Source of the DNA: Aplysia californica
Lineage: Eukaryota
DNA: 64,000 bases
Direction of reading: 5' to 3'
Assembly: GCF_000002075.1 (NCBI RefSeq)
Contig: NW_004797425.1
Span: 994,145-1,058,144 of the forward strand
In this document: piece after piece, positions 1 through 64,000 of the stretch
How the letters are laid out: every line of letters begins with the position of its first letter
Numbering within the stretch: the first letter of the stretch is position 1
Notes under the pieces: model-generated
What the model saw: only the letters and a program-made list of their open reading frames with translations
Told to the model about the DNA's origin: nothing
The model's database searches: none
Program-made: the position numbers and the translations under genes

Positions 1-389
1 TCTGGTGATAAGACATGATGGCGTCAAACTGGACAACCCATAGCACAATGGTGGTAGCTGTGTACATAAGTAGGTAGTTTGGAGTGGGATGGATGGTGAT
101 GGACTGTCCTCGTGGAAACCACCTCTCTCTACCCCCCTCCCAGTGGGGATCGGACGGAGAGAAGGGAGAGGACAGTTGAGATTGGGAGAAGTGGAGGGGA
201 AGAAGATTATGTCGGAGGGCTTGAATTGGATAGGGAGGANNNNNNNNNNNNNNNNNNNNNNNNNNNNNNNNNNNNNNNNNNNNNNNNNNNNNNNNNNNNN
301 NNNNNNNNNNNNNNNNNNNNNNNNNNNNNNNNNNNNNNNNNNNNNNNNNNNNNNNNNNNNNNNNNNNNNNNNNNNNNNNNNNNNNNNNN

Positions 390-722
390 CGGTGGCCTAG
401 TTGTTAGGCTCTCGGACTCGCAACCGCAAGTTCGTGGGTTCGAATCCTATCTGGGACCCGACTTTGTGTCCTTGGGAAAGGCACTTTACACGAACTTTCC
501 TCACTTGTCCCAGGTGGGAATGGGTACCCAGCTGTAGAAAATGAAAGATCTTATCAGTTTGTCGGTGTTTGAGCGCTTAATCAGCTGCTTGCACTGTATG
601 CTTCCCGGGAAGCTGAGAATGTTTCTGAGTGTTCTTTGCTGGGGTAATAATATAGTGTAAAGCGCATAGAGCTTGCTGTAGAGAGGGGTTATGCGCTATA
701 AAATGCCATTTATTATTATTAT
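390..722 (+). mobile_element. tRNA-derived SINE family A (L2/CR1-like tail)
   Basis: A box TGGCCTAGTTGTT and B box GGTTCGAATCC; central CCTTGGGAAAGGCACTT...ATGGGTACC; tail TGTAAAGCGC...GCGCTATAAAAT(TAT)n. Homologous copies at 15920 and 16343. Confidence 0.85.
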
Positions 723-1455
723 AATTGTTATTATTTTTTAATTAAGCCCAGAAATTAATAACAGATTCGCGGTTCGCACTCGTATAATCTTTTGGTAGCC
801 TATGAGAACAAAATGCAAAAGGCTAGGGATTTGCGCTATACAAATGCTATCTATTTATCTATCTATTTATAAATACATATTTGTTACTTGTGTTTTCTTT
901 AAGAAATAGTGTGTCTAGAGAGTTTTTGCTAAAGAAATAACGTGTTTGGACAGTTTTTGCTCTCAATAAAAATCCTTTAGCCTTCTGATAATTCCAGTTG
1001 ATATTTGTACAGATTTGAGGTTCAGATTATATTTATGTAGATCTATCTGGTTTTGTTTAGCTTTTTTGTTTGTTCGTTTGTTTGTTTTTATTTGTTTTTT
1101 GTGCACACTGTTAACACGAAATACATATTTTTGTCGGATTATAAGGAGAGACAGGGGTTCGAAGCATGATTCCATAATGCTTTTTCTTACTATTTTTTTT
1201 GCCTTTAATTTACTTTAATTTATTTCTTCTTTTCTTCCTTCGGTTTCTTCGGAATTGGGGGTAACAACGTGATCACGTTGAAAGCATTAAATACTGACAT
1301 GTCTTATTTCCCCTTATCTGCAAGTCTATAATTTTTATTCGCAGGAATTTGTACGTATAATATAATTTGTAGGCAGTGCCCTGTGTCTACAATGATATTA
1401 CGAGGTTACGAATATGATTTTCTTAAATTTACTTTTTATTTATTAAATTATTAAC

Positions 1456-2953
1456 CTGAAGCGACTTCAGAAACTATCAGAAAGAGTCCTAGCAGAGAGC
1501 CAATGCGGTTTCAGATCAAACCGCTCAACAATGGACATGATCTTTTCTATTCGTCAGCTACAAGAAAAATGCAGGGAGCAAGGACTGCCATTACATACTG
1601 CGTTCGTCGATCTGTCAAAGGCTTTTGATACAGTCAGTAGATCAGGACTGTACATGGTGCTTGGAAAAATTGGCTGTCCCCCAACACTGCTACAGCTCAT
1701 CTCATTCCACAAAGATATGAAGGCCACCATTCAGTTTGACGGTTCAACATCAAACAGTTTCAACACCAATAGCGGAGTAGAGCAAGGTTGTGTCTTAGCA
1801 CCAACCCTTTTTAGCACTAATTTTGCTGTCTTACTGCAACACGCATTCAAAGAGTCACCAGGGGATGTCTTCCTCCACTGGAGAACTGATGGGTCGCTCT
1901 TCAATCTTGCTCGACTCAAGGCCAAGACCAAGATCAACAAAACAACAGTACGAGACCTTCTCTTCGCCGATGATGCTGCTCTTGTTGCTCACAGTGAATC
2001 AACCCTACAAACAATGATGGACCGCCTATCAACAGCGTGCAAGGTCTTTAGCTTGGTCATCAGTGTTAAGAAAACAGTCATCCTTACCCAAGGAGGTGCA
2101 GAGCAGAGCCATATATGACAGAACAACAAGGAACTTAAGACAGTGAACAAGTTCTATTACCTGGGGTCTACCATCAGCTCTACAACATCACTTGATATTG
2201 AGATCAACATCAGGATAGGGAAAGCAGCAACAACTTTTGGAAGGCTGACAAAACGAGCATGGGAAAACAAAAGATTAACCATCAAACAAAGATCAAGATT
2301 TACGAAGCGTGTGTCCTCAGCACACTCCTTTATGGATCTGAAACATGGACCTTGTACAGCAGACAAGAAAAGCGCCTAGACATTTTCCATCTCAGATGCT
2401 GCCGCAAGATCTTAGGCATTTCGTGGCGTGACAAGGTTACAAATGTTGAAGTGTTGGCACCGCAAACCTCCAGAGCCTGACAACTATCCTGTGTTTTAAA
2501 AGATTGAGATGGCTTGGCCATGTCAAGAGAATGGATGACAACCGGATTCCGAAGCAACTTCTCTATGGAGAACTTGCCCAGGGAAAGAGACAAGGAGGAA
2601 GACCAAAATTGAGGTACAAAGACATCTGCAAAAACAGCTTATCTAAGGTTGGAGTAGATGTTAACATCTGGGAAGAAATAGCTGGGTACCGGAAAACATG
2701 GAGGAAAATTATAAAGGAAAGAACAAAATGCTAGAGAACAACCTTAGAAACAACCAGGCTGAGAAGCACCAACGACGAAAGGAAAACAGCGGAAATACAG
2801 AGCTTCGATCTACGACACTGACATGCAAGCACTGCGACAGAATCTGCGCTTCCAACATAGGAAGAATTAGCCATGAAAGAAGCTGCATGAAGACAACCTT
2901 GACACCATTTTAAGCTAAATTGAATTGACCGTCTGCGTAGACGAAAAGAGCCA
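1456..2953 (+). mobile_element. 5'-truncated RTE-clade LINE (frameshifted RT plus C-terminal C2H2-like finger)
   Basis: ESQCGFRSNRSTMDMIF, FVDLSKAFD, GVEQGCVLAP, LLFADD, LLYGSETW, RWLGHV, CKHC...SHERSC; several frameshifts. Confidence 0.93.
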
Positions 2954-3789
2954 TACGATGTTAAACTATAGTTATATTTCAAGGAATTATTTTCTTCCCT
3001 GATTCATCTAGCTAATTCATTTGGACCTGTTCATTGCGTCATATTTTTCCCCAGTCCTCTCACCATTTACCAATACATGTAGGCTTGTATTCTTTACATT
3101 TTTTGGCATAGGGGCCTCTATTATAACGACAAATACCAACGTAAATCAAGGTCAATGTAGCCTATAGGATTATAAAAATACGAGGCTTACAGTACATAAT
3201 TTTTTTAAAGCTGTCTATAGGAATGATATAATTATACTTACACACAAAACATGAGCCTGAGTACATGTACTTGCATTTTACTCATAATTTTACGAGATCA
3301 TTAGAATCTGATCCTACTATATTCTTATTGAAGAACATACGAAAACAAAGAGATAGCGTCCAGAAAGACAGACAGGCTTACAGATATTTAAGAGTCTCTG
3401 CAGACACACAGACAAATAGCTAAACAGACAGAATTGCAGACAGGCAGGCAAAAAAAAAAAATCAAAAAATTTTTTAATAGACGCACGAAAGGCCTATACA
3501 CAATTGCATTCTGTGTAAGATCAAGCAAGATAAGCAGACAGATAAGCGACAGAGAGAGAATTTTTAAAAATATATGAAAAAGATTGACAATCTGGATCTA
3601 GAATCTATGACTCTCCCCATTTGGAACGGCTTTTATGGCTTCTTTTCTGTTTCTGTTGAAATGTCGACAGACGCTACCAAACGACGCGTAAAATAGCGCA
3701 CAAGCATACGTCTACCGCATGCGGTTGTACAGGTCCTCTTAAATGTTGAATACATTAAAACTTATTCTCAACAGGTCTCATCTCTCCTG

Positions 3790-4150
3790 TTTAAGAAAGC
3801 TATAGTCTTATACAGTGATTCAATAGAAGAATGTGATCCAGTCTCTGGAGTTTTTGAGGTGAAGAAAGCCCTTAGTATATTCTGCCAACTCAAGAAAATC
3901 TAGGCAAGATCAGAGAGGGTTTACAGTATTACTGTAAACTCTATTGGCAAGATATGGGCGGAAACTTGATCCGAATTCATTGGGTAGGTCAAAGCTAGCC
4001 GACGCTGTCCAAACAAAGATTCTCTATTAGTGGAGAATCTTTGGTCCAAATGCGAAACACGTTCCCCAGAGCTATTAATTCTTACTCGAATTTTTTTAAA
4101 ACGATATAGACACTGTGAAGGCCATGTCAGACGGCTGCATTTCCCCCTCG
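3790..4150 (+). mobile_element. Possible decayed LINE RT fragment
   Basis: Conceptual translation with stops gives EVKKAL...IGKIWAE...PNK...ILTRIFLKR, resembling the N-terminal part of RTE-type RT. Confidence 0.35.
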
Positions 4151-4218
4151 ACCCCTGGAGGTACCAGAGAACAGAAAAAGTAAAAGTATAGTACATGTTA
4201 AAGACTTAATAAGATTAA

Positions 4219-4461
4219 CCCTATCCGTACGCCCTGTGGTCATTTTGTAGCCCCGGGGTTGTATTCTTCACATTTTAGAATACTTCTAGTACGAAGATCT
4301 CTTTGAAACTTTCAGTATTTCTTTTAAAAAATCAATTTGACAGACTGCTATGCAAAGCGAAACGGATCGGATTAACGTGTACATTTCCTTTTTGGACAGT
4401 GGTGGCACAGAGTTGCTCACGTCGTATGGATGCAATAGTAAAACAAGACGTACAGATAGGG
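4219..4461. mobile_element. piggyBac-type MITE
   Basis: TTAA at 4215-18 and 4462-65; TIR CCCTATCCGTACG / CGTACAGATAGGG. Confidence 0.8.
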
Positions 4462-4756
4462 TTAAGACTTCTCTAAAAGATTGCTCCATTGATGTAGATT
4501 AGTGGGAAACACCTCTGTGTTGACTGATCACAGTGGCGTAAGGCTGTGAATTGCTTCAGCATTGAAAAAAAAGAAAACAAAAAACATACAACCCCCCCCC
4601 CCCAAAAAAACCCCAACAACAACAAAAAACAAAACAAAACAGCCAAGCAGTCAAATCCTGCCATTACGTAATGCTTGCCCAAAAGATCATTTTGTTTGTG
4701 GTAAATTATTCTAAAAAGAAAAGCGCTTGAAAGTTATAACAAGAGAAACTATATGA

Positions 4757-4758
<2 letters not shown>

Positions 4759-4840
<82 letters not shown>
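4759..4840. repeat. (GT)n microsatellite
   Basis: About 41 perfect GT units. Confidence 0.98.
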
Positions 4841-4845
<5 letters not shown>

Positions 4846-5399
4846 TGAGTTAATCATCTTGCCATTATTTTCTTATTTTTTAAAAGGTGGAAAGTCCTAT
4901 ATTATATGCATGTTTGTTAGGCCAAAGAGGAATTAGAATCTAATTACGAAAAGGGAAATAATTCAAATCAGACCAGTTATAAAACGTATTAGCTTAATTG
5001 CTTCCCTTTGTATACTCTTATGTCAAATTGTTTTTGTAGTTTACGCTTTCTTGTTCTAACAAATAAAATAATATCATTCATAACTTTGATACAAAAATTT
5101 GTGAAACTAATATGATGATCTAAAATGCTGTTTGATGGTGTACTATAATAGATTTTAGTGCTTGCTATTTTGTTTAAGAGTATTGGATAAGTGGGTCAAG
5201 CTTTTTTTAGTCACCAGCCAATGTGTTTGCCTGAAGACTGAAGAGTCGAGCTTGGTGGGAACGGATACTCTAGGCCTATAGACCCTATGACTGGCTATTG
5301 ATCTAAACTGTGTGAATTTGGGTTTGTTATTTATTGTAGATGAACGTACTTGTTTTCTACATATGAATGAATCATTTTTAGGTTTATTTTTTTAAAGAT

Positions 5400-5763
5400 A
5401 TAGGTTCTTGTCGCCCTGCCTCAGCAACAGCGAACGCTGGTCGATAAGCCGCCGTGTCTTCAGCCTATGACTGTGAAGACGAGAGAAGTTGCAAAGCTCT
5501 GTGGTTGTGGTGGAAAGACGACGAGAAACGGAGGATTTCAGCTTTTCTGACGACAGCAGTACGGTATACTACATTCAAGTCTACAAAGAGTCGCCCTGTC
5601 CCTCGCTGTGTCGAGTATGGAATTGGTAGGCACTTCCCTTCGAAAAGCAGATTACAATTTCAGATCTTGAAGACCCACCACTCACCCCATTGCATTGGAA
5701 CGTCGGCAACGGCAGTCGGCAGCCCGTCCGTCAGTCCGTCCCACCAGCAAAGACAGGAAAAAG
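5400..5763 (+). promoter_or_regulatory. Probable promoter/5'UTR of SETD2 (CpG-rich)
   Basis: Local CpG enrichment just upstream of the ATG at 5764 (context AAAAGATGG), in otherwise AT-rich, CpG-poor DNA. Confidence 0.55.
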
Positions 5764-5795
5764 ATGGACGATTACGACCCTGCATGCCCTACAGA
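5764..5795 (+). CDS. SETD2: SETD2 first coding exon (MDDYDPACPTE)
   Basis: ATG GAC GAT TAC GAC CCT GCA TGC CCT ACA GA|gtaaga, phase 2. Resembles the vertebrate SETD2 N-terminal motif MGDFYDPEHPTPE (recalled). Confidence 0.8.
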
Positions 5796-6593
5796 GTAAG
5801 AATTTTGTTCTTTTTCTGTGTTCTTAACTTAATTGCTAATTGGTCTACATCTAGGATAGTGTGTAGACTGTTGGTTTGAAGTGCTTTTCGATGAACACTA
5901 CTGGGAGGCATTTCTTCAGGCAAACATTATAAATTGCCATGGCTAGATCTAGATCTCTTGATTCTAGATCTAGGCCTACACATGATACATGATGGCCGTG
6001 GTCCATGATTCCAATTCTATGACTCCATAGTAAGGTACAGGTAAGGTTTGGCCAAAGTCAAGGAAATGGACTCTTTAAAAATAGGCAGGCACTATTTGCA
6101 ACGCCGCATTCTGAATAGCTCACGTGCTATGCCTATTTGAAACGCTGCGTTCTGATCGTAGATCTAGCTCCTATGCTGTTTGAAATGCCGCGTTCTGAAT
6201 AGCTCCCATGCTATTTGAAACGGCAGTACTAACATCAAGAATTTTAGATCTAGATCTAGTAACATCGTTTCTAACATATAATAATGTTGTAGTTCTGCCT
6301 GAATTGTGGAAACTTTCAGTTTCTTCATGAACTTCATAGGATTTGACTCATTTTTTTATGACACTATCTTATTCCAATCAATATTGGGTTGATCTAAATC
6401 TAGATCTAGATCCTCTAGGTCTCAAATTGTTTCAGACATTGTTTGCACAAAATTAGTTCATCTCTCATAATAATTATTATAATCTTTTGAGTTTGAGCAA
6501 GTAGATCTAAGTCAAAAGACGCTTGGATAACAATTTAAAACAAGACGATGCAGCTCGGTAAGCACTATTTCCTTTCTGCAGTGTCATCATACA

Positions 6594-7416
6594 CAGTGGC
6601 GGTGGGTAGTGAAGGGCTCACGGGCTTGAGCCCCTACCCCCACCCCCACCCCCCAACTCTATCCCAAAGTAAACGAAAGTTTCTCCATAATTGAAACTGT
6701 TTATGACCGCACGCAATGAACACAGTGTGATCAACTTGGCGGCTTGCTCGCTTATCCAATCACTGTTGTCACCGCTTACAACTATAGTAACCCAGCAGCC
6801 AATCAAATGTCTTTAGGGCTCAGCAAAGATGAGCCCTTTTCCCACAGCCTATCCTTAATGAAACTCTTAGATTCTTGTAAAAAGGTAGAAGACAGGGAAA
6901 AATTAATAACTCTGTACCGAGGGCTCACGCTCTCCTAGCCCTGACAATGGGGTGAAAGTTTACGACACACTTTCCCCCACTGACACAATGCGCTCACTGG
7001 TTCTTTGTTGGGTGCGTTCAACTTTCTCGACTACACGGCCTAATCCAGCTCATAGAAGTATTATGTTTGAAGTGCTGTGTGTAGTGTATATATATATGTG
7101 TTTGTGCCGCTGAGATTTAACAGTTATAAATCAGGTCGAACTACTTGTAAGGCAACTTTTTCATCACACGAAAACTAATTAGAGAAAATTTGGAGGTGAA
7201 TCGGCTTCATCCCCACCATCAAGAAGAATTTAACTAAGAACAAAGAGATGGAAAACAAAGGCAACTTTTCGTTTTTGAATGGTACTCAAACTGCCGTGGC
7301 TCACCGTGAGTATAGAAAAATCATCACTGTTTAATTCTTATTGCTTGCTATTTTAGTGATAAACAACTGGAAGCAACCTAAGCCCCACCCAAATTTTGGT
7401 CCACCCACTGCCACTG
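6594..7416. mobile_element. hAT-type MITE
   Basis: TIR CAGTGGCGGTGGGT / ACCCACTGCCACTG; 8-bp TSD ATCATACA / GTCATACA (7 of 8). Confidence 0.75.
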
Positions 7417-7434
7417 GTCATACAATACCTAAAA

Positions 7435-8541
7435 GGGAGTGTATACAGACCCGGTAACCGGGAACAAAGTCACAACGAAGTGGCTAGCCGTACTTAAGTA
7501 CGGCTAGACTGCCAGTCTAGCCGTACTTAGATCTAGGTTTGGCCAAATCGACTAAAACCTGTTAAGTACACAGGTCTCATTAGATCTAGATCTAGTAATT
7601 ATTCAGGTTCAAATACATGAAAGTCAGTAAGGCACCTTTTGGTTTTGTCTGAAATACAAACTTTTGGCATTGCAAACTAAAAATTTCATTTACAATTCAG
7701 CCATCAATATTAAGTACGGCTAGCCTGACAGTCTAGCCGTCCTTAAGTACGGCTAGCCTGGCTGTCTAGCCGTACTTATCTTAGGCCCTATTAACATTAG
7801 AAAACAGGAGGTTTAAAATACATACACTGTCATTAAGGCACCTGGTTTCGTCTAAAATACAAATGCTTTAGGTACTGCACACTAAAAATGTATATTTACA
7901 ATTCAGTAGGCCTATTTTTTGTAAATGGTCAGTCTAGCCATCATATTAAGAATAAGTACGGCTAGACTGCGAGTCTAGCCGTACTTAAGTACGGCTAGAC
8001 TGCCAGTCTAGCCGTCATTAAGTACGGCTAGCCTCTTCCAAGTCACAAAGTATAAATTATAAAGATCCGGTAGGGGAACTCTTTTGTGATTTCGGAAAGT
8101 TTCAGCGCCCTCTTGGCTCAGGGTAGACCATAAAAATGTACACTACCAAGGCTCTTCTAGATCTATGGCCTAGGTCTAGATCTAGACAGACAGACATAAA
8201 TCATTGATCTAGTTTCGAGGCTAGCCTAGATCTAGATCTAAATGAAGATTGCGGATATCTTTTCGATGAACAATCGTTTTTCCTCCATTTTGGAGTTGGA
8301 GGAATCACAATTTGAAGAAAAGAACAATGTCATAATTTCAACCGAGCAGTCACCCTCTCTATTTCTCTGCCATACCCCCCCTTCTCTCTCTCTCTGTGTA
8401 TCGCTCGCATTCTCTTTTTCTTTGTTTGTCTCTGTCTTTCTTTCTCCCCACCTATTTCCCATTCTATCTTTCTCTTGTTCCCTCCTGCCAACGGGGGCAT
8501 GTCATACATTTTGCTAGCACTCCCCCCTGCTCTCTCTCTCT

Positions 8542-8609
<68 letters not shown>

Positions 8610-8722
8610 AACACACTACCGGGTCTGGGCGCTGAAACTTTCCGAAATCACAAAAGAGTTCCCCTACCGGGTCTGTATACTTCGTGACTTTGTTCCCAGT
8701 TACCGGGTCTGTATACACTTCG
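7435..8722. mobile_element. Mutator-like MITE with ~100-bp TIR (left TIR interrupted)
   Basis: 9-bp TSD TACCTAAAA (7426-34 / 8723-31); TIR AGTGTATACAGACCCGGTAAC...AAAGTCAC, continuing at 8049-8110 and matching 8625-8722; internal (CT)n. Confidence 0.85.
7476..8039. mobile_element. Mutator-like palindromic MITE (innermost)
   Basis: 9-bp TSD AAGTCACAA (7467-75 / 8040-48); TIR (C/G)GAAG(T/A)GGCTAGCCGTACTTAA; repeated 24-bp palindrome CTAGCCGTACTTAAGTACGGCTAG. Confidence 0.85.
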
Positions 8723-10286
8723 TACCTAAAAATATCTCTGCATGCACTTTACATTTTGCCATCACACATGACGTTGCCTGATCTAGGCTTCAGCGATTTA
8801 ATAGAGGGAGGTAGTGTCTACGTTCCCTAACGTTGGGCCTAGAGAACGTAGGCTAATTAACAAGCTGTATACGTTCTCTAATGTTCAGTGCTTCCAAGCG
8901 TGGCATCGAATCCCGGTCCTGGAAGGTTTTTTTTATCTTGTCCTAAGCCTAAACTTTAAAAAACAATTAGACTCACAGACCAAGGAAAGCCACTATTTCA
9001 GGCCTAAATTGGTAAAAAAGGAAAAGTATACGATAGGTTTTAAAGCTCCTCTTGGGGACAAAAAACAGAAGTGCATGCTTCATCACTACATAAAAAACTA
9101 CAAAATGGGAAAAAATTGTTGGTCGGTCGGGAAGAGGAGAAAGAAGAAGGAAAAAAACCTTCCACGACCGGGATTCGTTCCCATGCTCATAAAATAATGG
9201 TTCAACTTCAAACGCAGACGTGCTGTTCATTCGGCTATTAGAACTTCCGACAACGAAAGGTAGATTAAGCTTGATGATATTTAACACACAGCGTTTTATT
9301 TAGCACTGTCACTGGTGCTATCGCAACATGGCCTTTTTATTTAGCACTGGCTCTAATTGCTGCTACGTGACGTTGCAAATAGGCACTTCCTTAAAAATAT
9401 GTTTACGAAACTGCAATGCAATTATAATAAAAGTAAAAGTGAAAGGAAAGTGAAACACAATGATGATATGACCTATGGTGATAGTAGAGGCCTCTATACT
9501 ACTAATAGTCTATAGATTTTTTACTTTCTGCATGACATGAAATGAAAGCATTCTGGGTTTGGGTCTAGATCTATCAAGTCAAGCGTCTAGACAAGAAGTC
9601 CATAATAGTCTATACTATATTATGTCTAGATTCTAATTTTAGCTTAGTCTAGATTTTATTAGGTCTGCAATATAATGTCAGTAACGTACATCTAATATCT
9701 CAGGTCTAATGCCTCATTGTGGATGAACCTAGCCTGACTTAAGCTAAGGTCTGACTTTTCTAATCTATCTAATCTATCTATAATCATCATGTCTAAATGA
9801 AAGTCCTGGATTATATAACCAGGTAAAGCTGAAAATATTTGTTCTTGCTGTTCTAGTTCTTGGGTGTATTAGGGAAAAAATATTTGTGCAGTACATAGAG
9901 CCTGCTATAAAGCATTATGCGAGGGTAGGTGCAATTATTATTTGGCTCTCAAATTAGATTTTGAATGAATAATTTTTACTATTCCTCCTACTCAGTGAAT
10001 AATTTGTAAGCAAGGGATATTAAATATATTTATAGATGTAGGCTGTTTTCTCTTTTTCAAATGGAGTTGGAAGCTAAGACCTAGAGATACTTGCTTTCTG
10101 CTGTAACCAACCTATGAAAATAATCATTGGTATTGTCCACCCCTTTTTAACTTTCAATCTTAGAGTAAAAGTACAGAGATGTCAAAATTGAATTAAAGTT
10201 GAGTAATTGTAATGTTAGCTAATGGTAAATTCTGTCCTACCAATTCTGAACCAAATACTTGGTGATGCTTTGTTTTTATGTATTTT

Positions 10287-10922
10287 GGCTGCGGCTGATC
10301 GGACTCGAGTCTGAATAGCCTCCTGTGGCTATTCGGACTCAAATTCCAGTGCGCATCACTTGGCAATCACTGAGTGTACTGGATGTGAAGCGGACAGGCA
10401 ATTCGACCTTGGCCTTTCTCAATTTCTACGATCTGGCCAAAATTTTCTATTGAGAAAAGCATTAGTGACGTCAAGAGTGAACAACAGTTGCAAAATCTGA
10501 AATACTACCCATCAAACAGGGAAACGGCAATCTTAGCTCAATGCAGTGAAAAAACCCCCCTGAAAATCAAAGTTTCAGAACAACAAAGGATATGTATATA
10601 TATATATCAATAGGTAGCCTAAACCCGCTTATTTTTATTTGACAAGAAAGACAAAATCATTGATCAATTGGAAGACCAGTTAGTAATTAATAAGAGAAAT
10701 GTTAAAACCCTTCCAAAGGGAACAAAAGTCGGTCATTCAAAGTAACAAAGGAAAAGCTTTTCCCACAGCATACTTTACATGATGTTCAAATAAAATCGGG
10801 ACAAAACAGTACATATTCTGAAAGTGTTCTCTTAGACAAGCAACTATCCTTCAACAGTATTTGAGTTTGAGTCTGAATAGCCACGGGACACTTTTCAGAA
10901 TTGAGTCCAAATAGCCACTTCA
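10287..10922. mobile_element. Degenerate Mutator-like MITE (TTCGGACTCGAGTCCGAA family)
   Basis: Both ends carry GGCTATTCGGACTC / GAGTC(C/T)GAATAGCC motifs and the right end is ...AATAGCCACTTC. TSD unclear. Relative at 23677-24594. Confidence 0.5.
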
Positions 10923-11636
10923 TTTGATTTTACTAACAGTTCTATGTTAATAATATAATGTCAAGGTTGGTTTTATCTTATTTTGGGCTTTTAGTTAATA
11001 TGGCAGGACTATGCTATGTTTTTTTGGATAGGGGTGGTAAGTTTTCATACTGACTACTGACGTAGATTAAGATGGAAACAGTTAAAAATGTGACACTGTC
11101 TAATTACATTTGGGTGTAAAATATATATGAATCTGAAAATTAGTTTGTGTCCCAGCTAAGGAATTTAGAACAAAGCCGGTTGCTACAGCACCTAATTTTC
11201 CTCTTTGCTGATTTTTGCTTTTTTTTCTACATATCTGTGCTTGTCCTCTGAATAATTGTTCACTTGTAGGTTTTGATCAGCATAGTGGTTACTGTACTGT
11301 TCTCTTGATTTGTAAAATTCTTGGGTGACCTAGGTATTTTATAGAGGTACAATAAATGCATCCTTATATTTATTCCAAAATAACCCCCCCCCCCCGCCCC
11401 CTTTATTAAAAAACTTTTTTAGTGCTACTTCAGTCCACATGTAAACATTCTCATTCTCCCCTCCCCCCTCTCCTGTACGGAGAAGGCTTTTTGACGGCAA
11501 GCTGTTAAAATGTACCTGGCCTAGAACGCAAAATTTTACAGGATAGTGAAAAGACTTGTTTTTTTAACCATGTCTACATTTTATGTATTTTTACTTTTTT
11601 TTTTTTTTCAACATTTTTAGAATTTGAATTCTGACA

Positions 11637-11777
11637 AAATATTTCTTGAGCACGTATTCAATGGATACCACAGAGTTAGGACAGTGCGGTAAAAAGAATA
11701 AATCTGAAATATTTCTTGAGCACGTATTCAATGGATACCACAGAGTTAGGGCAGTGCGGTAAAAAGAATAAATCTGA
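11637..11777. repeat. 70-bp tandem duplication
   Basis: ATTTCTTGAGCACG...GAATAAATCTGA repeated at 11641 and 11711 with one mismatch. Confidence 0.9.
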
Positions 11778-13505
11778 CGTTATGTTGGTTGCAACTCTTT
11801 GTCAATGACTGTGGTATCAAGATTTTTTTTTGTTGTCTCTTAGCATCACTGTCACTTAGACCTAGAATGCTGAATTTAGTGAAGTGAGCCAAAGTCCCAA
11901 CACATCACACGTCCAATTACAGAAATTTTCAGGCATTCTTGTCTTTCTTCCAGAATATCTAGTTTGTAATTTGTACCCTAAGTACTGTTCGTCACCTCAG
12001 GACTATTTTGTTCAGAGTCCGTCTTTACACCTGGGACAAAATAGTTCTGAGACTACGTGTTGTTGAGCTTCTTGGGACAAAACTGAACAAAATAAGATGC
12101 TGTAATTGTACAATAGAATCTAGACCTACTGAATCAGTGAATGAATGAGAATGCCTAATGTGGTGAGATGAGTGGAACAAAGTCTCTGGTCCACACTTCA
12201 AAATAGATCGAATGAGCTTCACAACATAGGATCCAATGAATCGCATTGATTTCATTGATCTAGAATTATATCCATTTTTAAATAGAAATTCACAGGCACT
12301 TTTCAAGTCTTTTTTTCCCCCAGAATATCTCTATTACAGTTTGTAATTATACACTGTCGTATTAAAGCACAGAGACAAAACTTATTAACTGGGTTGAGGA
12401 GATCTTGCGAAACAGAGAAGAGAGAAACTATTTTTTCAGTTGTTACGCAGTTAATTACTGTAGAGAAATGGGGTATCCCAAATACTTTTTTGGGTTGGGG
12501 GGGGGGGGGTAGCCATTTAGACTACATCACTATGTAACCCCAGTTTTGCTGTAAATCAGTTGGGTGGTTTTTCAGCCGCCGCTGTGCTGTATGGTGTAAA
12601 ATCGGCCATTGGTTGGATCTAATATGACACTGCTTGTTTCCACTTTTTTGTACGGAGCTTTTCTATGTTTAAAACTTTATGGATTTTTGTTTTTCACCTT
12701 TTTCAGTTACATTCTGCTGTTTGAAGAGGTGCATAATCTTGATTTTGACTCTTAATATTATATTTACTATTAACTCACCCAGCCCTTACGCTGGTAATAT
12801 CGGTATGCGCGTGCAACGCTCCAACCCTGACGCCGACAGTATCGATATGGACAATTTCGCTATTGTGACAGAAAACACTACTTTTCTGTGAAACAGACTA
12901 TAGCTGAATTGGAAGAGTAACCATTTTTTGTGTAAAACACTTATGACCAGAAGCACAAGCCCAAATTTAGAACAAAGAAAGCAATATTCGTGAACCATGT
13001 GAGGGGGTGCAAAATTTGAACGCACTTCCTTTCTTCGCTTTTCATTTACTTTTGACTCTGTATAGACCTTTTTCCACTGAGCATTACATAAATACTATTA
13101 CATATTTTGCCTTCAAATTTTCAGTACACACAAAGTATGAAATGATCACTGTCAAAGTCATTCCGTTCTCTTCAACCAAAACCTAAAACTAATTCTCTCA
13201 TGATACATGAAGTTCATTCAATCTACTTTCAGGAAATGTAAAACAGAGTTATTGATAAAACAAAAAATTTTCAGTTTTTTGTTCAACCATGATTTAATCT
13301 TCAACAGTGACATTTTACTGTCAGCCGAGAATGTCCCAGTTACTCAAAATTCTACAATGTGACCATAAAGTAGTGATAATCTGAGAAAAGCAATTAAGAG
13401 TCCCCAAAAATATTGCAAATTTTTACTACAGAATTATCTAATGTCACCATAGGTCAAGGTCATCTAAAAATGTTCAAAAATGAAAATTGTAGCTAATTCA
13501 ATATA

Positions 13506-14337
13506 CAGTCGAACCTGTGTAAGACAGCCACCCATTGTCAAGGAGAAAAGTGGCCGTATAAGACAGGTGGCCGTCTTAGGCAGGACTGATCAAGATGAAG
13601 AAAACAAACCATTCCTTTCTGAGAAAACAAACCCTTCCTTTCTGAGGTCCCAATCGAAGGTAGTTGCATTGTTGCTGTTGTTTTCGCTAAGTTTTCTTTT
13701 CTTTTGTTGCTGCTTTTGTGCATGGGTGACAATAAAACGAAATGTGTCAGACAAGGAGGACCAAGTGCTATGGTAAACAAACATACGTACTACCACTCGG
13801 AGAACAAGCGACGCCTCTGTCACACGTTCATGCTGACGTCCATTGTTACTTTGTTACAGACTGGGTAAACAGTGACCACTCATCTCACTTGCGATTTGTA
13901 TAAGGATTCTGGGCGGGGCTTATGGGTTATGAGGGATAACACGCTTACCTCCCCAGCAGCTGAAAATTAATTTTGTTACCTATTGGTCAACAATAGGAGG
14001 GGCCTACGCAACATGATCAGTTGGAGGGACAGGTTTTTAGATTATGACGGCTCGCCTACAACGCCAGGGGCCTAGACGGTCAGAGATAGTATAAGAACGT
14101 ATAGCCAGGGGCCATTGCTTAATTTATGACAAAACGTAATGGAGTCACTAAGGTGGCCGTCTAAGACAGATGTTATTGCTTTGTGTGTTGAAATATGGTG
14201 GCCGCGGCCGCGTTGGACAGGTGCCCGTTTTTCACAGTTAAATTATATATAGAAAAAACGCAAGGGGGGGAAATAGAAAGTGTCCGTTTGTACTGGTGGC
14301 CGTCTTATAGAGGTGGCCGTCAGGGCAGGTTCGACTG
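13506..14337. mobile_element. Tc1/mariner (pogo/Tigger-like) MITE
   Basis: TA|CAGTCGAACCTG ... CAGGTTCGACTG|TA; subterminal GGTGGCCGT repeats. Confidence 0.85.
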
Positions 14338-15346
14338 TACTTTCCAAAAATTGTATGGTATATTTGGGTTTCATGTTACTCCCAAAAATCTTTTCTATGT
14401 GAAAATAAACAAAACCCACCTGGCAAAATAGTGAAATTACGCTGACAGTTTTAGGGTTAAGCACTTCCATTATTTTAATGCTTTTGGGCAACTTTACCTA
14501 CTGGAACTAGCTTTCAAATTTTTAATTTTTTAAATGGTATCCTTTACTTATTTTATGTATTGACCTGTGCTTTTGAAGTTATGATACGGGATTAATTTGG
14601 GAAAATTTACTGGCAGCTGGTGTCAGAGAGATGCACTCTTAAGATTAAACAGTGAAAGTGTCTTTGATGTTTTCACCCATCTTTCTTCCTGCTCTGGGAC
14701 TCCAAAGTTTTAAAAATCTATTTGTCAATTAGACTGATGTAGATCGTATCCCTTTACCAAAAATATTTTAAGGCTTAATTTTCCTGACAGCACATTTTTT
14801 CATTGATACCGAAACATTTTGTTTCTTTTCCTGTGCCTAATTTTCCAGCAACTTTTCCAACAAAAATATTATGTTCTAAAATGTTTTAATGCCTCTTTAC
14901 TTTATGATGTGACCAAAGTGTGTCATTTTCCTTTTCTGGTTATATCATGAGTCCAATTTTTGTCTTTAACTCTAATTCTTTCAGACAATTGTTCTCTTAC
15001 AAGTTCATGGCAGCATCCTATATCACCTTTATCTTTTAAAAAAATTATTATTCTCGCTATTTACAGCCATAGGTGGCTATTGGTGGCGAATGTCAGTGTT
15101 TGAAGAAACTTGAGATTTGTTTCTTCATTTGTATTCTACCTAAACTTTAAAGTTTTTAATTGCTATAGCAAGGCATCTTTTTGTGTCTGTTGACATCACC
15201 ATCACATTTTGATCATAATAAAGCACAACTAGTTCAAATTTTTATTTTTTCTCTTAAAATTTTGGATGTCCTGACATTGACAATATAATATCTATAGATT
15301 ATTCTTTTCTGCATGATCTATTCCCTTCAAAGTTGGGACTGTAATA

Positions 15347-15890
15347 CAGTGTTGTCCGCCTAATAGCAACCCCATTGGGGAGCAGGGTTGCTGCACTTAA
15401 TTTTTCAGGACGTTGGGGGGGGGACACGAGTCCTTATCACCAGATGTGGTGATGTCATTATAGAAAGTAAGAACATAAAAGGCTAGCAGTGATTGAGTAT
15501 GGGCAGTAATGTTACTCCCAATTGCCGAGACGACTCCGCGGGAGATTCTTGAAAGGGGGTGGCTCTTGGCGAGAGGGTGTGAACTGAGTTCCTGTACTCA
15601 ACGCGATTTATTTTTGCCCTGAGCAGTTCTTGTGGGGAGATAAACAAGAGATGAGGGATGACGCACAATTAAATTATTAGGCCAGTGTTGGTGTTCACAT
15701 GGTTTTTTAATCTAAAGAAAGATATGTTTGATAATTTATAGCAATGAGATTTCTGTTATAATATAGGAAAAAGTTACTGTGAAAGGGTTATATATTTTAT
15801 ATTGGAAAATCTCATTTACACGAGCTTAGGTTGTTAAGTGGAGGTTGCTGTTATCAGGATTGTTGTTAACTAAGTCAGTGGACACCACTG
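15347..15890. mobile_element. Tc1/mariner-type MITE
   Basis: TA|CAGTGTTGTCCGC ... GTGGACACCACTG imperfect TIR. Confidence 0.55.
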
Positions 15891-15919
15891 TTATTATTTA
15901 TTGTGTAAAATTATTTATT

Positions 15920-16090
15920 AGTGTTTGAGAACTTAATCAGCTTGTACTGTATGCTTCCCGGGAAGCTGAGAATGTTTTGCTGAGTGTTCTGTGGTCTGCT
16001 GGGGTAATAATATATAGTGTAAAGCGCATGGAGCTTGCTGTGGAGCGGGGTTATGCCCTATACAAATGCTATTTATTATTTATTATTATT
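15920..16090 (+). mobile_element. SINE family A, 3' fragment
   Basis: Matches ~565-720 (TGTATGCTTCCCGGGAAGCTGAGAATG...TATTATT). Confidence 0.85.
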
Positions 16091-16342
16091 ACTTTCTTAA
16101 TTTTGACTGATCTTCCTCCTTTGTTGAGGCTACTGGATTTGTCATGCTGTTGGTCATTCCTAAATTCTCTCATGCTTTCGGCATATGATTGATAGTAATG
16201 GTATTCATCTAAGTTGTCTCTCACCCTGTGACCCTTGTTTCCTCTGAGCCAATCTGATGTTTCTCTCTTTTTATGGTGGCTTTTTGGTCCTTGTGCCTAA
16301 TTTCTATCGTTGATGCAATGGATGTTGGGACCTCCCCATTTC

Positions 16343-16692
16343 ATCTAGTGGTTAAGCTCTCGGACTCGCAACCGTAAGGTCGTGGGTTCGAATCCCGTCA
16401 GGGGCCCGACGTTGTTACCTTGGGAAAGGCACTTTACATGAATTTTCCTCACTTCACCCTTTTCCTCACCTCACCCAAGTGGAAATGGGTACCCGGCTAT
16501 AGACAGCGAAAGATATTGTCAGTTTGTTTCTGTTTGAGCGCTAAATCAGCTGCTTGCGCTGTATGCTTCCCGGGAAGCTGAGAATGTTTCGAAGTGTTCT
16601 ATGGTCTGCTGGGGTCATAATATAGTGTAATGCACATAGAGTCTGCTGTTGAGCGGGAATATGCGCTATACAAATGCTGTTTATTATTATTA
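16343..16692 (+). mobile_element. SINE family A, near full length
   Basis: CTCTCGGACTCGCAACC...GGTTCGAATCC head; colinear with 390-722. Confidence 0.87.
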
Positions 16693-17034
16693 ATGGTTTT
16701 TCACATATTATGTGATGCACACAGTCAAATATTTTATAATAGTCAACACAATGAGCAATTTATAGATTTTTATTGTTCTTTCTGCATTTTTCAATGTTCT
16801 AGATGTTAAATTTTTGGTTTTCTGTTCCTCTATTTTGCTTGTCTGAATCTGGTTTGAAAGATTTAAAAATTTGTTTTTTTATCTTACTCTTTTTTGTGAT
16901 GTGTAAGATGATGTTGCTGGCATGGTTGATGAAAGCGATGATTTAACCAGTTTCAGCCGTCTTTTTTACCATTTTCTTGAAAAGAGATAACATGTTCACA
17001 GAAAAAAGAATGTGTGTGCATAGAAATCAAATAT

Positions 17035-17700
17035 TGTACTTCCGAACCAATTTTTCATAGAGAATCCATTCCTTTTCTAGATGACACACCACACATCAAG
17101 TAAGAAGTCAGAAGGATAAATAATTTTCACTGAGGTGTTTACTTTTGCATAGAAATATCCATCTCAGGTTGATCACCCAATTTCCAAATTCACAAAATCA
17201 GCACCCTTTGTAGCCACCTGCTGCAATGATGGTTGACTGACATCGTCGACGCATGGAATTGAATAGATACATTTTTGAGTAAACTGCTGGTTGAATTTGC
17301 TGCTAGATTCTTTTTAACTATTTCGCAAGTTCATCTAATGTTTGGGGTTGGTCTTTATCCGGGGATATTACGTGCTGCAGTTATGGAGGACGCAATCTGT
17401 TCTGGAAATGAAGGCAATGGATGTGCTGGTCTTGTATCTGTATTGTGATCCGAGGCCTACCACTTCTAGGTTGATCAATTTTTTTACAGGCACCCACACA
17501 GCTGCCCATACACTTCCAATGTTACTTCTGTGGACAATATTGAGCCTCTGAGTCACATCTCGCTGTGTACTTCCAGCCTGCAGCAGTCCCAACTCTAGTC
17601 TTTTATCATTTTCCAACAGATGTGGCAGGTTTTGAAAGCAAAAATTTTGCTGTTTTATGTTTTTAGAAATAAACAGCCGTTTTTGTAATTTCTCCATTGC
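17035..17700 (-). mobile_element. Internally deleted Tc1-like transposase remnant
   Basis: N-terminal HTH-like LGLLQAGSTQRDVTQRLNIVHRSNI and C-terminal LFNSMRRRCQ..IAAGG (~17210-17266); catalytic core missing. Confidence 0.7.
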
Positions 17701-19279
17701 TCATTTCACTTCCTCGACCAGTGGGTCAGATTCTTTAAAACAAATTAGTTTGGTCTCAATCTGGGTTTTCCTTTGTGTTGTACTTTAGTGTTCCCTCAAG
17801 CTGTTCAGGAAGTTCTCATTCTCTGAAAGCGGTTTTCCTTTTTTGTCATTCATTGCCTAATGTATAGAACAAAGCCTTACATTCTGCTCTCCGGTTGGTC
17901 ATCACCAAATATCAAGCGTTTGAAAAACCTTGTTTTAGGACCTTTGAAAATAATTCCCAACTGGCAGTCTGAAATATGTATCTATAATATATCTGACTGT
18001 GTGTATGGGTAGTATGATGCAATAATTTTGTTTCATCTAGGAAATACTTGCTTACAACAAGAGATTATTAGGTTACTTGGCCGTTTGCCACATAGTTTGT
18101 AATTCGGTTTCTTGCTTTTCATTTGTCGCTTATGGCTCGTGGTTTGGATATTTTGCAAGTTGTTATGAGGTATGATGTTGCATGCAGAATTACTGATGGC
18201 ATACAGTTCATTGCTGCTTGTAAAATCTCAAGGTTATTGAACATGTCTTGGTGAATAATTTTTAAGTACTTCTAGAGTATGTCTGCTTTGGACATGCAAG
18301 CATTTGAATATACAAAGCGTAAGAAAACGAAATTGAATGTGTTTGCCTTTGTAGTTCCAGTATGGGCATTGGGTAGATCCTGCGATGTTACTATCCTTCC
18401 GTCACTTTTGTCTGTCTGGTTTCTCCCCAACACTAAGGACCATTATTGTGTCTAACTCGGATAAGACAAACAGAGATTCTGGAATAGATCAGGCTATGGT
18501 GTGTCGTTTAGTTACAAAGTAAAAAATCAAAATTTCCCCCGGGGAGTTAATTTTTCTTTGGGTTGTGAAGGGTGGATCTGAAAACCTTTAGTGTTTCTGA
18601 ATTTCACTAATAAACTGAAATTTGGGGGTAGTTAGATTTAAGACTGAGGGACAATTACTGAAATCAAGCATTTGATATGCAAGAGCTGATGTCAGTTCCA
18701 AATACACTCCCCCAATAAATAACATATTAAATATATACTTCATTAAATGATTCGTGCTGTCTTTCTAAGATTTTTGTATCTTCCTGATTAAGATTTCAAT
18801 TAGATCAATTTTTTTAAATATTTGTTGGGGGGGGGGGGGGGGGGGGGGGATTCCAAGTTTAGTAGGAGGCATAGTAGATATATATGAGACAATTGACACT
18901 TCATGGAAGACAACTAACACTTCATTATCACGATCCCCACCCTCTCAAGCCTAATGATCATTAGCAGCAATAACATCATTAGCGACAACCTCGCCATCTT
19001 GCTCTCAAGCATCTGTTTTATAGTGAATTGAATGATAACCTTGAGAGTTTTGACTAGATCTACAATGAAAAGGAGGCATATAGAATTTAAAACAGAGCTC
19101 AATGAAAGAAACCTCTATTGTTCTAACTGTAGCGAACAATGACGAAATATTGATAATTTATACGTACCGACACCACACACACACACACTATCTCAGTGTC
19201 AGAGTGTCATTTCCAGTTTTGTGTTCATGTTTTTATAATAGGAGTTTTTTTGGTTGTTGTTTTTTTTTCTTGGTAGGTG

Positions 19280-19756
19280 ATTTACGGTGCTTGCAACTGC
19301 ATAAGGTCGTATGAGGGTGTGGGACATACATTTTCAGTTGGTCGGAAAATTTTAAATTTTGCCCATGTGGCGGCCGAAGCCAACTCTTATCGATTTTCAG
19401 ACCACCAAGGGATCTTTAAAACTTGTGCAACGTGCACACGGGACCTCAGAGATTTTTCACCCTTATCCGAGAAGGCTTGCTGTAGATCTTACCTCCCGTA
19501 AGATTAGGGGGTGTGGCCGAAATACAGGTGTAAGAAGGAGCCAAGGAGTAACAGTAGAAAGGCTGCAGAAAGAGTCGGGAGCCCAGAGGAGGGGGTGAGG
19601 GAGCGGGGCAGAAAATGGAGACGTAAGCAGACGACAGGACATTGTTAAAAAGGAGAAAATTTTAGAGAAGAAACTTTTCGTCATAATCTGAACTTGAAGC
19701 CTGGACCTATTGAATGAGAGGTGAACACAGTAACCTCTGGACCACAAAAAGCCCCC
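19280..19756 (-). mobile_element. tRNA-derived SINE family B (I/Nimb-like tail), full length
   Basis: Reverse complement is colinear with 49585-49765 plus 50232-50590 and with 21715-22135; tail ATACGACCTTATGCAGTTGCAAGCACCGTAAA. Confidence 0.8.
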
Positions 19757-20106
19757 GAAACAGGAGAAAAGTATTTATAAAGTGATCACCTTTATATCTA
19801 GTGTGTCATATTTTTGCTTTAGCATTTGGCTTTATGTCGTTCTGCTGCTGTTGGTTGATTCATATTTCCTTTAGTGGCATCATCAGTATTGATTTCCCCC
19901 TCACTATGTAGTCACATTTAGCAGTGAAGCCTTCTAGTGAACAAACGACCATGGGAATGTAGCCAACTGTGCCTTACTCTTATGGAACAGCAATGGTTAC
20001 AAAGGCTTGGAGAGACATTGTCTTTGAGAAGGTTCTGCTATAGCTTGGTTTTCCTTCAATCATAACTAACGCTAATGCCTAATGTTCATTCTTGAATCAT
20101 TTACAG

Positions 20107-20132
20107 GATTTTCCAAGGTCTGTACAGATCTC
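20107..20132 (+). CDS. SETD2: Candidate 26-nt SETD2 micro-exon
   Basis: tttacag|gattttccaaggtctgtacagatctc|gtaagt, with three CTAAY motifs upstream. Exon 1 plus this exon ends in phase 1, which matches the acceptor at 34112. Confidence 0.4.
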
Positions 20133-20197
20133 GTAAGTACTATTAAGACAAATTTTAGATAACGGTATTTTTGTTCTTTCTTTTGTCTTTGAAATAG

Positions 20198-20417
20198 GGA
20201 CGACAATCAAGGGGTAGCATTTGACCTGTCTCAGGTGCCACTCCCACCCTCTGTGCCTGCTGCCTCAACACGCAGTAGTAGGCGATCTTCAGGGTCCCAG
20301 ATCGAAATGAAAGATGATGACCGGAGAGGAAAACGGAAGAAGAAGAAAAAGAAAAAAAGAAACGGGGAAAGCAGACTGTTTGATCCAGCAGATGATGACG
20401 AAGAGGAAGAAAAAGAG
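20198..20417 (+). CDS. SETD2: SETD2 exon (DDNQGVAFDLSQVPLPP...KRKKKKKKKR...DDDEEEEKE)
   Basis: Polypyrimidine tract plus ag at 20196-97, donor GAG|gttaga. In frame with exon 1 (phase 2 to 0). Contains a poly-Lys NLS-like run. Confidence 0.75.
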
Positions 20418-21254
20418 GTTAGATATAGTTTTTGTGTTGAGTGTCATCAATAGTGATTTTTAATTTTGTTGTTTCTTTTGTTCGTTGTTGATCTTGACAG
20501 TCTTGAGCGAAATCGAATTGAAAGTCCACCTTATAATTGCTTCAACATGAACTTTTGAAGCTTCAATTCTTTGTTTTTCTTGTTCAAATTTTCATTGGAT
20601 GTGAGTATGTTTTGTGTCTTTTGATTCGACTGTTTCCATCACTATCTTAATCAATGTTGAAATTGGGTTCTGCATTGATTTTTGCCATCGGCTCTGTCAT
20701 TTATTTATTTATTTTTTTAAATTAATTTTTTTTTTTGGGGGGGGGGGGGTCCTTTGTTGTTTTATGGTGATTAAATGGTGTAAGTTTGACACTGTTGCTT
20801 GTTAGATTTTTAGGTGGCTTTTTGGTTTAGTTGTTGGAGCAGATTGATAGATTTTGTATAATGGGTTAGTGTGACGCTGTTCTAGTTAGTTTTTTTTTAC
20901 TTCATTGTACTAGTTGTTATCATGAGAAATGGGTACAGTACATGTGAATCATCATTACCATAGAGCGCTCAGCCAACTTAATCTTGATTCATATTCTTGC
21001 TGTTTGATGAAATTGCAAAATTTGACTATGTGAAACATACCTAGTGTTTGTCGTGCATTTGTGTGATAATCCAAGTCCTTGGAGTTAACGCACAAAGGTT
21101 AAAAGAATTGTACACGTTTAAGTTCAGGTGGAGAGAAAATAGTTTTTGAAAAGATTGAGGTAAAGTGATGTTTAATTGTCTATATTGGTTTTGAATCTAA
21201 TTCCTCACCCCTCCAAACTACCAGCATCATGTGAAGACATAATGGATGCATTTT

Positions 21255-21321
21255 ATGATCAAGGGGAATAATCATGTATGATCAAGGGGAATAATCATGT
21301 ATGATCAAGGGGAATAATCAA
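21255..21321. repeat. 23-bp tandem repeat x3
   Basis: TATGATCAAGGGGAATAATCATG units. Confidence 0.9.
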
Positions 21322-21714
21322 TAATTTTGTAGGCTCCTGAAGTTGCCTGTCTTTATTGAAAATGTTGCCAAGTAGTTAATTGCTGAATATTGGATTTAGA
21401 ATAAGAGGTCAGCACTCAAAAGTGGACAGGAAAACACTGAAATTGGAAGATTTACTTCAGGACTTCAGGACTACTGGAGAAGGGGGTGAAGATACGTCTG
21501 ATGCTCTCCACAATGGCCACTTCCCGTTGCAAATTTGAAAAGCGGTTTTTAAGCTTTATCTAAAGTTGTTTCCATATTTGTTTCTCATAAGCTAATAGGC
21601 TTATAAATCAGTACAGCATGAGTTAAGTCAGTGTCTAATTCTTTTTTTGATTTGTTGCAACATTAAGATTAGTATGTTCATTGTCATAAGAGCCGCCTCA
21701 CAAACCTGACAGCG

Positions 21715-22135
21715 GCGAAAAATGTTCTCTAAAAGAAATTTCTTCTTTCACATCCTTTCCTGCTCTGAAACAATGCTCTGTTGTCTGCTTTCGCCTCTAC
21801 TTTCTGCCCCCATTTCTCTTCTGGGGTTCTGACTCTTTTTGCAGCCTCTCTACTGCTACTCCTTGGCTCCTTTTTACTGCTGTCTTTAGCCACACCCCTG
21901 ATCTTAGGGTTGGTAAGATCTAACACCTAGCCTTCTCGGATAAGGGCGAAAAATCTCGGAGGTCTCGTGTGCAAATAGCTCATGATAAAGATTCCTTGGT
22001 GGTCTAAAATCGATAAAGAATAGGCTTCAGCTGCCACCCAGGCAAATTCAAGATTAACTCCTACGAAACAGAAAATGTTTAATGTGTCCTACACACTCAT
22101 ATGACTTATGCAGTTGCGAGCGCTGTAATACACTT
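21715..22135 (+). mobile_element. SINE family B, head degraded
   Basis: Shared body CTACTGCTACTCCTTGGCTCC...GCCTTCTCGGATAAGGGCGAAAAATC and tail. Confidence 0.8.
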
Positions 22136-23063
22136 TCCAGAACAAAAAAAAAGCCACCTCAGAACACTAATTTAAGCTTCTACAGACTTGTTTTGTCGGG
22201 GATTGTCATTTTTGTAACTTTCTTTCCTGTATCGTAATGTAAAAAAAAAATAAATTAAAGCAGCTCCAAAGTTGCAGGCACAATCCAAATCAGCACTGCT
22301 GGCCCATGGTCACCTTGTTATAGAGGGGGGGGTGGGGGGGTATTTGAGACTTATTTTATGTCATAATAAAATGAGGTTGATGTTGGAATTTATTTTTTAG
22401 AGAAAATGAAAAAATCGGGCCCACGACATATAGATAACAAGAGACATATTAAATGGGTAGAAAAGAGATTGGGGGGGTGGGGGGTGAGGGAAGCCGTTTC
22501 CAGGTGTATTGTAAGTGCAGGGCGGAAATCTTTACGATTTATACAAATTTACAAAATCTAGAAATTGTTGTTTCACTATTCAGTTTATCTTTCATACCAA
22601 TTTGAAGTTTCAGCACTTGTCTTACCATGTCTTATGTTCATGCTTTGAGTGCCTGTAGTGCTTTATTGGAAGCTGTATTTGGTCTGCAAATCGGGAAAAC
22701 CCAATATTATTATAATCGCTTTTTGAAACCGCAGACGGCTTAGTCTCCTCATTTGAATTTTAATAAATTTTCTGTGCAAAAATTCTAGGTGGCTGCGTTT
22801 TCATGGCATTTAAAATGCCGATCACACACAATGAAATTTGGTTGATCATCCAGGGCCCAGCGTTCGAACATAGTTGTAACAAGGTCAGCCTATTAGTTAA
22901 ATGAATAGTCTTTTGATGCCTTTCCTGGTCACGGTTCTGTGTCTGTATGTGTGTCTGTCGGTCTGTCTGTCTCCTGTCTCTCTCCCCCCCCTCCCTCCCT
23001 AATATGTACTCTATCTCACAAACATGCATATGGACACCGACGTACACACACTTACATACACGC

Positions 23064-23074
23064 ACACACACACA

Positions 23075-23134
<60 letters not shown>
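23064..23134. repeat. (CA)n microsatellite
   Basis: Long CA run. Confidence 0.97.
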
Positions 23135-23136
<2 letters not shown>

Positions 23137-23676
23137 CACACGATCACTCTGCATGTCGACACAGACCGTTCGCAGTTTTTGGCTACATCAGTTGAACGAA
23201 GTGATGTGTATATATAACATGTATTTGGAACTTGTTACAAAGTAGACACGTGCTCACACAAAGTAATACCCTTTAGGGGGAAGAAAAAAAATCTAGATCT
23301 TAGGCAGTGAAGGATTTTGATACAGCGGTGCAAGGTGCCTTATGGGCTGGTTTCCATTTCGACTCCGGGAACAGTCATTATCTTGGAGGGAGAAAAGAGG
23401 GTCGCGTGGGGTGAGGGGGGGGGGAGCAACTATCGATCGCTTTATTCCCTTTAGAGCTGCCACCCACTCCCTTCCTGTGGCACGGTTTGTACTCGTCGTA
23501 GGGAGACACGCCCACTCGATCTTTTGTCTACACGGGACTTCTAAATCTAACGCTGTAATGCGAGATTTAGCCTTTCGTGCGCTACGGCTTTGATGCTCTC
23601 AGATTTCTTTTTACGTGTACATATATATTTATTATTCTCTTTCATTTGTTTTTTTTTTGGTATAAGTTTTCCGAAG

Positions 23677-24594
23677 GCCGTAGTCCGAATAACATTTTTT
23701 TCATATTCGGACTCGAGTCCGAATAAGAAAAAATTGTTGTTCGGACATGGGTCCGGATAAAAAGGAAGTGTCTTCGTTCTATAGATCTAACTTTCAGTGC
23801 TTCCAATTTTCCGCCATTTTTTAGTTTCCCCCACACCTTTTCTGCCCATCCGATGCCCGCCGCCTCATTGATACGCCCCCCCCCCCCCCATGTTTCCCAC
23901 TTTCTTTGTTGTAGAAAAAGGTAAAATTGAAGATTAGCAGATCTCCTGGCACCTTCATATTATGAGCTTTGTAAAAAAAAAAAAGACATATTCGTTCAAA
24001 TACACAAGCCTGTGTCATCTCGATTGTTTACCAAGAAAAAGTTGTATTGCTGTGTAGAGCCGAGCATACGGCAACTTTTGATTCCATAGATCAGCGCACA
24101 ATTCATTACGTAGATCTAGGTCAAGACTAGCTTATTATTGTAATAATGATCAGTTACCGGGGGGGGGGGGGGGCTGACACGTATGCGACGTTCAACGCCT
24201 GGACCGATAGCGCCCCCCCCCCCTTCCCCGACACGCACACGCAGCTACACGTGTGCAGGCCGCCCATCCGACCCCGACACACGCTAACGAGCCATCTTTA
24301 ATTGCTTCTGATGACCTCTTGAAAAAATAAACATTTATAAGAAGCGCTCTAACTTTTCAGGCCGGCCTCAAATTCATCATAAGATAAAAAAAAACTCGGC
24401 TCCGGCACAATTTAACGCCATTTTGCCCGAAGTGATCCCGGTCTCTACCCAGCCTGAGGCGAGTCACGAGTGAGGCAAGACAGGAAGCCGGAGTCACGAG
24501 TCACAGAAAGTCGGAAGTGATGTCATGCTGGACAAGAATCAGAGTCCGAATAACATTTTTTCATATTCGGACTCGATTCCGAATAGTCACTTCG
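23677..24594. mobile_element. Mutator-like MITE (TTCGGACTCGAGTCCGAA family)
   Basis: AGTCCGAATAACATTTTTTCATATTCGGACTCG at both ends; right end AATAGTCACTTCG; flanking direct repeat TTTCCGAA(G/T). Confidence 0.6.
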
Positions 24595-27500
24595 TTTCCG
24601 AATGTTTATTGTATTGAAGGGCGGATGGTTGGCGGATGCCCCGGTGTGATTTGCTCCTTCTCCCCTATCAAACATCTATCGCGTTGTTATCCCTCCTCCC
24701 TTTTTATCTTTCTTAATCTCTTGTAACACCTTTTATGTTCGGCACTTATATGACCTTATTGTGTTGCAAGTGTTGGTTACTCTTATTAACACCAAAAGTT
24801 TTTTGGGTAATTCCGATCTCGTGACTTAACTACGTTTGTGATTCTTATGGGTGGTTGGTCGGTGTTCTTGTGTTGCCCACTCTTTGCGCTTCAGTTTTTA
24901 AATTTTTTTCTTGCGTCCTTGCCGATAGTTAAAGGGTGCCACTGGTAGGTCCTATTTTTTTCGTTCCGTCTATTGTTTCTGTCTGTCTATCTTTCTTCTC
25001 CCCCACACTAAATGACGGTTATCATGCCGATGTGCTTCCCTTTCCCCAAAGTCCCACTCTGTATTAGCTGATCATGGTGGAAATGAGACCGTTTACGTGC
25101 TGACGCTCCGGAAAGAACAGGTGAATAACTGTAACTGTCATTGCCTTGACGATGTGAAGTGTCTACACCCCCCCCCCCCCCCCAAAAAAAAAAAAAAGAA
25201 CTTATCTCGCGGAAAATGGAAAATTATGAGAATGGCCTTATATTCTCGCCGTGAAGCTGGCAATGCCATCTCACCATGGGTATGATAAGTCTGATTCCCA
25301 ACTACTGTGGTTTCGCTACTAATTTAAAAGTCAATTTAAAAAAACCGACATAACTCTGTGTATCANNNNNNNNNNNNNNNNNNNNNNNNNNNNNNNNNNN
25401 NNNNNNNNNNNNNNNNNNNNNNNNNNNNNNNNNNNNNNNNNNNNNNNNNNNNNNNNNNNNNNNNNNNNNNNNNNNNNNNNNNNNNNNNNNNNNNNNNNNN
25501 TGCGGTTTTGCTGGGTTTTTTTTCCGCCGCAGCTGTTTTCAGTTCAAAGAACGTACATTGCTCTTTCTAATTGACGGCAGAATGCTCAAGCAGGGTTCAG
25601 TTACGGTAGATGACCGAAGTGGAAAAGGTGTTCGCCGTTATATCAGCAATTGCATCCTTCCTCATCTTTACCTGGTCTATTGTTGCGCCCTATTTTCTGC
25701 CTTTTTTCCACCCTGCATTACATGGCCATCTTTGTTTTGGGATTCTAGCAACTAAAACCATTTCATAATTGTTTCTTTCATTTTCTGCGAAATTTGAAAC
25801 GTATTCTTTCGCATTTTCCTACTATTCTTTACCATAATATATGCTGTTTAATTCACCGCCCATATGTTCCAGAATAATCATAATGACGCTTTTCTTTGGT
25901 CCACCTTAACACGGAATCCCAAGAGTTAAATGTTCGACCTTAAATGTTAGCTGTGTAGATTTTCTTGCCATGCCCGTTACGTGGTATCAACTCTCTCCAT
26001 AGTGATTCCATGGACTCGCGATTCTGTGTTGAGACTGGCTGAATGTCTGACCTATTTTCAGTCGTCAACGAAGCTACATTGTATACGCTGTCTGATTTAT
26101 CTGTAGAGAAAATATTTTGTGGGCATTTTGAATTTACTTGTAGGTCCTGCTCTCTTCGCCCCCAGTGGGTGGTTGGTGTGTGCTCTGGTATGGTTTGCTC
26201 CTTCTCTCCTATCAAATATCTATCGTCCTTATCTCTCCTTTTTTGTGTTTGTTAATCGCTTGTAACACCGCCAATCATCGGCACTATTATGTTGCAAGTG
26301 CCGTAAAATGCTGACTAAGACAAAATTACCCCCCCCCCCCCCTCACCCCTTTTAAAAAATTTCTACCTTCCTGACTTTTTCCCCAGCGCTAATGGCGGTT
26401 TTTGTGACGATGTGTTTAAATTTAGGGCTTCGTATACGGGTACTTTTAAAAAGTCTACCGTTAAAAGTTTTTAGCCTAATACCGATTCGTCCTGACCGAG
26501 CATACTGTTTCTACGACTTTGTTGCTTTGAAAGTTGTTGTTAAAAGATGCCTGTTATTTTAATACATGTAATCTTCTTTACACACCTCTCCTCACCCTCC
26601 TCCCTTTCTATGTCTCTCTGCTGTCTCAAGTGTGTCTGCCTGACTATTCCACAAAAAACGCACTTCTCGTCACCATTGTTTTGCTTTGTCCCTCTTATGT
26701 ATTTTATCTCGTGGACGGAACATTTTGATTTTGATCGAGCATATTGTTCCGTGCTGGGGTTGTGCATTGTTAGCACGTTTGTTTCCGCTGTTGCCGTTGT
26801 GCTAATTGAAATTGCTTTTACTTTTAGACTGGCACTTGCATAGTTAGTCAAGTTTTGTCGCTCACATACTTGCATGCCCATGGCTTTCCCCAGATTGATG
26901 ATGGAAGCCCCTGTGGCCAGTAATGGTTTTTCTTTCTTCCTATCTGTAACAATAAGATATTGACGATAGGCCTTTGTAGTGGGGCAAATGACATTGCCAG
27001 GTGCACAGTGGAATAGACAGTGCCACAAATAGCCGACTCCATCCCCGACGTGCCGTAGCGTTCTCGTGTCTGCTTCCAGGCCATCTTCTGTAGTTAATTA
27101 ATGTTCTGGTACTGTCTCCTTTCGCATTACGTGGACTGGGTTTTGAAGAGTGATTTGAGGAAAATATGCGTTGTCTTTGAAACGACAGGCGATGACACGT
27201 TAAACAGCAATTGTCCTCACTACCTCACAACTGGTTGGTTTATCATCTTTGCTTTTGTTATTATCCCCAAGCCTGAAGAAAATTTGTTCACTGTTGTAGT
27301 GTTGCCACTTTTGCTCCTGTCTTCTTTGCGTCCTGGGGTTGTTACTCTCCATACAGATTCCCATGTGAGAAGAATTTTTTATCGATTATCTCGGTCTTTC
27401 TACTGGAACGTCGAATTCCTCTCAGACCGGGCTGACCCTGACAGTCAGGGTCGAAGCCCTCGTCTTAAATGGTCTACATTGTGTAGATGGGAAATCTGCA

Positions 27501-27689
27501 TTACGAAGATGTTTTCTTTCTTTATGAAGCTTAAGCCCCCGACTCACTATGCAGTTCCCAATCTCAAGACAGTCAGACGATCTCAAGGCGGCCACAAGAT
27601 GGTCTCACGATCGGATCCGTGAGCGATCTCATTTGTGCCCACACACTACACAGGCTGGCACCTTATCAGAATGCCTCCCACCCAAAGTG

Positions 27690-28080
27690 AAGTTGTCTTT
27701 AGGGTTTTAGTCATTCCCAAAAAGGGGGGGGGGGTATTAACTTGTTCTTATGCACAGTAGAATTGTAAATGGGCTGATTTATCAATGTCATGCTCATACT
27801 GTGCCGGAACAACATAGGGGGAACTGCTGCTTTTTCTTTCTTCATCCTTACTGTCGTAATTTATCCTCTACCTCTTTTGTATATTTGTCACTCGTGAACT
27901 GCTATTTCTGAGATGCCTGGATAGTCGAAGCATACGTTGTGCTGTTGAGCCTAGAGAGGTGAGCAGAGTAAGCCTGATTCCCCTTTTGGACTTTTCTATT
28001 GATATCCACTCCTTGGTGCTCATATATGACCTTATGCAGTTGCTAACGCCGTAAAACCTTACTAAAACAAACAAAACAAA
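27690..28080 (+). mobile_element. I/Nimb-like LINE 3' UTR fragment
   Basis: Colinear with 50780-51165; ends ATATGACCTTATGCAGTTGC..CGCCGTAAAACC plus A-rich tail, shared with SINE family B. Confidence 0.7.
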
Positions 28081-30384
28081 AGTGAAGTTGCTGCAGCCTG
28101 TATAGTTTTGAGGATTTCTCTGAAGACAAAAAGGTGAAAACAATTATGGTGCAAACAATGGTTTCTTCGGCGGGAGGAATTCACTCACGCTCACCTTTTA
28201 AAGGACTATACTATAACTACTATAAGTTTCATTCTCTAGTAACACCTGTGTTGCAAGTGCCGTAGAACTTTTACTAAAACCAAAACTAATCTGTTCATTC
28301 CCTCCTCTTTACTGTGCCTTCTTTACCGTTCAGACGCGCGTTTTCTTTTTCGTCCGTTTCCCCATCGTTGTTTGTCTTTCTCAGTGTGTACTGTTCAGGC
28401 GTACATTAGCTTCTACTCGGTTTGTTTCCACTTGTTTGCTCCCCCCGACGGTTGGTGTTGAGTGTAAAAGGAGAGGTTCTTTTCAACTGCACAGCGTTTC
28501 ATACATGCTGCTTCCCAGCTCTTGGAGTGGGTGGTTGGTGGGTGCTCTGGTGTAGTTTGCTCCTCTCTTTCCAAAAATCCGTCGTCCTGATTTCTTCCCC
28601 TTCTTTCCCGTAAAATACATCTAACCTTCCGTACTTATGTATGACTTTATTGTGTTGCACGGGCCGCGGAACGCTTACTAAAACTTAAATGTACATGCTG
28701 CTTCTCGAGTCCTGGGGTGTAGGACTTCGGAGGAGGGCAAGGAGGACAGCATAGCAGGTGGGTGGTTGGAGGGTGCCACTTCTTTTCTTTCTCACAATCG
28801 TTATTGTCTTTTGTTCTTTCTTTTCTTTTCAGCATTAAAATATAACCGCTGTTGTATCCATGTGCTTCTCCTAACTCAGTTCGTAGAGGCAGAGAGTTTT
28901 GTTTTTCTCGACAGCACAACCGAGACTTGAGTGTGTGACTTCAGATTAGGGAAAGCAGAACGGCACGGTAGACGAACTTCGTCGAGAGCGCTGCACGCGT
29001 CGCGGTGTGTGCTGCTGGGCTAGCCGGCCAGGATATTATGCATTCAGCGGGTGGTTGAAGGGCGCTACTGACAGGTCCTACTTCTCTTTACTTCTCTACT
29101 TATTCACTTTCCCTTTGTTATTTCGGTCTATCAGCCGTGATTTGGGGTGCTTGGCGGGTGTTCTGGTGAGGTTTGCTCCTTCTTTCCTATCACATTCAAA
29201 CATCTATCGTCCTTATCTATCCTCCTTTTTGTGTTTGTTACTCTCTTGTAACATCTAACAGTCGGCACTTATATGACCTTATTGTGTTGCCGTAAAACCC
29301 TTTATTGAAACTAAGTCTGTCTGTTTGGTTTTCCCCCTACACCAAAATGCACATGCATTCTTGCCTTCTCTTCACCTTGAGCTGTAGTGTGTCAGAGGGA
29401 AGAGCAGTAAAGTTACCACATCGTAGGGCAGCTTGAAACTGAACTGCACAGTGTACACTCACTGACTCATTGCTACAACGCTACAAACATTTAATTGCTG
29501 TTCCGAAAAGGTGATCAAAAGGGTGCAGTGTTATGCTTGTATGTGTTTTGTATATCAGCAGGTTTTTGGAATGTTTCTCTTTCTACTACTAATGGGTATC
29601 AGCATGGATGGTTGGAGGGCGTCTTCCCTGGTTAGGTCTACTTCTGTCCCTCTTCTGTTTCTCTTTTTTCTGTCTGCATGACTCTTTCTTTGCACGAACT
29701 GACCCGACCGTTATTTTGTCTCAATGTACTCCTCTTTACTCAATACGTAGAAGCAGAGGTTCTTTTCTGCAGCACCACCGAATCTTTAGTGTTTGACTTC
29801 ACAGAGTAGAGAAAGCAGGACAGCGCGGCAGGTGAACTCCTACTGCTTGTACCCAAACTACGCGATACGTCATATTATTTTGCTGCCGGCTAGCCGACGA
29901 GGACATGACATGCCTCCAGCATTCGTCCTTAGCTTCCCTTTGTCTTGAGCTGAAGCAGGCCAGAGGTCAACGCGGTCAACACATGGACATGTATGCCTGC
30001 TTGAAACTGAAACACACAGAGAAAACGAACGACAAACACATTGCTACGACGTCACAGATAGCTCGAACTGCTGTTGTTTCGAAAAAGGGACAGAATGAGC
30101 ACCGTGTGCTGCTGTTGTATTAAAACGTTGCCTCTCTAAAGGGGGTGACCTTGTAAGGCTTGTTGTACCGCAGGTTTTCAAACGGTCTCTCCACTGCATG
30201 ATATACTTCTGGATACCTGCTCAGGGTATTTTGCCTTGTCATACAAACAGTATACACTGTGTGGAATGGGAGGGGGGGGGGGGGGGTTGTGGAATTTAAA
30301 CGTTTTTGTTTTCTTGTTGGATGTTGTAGAATCTAGACCTAGTAGTAGTGACAGTCTTTTCCTCCCGTTCTCAGCCCATTCCTA

Positions 30385-30650
30385 CAGCGGTTGTCGTCCT
30401 TCTTGTGCCCCCGCCCTGTTTCTGTCTGCTGTTTGGCGGGCGGGTCGGGGCACGCACGGTGCACGCACACTCCCGCGCTCGAGTCAGCAGCCACTCGACA
30501 AACGCCAGGCCGGCTGGAGGTGGTGGCCTGATAGGGCGGGCAGACGGGCAGCTCAGGCAGATCTCTGGCTGGCGGGCCGCGCCAGGTCTATTTTTAGCTC
30601 AAGCGTCCCGCGCCGCTGGCTGAACCCAAGATTCTCTACTTGGCTGAACG
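30385..30650. promoter_or_regulatory. Intronic GC/CpG-rich patch with MEF2 consensus site
   Basis: Dense CpG, several GGGCGG boxes, and CTATTTTTAG at 30588-30597. Confidence 0.45.
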
Positions 30651-32639
30651 GTTGGCAAATCAACAACCTTCCCCTCGCACAACCTCATGACCCGTTTAGC
30701 CTATTATTATTATTAATAATATTATTATGACTATTATAATAATTATTATTACTATACTATCATGTTGGTGTTGTTGTTTTTGCTTCTTGTTTTCTCTTTA
30801 AGTGCTAAATAATTTCTCAGTTGTCTCTTCAGACAGAACCTTGAATCTATGGACTTTGGACCCACGGTTCATGACGTGCCATAATTTTCTTTATAAAAAG
30901 AACTCGATTGGAAGTTTCTTTTCGTCCAGAGAGATGAACGGGAGAATATAAATTTTGCTTTGACGCGCACGCACACATTTTTGTGTGTATGTTTCTATGT
31001 GTGTCAGTCATGTGAAGGAGAGGCAGTTAGGAGTTAAGGGGATATTTGGAGGCTTTTTTGTCGGGGAATTGTGGTTCTTTCTGATGCACAGTGGATCAGT
31101 GTATTCGATCCCAAAGCTAAAGGGGGGGAAGGGGGGGGGGGGTAGCATATCTAATCTTTGATATGACATTTGAATAGTTTGGCTTAAAAATCTTCGTGCA
31201 GTACCGGTCGTTTGACCCATCTCAAATCTCTAAAAGAATCATTGTCCGCTGCGAGTAGTAGATTGCAAGCGCTGGAAGGGGCCTACTCCTTTTTAAATTG
31301 CTTTCCCTCTTGTTTGCCCGTTTACATCTTTCATCATAGTTGTGTACAATGACCGTTATCACGCCTATGTGCATCTCTTACTTAAATTAAGCACGCTCTG
31401 CTACCAAAAGCGGGTGGTTGGAGGGCGCCAGGTGTAGATTCAACTTCTTTCCTTACCCTCTGTTGGTCCTGTGTCTGTCTTGCCTTTCCCCTCCACTAAA
31501 TGGCCGTTATCGCGTCGACATGCTTCGTTTTACCCAAGACTCATTACCCATTTGCGTTTTCGAATAACGAATGTATTCTTTCAGTATTTATGTCTTTTGA
31601 ACCCATGCATACAAAGCCATTTCCCTTTTCATAACCATGGGGGCTGTGTGCTTCATCGGGGTGCGCATGGGTTTTTGGAGTGCCACTGGTTGATCCTCAC
31701 TTTTCCTCGGTCATTTCTGTCTGTCAGCTTTGCTCTTTCCCAACACCAAACATGACCATTATCGTGTCGACTTGCTTCCTTGTTAACTTGAACGAAAATT
31801 TACCGTCCGTTTACACAATAGACTCTTTATAATAGCAAGACTTCGCATACAACTGTATGAAAATTCCGTTTACACAAAACAGTGTGCTGCATCGGGTACT
31901 TGGTTGGACGGTTGATTGACAGTCCTCGCCACTGATTATAATTTGCGGTCCCTGGCTCACATAGTATTTTGATGGTTACCCACCACCATGGCACCTTTTT
32001 ACTCTCATCACACGTTTGTTTGTGTTCGCCTGTTCGGCACTGGTCGTTGGTGGACGGTTGTCTGTTTCTACTCTCATTTCTTGTTCTTTTTGTCCGACCC
32101 CCCCCCCCCCTTTCCCGCCCGCTCTAGCAAAGAAGTATGACGGTTGTCTGACTTGTGATAATAGAGTGTATTTCAAGAACGGGAGAGTTTTTGCTGCTGT
32201 TGCAAACGCTCAGTCAGGGTTTTACAGTGGGGACAGTTGATCTCATCTCTCTCTACCCCGTGCCGTGTTTGTTGATAGAATCAAGTGAAACCATAATATT
32301 ATTAGGTCCTAATTTCTTCTTTTTTTTTTTTTGTTCTGCTTGTTGCTTATTAAAAAGTGGGTAGTTGACGGTTGCTCTGGTGTGATTTGCTCTTTCTTTC
32401 ATGATAAACAATAAACATCTTTCACCCTTATCTTTTCTTTTCTTTATATGTTACTCTCTTATAACACCTCTAATAATGTTGGCACTTATATGACCTATTT
32501 GTGTTGCAAGTGCTGTAAAATTGACTGAAAGTAAACTTGTTTTGAAATATACTCCAGCTAATGCCATTTTCTGATGAGAGAAGGATACAGGAGTGACAAA
32601 AAGATAAAGCACTAGTTTGTTCTGTTGTTCTTTGTGTTT

Positions 32640-32655
32640 CTCTTTCTCTCCCTCC

Positions 32656-32720
<65 letters not shown>
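32640..32720. repeat. (CT)n microsatellite
   Basis: CT run next to the assembly gap. Confidence 0.95.
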
Positions 32721-32724
<4 letters not shown>

Positions 32725-32750
32725 TAAATCCTTACTCTAAAACCATTTAG

Positions 32751-33678
32751 NNNNNNNNNNNNNNNNNNNNNNNNNNNNNNNNNNNNNNNNNNNNNNNNNN
32801 NNNNNNNNNNNNNNNNNNNNNNNNNNNNNNNNNNNNNNNNNNNNNNNNNNNNNNNNNNNNNNNNNNNNNNNNNNNNNNNNNNNNNNNNNNNNNNNNNNNN
32901 NNNNNNNNNNNNNNNNNNNNNNNNNNNNNNNNNNNNNNNNNNNNNNNNNNNNNNNNNNNNNNNNNNNNNNNNNNNNNNNNNNNNNNNNNNNNNNNNNNNN
33001 NNNNNNNNNNNNNNNNNNNNNNNNNNNNNNNNNNNNNNNNNNNNNNNNNNNNNNNNNNNNNNNNNNNNNNNNNNNNNNNNNNNNNNNNNNNNNNNNNNNN
33101 NNNNNNNNNNNNNNNNNNNNNNNNNNNNNNNNNNNNNNNNNNNNNNNNNNNNNNNNNNNNNNNNNNNNNNNNNNNNNNNNNNNNNNNNNNNNNNNNNNNN
33201 NNNNNNNNNNNNNNNNNNNNNNNNNNNNNNNNNNNNNNNNNNNNNNNNNNNNNNNNNNNNNNNNNNNNNNNNNNNNNNNNNNNNNNNNNNNNNNNNNNNN
33301 NNNNNNNNNNNNNNNNNNNNNNNNNNNNNNNNNNNNNNNNNNNNNNNNNNNNNNNNNNNNNNNNNNNNNNNNNNNNNNNNNNNNNNNNNNNNNNNNNNNN
33401 NNNNNNNNNNNNNNNNNNNNNNNNNNNNNNNNNNNNNNNNNNNNNNNNNNNNNNNNNNNNNNNNNNNNNNNNNNNNNNNNNNNNNNNNNNNNNNNNNNNN
33501 NNNNNNNNNNNNNNNNNNNNNNNNNNNNNNNNNNNNNNNNNNNNNNNNNNNNNNNNNNNNNNNNNNNNNNNNNNNNNNNNNNNNNNNNNNNNNNNNNNNN
33601 NNNNNNNNNNNNNNNNNNNNNNNNNNNNNNNNNNNNNNNNNNNNNNNNNNNNNNNNNNNNNNNNNNNNNNNNNNNNNN
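32751..33678. other. Assembly gap (others at 240-389 and 25366-25500)
   Basis: Runs of N. Confidence 1.
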
Positions 33679-34111
33679 ACAGGTGTAACAACCTATAAAG
33701 ATGAATGATATAACCTGCAGAGAAGGGCACAGTTTTAGTGTTTTGCTGAAAGGCACTGATGTAGAGAGTGAACTTGAAACCAGATACTAGAAATCCTATG
33801 CTTTGGCTTGCCAGCTGGCACCTTTGTTGTTCAAGTATTTTAATGAAAAATTCCTTTCCTTGAAGTTTTTTTCTCTAAGCATTGTGAATTCAAACATAAA
33901 GAGCTATTTTGGTGTCAGAAAAGGGAAAAGTGGTACATTTTTCTGCTGTAACAACTGTCTACCATATCAAAGTTGGTGACTGAAGATATATTGTAACCAT
34001 TTGATGTCTATTGCATCAGTGAATCATTTTCATCATAACATACTAATGAGGGAACAAGTGAACAAAGCCAGTTTGGCCTGTTACTAATGAACAATGATGC
34101 AATTTCTTCAG

Positions 34112-37100
34112 ATTCTGAAAGAGATGCTCCAGTGTTGGAACCAGAAGCCGAACATGCACAGAGACTGGATGATGATGTGTCTCAAGGACCCCCTGATCTT
34201 CCAGTGGAGCCCACACATCCTCAGAGGACAACCAGATCATCGTCATCGTCTTCTGTGTCTTTAACGCCATCAACGCCTGCTTCTGCACCAGGCGCTCTGC
34301 AATTTAAGCTGAAAACAGACCCAAATAGTGGCAAGTCTAAAGTGTCTTTCCAGCTGAGAAGGAGCCTCCGCAATAATGCCCTGAAAGTGGCTGATGATGA
34401 GGACAATGAGGAAGAGGCGAAAATCGCTGAGGATAATGCCAAAGGTCCTGGAGAGGCCGTAGAAGTTTTGGAGAAAAAGGCGGCAGATGAATACGTACCC
34501 ACGAGATTCAAGGTTGCCAAGAAGCATGACATGTTTCGGCCGGACATAGTGCCTACCAATGTGACGGTTGTTTTCAGCTCGGCTGGTATAGGTGGTGGTG
34601 GGCCGATCGTTGAACCAAGTAGTCCAGCACCTAGACTTGTCCCTCAGCCCCCTGCTCCAACTGGGGCAGAACTACCTACCTCAGACGATTCAGGTCACAA
34701 GCCCCTTGGTGCTCTTGTAAATGCTGGAGAAGAGGTCAAGACATCAGAGAAAATTGATGGAGACACGAGAGGAAAGGGAGGAGATGAGAAAGAGACAAGC
34801 TCTGTTACTGTCAAGGAAGGTCAGGAAGTTACAGATAGGGAGAGTGCTGGGCAGGATAGTAGAACTGATCAAGATTTGTCCCGTGATGAGCGCCGAAGCA
34901 AAAGGTCAGATACAAGGAAAGATTTGGAAAGGGGGAGTAGCAAGGAAGACAAAGCTGACTCTCCTTCTCAGCACAATACGAGGCAAAGAAAGAGAGAAGA
35001 GAAAAGTGAAAAGAAAAAGTCCGACCGAGATGATGATGATGGAAGAAGAAAACGCAGGGAAAGTAGAGACAGGGAGGAGGAGGAGAGACCCCGGAGGCAG
35101 TCAACAAGATCTTCGTCGAGGTACAAGAAAGATGTAAGTGATGATGAAAGCAAAGATTATGATAAATACAGCGGTAAGAATCGGCGTTCTAACAGACAGA
35201 GCAAGAGAGATAAAGAAGAGGATGAGGACAGGGTTGATAGTGACACAGTGCAGAGGTCTTCTAGAAGACGGCAGGAGGATTCTCCAAAGCGCTCTCGGTC
35301 TCGAGGTAGCCGGAGGCAGAGCAAAAGTCCTAGTCGAGAACGAAAGCGCAAAAGTGTCAGCCCAGTTCATGACAGGGTTTCAAGGAAATCAGAAAGTGGG
35401 AGGGGTGGATCAAGAAAATCTAGTCCTGGCGGTCGCCGAAGAAGTGACAGTAGTGATGGAAGTGAAGAGAAAGAAAAATCTGAGAGGAAAGAAGATACTG
35501 TAGATGAATCGGGTGACGGTAAAAGTGAGAAGCAAGTCAAAAAGATTGTTCTTCAAAGGTCCCGAAATTCAGGTGATTTTGTAGTAGCTGAAAGCAAGCT
35601 TGGGGAAAATGAGGATAGCAGAAGTAAAGTTGACAAAAAGGAGGATGATGGCCAGACTCCTTCTGAAGAGGTAAAGGCTGGTGATAAAAAGGAGGAAGGC
35701 TTTAAAAAAAATGTGGAGGAGGAGGAGGAAGTCTCAGAAAGGAAAAAAGGAAGCAGTAAAATGTCTTCTCCGAATGATAAAGATTCTCATGAAAGTATTG
35801 CTCAGGCTCAAGACCAGGTGAGAGTGAAACAACAGAAAGAACTACCTGCAGAGGAAAGTAAAATGGTTGACAAAGCATGTTCTGATAAAAAGGACAAAAA
35901 ACTGCATAGAAGAGACAAAACAAAAAGGCACTCATCCTCAACTGAAGAAGAGGAAGACAACGAGGAGTCAAAACGACGTTCTCTTAGAGGTCAGGCTCGA
36001 GGCGAGAAGAAAGAATTGGAGAAAGTAAAACATAAGAACTCTCCAGAGGAAAGAAAAGAAGGAAATGATTTAGTTACTGATAAAAAGGGGGGGAAAATGG
36101 GGGAAAAGTCAAAATCAAGACACGACTCTTCTTCTTCATCAGAGGAAGAGAATGTCTCCAGAGAGTCAAAACGTCTTTCACTTAGAAGTCAGTCTCGTGA
36201 TGGGGAAAAGGAACGTGAGAAAATGGGAAGAAGGAGAGAAAAGTCACCTGTAGAAGGTAAAGCGATGAATGATGCAGTTGTTGATGAAAAGGAAAGAAAA
36301 CTTAAGAAGAAAGACAAAGCAAAAAGAAGGTCATCTTCCTCTGAGGAAGAGAAAGATGATGGAGGGTCAAAAGCACATTCACGGAAAAGTCGACACAGAG
36401 AAGAGGTATCCCCTGAGCAGGTCCCCGAAAAGGCAAGTGCAAGCAGACAAGGTTCTTGTGCTGATGTGGACATGAGAGATGATAACGGGGGTGGTTCTGA
36501 GGCTAGAGTTGTTCCAGAATCTGAAGGAAAGCCCTCCCATCAGCTGATCCCCAAGCAGGTGTTTGAGCCGGCGCTTCCACCAGAGCAGGTCTTGGTTGAT
36601 GTTTCCGCCCTTCCTGGCAAGAGTAAATGGGAGCTTGATGAGGAAGAAGAGGAACAGCAGAGGCTGGGAGGTGGGAGGAGGTCAAGATTTCATGATGCGT
36701 CTGAGTATGTTGAGCCTGTGCGGAGGTTTGAACGAGTTGTTGCACCTGTCGAGGTTGAACGTAGCTCCCGTTCAGGCGGGATGGAGTGGGGGGGTCGCGT
36801 GGGTGGGATGCGAGTGGGTAAAGTGCGAGAGAGCAGTAGCAATGAGGAGGAGGTAACTCATGAGCTGAAGAAACAGAAAGAGAAGAAAAAGCACAAGGTA
36901 AAGAGCAAGTCGGAGAAGAAAGCAAAGAAGAAGAAAAAGAAGCAGGAGGAAAGTGGGGAGGAGTCTCAGAAAAACCTCGAAGGTGATAAAGAGATGGTGC
37001 AAGATACTGAAGAGAGAGAAGAGCAAGAGAAAATGGAGGAAAGCAAAAGTCTTGAAGTCAAGAGTGAGACCAAGGAGATCAGTGAAGAGGAAAAAGTTCA

Positions 37101-40100
37101 TTCGGTCAAGAAATCTGGAGGAACAAGTAAGATAGTGGATTATCTGAAGGGTTATAGTGAAAAAATGGTGACAGATGCCTCACAAGAGGAGAAGCCAGAG
37201 AGTGTGCCTGAAACTGAGGTTGATTCCAAAGCCAAAGAAAAAATAGAAGTAGATGAGAAGACAGATGTTGAGAAGTTAAAGACAGAAGAAGAGAAAGTAT
37301 TTAATTCACCTAGTCCAAGTGAAGTGGAGGGTGATAAAAAAGAGATTCCCTCCGTAGATAAACAGCAAGATTCAAATATTTTGTTGCCTCCTAATAAAAA
37401 AGTAGATAGAGAAACTGAGGAAAAAGACCAAGTAGAATGTTCAACTGACAATGCTGTTATTATCGGCACAGAGGTCTCAGATGAGAAGCCACATGTTGAG
37501 CAAAAAGCAGAGAACAATCAGGAAGCTGAGGTGAATGATATAATTGTTGATGTTGGGGTTGATTCAGGCTTAAGTGGAGATAAAACCAACCTTACTGAAA
37601 AAGAAGGTTCGATTGTTAAGGCAAAGGAATTGCACTCTAAAACCAGAGTTGAAGAATTAGTACAGAAGGAAAGGGTGAGATCTCTTTCAAAAGATCGGAG
37701 TGAACGATCAGACTCAAAATCTTCTCAGAGAAGCAGAGAAAGGCGAGAGAGGTCGAAGTCATCAGACAGGTCAAAGTCTTCAGAAAAATCAAAAAGGAGT
37801 AATAGGGCCAAGTCACGGTCAAAGTCACTGTCTCCTGGACGATCAAGACGTGGGAACCGAGAAAAGTCTCGATCATTCTCCCCGCAACGTTCAAAGAAAA
37901 GTAAGAGAGGACAATCAAGGTCTCCAGAGAGGCGGAAAAGGAGCAACAGAGAGAAGTCACGGTCAAAGTCTGTAGAGCGTTCAAAAAGAAGTAACAGGGA
38001 AAGATCCAGGTCCCCATCAGAGACTAAGAGAGTCTCCAAGAGATCTCAGTCTAAATCTCCTAAGAGAAGTGGGCGTGATCGGAGAGATAGGTCAAGGTCT
38101 CTATCCTCAGATCGGCGGAGACGTAACAGGAGGTGGCGATCCAGGTCGCGATCAAATGAAAGATATCGTAAGCAAAGAAGTCCAGATATCTACGGCAGAC
38201 GGGACAGAGACAGGTACAGAAGGGATCGCTCCAACTCTGGTGAGAGGCGTCGCCGTAGATGGGGCAGTGAAAGTGATGAGAGGGAAAGTTCTCGCTCCGT
38301 GCGAAATCGCAGACAAAGGAGTACTTCGCGAGACTCTGATGTGCAGGAAATTGGTTCTCAGCCTGGTATATTAGAAAAGGGGAAGGCAAGCAAAGAAACA
38401 ATTGTTGTGGAGGATGATGAGGATCAAGTGAGTGCCATTGACATTGCTTCCATACCTATACCTGGAGAAATTCCTTTGCCTGGTGAGACATCTGTAGACA
38501 CAAAGAGTAAGGAAGTTCAGCAATCTTCTGCGCCAAATGATGGTCTTGTAGATAACCTCGAAGATGCCCCTATGGATATTTCAGATGAAGAGGAAAGATG
38601 CGAAGATGTTAAGGAAAAGAACGAAGGCTCTGTCATCATTAGGCCTGAAAACGAGCAGGAAAAAGATATAGCCAACAAAAGTTCAGCCGTGAGCTTGGCT
38701 GTGAAGACACCTACTAATGTTTCACAGGTGGAGAAACGTTCAAACTTGGCTGTTAATCCCTCTGGAAAAGAGAGACAGATCAAATTTTCCTTTTTTGGAA
38801 GCAGTAAGAAACTGAAGCCTGTGGTTGCCACAAGTATACTGGATGATGATGACAGTGTGGTGGAGAAGAAATCAGCCATTAGTCTACTGGATGTAGAAGA
38901 GACCAAACAAACCTCAGAGAGCCGTGTATGTGTTGTGGAGCAGGAAAATGTGGCCAAAGCTGCAGACAATCCAAATAATAGTAACTTGGAAAATAATCTA
39001 AAGAACGTAGAAAAATCAGCTGCTGTGAAGGAGGGTTTTGATGAGCCAGAGGTGGTTTCAAAGAATTTAACATCAAAGACAATTGATGAGGAAAGTAGTG
39101 CCACGAAGGAAAAAGTGTATTTAGAGGCCAGTGGAGTACCAGACCTTCTCGTGTCCAAATCTGAGGCTAAGACAAATTTATCTGTTCCGTTGGAGGATCT
39201 CTGCCAGCCACAGGAAGAGGATACGGAGGAGGTTAGCTTGTTAAGTGATCATGAAGATTCCAAGGTGCCAAACTCTTCCGACATGAAAACTGAAGAAGCT
39301 GTTAAGGAAGAGGACTCCCCACCCAAGAAGCTGAAGTTCAAGTATGTTCCATTGTGGGAGATGGAGGGTGAGAACAAAAAACCCCAGGCTTTGCTTGAGG
39401 AGGAGGAGAAACTAAAAAAGTCCAAACACCCTCTTGGGCTGGCTTTGGATTATGACAGTGAAAGCTCTGATGAGGAGGGTCAGAAAGAGGGAGAGAAGAT
39501 GTCAGCATCTCTTCTCCAGAATACTGCTAGTAATGAGAAGACGCGAGAAACGCCAAGTGGGACTGATGATGTGAGGTCCACAGAGATGCAAGGCAAGGCA
39601 GATACAGGAGTGCTGAAAGAAAGATATGGCAAAACAGATGCAGTGATAGTAGAGATAAAAGAAAGTAGAACTGTAAAAGAAGTGAAAGGACATGTTTTAG
39701 AAGAGGCAAAATTAACTGAAACAACAGTCACCACTCAGATGGGGATGGGGGAAAAAGATGTTGGCATGAAGAGAGAAATGCACAAAGACGTAGAAATGAA
39801 AGATGATATTTTAAAGGACCAATGTATAGATGCAGAAAAAGATAGTTCTTTGAGTGTTGATGTGAAAGACAATGTACATGTGAATGTGAAATTAGATAAA
39901 AGTAGTAAAGAAGGAGAGGAAGAATGTGTAGCCCTTGATAGGGGAAATGAACCTTATTCACCATCTCAGTCAGATGTAGAGGAGCCGTATTCACCTTCCT
40001 TTCCTTCCATGGAAGATTTAGATGGTACTGGTCCAAGTATAGAGCATAAACCATTGAAGTTTGCCCCAGGACAAGAGGACAAAGAGGAAAAGGGACACAC

Positions 40101-43100
40101 TCCATTGTCAAGTGATGTACAGGTCTCTACTGCAGCTCTTTTACAACAAGCTGTGAAAACTGCTGGATTGTCTAGTGCATCGGTATTAGGTGGTCCATCT
40201 GCTTTGCTACAAGGGGTAGCTGGTGTGTTCCCACCAGTGATAGGGACTGGCTCTGCAGGGCTGCAGACATTCCCACAGCCCGTGGCTCCAGTGATGTTCC
40301 CATTGACAGGTGTCCCGAAACCTGTCCCCCCTCCAGCTGTCCGTGGGATAGCCCCATTGATGGGGCAGACTCCAGCCCCAGTGCCCCCTCCACTCGTTGT
40401 TGGGGGAGTTCAAGTTCCAGGCCAGGTGCCTGCCCCAAGTTCTATAGGGATCCAGACCCCAGGCCTTGTGCCCCCTCCGGTCGTCCCGGTTCCAGCCCCA
40501 GGGGTTAAGTTCTCAGGTGTGGGAACTATTCCAGCGTCCACCGTTCCCCAGCCTGTGCCTCCCCCTCTCCTGCAGTCTGCAGTGACTGTAGCCCCAGGTG
40601 TGCCAAGCCTTCCTGTTGGATCTCAAAGCACTGGGTTGTTGAGCACTTCTGAACCAGTCAACTGGGGTGCTCAGGCAGCCTCAGTTCCTCCACCTGGTCA
40701 GCCCATCGGTGCTGCTGTAGTACCAGCTCCCCCATCAGTATCGGCAGTTTCTGATCTTATTCCTACTACCCAAGGACAGGTGACAGGTGTAAGCCCTGCT
40801 GTGATCCAGTCAATGGGCACAACATCTGCACCAGCTGCTGCCGCCCCAGTCAGGTTCCGCGTGTCTCGCTTCCATCAGGGTCCTGCTGCTGGGGTCACGG
40901 GAGTGGTTGTGCCGCCACCCACTGTGTCTGTTCCCAGCCTGCACACCCCAGCCACTGTCCCCCCTGTATGGGGAGGGCCTGGCATGGTCAGCATTGACAC
41001 TCCATCAGTGACGACGGGAGATACCTCTACAGTATCAAAGTCACAGCAGAGCTTAGTCTCAACCAAGTCTGCTGTGGTACCATTGAAACCAGCAGTCAGT
41101 ATCTCAACTGGTAGTAAGCGGCCTAAGTTCACATCTATTCTGTCTCAGCCCAAGATTGAAGACCCATCAGTTCTTCAGTCACTGGGAATAAAGCCTGCTG
41201 TGAAGACGCTGTCTAAAGAAGTAATAAGTAATCCACAAGGCAAGACTGTAGAGGTTACAAGCACATCCACAGAGAGGTTGAGTGCTATTTTGAAGGAACA
41301 GTCTCTGTCGCTTTCTGAGGACTGTAAAAAAGACAGCCCTGATATTGCCACACTAAGTGGGGTACCTGTTGAACCGTTCCAGATAAAGTCTGGGCTTGTT
41401 GATGAAATCAGAACTGTGGAGAAAGATCCAAAGAAGTCTAGTGACTCCTTGAAAGATATGAACACTGAGAGTCATACTATAGACGAGAAAACAGAGCTGT
41501 CAACCACTAAAGACGAGGGTACAGCTCGTGATGGTGGAAAAGTTTTGAATGTTCCAAAACCAGGCCTAGTGCTCACCATTAACCAGGTGGAGAGACAGGC
41601 AGAGGTGATGGAAGCCTCATCTACTCTCTATGACATTGACACTGACAGTATACCATTGCCAGGTGTCGAAGCAAAGCCACCAATGACTCAGACCCCTGCT
41701 CCCCCTGCCCCCTCAGGGAATATATTAACTGAGCAACTGTCACAACCTCCACTCCCGGTGCAGCCGGCTGTTACTTCTGCCCCACCCTTACCCGAAAGCC
41801 CAGCTCCACCACCACCTGTCCAACCACCTCTTCCGGCCCCAGAGGAGGATGTGACTCTTTCTTCTACGGCAGCAAAGAGTCAAACGCCAAACACTGCAGA
41901 AAAGAATAAAAAAGTTTATCAGTCCCCTTTGGCCATAGGTTTGCTACCGAAGGTGACAAGCATTCAGTCACCTTTGTCCATTGGCCCATTACCAACGGTC
42001 CCACCAGAGCGTCCGGCCTCTCAGTTGTCCTTTCCATTAAAACAGAAACTGTCTCAAATCAGTTTTGGTAACAAGATGAAAAAAAGTTCTGGGGACAAAG
42101 ATGAAGATATGAAAGGCAACCAAAGTCAACAGGGCTCCTCCGCTTCTAAAATTCACATAGTGCTGAAGAGCAAGTCAGCTGTACAGAAAACTGTGGTTCC
42201 AGGCTTTGAAGATGAAGGCAGTGATGATGGGTCAGCTGGTGACACGCTGGCTGATATATTTTCAGATGGGGAGACACTTCAGAAAACTAACAGAGAGGAA
42301 GAGCAGGAGCAGCTTTTATCTTCTGATCATGCTGCAAGGGCGTCCGAGGTTGAAGTGTCAACAGGTGCTGTCTCTAGAAGTAAAGTAGATGAGACTGCTT
42401 TCTTGTTGGATTCGTTGCATAGTGTGAGTGGTTCAGCAGAAGCATCTTCTGGAACTGAGGTAAACAGTCATGGGTCAAAAGGTACTACAGTAGTTGATGT
42501 GGAGGCTTTCCCAGTGCAGGTGATCACAAGCTCTAGGAAACAGGAAGAAAGCTCAAGTACTGCTTGGCCAGAGTTCACTGCTGGGGAGAGCAAAGGGAAG
42601 GAAGCCGTACCAGAGAAAGAGACTGCAGACAGGGATGACTCCAGGGACAGCAAAGAGAGGTCGCGAGATCGTCACAGGAACAGGGATGATAGCCGAGATG
42701 ATGGGAGAAAGAGAGGTGATGATAAAGATCGTAGGAGGGCTGACGATAAGAAAAAGAAGTACAATGATGGAGATGACAATGATGAAGAGCAGAGAAGTAG
42801 CAGGAGAGGTGATGTTGCAGAGGAGGAGAGAGGACTAGTGAAAATAAAGAAAGAAAAGGATGATGGGTCATACTATGGTAAAAAGCGAAGAGAAGATGAA
42901 AAAGGTGACAGCTATTCAGAGAAGAAGTCCGAAAGAAGAAGGGGAGATGATGAAGACTACAGTCGAACAAGAAGACGAAAAAGAAATGATGAAGAGGATT
43001 ATGATGATAAGTCTGGTAGAGGAAGGGAGGAGGATAGCAGAAGAAAAAGTCGTGAGAACAGGGATGACGACAGAAAGAGGAGGCGTTATGATGAAGATGA

Positions 43101-43313
43101 GGAAGATTCTCGTAGGGGTCGCCGCTTTGAACGTGACAGAAGTCGTGAACGGGACAGGAGCCGTGAAAGATCAGGACGGGGTGATCGTGATCGCAGCCGT
43201 GAGAGGGATCGTGGCAGCAAGTCTAGCCGCGGTGGCTTAAAACGAAGTCGACGATCAAGAGAAAGAAGCCGCAGCTCCAGCCCACCCCGCAAGAGAGAAC
43301 GCAGCTGGGACAG
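34112..43313 (+). CDS. SETD2: SETD2 giant exon (9,202 nt; RS-rich, charged, Pro-rich disordered N-terminal region)
   Basis: 3,076-aa uninterrupted ORF. TACTAAT branch site at 34082 and acceptor tttcttcag| (phase 1). Donor AG|gtgaga (phase 2) is in frame with the next exon. Confidence 0.9.
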
Positions 43314-44128
43314 GTGAGAGGAGTGTTTTTGTTATTTCAACTTTAGTTGTCTGTATTTCAACTCAGTTGTCTTTTTTCATGTTCTTTCACTTCCATCTCG
43401 TTATTGCTCTATTTTTTCTTGCACTTTACCTTTTTTTGCTTTTGTTAGGTAGTGATTTAATAAAATCTTGCTATTTGAACAATTCTGTGATCATGGGTGG
43501 TTGGCGGGTGCTCTGATATGGTTTGTTCCTTCTCTCCTATCAAACATCTATAGTTCTTCTCTCTCCTTATTTGTTACTGTCTTGAACTTACATGACGTAA
43601 TTGTGTTACAAGTGTAGTAAAACTTTTACTTAAAACGAATCTGTGATCTGAACTTCTGTGTACAAATCTGTGTTCTGAACTACTGCATTGATTATATGAT
43701 ATTTCAAAAACTGAACTGAACTACCCATGAAATAATTCTGTCCTTGAGGCTCCCTGATTTATAGGGGAGGGGGGGGGGGATTACTTACAGGCTCAGCTTT
43801 CAAATTTAAAAAAAAATTAATGTTATGCAAATTGCATGTCCCTGTTACAAATTGCATAAATAAGGCATGTTACCATGTTTCAAGCAGATATGCTTAGCTT
43901 TGAGAACCGATAATTGAATTAATGTGACATAGATATCTTGTCGTTGCTCCGACTTTTCCAATTTTCATGGATACACATTTTGGTACGGATGACTTTTTCC
44001 TGTTGACTGTTGCAGTGAAGGGGCATTTCTACAGGCTGCTTTATTTTTAGTCTTCTACCTATGTCTGATTTTGAGCCTTTGAGCCTTGTTGATGTTAAGT
44101 TAAACTTTTTTAATTTGAACTTTTGCAG

Positions 44129-45626
44129 GTATGAGAGGAACCGTAGTCGAGATAGAAGCCAAAGTCGCAGCCCAAGTCGTGATAGAGATAGGAAAAATCG
44201 CGATAGCAGGGGACCAAGCTCCCGCAGGAAAGAGGGCAAGTCTTTCAAGGATGAACTCCTGGATGAGTTCAAGAAACTGGATTCAAAGTCAGGCTCAGGC
44301 AAGACGGGAGCCCAGGATGATCTTTTTAAGGTGGCAGCAATTGGCTCATCTGCATCGAGTTCTTCTCTGTCCTACATTTCTGATGCTAGTATGATTCCAT
44401 ACCCAGGCGAGCCTGTGCAAGCTTATCAGGGTGACCCCAACTACCCCGCCGACCCGTCCTTGTATCCAGTCCACCCAACTCCACAAGTCCAGGCAACGGG
44501 GACAGACATGGTGGGAGCGTACCCCGGTCAGGATGCAGCCTATAGCTCTCAGTATTCTGGGTCCTATGACCCCCAACTGTATGGCAGCACTCAACCGTCC
44601 TGGCCTCAGTCTGGACTGCACCAGGAGATACCCTCACAAGACCAGGCCCAGATGTATCCTCCGCAGGTGTCGGAGCACCAGCAGTATCCGTTCCACAGCC
44701 AGCAGCCGCCGCACCATCCTCAGCAGCCACAGCATCTCCAGCAACAGCAGCAACACATGCATGTGTACCCCCCTCAGCCACCACCCATTTCTCAATACCA
44801 GGGTCAACAGCAACCCCAAGACATGTACCAGCCTAACCAGCTACCCCCCGTGGCTCCAATGGCACCAGGCAGCCCACTCATTCACACCAGTACAGACCAA
44901 CAGCCTTATTCTGCTGCTCCAGCTCCCCACAGTGCATCACTTTCATCATCCTTAGTCTCATCTCTGACTTTGTTAAGCAACCAGCTCTCCCAGCAATCGG
45001 GACATTTTAGTGGAACACCCGGAGGCCCCCCAAGCTTCCCCAAAGAAACACACTCTCAGTTTTCTGCCCCTGGGGGCAGCAACTCCACCCAAGTGACCTT
45101 TGAAATGACCCCAGGCGCTGGCATTCCTTCCCCTCAGGCTCGAGGACCCCTTCTCAAAACCCCTCTCCTGCCTGTCCCAGGCACACCTCCAAACTCATTT
45201 GGAAGCTCTCATTTCTTTTCTCCTGTCCCTCAGTCTGATCCGAAGGTCAGCAAAAAGCCAGTGTTCAGTGTACCTTCTGTGACCAGCAGCTCTTCTCCTG
45301 CTCATGGGAGTCCAGTGCTTAAAGCTGTGCCGTCCACTTCTAGTTCGCCGGCTATTGACTCGTCGACACCTCGGTCTGGGCGACGCAGGTCCACTCGCTG
45401 GGGAGCCCCTCTTACAGAGGAGCCATCCTTTGAGACATCTAGTCTAGCCGAACCAGTAGATGTTTCTGACAAGGATAGCTCTGTCAAGCAGAAGCCATCT
45501 GTGCGGGCTGAAAGTAAAGTGGTTGAGGCTGTGAACGAGTCAACCGTGTCTTCGTCTGGTGTTGAGGACAGTACAGGGGACACTGGCAGTGACTCTGGCA
45601 CAGATACAGTCCACAAGCCTCTCAAA
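44129..45626 (+). CDS. SETD2: SETD2 exon (RS, then Q/P/Y/S-rich low complexity)
   Basis: ttttgcag|G TAT GAG...CTC AAA|gtgagt; phase 2 to 0; lies within ORF 44061-45671. Confidence 0.9.
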
Positions 45627-46129
45627 GTGAGTTCCTTACTGGTAACTTGGTTCTTAATGTCCAAGAGATAGATTTGAAGAAGTTGTTGATCACCTAATCA
45701 CCTAATTTGGATTTGCCATGTAGGGGGGGGGGGGGGGGATTTTTTGCAGAAAGGAACATTCTTCAGCTTGCTAATATATTTTATATCTTTTTACAGTTTC
45801 TGTAAAAAGGGTTTCAGAGCGCCATTAAACAGTAATTTGTATTGGTAATTACTGTTGGTCCCGGGGTTGCTTATAAATCTATGATATATATATATATATA
45901 TTGTATGTGAAAGTTCGTCACTTCGGTCACCTAAAACTTCCGTACCACTTAACTTTCGAATTTGAAAAAATTAACGGTAGTTCAGAATCATTTAAAGGGT
46001 GCAGTTATATTAAGGAGTCTGAAGTCACAGTAGTTTAATTTTCAGTTTTTTATCAGTTTCATTTAGATTTAAACTTGGAAAAGTCCGTCTTTTGCCATTG
46101 TACAGAAGTGAGGCTTCTGTTCACAAGCA

Positions 46130-46390
46130 GCGCACACTGGTTCCCCATTGACTTGAGGATCGATTCTTTTGAGTCTGTTCATCGAACGGGTACCCAGCTA
46201 GTTACATATTTACAGTTAACCACCATTACAGTGGCCGTTCCCTATCTTTCACAAGGGACCTGCTGGGTCGGGAGTGGTCACCCCTCGCCCAGTGCTAACC
46301 CCTGATTGAGGGCTTAATTCTCCCAACTGGTGAAGCACCTCTCAAAAATGTCATGCCCTCCTTGAATTTAGGGGTAACACCTTTCCTTTG
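46130..46390 (+). mobile_element. Degenerate SINE body
   Basis: ACGGGTACCCAG core-like motif and ACACCTTTCCTTT tail. Confidence 0.35.
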
Positions 46391-47286
46391 TAGGCCTATT
46401 ATTGTTTTCGTCCAGATTTCTTTAATACTAAAAGATCCTGTAAACATGTACAACAATATACTACAGAAATATCTCAGTATTGGCTGCCTTTGAAGTCGCC
46501 TGTTTGTGTCCAGTAAAGCAGGGCTTGGGACACAAACAAGAATCTTGTTCATTTCCAGTTCTTAATGACCCTTGTGTCTCCTTCAATTCAGACTCAGACT
46601 CCCTCAGCTGTTGTTTTTATTTACTATTTTTAAATTTCAGTTTACTGTGTCAGGGGTTCTGAGCCAATACTTTGTATTCCTCCAGTATGCTGTTATGTCA
46701 ACCTCACGTCATGAGTATTACTCACTTGATCATTGATATTGATGCTTTTTCAATTTGTCTCTCAGACATGGTTTCTGAGGAGGAAGGCTTCTTTTTAATT
46801 ATGCGTGTGGGTAATAAAACTAGTTTACTGTGAATGATTGTTTTAATGAAATTCTATCCCTTCTTTCATGATTGGCTGTGATGCACAAGCTTCATTGACA
46901 GCATAACATGATTGCTCTCCTGTGCCACTGCTTTTCTTCCATATGTCTTCAAAAGGCTTTTTGAGATGGATGGTTGGAATGTGGATTATAATAGCTTCTC
47001 AAGTTGATATAACATGGAAAGCAGTCTCAGGCTTCAGTCCAGCTCAGCAGAAGAGTAAGGCATGTTGGCTTGGACACCGAAATGACGTAATTTTCAAAAA
47101 CCACAACTTGTGTCCTTTGTAGTTTTAATGGATTGAGCACTGCATAACTGTAATTTGTTAATTTTCAAAAAAAGGATGCAATACTGTGTGCATTCAAGAT
47201 TAACTATGGTTTTATACAGCAGCTATGTGTTCAGTGATTATTTCTACATCTGTGTACCACATTTCTTCATTCAAGAAAATGGATGT

Positions 47287-47420
47287 GGATGGCTGGAGGG
47301 CCCAACAGGTAGGTCTTACTTTTTTTACTTTTCCTTTGTTGTTTCTGTCTGTATGTGTCTTACTTTTTCCAAGCACTAAATGACAGTTATTGTGTCGATA
47401 TGCTTCTTTTCACTCAAACT
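47287..47420 (+). mobile_element. Short retroposon type II (representative; other copies at ~24925, 28760, 29049, 29606, 31272, 31412, 31668)
   Basis: Consensus GGGTGGTTGGAGGGCGCCACTGGTAGGTCCTAC...CACTAAATGACCGTTATCGTGTCGATGTGCTTC. Confidence 0.7.
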
Positions 47421-47447
47421 AAAGAAAAGGAAACATTGTTTGACCAG

Positions 47448-47747
47448 GTGAAGTCACGTTGGCGCAGGAACAGCGAGGCAGAAGCTGTGGGAGCGGATAC
47501 GTCCACCCCTCCCCTCTCCTCAGAGACGCCTGCCCCTCCCATGCCTCTGGCTAAACAGCTGCTGACTCGCACCTCAGTGGCTGCCTCCAGCCCTGCCTCA
47601 AGCCCAACGCCTGACTCCTCCCCGCGGGAAACGCGACGGACAAGGTCTAAAGCAACCTTGGTGCAGAAACTGGCTGATGGCACTCCACCACCACCCCCTC
47701 CAGCACAGAAGAGATTGAAAGGGGAAGAGGAAGCCAATACTGACAAG
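47448..47747 (+). CDS. SETD2: SETD2 exon (VKSRWRRNSEAE...)
   Basis: gaccag|GTG...AAG|gtgaga; 300 nt; phase 0 to 0. Confidence 0.88.
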
Positions 47748-48117
47748 GTGAGAAATACTCAAATAGTACCAGAAATCCAGTAACAATTTCATTAATGTAA
47801 AACTTTTAAAAGAAAAGTCCGGTTATGCCAGATAATATCGACCAGACTACATCATTGTTCTTTGGTTCAGGCTCACGTTGTCAAGGATATCATCTTTTTA
47901 ATTCATAATAACAGTTCCTGCGTTTTTATCATTTTTTATTTTTCAAGCTAGAGAAGGTGGTTGGTGTAACGTAATTTGTTTGTCAATGTTTGCCCCAATT
48001 AAAAAAAAAAATCCCTGAAGAGGTGAGCGAAATGCTGGCATTGGTATGGGAGGGCATAAGAAACTTGTCATGTTCTTGCCATAAACTCTAGCTATTTATA
48101 TGTTTTCATCATATTAG

Positions 48118-48257
48118 ATGGTACTGGTGGAAACGTCAGCAGTTGAAGAGGTTACTAACAAGGAGAACGAAGAAAAACGGGACCTGGCCAGTATAATAGC
48201 TCGACCTGACTTTCCCAAGTTTGAAATCATCACAGAGAATATTCATCTCACAGAAAG
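48118..48257 (+). CDS. SETD2: SETD2 exon, pre-AWS (FEIITENIHLTER)
   Basis: attag|ATG...GAA AG|gtatgt; corresponds to vertebrate FDLIEENVYLTER. Confidence 0.92.
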
Positions 48258-48374
48258 GTATGTCAAGTTAAGCTGTATTTGTGGAGAATCTGGGCGCTGG
48301 TAACAACTCTGGTTTTTGCTGGTATTTGTGCTGTGTGATTTCCCTGTGTAAGAGTGATTCACTTCTGAAGTTGT

Positions 48375-48555
48375 GGGTGCTTGGTGGGTGCTCTGGTGTG
48401 GTTTGCTTCTTCTTTCCTATCAAACATCTATCATCTTTATCTCCCCTTCGTCTTTTTTGTGCTTGTTACTCTCTTATAACACCTAATCTTTGGCACTTTT
48501 ATGGCCTCATTGTGTTGCAAGTGCCGTAAAACACTTACTAAAACTAAAACTAAAC
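48375..48555 (+). mobile_element. Short retroposon type I (representative; other copies at ~24623, 26167, 28529, 29144, 32359, 43495, 58846, 59378, 63935)
   Basis: Consensus GGGTGGTTGGCGGGTGCTCTGGTGTGGTTTGC...GGCACTTATATGACCTTATTGTGTTGCAAGTGCCGTAAAAC(ACTAAA)n with a terminal stem-loop. Confidence 0.8.
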
Positions 48556-48762
48556 TTCTGAAATTCACAATAGATGTTGATCAGCATGATCTTTTCAGAA
48601 AATTGGGAGTTTGTTTTGTTCTGTGATACAGGCAGGTTACTGATAGTGTATGAAGTAATAGTTAAAGGTTTATGTGCTACCTGGACAAGTGTTACTAAAT
48701 GGCGTTCTAGACACTAAGGTTCTGTCTTTACTCATTGTATGTACACTGCATTTTGCTCACAG

Positions 48763-48882
48763 GAAAAGGTCAAAGAGTATGAAGAGAATGCAATGCGACT
48801 GCACAACATCACGAGAAGACCGAGCCATGGGCATTGAACCCTGTGGCTCTGACTGTCTGAATAGAATGCTCATGATAGAGTG
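48763..48882 (+). CDS. SETD2: SETD2 exon, AWS domain
   Basis: cacag|G AAA AGG...GAG TG|gtaagt; MQCDCTTS...CGSDCLNRMLMIE. Confidence 0.96.
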
Positions 48883-49312
48883 GTAAGTCATATCTTTTAG
48901 TAAAAACGATTTCTGTATAGTACTAGCATAGGTCATGTCACAAGTAGAAAGTGCTGGTAAATTTCGTATAAATTTAAATGAAACTGGGCTTCTTTTTTCT
49001 GTGGATCAAGTTCTTCCCATACAAGGAGATGTAGTGTAAGTTATAAGAATGCCAGTTTGAAGATGTGTAAAATTGAGATGTTTTCGGAATAATGTAACTT
49101 GGTGTTGCGTTTTTACTTTTTTAAAATACTGTACTTCAGTTAGGGGGATAATTCTTGAAATGTGATGACAGAACATTTTATATTTATTTATTTTCTCACT
49201 TCGTGACCGAAAGATACATCTCTTTGTCTCAGAAATGCGTCTAAGGTTCAAATTCATGCATGAATGTGAAACTGCCATTGTCAGTTGAATGTCATGTATT
49301 CTCTATCTACAG

Positions 49313-49364
49313 TGGATCACGCTGTCCTTGTGGGGACTATTGCACAAATAAAAGGTTTCAGAAG
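49313..49364 (+). CDS. SETD2: SETD2 exon, AWS end (CGSRCPCGDYCTNKRFQK)
   Basis: ctacag|T GGA...CAG AAG|gttagt; 52 nt; phase 2 to 0. Confidence 0.95.
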
Positions 49365-49584
49365 GTTAGTATTCGTTTTACTGGTTTTGTGTGTATTCAC
49401 TTTTTAAGAATTGCTTGTGGAGTTTATTCTGGTTGAAATATAGGTATTTTTTAAATGTTGTAATCATCTGCTTTTAATTACGAACTTTTCATTTGTCACT
49501 GTTTCAAGGATAATTGGTATTCCCAGGTGCTGTGGTTTTTTAAAATGTAAATACTGTGCATCTGTTCTTTTGTCAAAGCAGACA

Positions 49585-50592
49585 GGGGGCCCTCGTTGTC
49601 TATAGGTTAAGGTGTTCGCCTCTCATTCAATGGGTCCCAGGTTCGAATCCGGATAGCAACGGAAAATTTTATTCTCCAAAATTTTCTCCTTTCACCTCTT
49701 TTCCTGCTCTCCAACAATGTTCTATCGTCTATTTTCGTCTCCACTATCAACCCCCACCTCCTCACCTTTTTTTCCCCCGGTGTCCTGATGGTACAGATAT
49801 TTGGTCGCTTTTAAGCACAAGGGGGCTATCCCGAAAAATGCTGTTTTGAGAAAATCGAAGGTAAAGTTTTTGCCCCTTGTACAATTTCTTTAAAAGACAA
49901 GGAGAGTTTTCTTTATAACCGGACAAATATACACACCAATGAGACCAAACTTCTCCTATAGGTAGGGCAATGCCCACTTCTGGTGTTGGTCAAAATTTCT
50001 GGAAACCCCAAAAATCTAGGTTGGCCCACTTGTCCTTAAAAGCGACCATTTGTAGGTTACGTAAAAATGTGTTGAAATGGTGCAAATTGTTATGTTTCAA
50101 GGAGAACAAAACAAGAAAAACAACGAGAAAAAGTGGAATTGTTTAGTCGATGATGATGAGATGATGGTAACAATGATCATGCTGTAATGCAGGAAATGAT
50201 GTGCATGTTATTCTTAAAGTTAGTGTTAAGTCCCACCCCCTCACTCCTCTGCCCCCTCCTTTGGGCTCCTGATTCTTTCTGCAGTCTTTCTACTGCTACT
50301 CCTTGGCTCCTTACTGCTGTATGTCAGCCACACCCCTGATCTTATGGTAGGTAAGATCTACATGTAGCCTTCTCAGATTAGGGCGAAAAATCGTGGAGTT
50401 CCCATGTGCAAGTTGTGCACGTTAAAGATCACTTGGTGGTCCAAAGTCTATAATAGTAGGCTTCGGCCGCCACCCAGTAAAAATTCAAAATTTCCTACCA
50501 TGTGAAATTGTTTGATGTGTCCCGCGTGTTCATATGACCTTATCATACTTATGCAGTTGCAAGCACCGTAAAATACTTACCAAAAAAAAAAA
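49585..50592 (+). mobile_element. SINE family B split by a ~465-bp insertion
   Basis: tRNA head (GGTTCGAATCC) to ~49765; body resumes at ~50232 and ends with tail plus poly-A. Confidence 0.78.
49800..50051. mobile_element. MITE with ~30-bp TIR (superfamily unassigned) inside SINE B
   Basis: TGGTCGCTTTTAAGCACAAGGGGGC vs reverse complement TGGTCGCTTTTAAGGACAAGTGGGC. Confidence 0.7.
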
Positions 50593-50779
50593 AGCATCCG
50601 GCTCTTCAGAGTGGTAAAGTTTGGCCTAATTTGTAGTCAATTAGAGTTTAGTTTTTGTATTGTCATGACTGTAAAAACAACATTGCCAATGTAGCACAGA
50701 TTGATATTGGTTCCCCAATTTTTTTAAAGAATGTGTTTTGATTATCATTATTGTCTCCTTTCTAACTTGCTTTACCCCC

Positions 50780-51165
50780 CGTGGCAGTGCCACTGACTGT
50801 AGTGTCTTTAGGCCATTCCCAAAGGGGGGACATTTTTCGTTTAGGCACAGTAGAATTGTAAATGGGCTGATTCATGTCACGCTCATAACTGTGCCTGATC
50901 TACAACAGGGAACTGCTGCTTTTTCTTTCTTAATCCTTACTATTGTCATTTCCTCTACTTTTTTTGTATGTTTGTCACTCTCTTGTGACTTGCTATTTCC
51001 GGGGTGCCTTGATAGTCGAAGCAGACCTTGTGCTGTTGAAGCTAGAGAGGTGAGCAGAATAAGTCTGATTCCCTGTAAAGACTTCTCTGTTGACACCCAC
51101 CCCTTGGAGCTCATATGACCGTATGCAGTTGTGAGCGCCGTAAAACCCTCTACTATAAAAAAAAA
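50780..51165 (+). mobile_element. I/Nimb-like LINE 3' UTR fragment
   Basis: Second copy of the 27690-28080 element; contains a GGCACAGT...ACTGTGCC hairpin. Confidence 0.7.
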
Positions 51166-51200
51166 ATAACTTGCTTTCCTTGTGAAATTTTCATTTTCAG

Positions 51201-51280
51201 AAACAGTATTCAAATGCTTTGCCTTTCAAGGCAGGGGATAAAGGTTGGGGACTGAGAGCTGAAGAAGATTTCTCTGAGAA
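51201..51280 (+). CDS. SETD2: SETD2 exon, SET start (KQYSNALPFKAGDKGWGLRAEEDFSE)
   Basis: ttttcag|AAA...GAG AA|gtaagt; GWGLRA motif. Confidence 0.95.
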
Positions 51281-51442
51281 GTAAGTGTTAGAAATATACC
51301 TTCTAGTATTGCAATGTTATTTCAGTATAGTTTCTTATACATCTGCTCATGGTAGATATTGCAGGGGTTCCCCTGGTTTTGCATCTTCTGCCTTTTTGTG
51401 CATATTTGTTGTTTTTAAAAAATCTCAACACCTTACTGTTAA

Positions 51443-52133
51443 CTCTTTTCCTCCCAGGCCAAAATCCACCACTGGCCCAGGGCTTTTCCCTGACCTATTT
51501 TTACACCCCTACCCTATGAAAAGAAAATATCGAACAAACATCCAACTAAACACACACAGACCATATCACATGGCCCATCAAACTGAAGGTTAAAAAATAA
51601 TCTATCAGATGGTGGTACAATATTGAAGATTTATTCCAATTATATTAGTTTGAGGTTTCTAAAATTGATTATGCGATATCTAAGGTGTTGTATGAAATCG
51701 ACAATTTTCCAGCTTTGAAAGGTCATAACTAAAAAAAGTACAACAATAGCATCATTCAAACTTCCCAGGTATGTTGCCTCAAATAATGCAAAAAAATGCT
51801 GAAAGTTATGTATGTGTGCCTATTATAGAAGTGAAAATATGAGACATAGAATCTATACTGAAGTCAGGGGAGCACTTTTCTTTTCATTTTTATGTTTCGA
51901 AGGGGACAGAAAAAAGCGCTGTAATGACTAAAAATCGTCTGTCAGTGCTACATTTTCTTTCATGTCCCCTAACAGGAAGTCTCTTCTATTATTTCGAAAA
52001 CATGGATCGCCCGAGAATTTCGTGCTTTTTATTTAGTGGATTGGAATAGATGGCGAGCAGCTCGAGACGTATTTTGCGGCTGTCGGTCCAGCGAGGCCAC
52101 ATATGCGAGCTGCAAAATGTGGTAGGAAAAGTG
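51443..52133. mobile_element. piggyBac-type MITE
   Basis: TTAA|CTCTTTTCCTCC ... GGTAGGAAAAGTG|TTAA. Confidence 0.65.
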
Positions 52134-52324
52134 TTAAGGGATATGTATTCTAGAGAGCAATTAAAGAAATTTGTTTTCATTGTCTTAGTTGTTTTTCTAT
52201 TGTGGGTCCAGTGTTTGGAACACGTAGCTCATGTGTTTAGTACTTGTTAAGGATAAGAGTCAAGGCATAGCAATATGCTCTTATGAGATGGGTTTTTAAA
52301 TTGTCTTCTTTAATCTTCTTCCAG

Positions 52325-52526
52325 GGGCACATTCATCATGGAGTATGTTGGTGAGTTGCTGGGCTATGAAGAGTTTGTGCGTCGCACACGTCAGTATGCC
52401 AAGACAAACCTCATCCACCACTACTTCATGGCACTGAACGCCGACGAGGTCGTGGATGCCACACTCAAAGGCAGCATATCACGCTTCATCAACCACAGCT
52501 GTGATCCCAACTGTGAGACTCAGAAG
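52325..52526 (+). CDS. SETD2: SETD2 exon, SET core
   Basis: ttccag|G GGC ACA...CAG AAG|gttggt; FIMEYVGE...RFINHSCDPNCETQK. Confidence 0.97.
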
Positions 52527-52624
52527 GTTGGTTTTGTTGATTTTTTTTTAATAGTCTAAGTCAATAATCAAAGCAGAAATAAATTGTTCAAGTTTCAACT
52601 TTAAAAAAAAACAATACCTATTAA

Positions 52625-53376
52625 CTCATTCGCTGCATATTATTTTGGGCTTGTGGACGAAATTTTTTCCGGAGGACGAAATGAAATGATGACTAGTGCG
52701 CTTTTCAAAGGCCTTTGGGGCCACAAATTCAAATAAATATCAACATATTATATACTAAAATTTTCAGTATGATTTGTAAAACACATCTGAAATGTTTTTT
52801 TGTGTATTTTTAGACTTTGGTTCCTGTAATAGACGATTATGCAACAGAATTTTGCTTGGATGGGGATAAAATTTGAAATAAAAAGTTAATAATCTTTGGT
52901 GAAACTCACAAAATATGTTTACACCTTGTCAAATGATACATCAAAATAACCATAAATGAATAGAACTGGAAAGTATTGAAAAATATGTAGTTATTTACAT
53001 ACATTCTACAAAATTTGTACTTTTGGATCGTAACATATTGATATTGAAAATTTTTTTTACAATCTTGAAAAAAGACAAGATACTTTCACAAAGAGAAAAA
53101 AATACTAGTATCTTATATGGAATATAATCTTGAAAAAAGGACAAGATGCTTTCACAAAGAGAAAAAAACACTAGTATCTTATATGGAATATAATCTTGAA
53201 AAAAGGACAAGATGCTTTCACAAAGAAAAAAAACACTAGTATCTTATATGGAATATAATCTTGAAAAAAGGACAAGATGCTTTCACAAAGAGAAAAAAAC
53301 ACTAGTATCTTATATGGAATATAATCTTGAAAAAAGGACAAGATCCTTTCACAAAGAGAAAAAAGCTGTGAATGAG
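52625..53376. mobile_element. piggyBac-type MITE carrying a ~65-bp minisatellite (53061-53364, ~4.6 copies)
   Basis: TTAA|CTCATTCGCTGC ... GCTGTGAATGAG|TTAA; unit AATCTTGAAAAAAGGACAAGATGCTTTCACAAAGAG...CTAGTATCTTATATGGAATAT. Confidence 0.78.
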
Positions 53377-53677
53377 TTAAGTACAATCTTACTAGTCTAC
53401 AAAAGGTGTTTTAACCTTGTGATCTCTTCATTGTCTGTGGTAATACAGAGAGTGAGTTGAGTGAAGCCTCCTTCTGCGCACATGTTTGGCACATGCCACC
53501 ACTCAATGGAACTGGCCAATTCATCTCATATTCTAAGGGGGTATCTTATGTAAGACTTCTCTTTGTAAATTATGATTATTAGACTTATTTCTTGTTTCAT
53601 CTGTGTACTTTATGTTTGAAGGGATTTCATGAGTGTGGCTTTCATTTGAATTTTATGATGCTGTTCTTGATTCACAG

Positions 53678-53775
53678 TGGACTGTCAATGGGGAACTTCG
53701 AGTTGGTTTCTTCACCCGTAAAGAGATCAAGGAAGGAGAAGAGCTGACATTTGACTACCAGTTTGAGCACTATGG
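53678..53775 (+). CDS. SETD2: SETD2 exon, SET end (WTVNGELRVGFF...ELTFDYQFEHYG)
   Basis: cacag|TGG...TAT GG|gtacgt; 98 nt. Confidence 0.97.
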
Positions 53776-54353
53776 GTACGTGGTAACAATGGTTGAGAGA
53801 GAGTCCCATTTTGTCTGTTTATAATCCTCCTAGTGCTGCAAGAGAAATGTTGCAAGTGTACTTTGAATAGTGCATAGAGACTTTGCAGCAGCAAAACTTT
53901 GGCAGTTCACATTTTCTAACCTCTCAAGACATATATGTAGTCCTTTGGCAAAAGAACACTATATGTGAAGTTTATCTTCAGTTTGTGACATGGAATAAAA
54001 TCTGACTGGTTTTCTTTGTCACAATCTCAGTAATAAGTAGAGCAAAATAACTTTTTGCCTTGATTCCACCATGTTCTTTTGTTATCATTTTTTTCATGGG
54101 ATCAAGCTTGGCTGTTTTTATCCTTTTATTTTATGAAATTATATGTCAGAGTATTGTCTTGTTCTTTTTTAAAAACTAAAGACATCTCCTTTGAATTATT
54201 TTTTGGGTGACATTTGAAGGGTTCAGGGGTAAATGTGGGTGATTTATGATTCTTACAAAATGTATGGAGGCTTTGCTTTTGTTTTTGCTAAGTTAACAAG
54301 GTTGAGAGAGATATTCATCTATGTGTCTTTCTTTTTCAAATTTGAAATGGCAG

Positions 54354-54477
54354 AGAGCCCCAGAAGTGTTACTGTGGATCAGAAAATTGTAGAGGGTATA
54401 TCGGACTTGTGAAGTCTACATCGAAAACGAATAAGAAGAAGGACAAGAAGAAGAAGGAGATATTCAAAGATGAACTG
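54354..54477 (+). CDS. SETD2: SETD2 exon, post-SET (EPQKCYCGSENCRGYIG...)
   Basis: ggcag|A GAG CCC...GAA CTG|gtgagt; CxCxxxxC zinc motif. Confidence 0.95.
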
Positions 54478-55041
54478 GTGAGTGACTTGTTCCAATGTAA
54501 TTTGAATATTAGCCTTGAGATGATTAATTCCTTATTGCTGAAGTGGGAACAACTGGTAACCTCTCTTTTATTCTTCTTCTTTTAATGATCTCAATTGTTT
54601 TTGCTTTTCTCCAATGCTTTTTCAATATTGGTTTGAATATGTATTTGGCATAAACTGTTGTGCTAGCTTAATTAAGACTATAAATATAATGAGCAACTCG
54701 CATCTGTCTTAGTGTACACCTGCATTTATGTAGATGTAGATGAGAGCAAGGAGAATTTGTATGAATTCAAATGAGAGGTCACTGATGTAAATGTGAGTCT
54801 AGAATTCATGTGGGGTTTTTTTACAGTCAGTAGTAGGCTTCTACAAAGTACCGCGGATTGAACCCCTTTTATTTGCATTGTACAACTCGTTATTGGAAAC
54901 AAGTGATTTTGGAATTATACAGGTAATGTTATGGTTCTTTTGTTCACTACAGTTCTGGGAGTTAGGGTTTTAACTTTTGATTGTTAGCTTTAATAGCTAA
55001 AAGTTCATGATTGTTACCTTTCTTGTTTCTGTGACAAACAG

Positions 55042-55173
55042 CTTGAGGAGGACATTGAGAAATTGTCCTCTCTAGATGGTATGAGGAACAAGAAGGATGT
55101 CCTGGAGCTCTGTCGACTCATGGTCAGGGCAGAGAAGGTGCAGCATCGCATGGCTTTACTCAAAATCATCCAG
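55042..55173 (+). CDS. SETD2: SETD2 exon (LEEDIEKL...LCRLMVRAE...LLKIIQ)
   Basis: aaacag|CTT...CAG|gtaaag; 132 nt. Confidence 0.94.
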
Positions 55174-55801
55174 GTAAAGCCCTTTTCCTTTGTTTACTTC
55201 ATGATTAGACTTGAAAATTATATCTAGGAAAGACGTTGTTTTCTGATTTTGATAAGTGGAGTTATAGAACCAAAAACTTGTCAGTTGTTGTGAACTTGGA
55301 AATGTTTAGTTCTTTCCTTGACTGTTCAGTTATACATGACTTGCTCAGTCTTGTAATTCCTAAGCCATATTTTTAAAAAAGTTTTTGTTTGAAGGAGTTA
55401 TTCAGGTTGCATTTTGTTCATTTTCGTAAGTCCTGCTGACACTGTTATATTGTTGTGGCTGCTATGATTCTCCAAGGTGTAATGGTGGATGGTTCAATAA
55501 TGCTGTTAATGGTATGTATATGTCCCAGTCTTGCTGTGTACCTACCAACCTTGTTGAGTACTTTGACAATCACCACTTCCCTTCTTGCTGACCAGCTTTC
55601 ATGAATACTCTTCATATATTGGTAGATTTATATTATAAGAAAGAAAACATTCCTGAAAACACCATATATCGTGCTGGTAGTCTTTTTACTGTAAACAAAA
55701 AGAGTCCTTGTGATAACCAAATAGTTTTGTATGGTCCTACTTTATCATATAATAATTATACTGTGAAACATCAGCACTCAAATTCTCCTATTTCTCTGTA
55801 G

Positions 55802-55927
55802 GATACGAGAGAGACTGCCTGTCTGCGTCTGTTCCTCGACTACCATGGTCTGTCTCTGTTTTGGAGCTGGATGACAGACATTGGCACCTCGGACTGCTCT
55901 GAAGAAGTGACGGAACTCAAGATTGTG
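55802..55927 (+). CDS. SETD2: SETD2 exon (CLRLFLDYHGLSLFWSWM)
   Basis: ctgtag|GAT...GTG|gtgtgt; 126 nt. Confidence 0.93.
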
Positions 55928-56226
55928 GTGTGTACTGACTGCTCGTCACTTTCTTCTTGTTTATTAATGCAGGCTTTTTTGTCGTTTTTCTCCGTTTTTA
56001 TGGGCTTAAAATGAATGCTAAAAATAGAAATGAGTTTCAGCAGACTATGTTATAGGAAGAGGTCAGTGGAATTTTAGATAATGTATTTGTAGGAATGATA
56101 GCAATAAGACAGACTTCAAAATTCATATCAAAGATTTGCTTTGTGAATGAGAAATAATCTGAATTTTCCCATTTCTTGAGTCACTTTGAACACAAAGCTG
56201 TACCGTGTTGACTTTTTCACTCGCAG

Positions 56227-56833
56227 ATTCTGACTGTTCTAAAGAACTTGCCCATCACCAACAAAACCATCCTAAGGGAGAGCAAAGTGCTGGATGCAGT
56301 AGAGAGGTGGGCTGTGGCTGCCGTTGCTGCTGCCAGAAATCCTCCCCCGCCGCCCCCTCCCACTTCCACCACCCCACCAGCAGCATCTACCTCAGCCCTT
56401 ACCCCTGCTGGTGACGCAGACGCAGAAGTCACTGAAGAAACCCCTTCTGTGAGTGCCCCAGAGGAAACGGAAGTGGAAGCGGATCCCCCAGCAACTACAG
56501 CTGAGGTAGCGGACAATAACGAAGCTGATGCTATCTCAGATTCCACTCCGGCTGTCAGCTCTTCCCCAACTGCGATGCCTGTGCAGGAAGAGCCAGGCCC
56601 AGTTGCCTCCCCCACTGAGGTCACCTGTGTTCCCCTTCCTGTAAGTGGTGTAAACTTGGTGTCAATCCTCGCCTCAGCCAAGGACAGCCGGGAGGCACGG
56701 AGCAAGCGCAGGGTAACCTTCGCTGAGGAGCCTGTGGATGCGGCTTTCTCCCCCGAACCTCGGGAAGATGGAGAGGAAGATAATGAAGACATTTCTTCCT
56801 CCACTCAAGAAGATGTTCAGGATGATGATGATG
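56227..56833 (+). CDS. SETD2: SETD2 exon (ILTVLKNLPITNKTILRESKVLDAVERW plus acidic/Pro linker)
   Basis: cgcag|ATT...GAT G|gttagt; phase 0 to 1. Confidence 0.92.
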
Positions 56834-57326
56834 GTTAGTATTTCATTGCATTTACATTTTATGTGAATGAAGTTAAAAAACAAGGAAGATTTGTTGTTCC
56901 GATCGCAGCAGCCTTTGTTGTCCTCATAGCTGCCACTTTCCCGCTAAATAGCGGAAACTCCGCTACATCTAGCTTTTCCCGCAACTTTCCTCCTTCCTCT
57001 GCTGGACGGCTCTTGGTCGCAAATTTCATACTTTTTTTTCCACGCGGAAAACACCGAACCGGGAGAGAGACGAAAACGTAGCTTTCTACTTCCGTTCTTC
57101 TAGGCCCAGCGCTAGTTTCACATTGTTTATTGTTGTGAGCAACACAGTGTCGATCGAGCATCGGGACGTTAGCGCGCCGAGTTGTCATTGAAATTGGCGG
57201 AAATTCGAGAGAAATTGATTCAGAATGCAAAAATAAAAGGAGCTGGAATGAGAAAGAAGCAGCCGGTGTGCGACTTGAAAAGTTCATTAGAAAATTGAAC
57301 TAGCCGTTTTTTGCGAAAGAAATCGC

Positions 57327-57602
57327 GGCACTCCTGTTACAGTCCTGTACAATTGCGGTCCCGTTTGTTTACATGACGGCTGTTGTGGCTGCTGCGGAAA
57401 TGAATCTAGATCTAGATCTAGGTCTAGAAAATCTATCTCTAGATATAATCTTTTTTTAGATCTACACATATTTAGATATATCTAGATCTAGATTAGATAG
57501 CCTAGGCTATAATTTTGATTCAGCTTATCTCTAAATAAGAAACACACTACAGACTACAGGGGCACTAAGTGCAAACGGGACCGCAATTGGTACAGGAGTG
57601 CC
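57327..57602. mobile_element. Small inverted-repeat element with TCTAGA-rich interior
   Basis: GGCACTCCTG..ACAATTGCGGTCCCGTTTG / CAAACGGGACCGCAATTGGTACAGGAGTGCC; sits in a larger CpG-rich insertion at ~56881-58140. Confidence 0.6.
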
Positions 57603-58292
57603 TGCATCCTTGATCCGATACTGCTCTACGTCTATGTATGTACACGTTTAAAGTGAAATAAATCTTTTTATGAGACACCAGCTGGCAAAAAACACTGGAT
57701 TTTTAGTCACCAAGTCCAAACTGTGTCAAATTGACTCGAATGCTTGTTAGTCAACTTACTGCCTTTATGTGGTTTTTTTTTTTTTTTCAAATACATTTTA
57801 ATTTTAATTCAGTTACCTATGGTTAACAATATGACAGTTTTCCCTTCCAAAACCGTAGGCTAGATTTTCCAGTATATATTGCCTCTGGATCTCACTGGTT
57901 TCGGAGAGCGCGCGTACGCCTTCGTGTGAATTTCCTCCTTTTTTTAAATTTCTGAGTGGCAGCTATGTGTCCTGTGATTTTCGGTAACCATGTGCTCAGT
58001 ACAGGGTGAGATTTGCTTCACTCTCTGAAAATCACATGGTGTGACAAAAAAAACTTTCCTGCTTATCTTTGAGCTGGTGCGTTTGTCGTTGAAAGGAGTG
58101 GACAAAATAATTTCCGATTTTGAAAATGTCACATTCCTTGGAAACAAGTTAAGCCTATGTTGCATCCTATGCTATCATAATGTGGACATATATCTGGCAT
58201 TTAGACATATTAGTTTTTTATGAGTAGACAGATTGCAGTTTTGTTGCTTTGCCATACCATATAACAGTCTGATCTCTTTTTTACCTCCTCAG

Positions 58293-58537
58293 ATGCTGCA
58301 ACAGCTGCTGATCAGGAAGGTCAGTCAGAAGTACCGACTGAGCAAGCAGAAGGTTCTGGAAGTGCAGTGGCTGACTCCACCAGCCAGAAGGACACGGAAG
58401 ATTCCTCCGCACCTTCTCAGGCAGAGGCAGAGGCAGAGGATGATGACAGTGATGAGCTGTCGGAGGCAGATTTCCTCAGCAAGAGTCCCCTAGCGCGACT
58501 GGCCACAGAGTTGTTGGCTTTGTGGAGTACGCTCAAG
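58293..58537 (+). CDS. SETD2: SETD2 exon (...LATELLALWSTLK)
   Basis: cctcag|AT GCT...AAG|gtgtgt; phase 1 to 0. Confidence 0.92.
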
Positions 58538-58649
58538 GTGTGTGATTTCATCCGTGACGTTGTCTTGTCCTGTCTTAGGTTGTTTGTGACGTGTGTCATG
58601 TTCTGATGTCAGTGGCATTGCTTTGTCTTTCAACGTCTGACATTGTCAT

Positions 58650-58792
58650 GCCTTGTGATGTTTTTGCCAGTGTCTTGCCCTCTGATGTCTGCGTTGCTGT
58701 CTTGCCCTCTGATGTCTGCGTTGCTGTCTTGTCCTTTGAAGTCTGTTGTGTTGTCTTGTCCTCTGATGTTGCAGCAATGTCTTGTTCCCTGA
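58650..58792. repeat. 27-bp minisatellite
   Basis: TGTCTTGCCCTCTGATGTCTGCGTTGC, about 5 degenerate copies. Confidence 0.85.
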
Positions 58793-59877
58793 TGTCTTGT
58801 CAGGAGTGAGTGATTTTATTGAGGGTTGAATGTCAGTCTGGAATGCAGGTGCTCTGATGTGGTCTGCTTCTTCTTTCCTATGGAACATCTGTCGTCTTTA
58901 GAACATCTGTCGTCTTTATCTCCCCTCCGTGTTTTTTGTGTTTGTTACTCCCTTGTAACACTTCTAATCTTCCGCACTTCTATGACCTTATTGTGTTGCA
59001 AGTGCTGTGAAACACTCACTAAAGCTAAAAAAGGAATGCAGTGGAAACTGCCTGTTTGCTTTTTCTCCTTTCCTCTTTGCTCTCACTCTATGTGTCTCTC
59101 TCTCTGTGTCTCTTCCTCCCACAAAACACCAATCTTTGCTTCCTCCTCCATCCTGTTGATTCTTCTGCTACTTCCCTTTCAATCTTAGACTGCTGTAGAT
59201 TCAGCCACTTATCCAAACATTTTGTCAAAGAACATTCACCCTCTGAAACCACAAATCACCCATTTTGTACTCACCATAGGACACATGATCGCTTTTTATT
59301 AAACAGATGATTGGTGGTTATGAAAGTTAAGGCAGAACTAGTTCACAAGTTGATACTCAAAATGTAGATTGAATTGCGGGTGGTTGGCAGGTGCTCTGGT
59401 GTGGTTTGCTCCTTTTTTCCCAATATCTATAGTCCTTATCTATCTTTTTTTTTGTATGTTACTAACACCTTTAACCTTTGGTACTTATAATACCTTATTT
59501 TTTTGCAGTTTTGTCTAACTCTTACAAAACTAAATTTAGAGTGAATTTTCAGAAACTTACTTCATGGGTTTTTTGTCCCTATGTGAAAGGATTTTAGAGA
59601 CAAAGTAGATTCCTGACTTGAAATAGGAAACAAACTTTAAGTACTAATGCAAAAGTTGTAAATTCTAGCACTGAGCATTAGAACAAAATAGGGTAGGACA
59701 TATTAACTCAAAAGTATCTTTTAAATGTAACAGTATTAGTTAACATGTGCAGTCTTGTGAAATGTCCTCTTACTGGTTGTTTTCTGTATCCATAAGAGAT
59801 CATTGCATGAGCATTTTTGAGTTCTCTAAATTGTTGATAATATTCTATCAATTACATATTTTAATAAACGTCTCCAG

Positions 59878-59941
59878 GAAATTTTCAAGATTCCAAAGAA
59901 GGAGCGGGTTGAGGAGAGAAAGAGGACAGAAAGAGAACTGG
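59878..59941 (+). CDS. SETD2: SETD2 exon (EIFKIPKKERVEERKRTEREL)
   Basis: ctccag|GAA...CTG G|gtaagc; phase 0 to 1. Confidence 0.92.
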
Positions 59942-60907
59942 GTAAGCAAATATTGTCTAAGTGGAAGAAAATACTTTTTAAATGTGTGTCTTGTTTTACT
60001 TGGTATGGCGTTCTACTAAAGAAGACTGATGTTTAGATTTTTGGTGCAGCAAAAGTGCAATAATCATACAAGCATTGATCTTTTGATGTTGTCAACATCA
60101 ATGCTAGGTTAGAGAGTTTGATGTGAAAAACTTGCTAAAACAGATAAGGCAGAGGAGGGGTGCAGTAAACAGATTTTTGCGGACAACGTCCAGCCTTCTA
60201 TAAATACATGTGCGTGTCCTCTCCTGATGGTGTGAATAAATCTCTCTTCTCTAGGATTGAATGTTAAAACTGGTAAGTTGCAGTTTTGAAGTCTGATATT
60301 TTCTCTTAAAATATGCATCTTTTCTGTGAAAGCTCACAATTTTGTTCAGTTTCAGGGAAAATAAAAATGTTCACCCCCTTCTTTTTTAATTTCCATGTCA
60401 GCTAACGTTGGTTGGTTCTTTATTTTGGAAGTTTATGCAATGTATGTTTTGTTGCGATGTAGAAAATAAATTTACTTTTGATAACAAGTGTTCTTACGCT
60501 TTGAACTTTCATTTTTCAGTTCTTTGTTAACAGTTATTTTAACATATTGTTTTTTACTCTAGATTTAATTGCATAGTGATATTTCTTGACTTTCCATCAA
60601 TACACATAAATGCTTTGAAGAAAAAAGCCTTAAGTTCAAATAGGAAGTCTTTGAAATCAACATTATTGTGGTTATGGTTTTCCATGTTACTGAGACAAAT
60701 TGAATTATATATAAGGCCTAAAATTATTCACTTGGCAAATTTGGATAAAATCCGACTAGAGATCAATGGGATCAAGGACACAAGATAGATTGATATATTT
60801 TGTCGACAGCTGGCTGTAAAAATTGTTGTTTACTGGTTTGTCAAAATGTCTGCGAGGAACTGCTTTTTATATAAATTTGTAACAAATGTTATCATCCTTA
60901 CTTTCAG

Positions 60908-60940
60908 ATGTATTGTCCAAAAAGGAGACTGGTACATCAG
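60908..60940 (+). CDS. SETD2: SETD2 33-nt symmetric micro-exon (DVLSKKETGTS)
   Basis: ctttcag|AT GTA...TCA G|gtcagt; phase 1 to 1, so it can be skipped in frame. Confidence 0.65.
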
Positions 60941-61253
60941 GTCAGTATAGATTTTATAATTTTAATTTTTCAGTGACCATTAATGTTGGTAGATATGTCA
61001 AGTAAATATTATAACTTTGAAAGAGTTCTCTAATTCTTAGAGGGGGGGGGGGGTATTGTTTTGTGCTCTATTCCTATCATAGTTGCGTTTTTTGCCCCTT
61101 ATCATTTAAAGAAAATTCTTTAAAACTGATTTTTTAAAAATACAGTGTATGGTATTTTCAGGGATAATCACCTCTGTTCTTGGAATTCATGGTATGTAAC
61201 AGGACGGCTCCATGAAGGTTTTTAAGGGTAAAGCAGATATTTGTGTTTTCTAA

Positions 61254-61990
61254 GGGAGAAAACATAGAGAACGCCGATTTCGGAGACTGGCTCAGTAAGC
61301 GCCGATAGGTATAAAAATTTCCTTATGATTTTCAACTTGCCCTACATAGAGCTGGCAGACTGCAGGCGGCTTTAAACTCGGATAGGCGTTGTCGGCTTTA
61401 TCGGAATCCCAACTACATTCTTATTACGCCGAAAAAGTGGGAAGGGCGTCTCGCTGTCAGCTCGTGACCGCAGTTCTTTCTTGTCGTATCTCCATTTTTT
61501 AACTGTGAAAATGTGACTTCTTCTTAAGCTCACTCTTTGTTGTGAACTGCTTTCACTGTTATTAAAAATGGAGATGCGACAAGAAAGCACTGAGGTCGCG
61601 GACTCCCAGTGCCGTCTCGCCGTCGCCAACTCGGGTTGAGCGGTTTGTGTGACGTCACCCGACCGGACAGGGGACAATTTTAAATGGACATTTCAGGACT
61701 GGTGCTTCACGGTAGACAAAAACTAATTACATTTTTTAAATCAGCGTCGTCAAATTAGGGTGGTCACAGAGCAGAATTACATTTTAAGCAATATTTTAGG
61801 AATTTCGAGGTTTTTTTAAAATCCCCAAATAAATGCTTCATAAATACCAGCTGTGTTGTGGTGTCATTTTTTCTTATATCTAGATCTAGGCTTTAGGCGC
61901 CCTCTATGTGGAGTCAAGTAGACACCTACTGGCGCCTGTCCGCGTCGATCTTCAGCCGCTTACGTTTCGGCGTTCTTTATGTTATCGCCC
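61254..61990. mobile_element. PIF/Harbinger-type MITE
   Basis: 3-bp TSD TAA; TIR GGGAGAAAACATAGAGAACGCCGA vs reverse complement GGGCGATAACATAAAGAACGCCGA. Confidence 0.78.
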
Positions 61991-62095
61991 TAATGCAAAA
62001 CTCTTGAGCTGTTCAAGGCTTACTTTCCTTTGAATGTATTGTTGTGCCTAATGAATCACATCATAAATTATCAAATTTTGGCTCTCTATCCACAG

Positions 62096-62168
62096 ATCCA
62101 TTTGCCAAGTGGAAGAAGTCGACTGCTCGATTTTCACACAGGAAAAGATCCATAGAGGAGGATGACAG
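62096..62168 (+). CDS. SETD2: SETD2 exon (DPFAKWKKSTARFSHRKRSIEEDDR)
   Basis: ccacag|AT CCA...GAC AG|gtaagt; phase 1 to 2, which bridges the flanking exons. Confidence 0.85.
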
Positions 62169-62712
62169 GTAAGTCTGAACTAGGAGTTCTGGGTTTAAAA
62201 AATGTTTTTCCCTTTTCTTTTCTGAAGTATGTCTATGCACTCAATCAGTTTGTTACCTGGGGTTAAGAAGGGCTTGTATTTACAGATGGTCATTTATCTC
62301 ACAAACATGTGTATACCTCTGGTCCTTGCCAGTCCAGAAGTGGAAAAATGGAAATTAATGGACTGTTCAGCTCTGGAGTTTCAACTGAAAGGCAGTTAGG
62401 TGTTTTTTGTGCTGAACCCATTAGGAGATGGATGCCATTAGGGATGTAGAATCCGAACACATTGTTAGAAGGTATGCCTTATATGACTAATGTCCAGCCT
62501 GTCTTTTCCGATGACATCTTACTTATCACTTGATGTATTTGTATTCACACAAAAATTCACAAGTTTCACATGTGCATGTTATTTGCTTTTACGTATTCAC
62601 GCGAGAATTCTGAAATCGCTTAAGCTGATTTTTTTGTGTTCCTCCCATCCCTGTCGTGCAAAAATCATGAAAACCCTTAAAATTAATGCTCCAACATTTC
62701 TTCACCCCTCAG

Positions 62713-63553
62713 GAAAGTCAAAGAGCCTCGACTGAGCAAAGCTGAACGGCGACAGCGGTTTGAGGCTCAAGTGAAGGCTCAGGATGAGTTGGCTGCCCAG
62801 GCCTATGCGGAGGAGCAGGAGCGTCAGAGGGAGGCCTACATAGTGCACACCACCCGGCTCATGCAGGACCCAGACTACTTCCGCTTCCACCAGCAGCAGC
62901 AGGAGATGGGGTTCGAACCCAGGATGGACCCCGCCACTGGCCAGCCCCTGCCCTTAGGTCATGATGTCTTTATAGATCCCAACACAGGGCAGCCTATGAT
63001 TGACCCGGCTACGGGCCAGCCTCTAGCGGTGGATCCCAGTACAGGCCAGCCCTATGTAGACCCCAGCACGGGACAGCCATACATAGACCCCAACACTGGT
63101 CAACCCTTTTTGGATCCAAACTCTGGACAACATGTGATAGATCCGAACACTGGACAGCCTTTAATTGACCCCAACACTGGTCATCCCTACATAGACCCGA
63201 GTTCAGGTCAGCATTTAGTAGATCCAAACACAGGGCAGCCGTACTTTGACCCAAATACTGGCCAGCCGGTGATAGATCCAAACACGGGTCAACCGCTGAT
63301 AGATCCCAGTACAGGCCAGCCTTTGCTACAGCACCCCTCTCAGATAGACCCAGCCACTGGTCAGCCTGTCTTAAGCCATGCCGTGGACCCCCACAGTGGG
63401 CAGCTGATGCCGCACTATGACCCTCACACAGGCACTCACATAGATCCCCACACTGGACAGCCTGTGCCGGCGGGTGCTCACACTCAAGTGGATCCGCACA
63501 CAGGCCTGCCACTGCCAGGGTTGGGTCTAACTGCCCCGGATTTTCCTGCTCAG
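62713..63553 (+). CDS. SETD2: SETD2 exon (LSKAERRQRFEAQV coiled coil plus DPxTGQP repeat array)
   Basis: cctcag|G AAA GTC...GCT CAG|gtgggt; the start matches vertebrate LSTEERRKLFEQEV (recalled). Confidence 0.9.
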
Positions 63554-64000
63554 GTGGGTAGAGTCATATAGAACTCAGTTTTTGTTGGCTGTGCAAGTAC
63601 TTTTTCTTGAGAAATATAACTCTCTTTAGCGTCTTTCTCTCTCTTTCTCTTCTCCTCTCTCCTCCTTCTCTCTCCTCTCTCTCTCTCTATCCGTCTCTAT
63701 CCCCCTCTATCTCTCTCTCTGGCGTCTCCTTTCTCTGCTATTGTTTCCTTTCCTTTCTACCCTTCTTACACATTCACACATATTGTCTGTATCCCAGTTC
63801 CCTATAAAAATATCTTCAAGAATCACTCTTCCAAACAACTTAAGTTTTGAAAGATATGCACACTGGTGTCATGGTATTATGGACGTCGACTGTTGTCCTT
63901 TTGGTTGTTGCTGCTACCAGCCATCTTAACAGGTGGGTGGTTGGCGGGTGCTCTGGTGTAGTTTGCTTCTTCTTTCCTATGAAACATCTGTCGTCCTTAT

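What the first reader, a model, noticed from the sequence alone, without database searches (positions are those of the whole stretch)
62924..63514. 19-copy [hydrophobic]-D-P-x-T-G-Q-P peptide array inserted in SETD2 at the position of the hnRNP-interaction (SHI) segment
Seen: after the LSKAERRQRFE coiled coil the exon encodes 19 DPx(T/S)G motifs, 13 of them in near-perfect 9-aa register (IDPNTGQPM, VDPSTGQPY, IDPNTGQPF...). Codons vary synonymously between units (all four Gly codons, GAT/GAC, ACA/ACG/ACT), which points to selection on the peptide rather than recent DNA slippage. Known (recalled): human SETD2 has its hnRNP L-binding SHI segment here, with a single YVDPS(N)P stretch. DPxxG turns build beta-hairpin meanders in OCRE domains (RBM5/RBM10), which bind spliceosomal Sm tails. 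Inference: a lineage-specific, multivalent beta-hairpin module coupling H3K36 methylation to RNA processing. I know of no such array described in SETD2.
Basis: partly seen in the sequence, partly recalled or inferred. Interest (0 to 1): 0.75.

Follow-up and report, generated by a model that had tools for sequence, protein, structure and literature searches.

The report
Amplified SHI-region motif array in sea-slug SETD2
In this sea slug and its snail relatives, the chromatin enzyme SETD2 carries 11-19 tandem copies of a short peptide at the spot where the human enzyme has a single similar motif that docks a splicing factor, so these animals may have turned one docking site into many.

Summary
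Exon 62713-63553 (+) encodes a coiled-coil helix followed by 19 DPxxG motifs. Thirteen of them form hydrophobic-DPxTGQP-hydrophobic units in a 9-residue register.

The gene is the SETD2 orthologue of a heterobranch gastropod. Earlier notes of this scan call the genome Aplysia californica. A spliced transcript contig contains the whole exon.

The units are old and under peptide-level selection: synonymous sites are saturated (pS 0.82) while pN is 0.18.

Arrays of 11-13 strict units (11-14 DPxxG/S motifs) sit at the same place in three named pond-snail SETD2 proteins. Five unnamed relatives also carry them. Twenty other named animals have 0-1 copy.

The array lies exactly where vertebrates have the SHI peptide (YVDPSNPNAGKVLLPTP, PDB 7EVR chain B). 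It contains YVDPS strings and one GQPLLQHP Leu-Leu unit. I therefore read it as an amplification of the resident SHI-region motif, not a foreign insertion.

The OCRE-like fold is not supported. The period is wrong, there are no aromatic triplets, the Pfam score is generic to DPxTG arrays, and AlphaFold confidence is low.

The hnRNP L orthologue keeps 6 of 6 SETD2-binding pocket residues. Multivalent docking of RRM proteins is my preferred mechanism, but it is inferred. No description of the array was found in print.

The parts
62096..62168 (+). Upstream coding exon (...DPFAKWKKSTARFSHRKRSIEEDD, last codon split AG|G)
   Evidence: A contig of run X4 lies on L006 94-166 and continues directly at 711 (L006 x = window 61999+x). 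The boundary is ambiguous by 3 nt (CAG on both sides). I placed it at the canonical AG...GT read.
62713..63553 (+). 841-nt coding exon: coiled coil plus the repeat array. Its length is not a multiple of 3, so skipping it would shift the frame.
   Evidence: open frame, AG/GT borders. One search shows the X4 contig piece at L006 711-1551 with 0 other letters, joined on both sides to the neighbouring exons.
62738..62905 (+). Coiled-coil helices (exon residues 9-64), conserved in all SETD2 orthologues (ERRQxFEAQVKA...)
   Evidence: AlphaFold2 helices 9-51 and 53-64, with block-mean pLDDT 83-96 over residues 11-60 and 60 for block 61-70. Invariant columns in alignment A1. Orthologue strings.
62924..63514 (+). 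The 19-motif [hydrophobic]-DPx(T/S)G array (residues 71-267)
   Evidence: positions and spacings; shuffle control.
62972..63328 (+). Core of 13 units (I/V/L/F)-D-P-(N/S/A)-(T/S)-G-Q-P-(L/Y/V/F/M) in 9-residue register
   Evidence: nucleotide identity 0.674, pS 0.819, pN 0.175, and no dependence on distance between units.
63299..63343 (+). Unit IDPSTGQPLLQHPSQ. It holds the only Leu-Leu pair followed by Pro, sits at the first break of register, and is the candidate orthologue of the vertebrate SHI contact core (NAGKVLLPTP).
   Evidence: LL scan. PMC8575775 passages. Comparison strings (NAGLLTP in Batillaria, GLLPTP in Anneissia, GKVLLPTP in vertebrates).
48662..54582 (+). Context: AWS, SET and post-SET exons of the same gene. 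The open frames containing them are 48662-48883, 52314-52556, 53633-53821 and 54346-54582.
   Evidence: Pfam AWS, SET and SET again. The post-SET string EPQKCYCGSENCRGYIG was read.
34087..43317 (+). Context: giant 3076-codon exon of the same gene
   Evidence: Its best named relatives are SETD2 proteins of Bulinus, Physella, Lymnaea and Biomphalaria.

Best explanation
SHOWN. The array is a real, expressed part of the SETD2 orthologue of a heterobranch gastropod. It is maintained by purifying selection on the peptide. It lies at the place of the vertebrate SHI (SETD2-hnRNP interaction) segment.

INFERRED, fairly strong. It arose by tandem amplification of the motif already resident there (hydrophobic-DP-x-T/A-G..., followed in the ancestral form by Leu-Leu-x-Pro). 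It was not inserted as a foreign module.

INFERRED, weaker. The array works as a flexible, largely disordered string of Asx-Pro/Gly turns. Each turn is flanked by a pair of hydrophobic residues. Together they offer many copies of an SHI-like short linear motif to the dorsal pocket of RRM domains (hnRNP L first of all) or to another reader of the YVDPS half of SHI. This would raise the avidity with which the H3K36 methyltransferase, riding on RNA polymerase II through its SRI domain, recruits splicing regulators.
For: Exon, splicing and gene identity.

Selection: 78 unit pairs give pS 0.819 (saturated) against pN 0.175. D, P and G are each invariant in 13 of 13 units, and both flanking positions are hydrophobic in 13 of 13.

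Conservation:
- 11, 13 and 13 strict units at the same place in Bulinus, Physella and Lymnaea SETD2.
- Arrays also in unnamed fragments P0001 (12 motifs, with WW and SRI confirmed by Pfam), P0012, P0025, P0275 and P0281.
- Of 20 other named taxa, 17 have 0 strict units and 3 have 1.

Resident-motif origin:
- A profile of the 19 Aplysia units has its top hit on the single unit in the same linker in Mytilus (two species), Saccostrea, Lineus and Owenia.
- The crystallised human SHI peptide is YPPGYPMQAYVDPSNPNAGKVLLPTP.
- Aplysia has QPYVDPSTGQPY twice and GQPLLQHP once. Lymnaea has IDPNTGQPLLQ four times, plus one IDPNTGQQFLQ variant.
- The caenogastropod Batillaria has a vertebrate-like LDPNMPFNAGLLTP.
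- Local alignment of the SHI 26-mer to the exon scores 41, reached by 163 of 5000 shuffles.

Partner present: an hnRNP L orthologue lies at G000:C555. Its RRM2 best matches 7evr_A, and 6 of 6 pocket residues named in PMC8575775 (V210, I214, L251, I256, Y257, L263) are kept.

Disorder: AlphaFold2 block-mean pLDDT is 35-58 over the array (residues 71-280) and 35-73 over the array in P0001. The helix, WW and SRI are confident in the same models. The human SHI is also described as disordered (PMC7933334 passages).
Against: - No binding was or could be tested here.
- Only one Aplysia unit has Leu-Leu. Bulinus has none, while Lymnaea has four. If Leu-Leu is essential, as in human, most units cannot bind the same way.
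- The unit profile did not pick out the vertebrate SHI. Its top hit was near the SHI in 0 of the 21 vertebrate proteins that gave any domain, and many gave none.
- The alignment p of about 0.03 is modest, and the repetitive target inflates it.
- Oysters carry KVLLPTPP upstream of the coiled coil and the DPNTG unit downstream. The two halves of SHI may therefore be separate motifs with separate partners.
- Period and copy number differ between species (9, 11, 13 residues), and other lineages have quite different DP repeats at this place. That also fits a mutation-prone linker.
- The two raw polyA RNA runs gave 0 reads on the exon. They gave almost none on the whole gene, so they are uninformative rather than contrary.
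Confidence: 0.45

Rival explanations
1. Tolerated low-complexity linker. The DP-rich segment between the coiled coil and WW is mutation-prone (replication slippage, unequal exchange). It is kept only as a soluble, flexible, acidic spacer or weak condensate-forming region, with no specific partner. The conserved DPxTG merely keeps it turn-rich and unaggregated.
For: - Copy number and period vary between species: 19 motifs at period 9 in Aplysia, 11 in Lymnaea, about 13 in Physella.
- Lymnaea has runs of identical units, suggesting recent duplication.
- Other lineages expanded different DP repeats at the same place: DPNxYQ in Octopus and Argonauta, DPNY in the chiton, MDPSQG in Lineus.
- DP density in this linker exceeds the rest of the protein in 21 of 23 named taxa.
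- AlphaFold2 confidence is low.
- The array's 210 residues contain no K, R, E, W or C.
Against: - Synonymous sites are saturated between units while six of nine positions are nearly invariant. A mere spacer would not need an exact DPxTGQP plus two hydrophobic residues.
- The same core is kept across heterobranch lineages.
- It resembles a motif with a demonstrated partner in human (PMC8575775).
Confidence: 0.3
2. The array binds a partner other than hnRNP L through the DPxTG half. This could be a reader of the N-terminal YVDPS half of SHI, or an intramolecular contact that tunes the neighbouring polyPro-WW autoinhibition or the SRI domain.
For: - The amplified and invariant part is the DPxTGQP half, not Leu-Leu.
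- Oysters separate KVLLPTPP from the DPNTG unit.
- In the human complex the N-terminal half does not touch the RRM, yet is needed for full binding (PMC8575775 passages).
- pLDDT rises to block means of 53-73 in P0001 residues 201-250, where the units are tightest.
Against: No candidate reader is known. The P0001 model gave pLDDT below 50 over most of the array and no confident fold there. I did not inspect contacts between the array and WW or SRI.
Confidence: 0.15
3. One reading: an OCRE-like beta-hairpin meander that binds proline-rich Sm tails.
For: - Pfam OCRE PF17780 scores 33.4 bits for the whole exon product, above the 24.7-bit cut-off.
- DPxTG is the turn motif of OCRE repeats. A true OCRE exon of this genome reads YVYDASSGFYYHPATGYYWDP.
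- The models show isolated beta-bridges flanking each turn.
Against: - 0 single stretches pass, and the genome-wide OCRE scan finds two other exons but not this one.
- Orthologous arrays P0001 and P0025 do not score at E<=0.01, whereas unrelated bacterial DPxTG arrays do (89, 31.6 and 25 bits).
- OCRE is defined by five octamer repeats with aromatic triplets and six strands bearing tyrosine surfaces (PMC5127646 passages). Here the period is 9-13, the 13 units hold 7 aromatic residues in all, and a Pro sits in every inter-turn segment.
- The only strands of 3 or more residues in the array are two short ones at residues 234-243.
Confidence: 0.07

Closest known systems
SHI (SETD2-hnRNP interaction) domain of human SETD2, residues 2164-2213, core 2167-2192 (PDB 7EVR chain B)
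   Same: - Same gene and same place (after the coiled coil, before polyPro-WW).
- Same local strings: hydrophobic-V/I-D-P-S, then N/T-A/T-G, then a hydrophobic pair followed by Pro.
- Predicted disordered in both.
- The partner's pocket is conserved in this animal.
   Different: - One copy in vertebrates against 11-19 here.
- The vertebrate unit has a 3-residue SNP insertion and K-V where the snails have Q-P.
- Leu-Leu, essential in human, is present in only one Aplysia unit.
- A profile of the units does not retrieve the vertebrate SHI.
Raver1 PRI motifs binding PTB RRM2
   Same: Leu-Leu short motifs in a disordered region dock on the dorsal face of an RRM. PMC8575775 points out the similarity to SETD2-hnRNP L. 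That Raver1 carries several such motifs is my recollection, not from a call.
   Different: Different consensus. The paper reports that the SETD2 peptide does not bind PTB RRM2. Raver1 motifs are dispersed, not a tight tandem array.
OCRE domain (RBM5/RBM10), Pfam PF17780
   Same: Repeated D-P-x-T-G turns. The whole-protein Pfam score is over the cut-off.
   Different: OCRE has period 8, aromatic triplets and a small globular six-stranded sheet. None of these was found here.
DPxTGxP arrays in unrelated proteins
   Same: The same turn motif in tandem. Examples: amphipod PET/LIM proteins (P0003, P0008), secreted subtilases (P0006, P0010), bacterial secreted proteins (P0018, P0020, P0041, P0104), and the hairpin of plakin repeats (P0011, P0029, P0048). 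In one search, 450 proteins scored at E<=0.001.
   Different: Different host proteins and cell compartments, and different spacers. There is no evidence of common descent. No second such array exists in this genome.

Membership tests
SETD2 / Set2 H3K36 methyltransferase | AWS-SET-post-SET catalytic core | tested here: met
   Pfam SET at 8.2e-13 and 2.1e-5. AWS at 1.3e-3 (19.1 bits, under the 23.3-bit cut-off) on separate exons. Post-SET cysteines read.
SETD2 / Set2 H3K36 methyltransferase | C-terminal WW and SRI domains | tested here: met
   Exons just downstream of the window encode LPPNWKTAKDAEGRIYYYHAYTR / QTQWDMP and the SRI strings. They are spliced to the array exon in one contig. Pfam WW and SRI were confirmed on the orthologous fragment P0001. 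The animal's own WW/SRI exons were not put through Pfam.
SETD2 / Set2 H3K36 methyltransferase | Best relatives are SETD2 orthologues | tested here: met
   Searches return full-length proteins with SET, AWS, WW and SRI from molluscs to vertebrates.
SHI domain of SETD2 | Position between the coiled coil and the polyPro-WW | tested here: met
SHI domain of SETD2 | Sequence likeness to the crystallised peptide YPPGYPMQAYVDPSNPNAGKVLLPTP | tested here: inconclusive
   Local alignment scores 41, reached by 163 of 5000 shuffles. QPYVDPS against QAYVDPS. The unit profile fails on vertebrates, 0 of 21.
SHI domain of SETD2 | Leu-Leu pair followed by Pro (LLPTP-like) | tested here: met
   It occurs once, as GQPLLQHP at residues 201-208 of the exon product. 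The other 18 motifs lack it.
SHI domain of SETD2 | Binds hnRNP L RRM2 | not testable with these tools
   Only the partner's presence and its 6 of 6 conserved pocket residues could be shown.
OCRE domain (PF17780) | Five octamer repeats with aromatic triplets | tested here: not met
   The period is 9. The 13 units contain 5 Y/F at position 9 and 1 F at position 1, with no triplets. Definition from PMC5127646.
OCRE domain (PF17780) | Pfam model match | tested here: inconclusive
   33.4 bits for the whole protein against a cut-off of 24.7, but 0 stretches pass. Not found by the genome scan. Orthologues P0001 and P0025 have no hit, while bacterial arrays do.
OCRE domain (PF17780) | Six-stranded antiparallel sheet | tested here: not met
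   AlphaFold2 with shallow alignments of 7 and 19 rows shows no sheet in the array and low pLDDT. These are low-confidence models, so this is weak evidence.
Plakin (plectin) repeat | A unit of about 38 residues: a hairpin plus two helices | tested here: not met
   The units are 9 residues long with no helices. No plectin family appears among the 10 Pfam families listed for the exon. Plakins match only through DPxTG. The 38-residue definition is recalled.

The most novel reading that the evidence does not exclude
Heterobranch gastropods have turned the single SHI docking motif of SETD2 into a multivalent array of 11-19 units. The part under strongest selection is the YVDPS/DPxTG half, not the Leu-Leu pair. 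That would mean the half of SHI regarded in human as a mere conformational prop is itself a recognition element. It would make these animals a natural valency series for how the H3K36 writer recruits splicing regulators.
Probability: 0.3. Interest if true: 0.65.

Novelty: new variant of a known kind. Interest (0 to 1): 0.5.

Why it matters
SETD2 is the sole H3K36 trimethylase of animals, and its SHI segment is the only mapped direct link to splicing regulators. The authors of the SHI papers left open whether invertebrate Set2 proteins bind the hnRNP L homologue (PMC7933334, discussion passage seen).

This finding gives a lineage in which the SHI-region motif is amplified up to 19-fold under clear peptide-level selection, while the partner's pocket is intact. 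It yields direct tests:
- Does valency matter?
- Is the DPxTG half a binding element of its own?
- Is SETD2-hnRNP L coupling ancestral to bilaterians?

It also cautions that Pfam OCRE scores on DPxTG arrays are not evidence of an OCRE fold.

Tried and rejected
- PDB sequence search with the whole exon product and with the Leu-Leu stretch found nothing relevant. The SHI peptide chain was recovered only with the rat orthologous stretch.
- ESM Atlas gave no usable hit.
- The profile of Aplysia units did not detect the vertebrate SHI. I therefore do not claim demonstrated homology with vertebrates, only position plus pattern and bridging taxa.
- The OCRE reading was rejected.
- A second DPxTGQP array in the genome was looked for and not found. 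The weak hits are other 9-residue repeats.
- Raw polyA runs X22 and X23 gave 0 reads on the array exon, and almost none on the gene, among 2158 and 1954 laid reads. Nearly all of those lie on repeats. The runs were uninformative.
- Run X1 shows a hole over the exon although the index says it holds 0.95 of the words. The tool warns that holes prove nothing.
- The literature search was badly framed: none of its 15 listed papers holds SETD2. I repeated it as (13 papers, none on SETD2 architecture by title or abstract start).
- I did not run fold search, because both models are of low confidence over the array.
- I built no joined (spliced) protein model. Exons were searched apart.
- I saw no figures or supplements. 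Fig. 1a and Supplementary Fig. 7 of PMC8575775 (SHI alignment across species, motif preference) may bear on how far SHI conservation was already charted.
- The species name comes from earlier notes of this scan. My own calls show only that the nearest named relatives are heterobranch snails and that the assembly has 927 Mb in 4332 contigs.

Full report
WHAT IS THERE

Window 62713-63553 (+) is one 841-nt coding exon with AG and GT borders. Its product (280 codons from 62714) starts KVKEPRLSKAERRQRFEAQVKA.... AlphaFold2 models this part as two helices, residues 9-51 and 53-64, with block-mean pLDDT 83-96 over residues 11-60.

From residue 71 on there are 19 DPxxG motifs. Thirteen of them (residues 87-205) are units of the form (I/V/L/F)-D-P-(N/S/A)-(T/S)-G-Q-P-(L/Y/V/F/M). 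Eleven of their 12 spacings are exactly 9 residues. The last six motifs are irregular (spacings 15, 13, 11, 8, 16) and rich in His.

Shuffling residues 71-280 100,000 times gave a mean of 0.44 motifs and at most 5.

THE GENE

Upstream exons in the window give Pfam SET (two exons) and a weak AWS match under Pfam's cut-off. A post-SET cysteine string is also present. There is a 3076-codon exon at 34087-43317.

I fetched the DNA beyond the window's end. It holds the polyPro-WW exons (PPPPSPPTVPVSKLPPNWKTAKDAEGRIYYYHAYTR / QTQWDMP) and the two SRI exons.

The giant exon's best named relatives are SETD2 proteins of the pond snails Bulinus, Physella, Lymnaea and Biomphalaria. So this is the SETD2 orthologue of a heterobranch gastropod. 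Earlier notes of this scan name the genome Aplysia californica. I did not verify the species itself.

EXPRESSION

The run index lists 16 runs from at least six studies that each hold 0.77 of the words of a 1101-nt query. That fraction is what the 841-nt exon alone would give. This reading is an inference for 15 of them.

I laid one of them, X4, together with X1 and two raw polyA RNA runs, on 6000 letters from window 62000 onwards. One X4 contig (3020 nt, depth 11) lies on six pieces that are contiguous in the contig: 94-166, 711-1551, 2148-2321, 3068-3166, 4713-4893 and 5518-6000. These are the upstream exon, the array exon (0 differences), two WW exons and two SRI exons, with all introns removed. 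This shows a mature transcript that contains the whole array in frame with WW and SRI.

The two raw runs gave no read on the array exon. They gave almost none on the gene (a few on the second WW exon only), so they neither support nor contradict. Because 841 is not a multiple of 3, skipping the exon would break the frame (inference).

SELECTION

Among the 13 units, mean nucleotide identity is 0.674. The synonymous proportion of differences is 0.819, beyond saturation. The non-synonymous proportion is 0.175 (78 pairs). Identity does not depend on the distance between units (0.66-0.71 for lags 1-7). So there is no sign of recent slippage or homogenisation.

D, the first P and G are each invariant in 13 of 13 units. 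Q is kept in 12, the second P in 11 and T in 11. Both flanking positions are hydrophobic in 13 of 13. The peptide, not the DNA, is what is kept.

WHO ELSE HAS IT

An exhaustive HMMER search with the exon product found 450 proteins at E<=0.001. Among the 150 listed, four are C-terminal SETD2 fragments from unnamed sources (P0001, P0012, P0025, P0095). P0001 carries the coiled coil, 12 motifs, WW and SRI (Pfam).

The other hits I inspected (20) are unrelated proteins with DPxTG arrays. They include amphipod PET/LIM proteins, subtilases, 4.1-like proteins, plakins and bacterial secreted proteins.

Full-length named SETD2 proteins show arrays at the same place in Bulinus (11 strict units), Physella (13) and Lymnaea (13). 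In Lymnaea, four of the units read IDPNTGQPLLQ and a fifth reads IDPNTGQQFLQ, at period 11. Physella has His-rich spacers and a period of about 13. Two more unnamed heterobranch-like fragments have arrays.

Of 20 other named taxa, 17 have no strict unit and 3 have one: Mytilus, Saccostrea and Lineus. The 20 taxa are two caenogastropods, four bivalves, two cephalopods, a chiton, a nemertean, an annelid, five echinoderms and four vertebrates. By NCBI taxonomy the array-bearing named species are Heterobranchia, and the nearest array-less ones are Caenogastropoda.

RELATION TO SHI

The crystallised human SHI peptide is YPPGYPMQAYVDPSNPNAGKVLLPTP (PDB 7evr_B). According to PMC8575775 (passages):
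- Only NAGKVLLPTP touches hnRNP L RRM2.
- Both leucines are essential.
- The N-terminal half folds back and strengthens binding.

This peptide sits at the same place in the protein as the snail arrays. Aplysia units read QPYVDPSTGQPY (twice), and one unit reads IDPSTGQPLLQHP. Bridging forms exist:
- Batillaria: VLDPNMPFNAGLLTPE.
- Mytilus: YIDPNTGQAIPYEV.
- Lineus: YDPNTGQFIP.
- Crinoid: GLLPTP.
- Sea urchin: GLLPHP.

A profile of the 19 Aplysia units puts its top hit on the single unit in Mytilus (two species), Saccostrea, Lineus and Owenia. In vertebrates it does not find the SHI (0 of 21 proteins that gave any domain). A local alignment of the 26-mer with the exon scores 41, reached by 163 of 5000 shuffles.

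I conclude that the array is most likely an amplification of the motif already resident at the SHI position in lophotrochozoans. Its identity with the vertebrate SHI is probable but not proven.

One complication remains. Oysters have KVLLPTPP before the coiled coil and the DPNTG unit after it. The two halves may therefore be separable motifs.

THE PARTNER

The genome has three hnRNP-L/PTB family loci. The one on contig C555 matches hnRNP L RRM2 of 7EVR best (E 2.4e-13 and 3.4e-8 for two exons). PTB chains match far more weakly.

Using the chain alignment and the paper's residue names (offset 178), V210, I214, L251, I256, Y257 and L263 are all kept.

FOLD

AlphaFold2 on the exon product (7-row alignment) gives block-mean pLDDT 35-58 over the array, with only isolated bridges around each turn. 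On P0001 (19-row alignment) the coiled coil, WW and SRI are confident, while the array has block means of 35-73. The alignments are shallow, so this is weak evidence. It agrees with a flexible turn-rich chain and gives no support to a sheet.

OCRE

Pfam OCRE scores 33.4 bits on the whole product but no stretch passes. A genome-wide scan finds two true OCRE exons and not this one. Orthologous arrays do not score, while bacterial DPxTG arrays score up to 89 bits. OCRE's defining octamer period, aromatic triplets and tyrosine sheet (PMC5127646 passages) are absent. The likeness is confined to the DPxTG turn.

MECHANISM

Shown:
- A selected, expressed tandem array at the SHI position.
- A conserved hnRNP L pocket in the same genome.

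Inferred:
- The units act as multiple short docking motifs, each a hydrophobic pair presented by an Asx-Pro/Gly turn.
- They dock RRM dorsal pockets or another reader of the YVDPS half.
- This increases the avidity of splicing-factor recruitment by polymerase-bound SETD2.

The main rival is a tolerated, mutation-prone acidic linker. The parallel DP-repeat expansions in cephalopods, the chiton and the nemertean fit either view and remain unexplained.

NOVELTY

Searches for SETD2 with Aplysia (4 papers), for the motif strings (3 irrelevant papers), and for SETD2 with mollusc (13 papers) found no description of the array. I judged these by listing only. The SHI papers leave the invertebrate situation open. 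Automatic protein records for the pond-snail orthologues exist, so the sequences are public but undescribed. I class the finding as a new variant of a known kind.

Noticed in passing
P0166 (Saccostrea cucullata) and unnamed oyster-like P0163, P0165; Oyster SETD2 carries KVLLPTPP, identical to the vertebrate SHI Leu-Leu core. It lies just upstream of the coiled coil instead of downstream, while a single YIDPNTG(M/I)PI unit lies downstream. This is either a relocated or a convergent hnRNP-L-type motif.
   Followed up: no
P0167/P0170 (Octopus, Argonauta), P0168 (Liolophura), P0171 (Lineus); Other lophotrochozoan lineages expanded different DP-based repeats in the same coiled-coil-to-WW linker: DPNxxYQ about 12 times in cephalopods, (Q/A)DPNYxxxLQ about 13 times in the chiton, and MDPSQGxM 8 times in the nemertean. 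DP density in the linker is 5-20 times that of the rest of the protein.
   Followed up: partly
G000:C198:731225-731527 (-), locus L016; A 533-codon open frame with RING-like cysteine patterns holds about 12 tandem copies of the 9-residue unit YVDASTSP(L/S/I). It is unrelated to the SETD2 units.
   Followed up: no
window 63850-64000 and about 48.3, 58.8 and 59.4 kb; L006 1801-2200 and 4001-4600: A short interspersed repeat, whose frames read ...GGWLAGALVWFA...FFFP.KHLSSLSPL..., recurs in the introns of the gene. It draws very high read and contig depth in all four runs laid.
   Followed up: no
window 63009-63512 (-): A 167-codon antisense open frame runs through the array. It is a by-product of the repeated codons, and the spliced contig supports the + frame.
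   Followed up: partly
P0003 (Trinorchestia), P0008 (Hyalella); Amphipod PET/LIM-domain proteins carry long arrays of (I/L)DPxTGxP(I/L) between the PET and LIM domains. Their units are very like the snail SETD2 units, in an unrelated protein.
   Followed up: no
window 1531-2118 (+): An open frame with reverse-transcriptase-like strings (a retroelement fragment) lies upstream of the gene.
   Followed up: no
L006 3068-3166 (second WW exon, outside the window): In the raw polyA runs this is the only SETD2 exon with a few reads: 6 and 2 at position 3136. The 841-nt array exon and the 3' exons have none. Too few reads to interpret.
   Followed up: no
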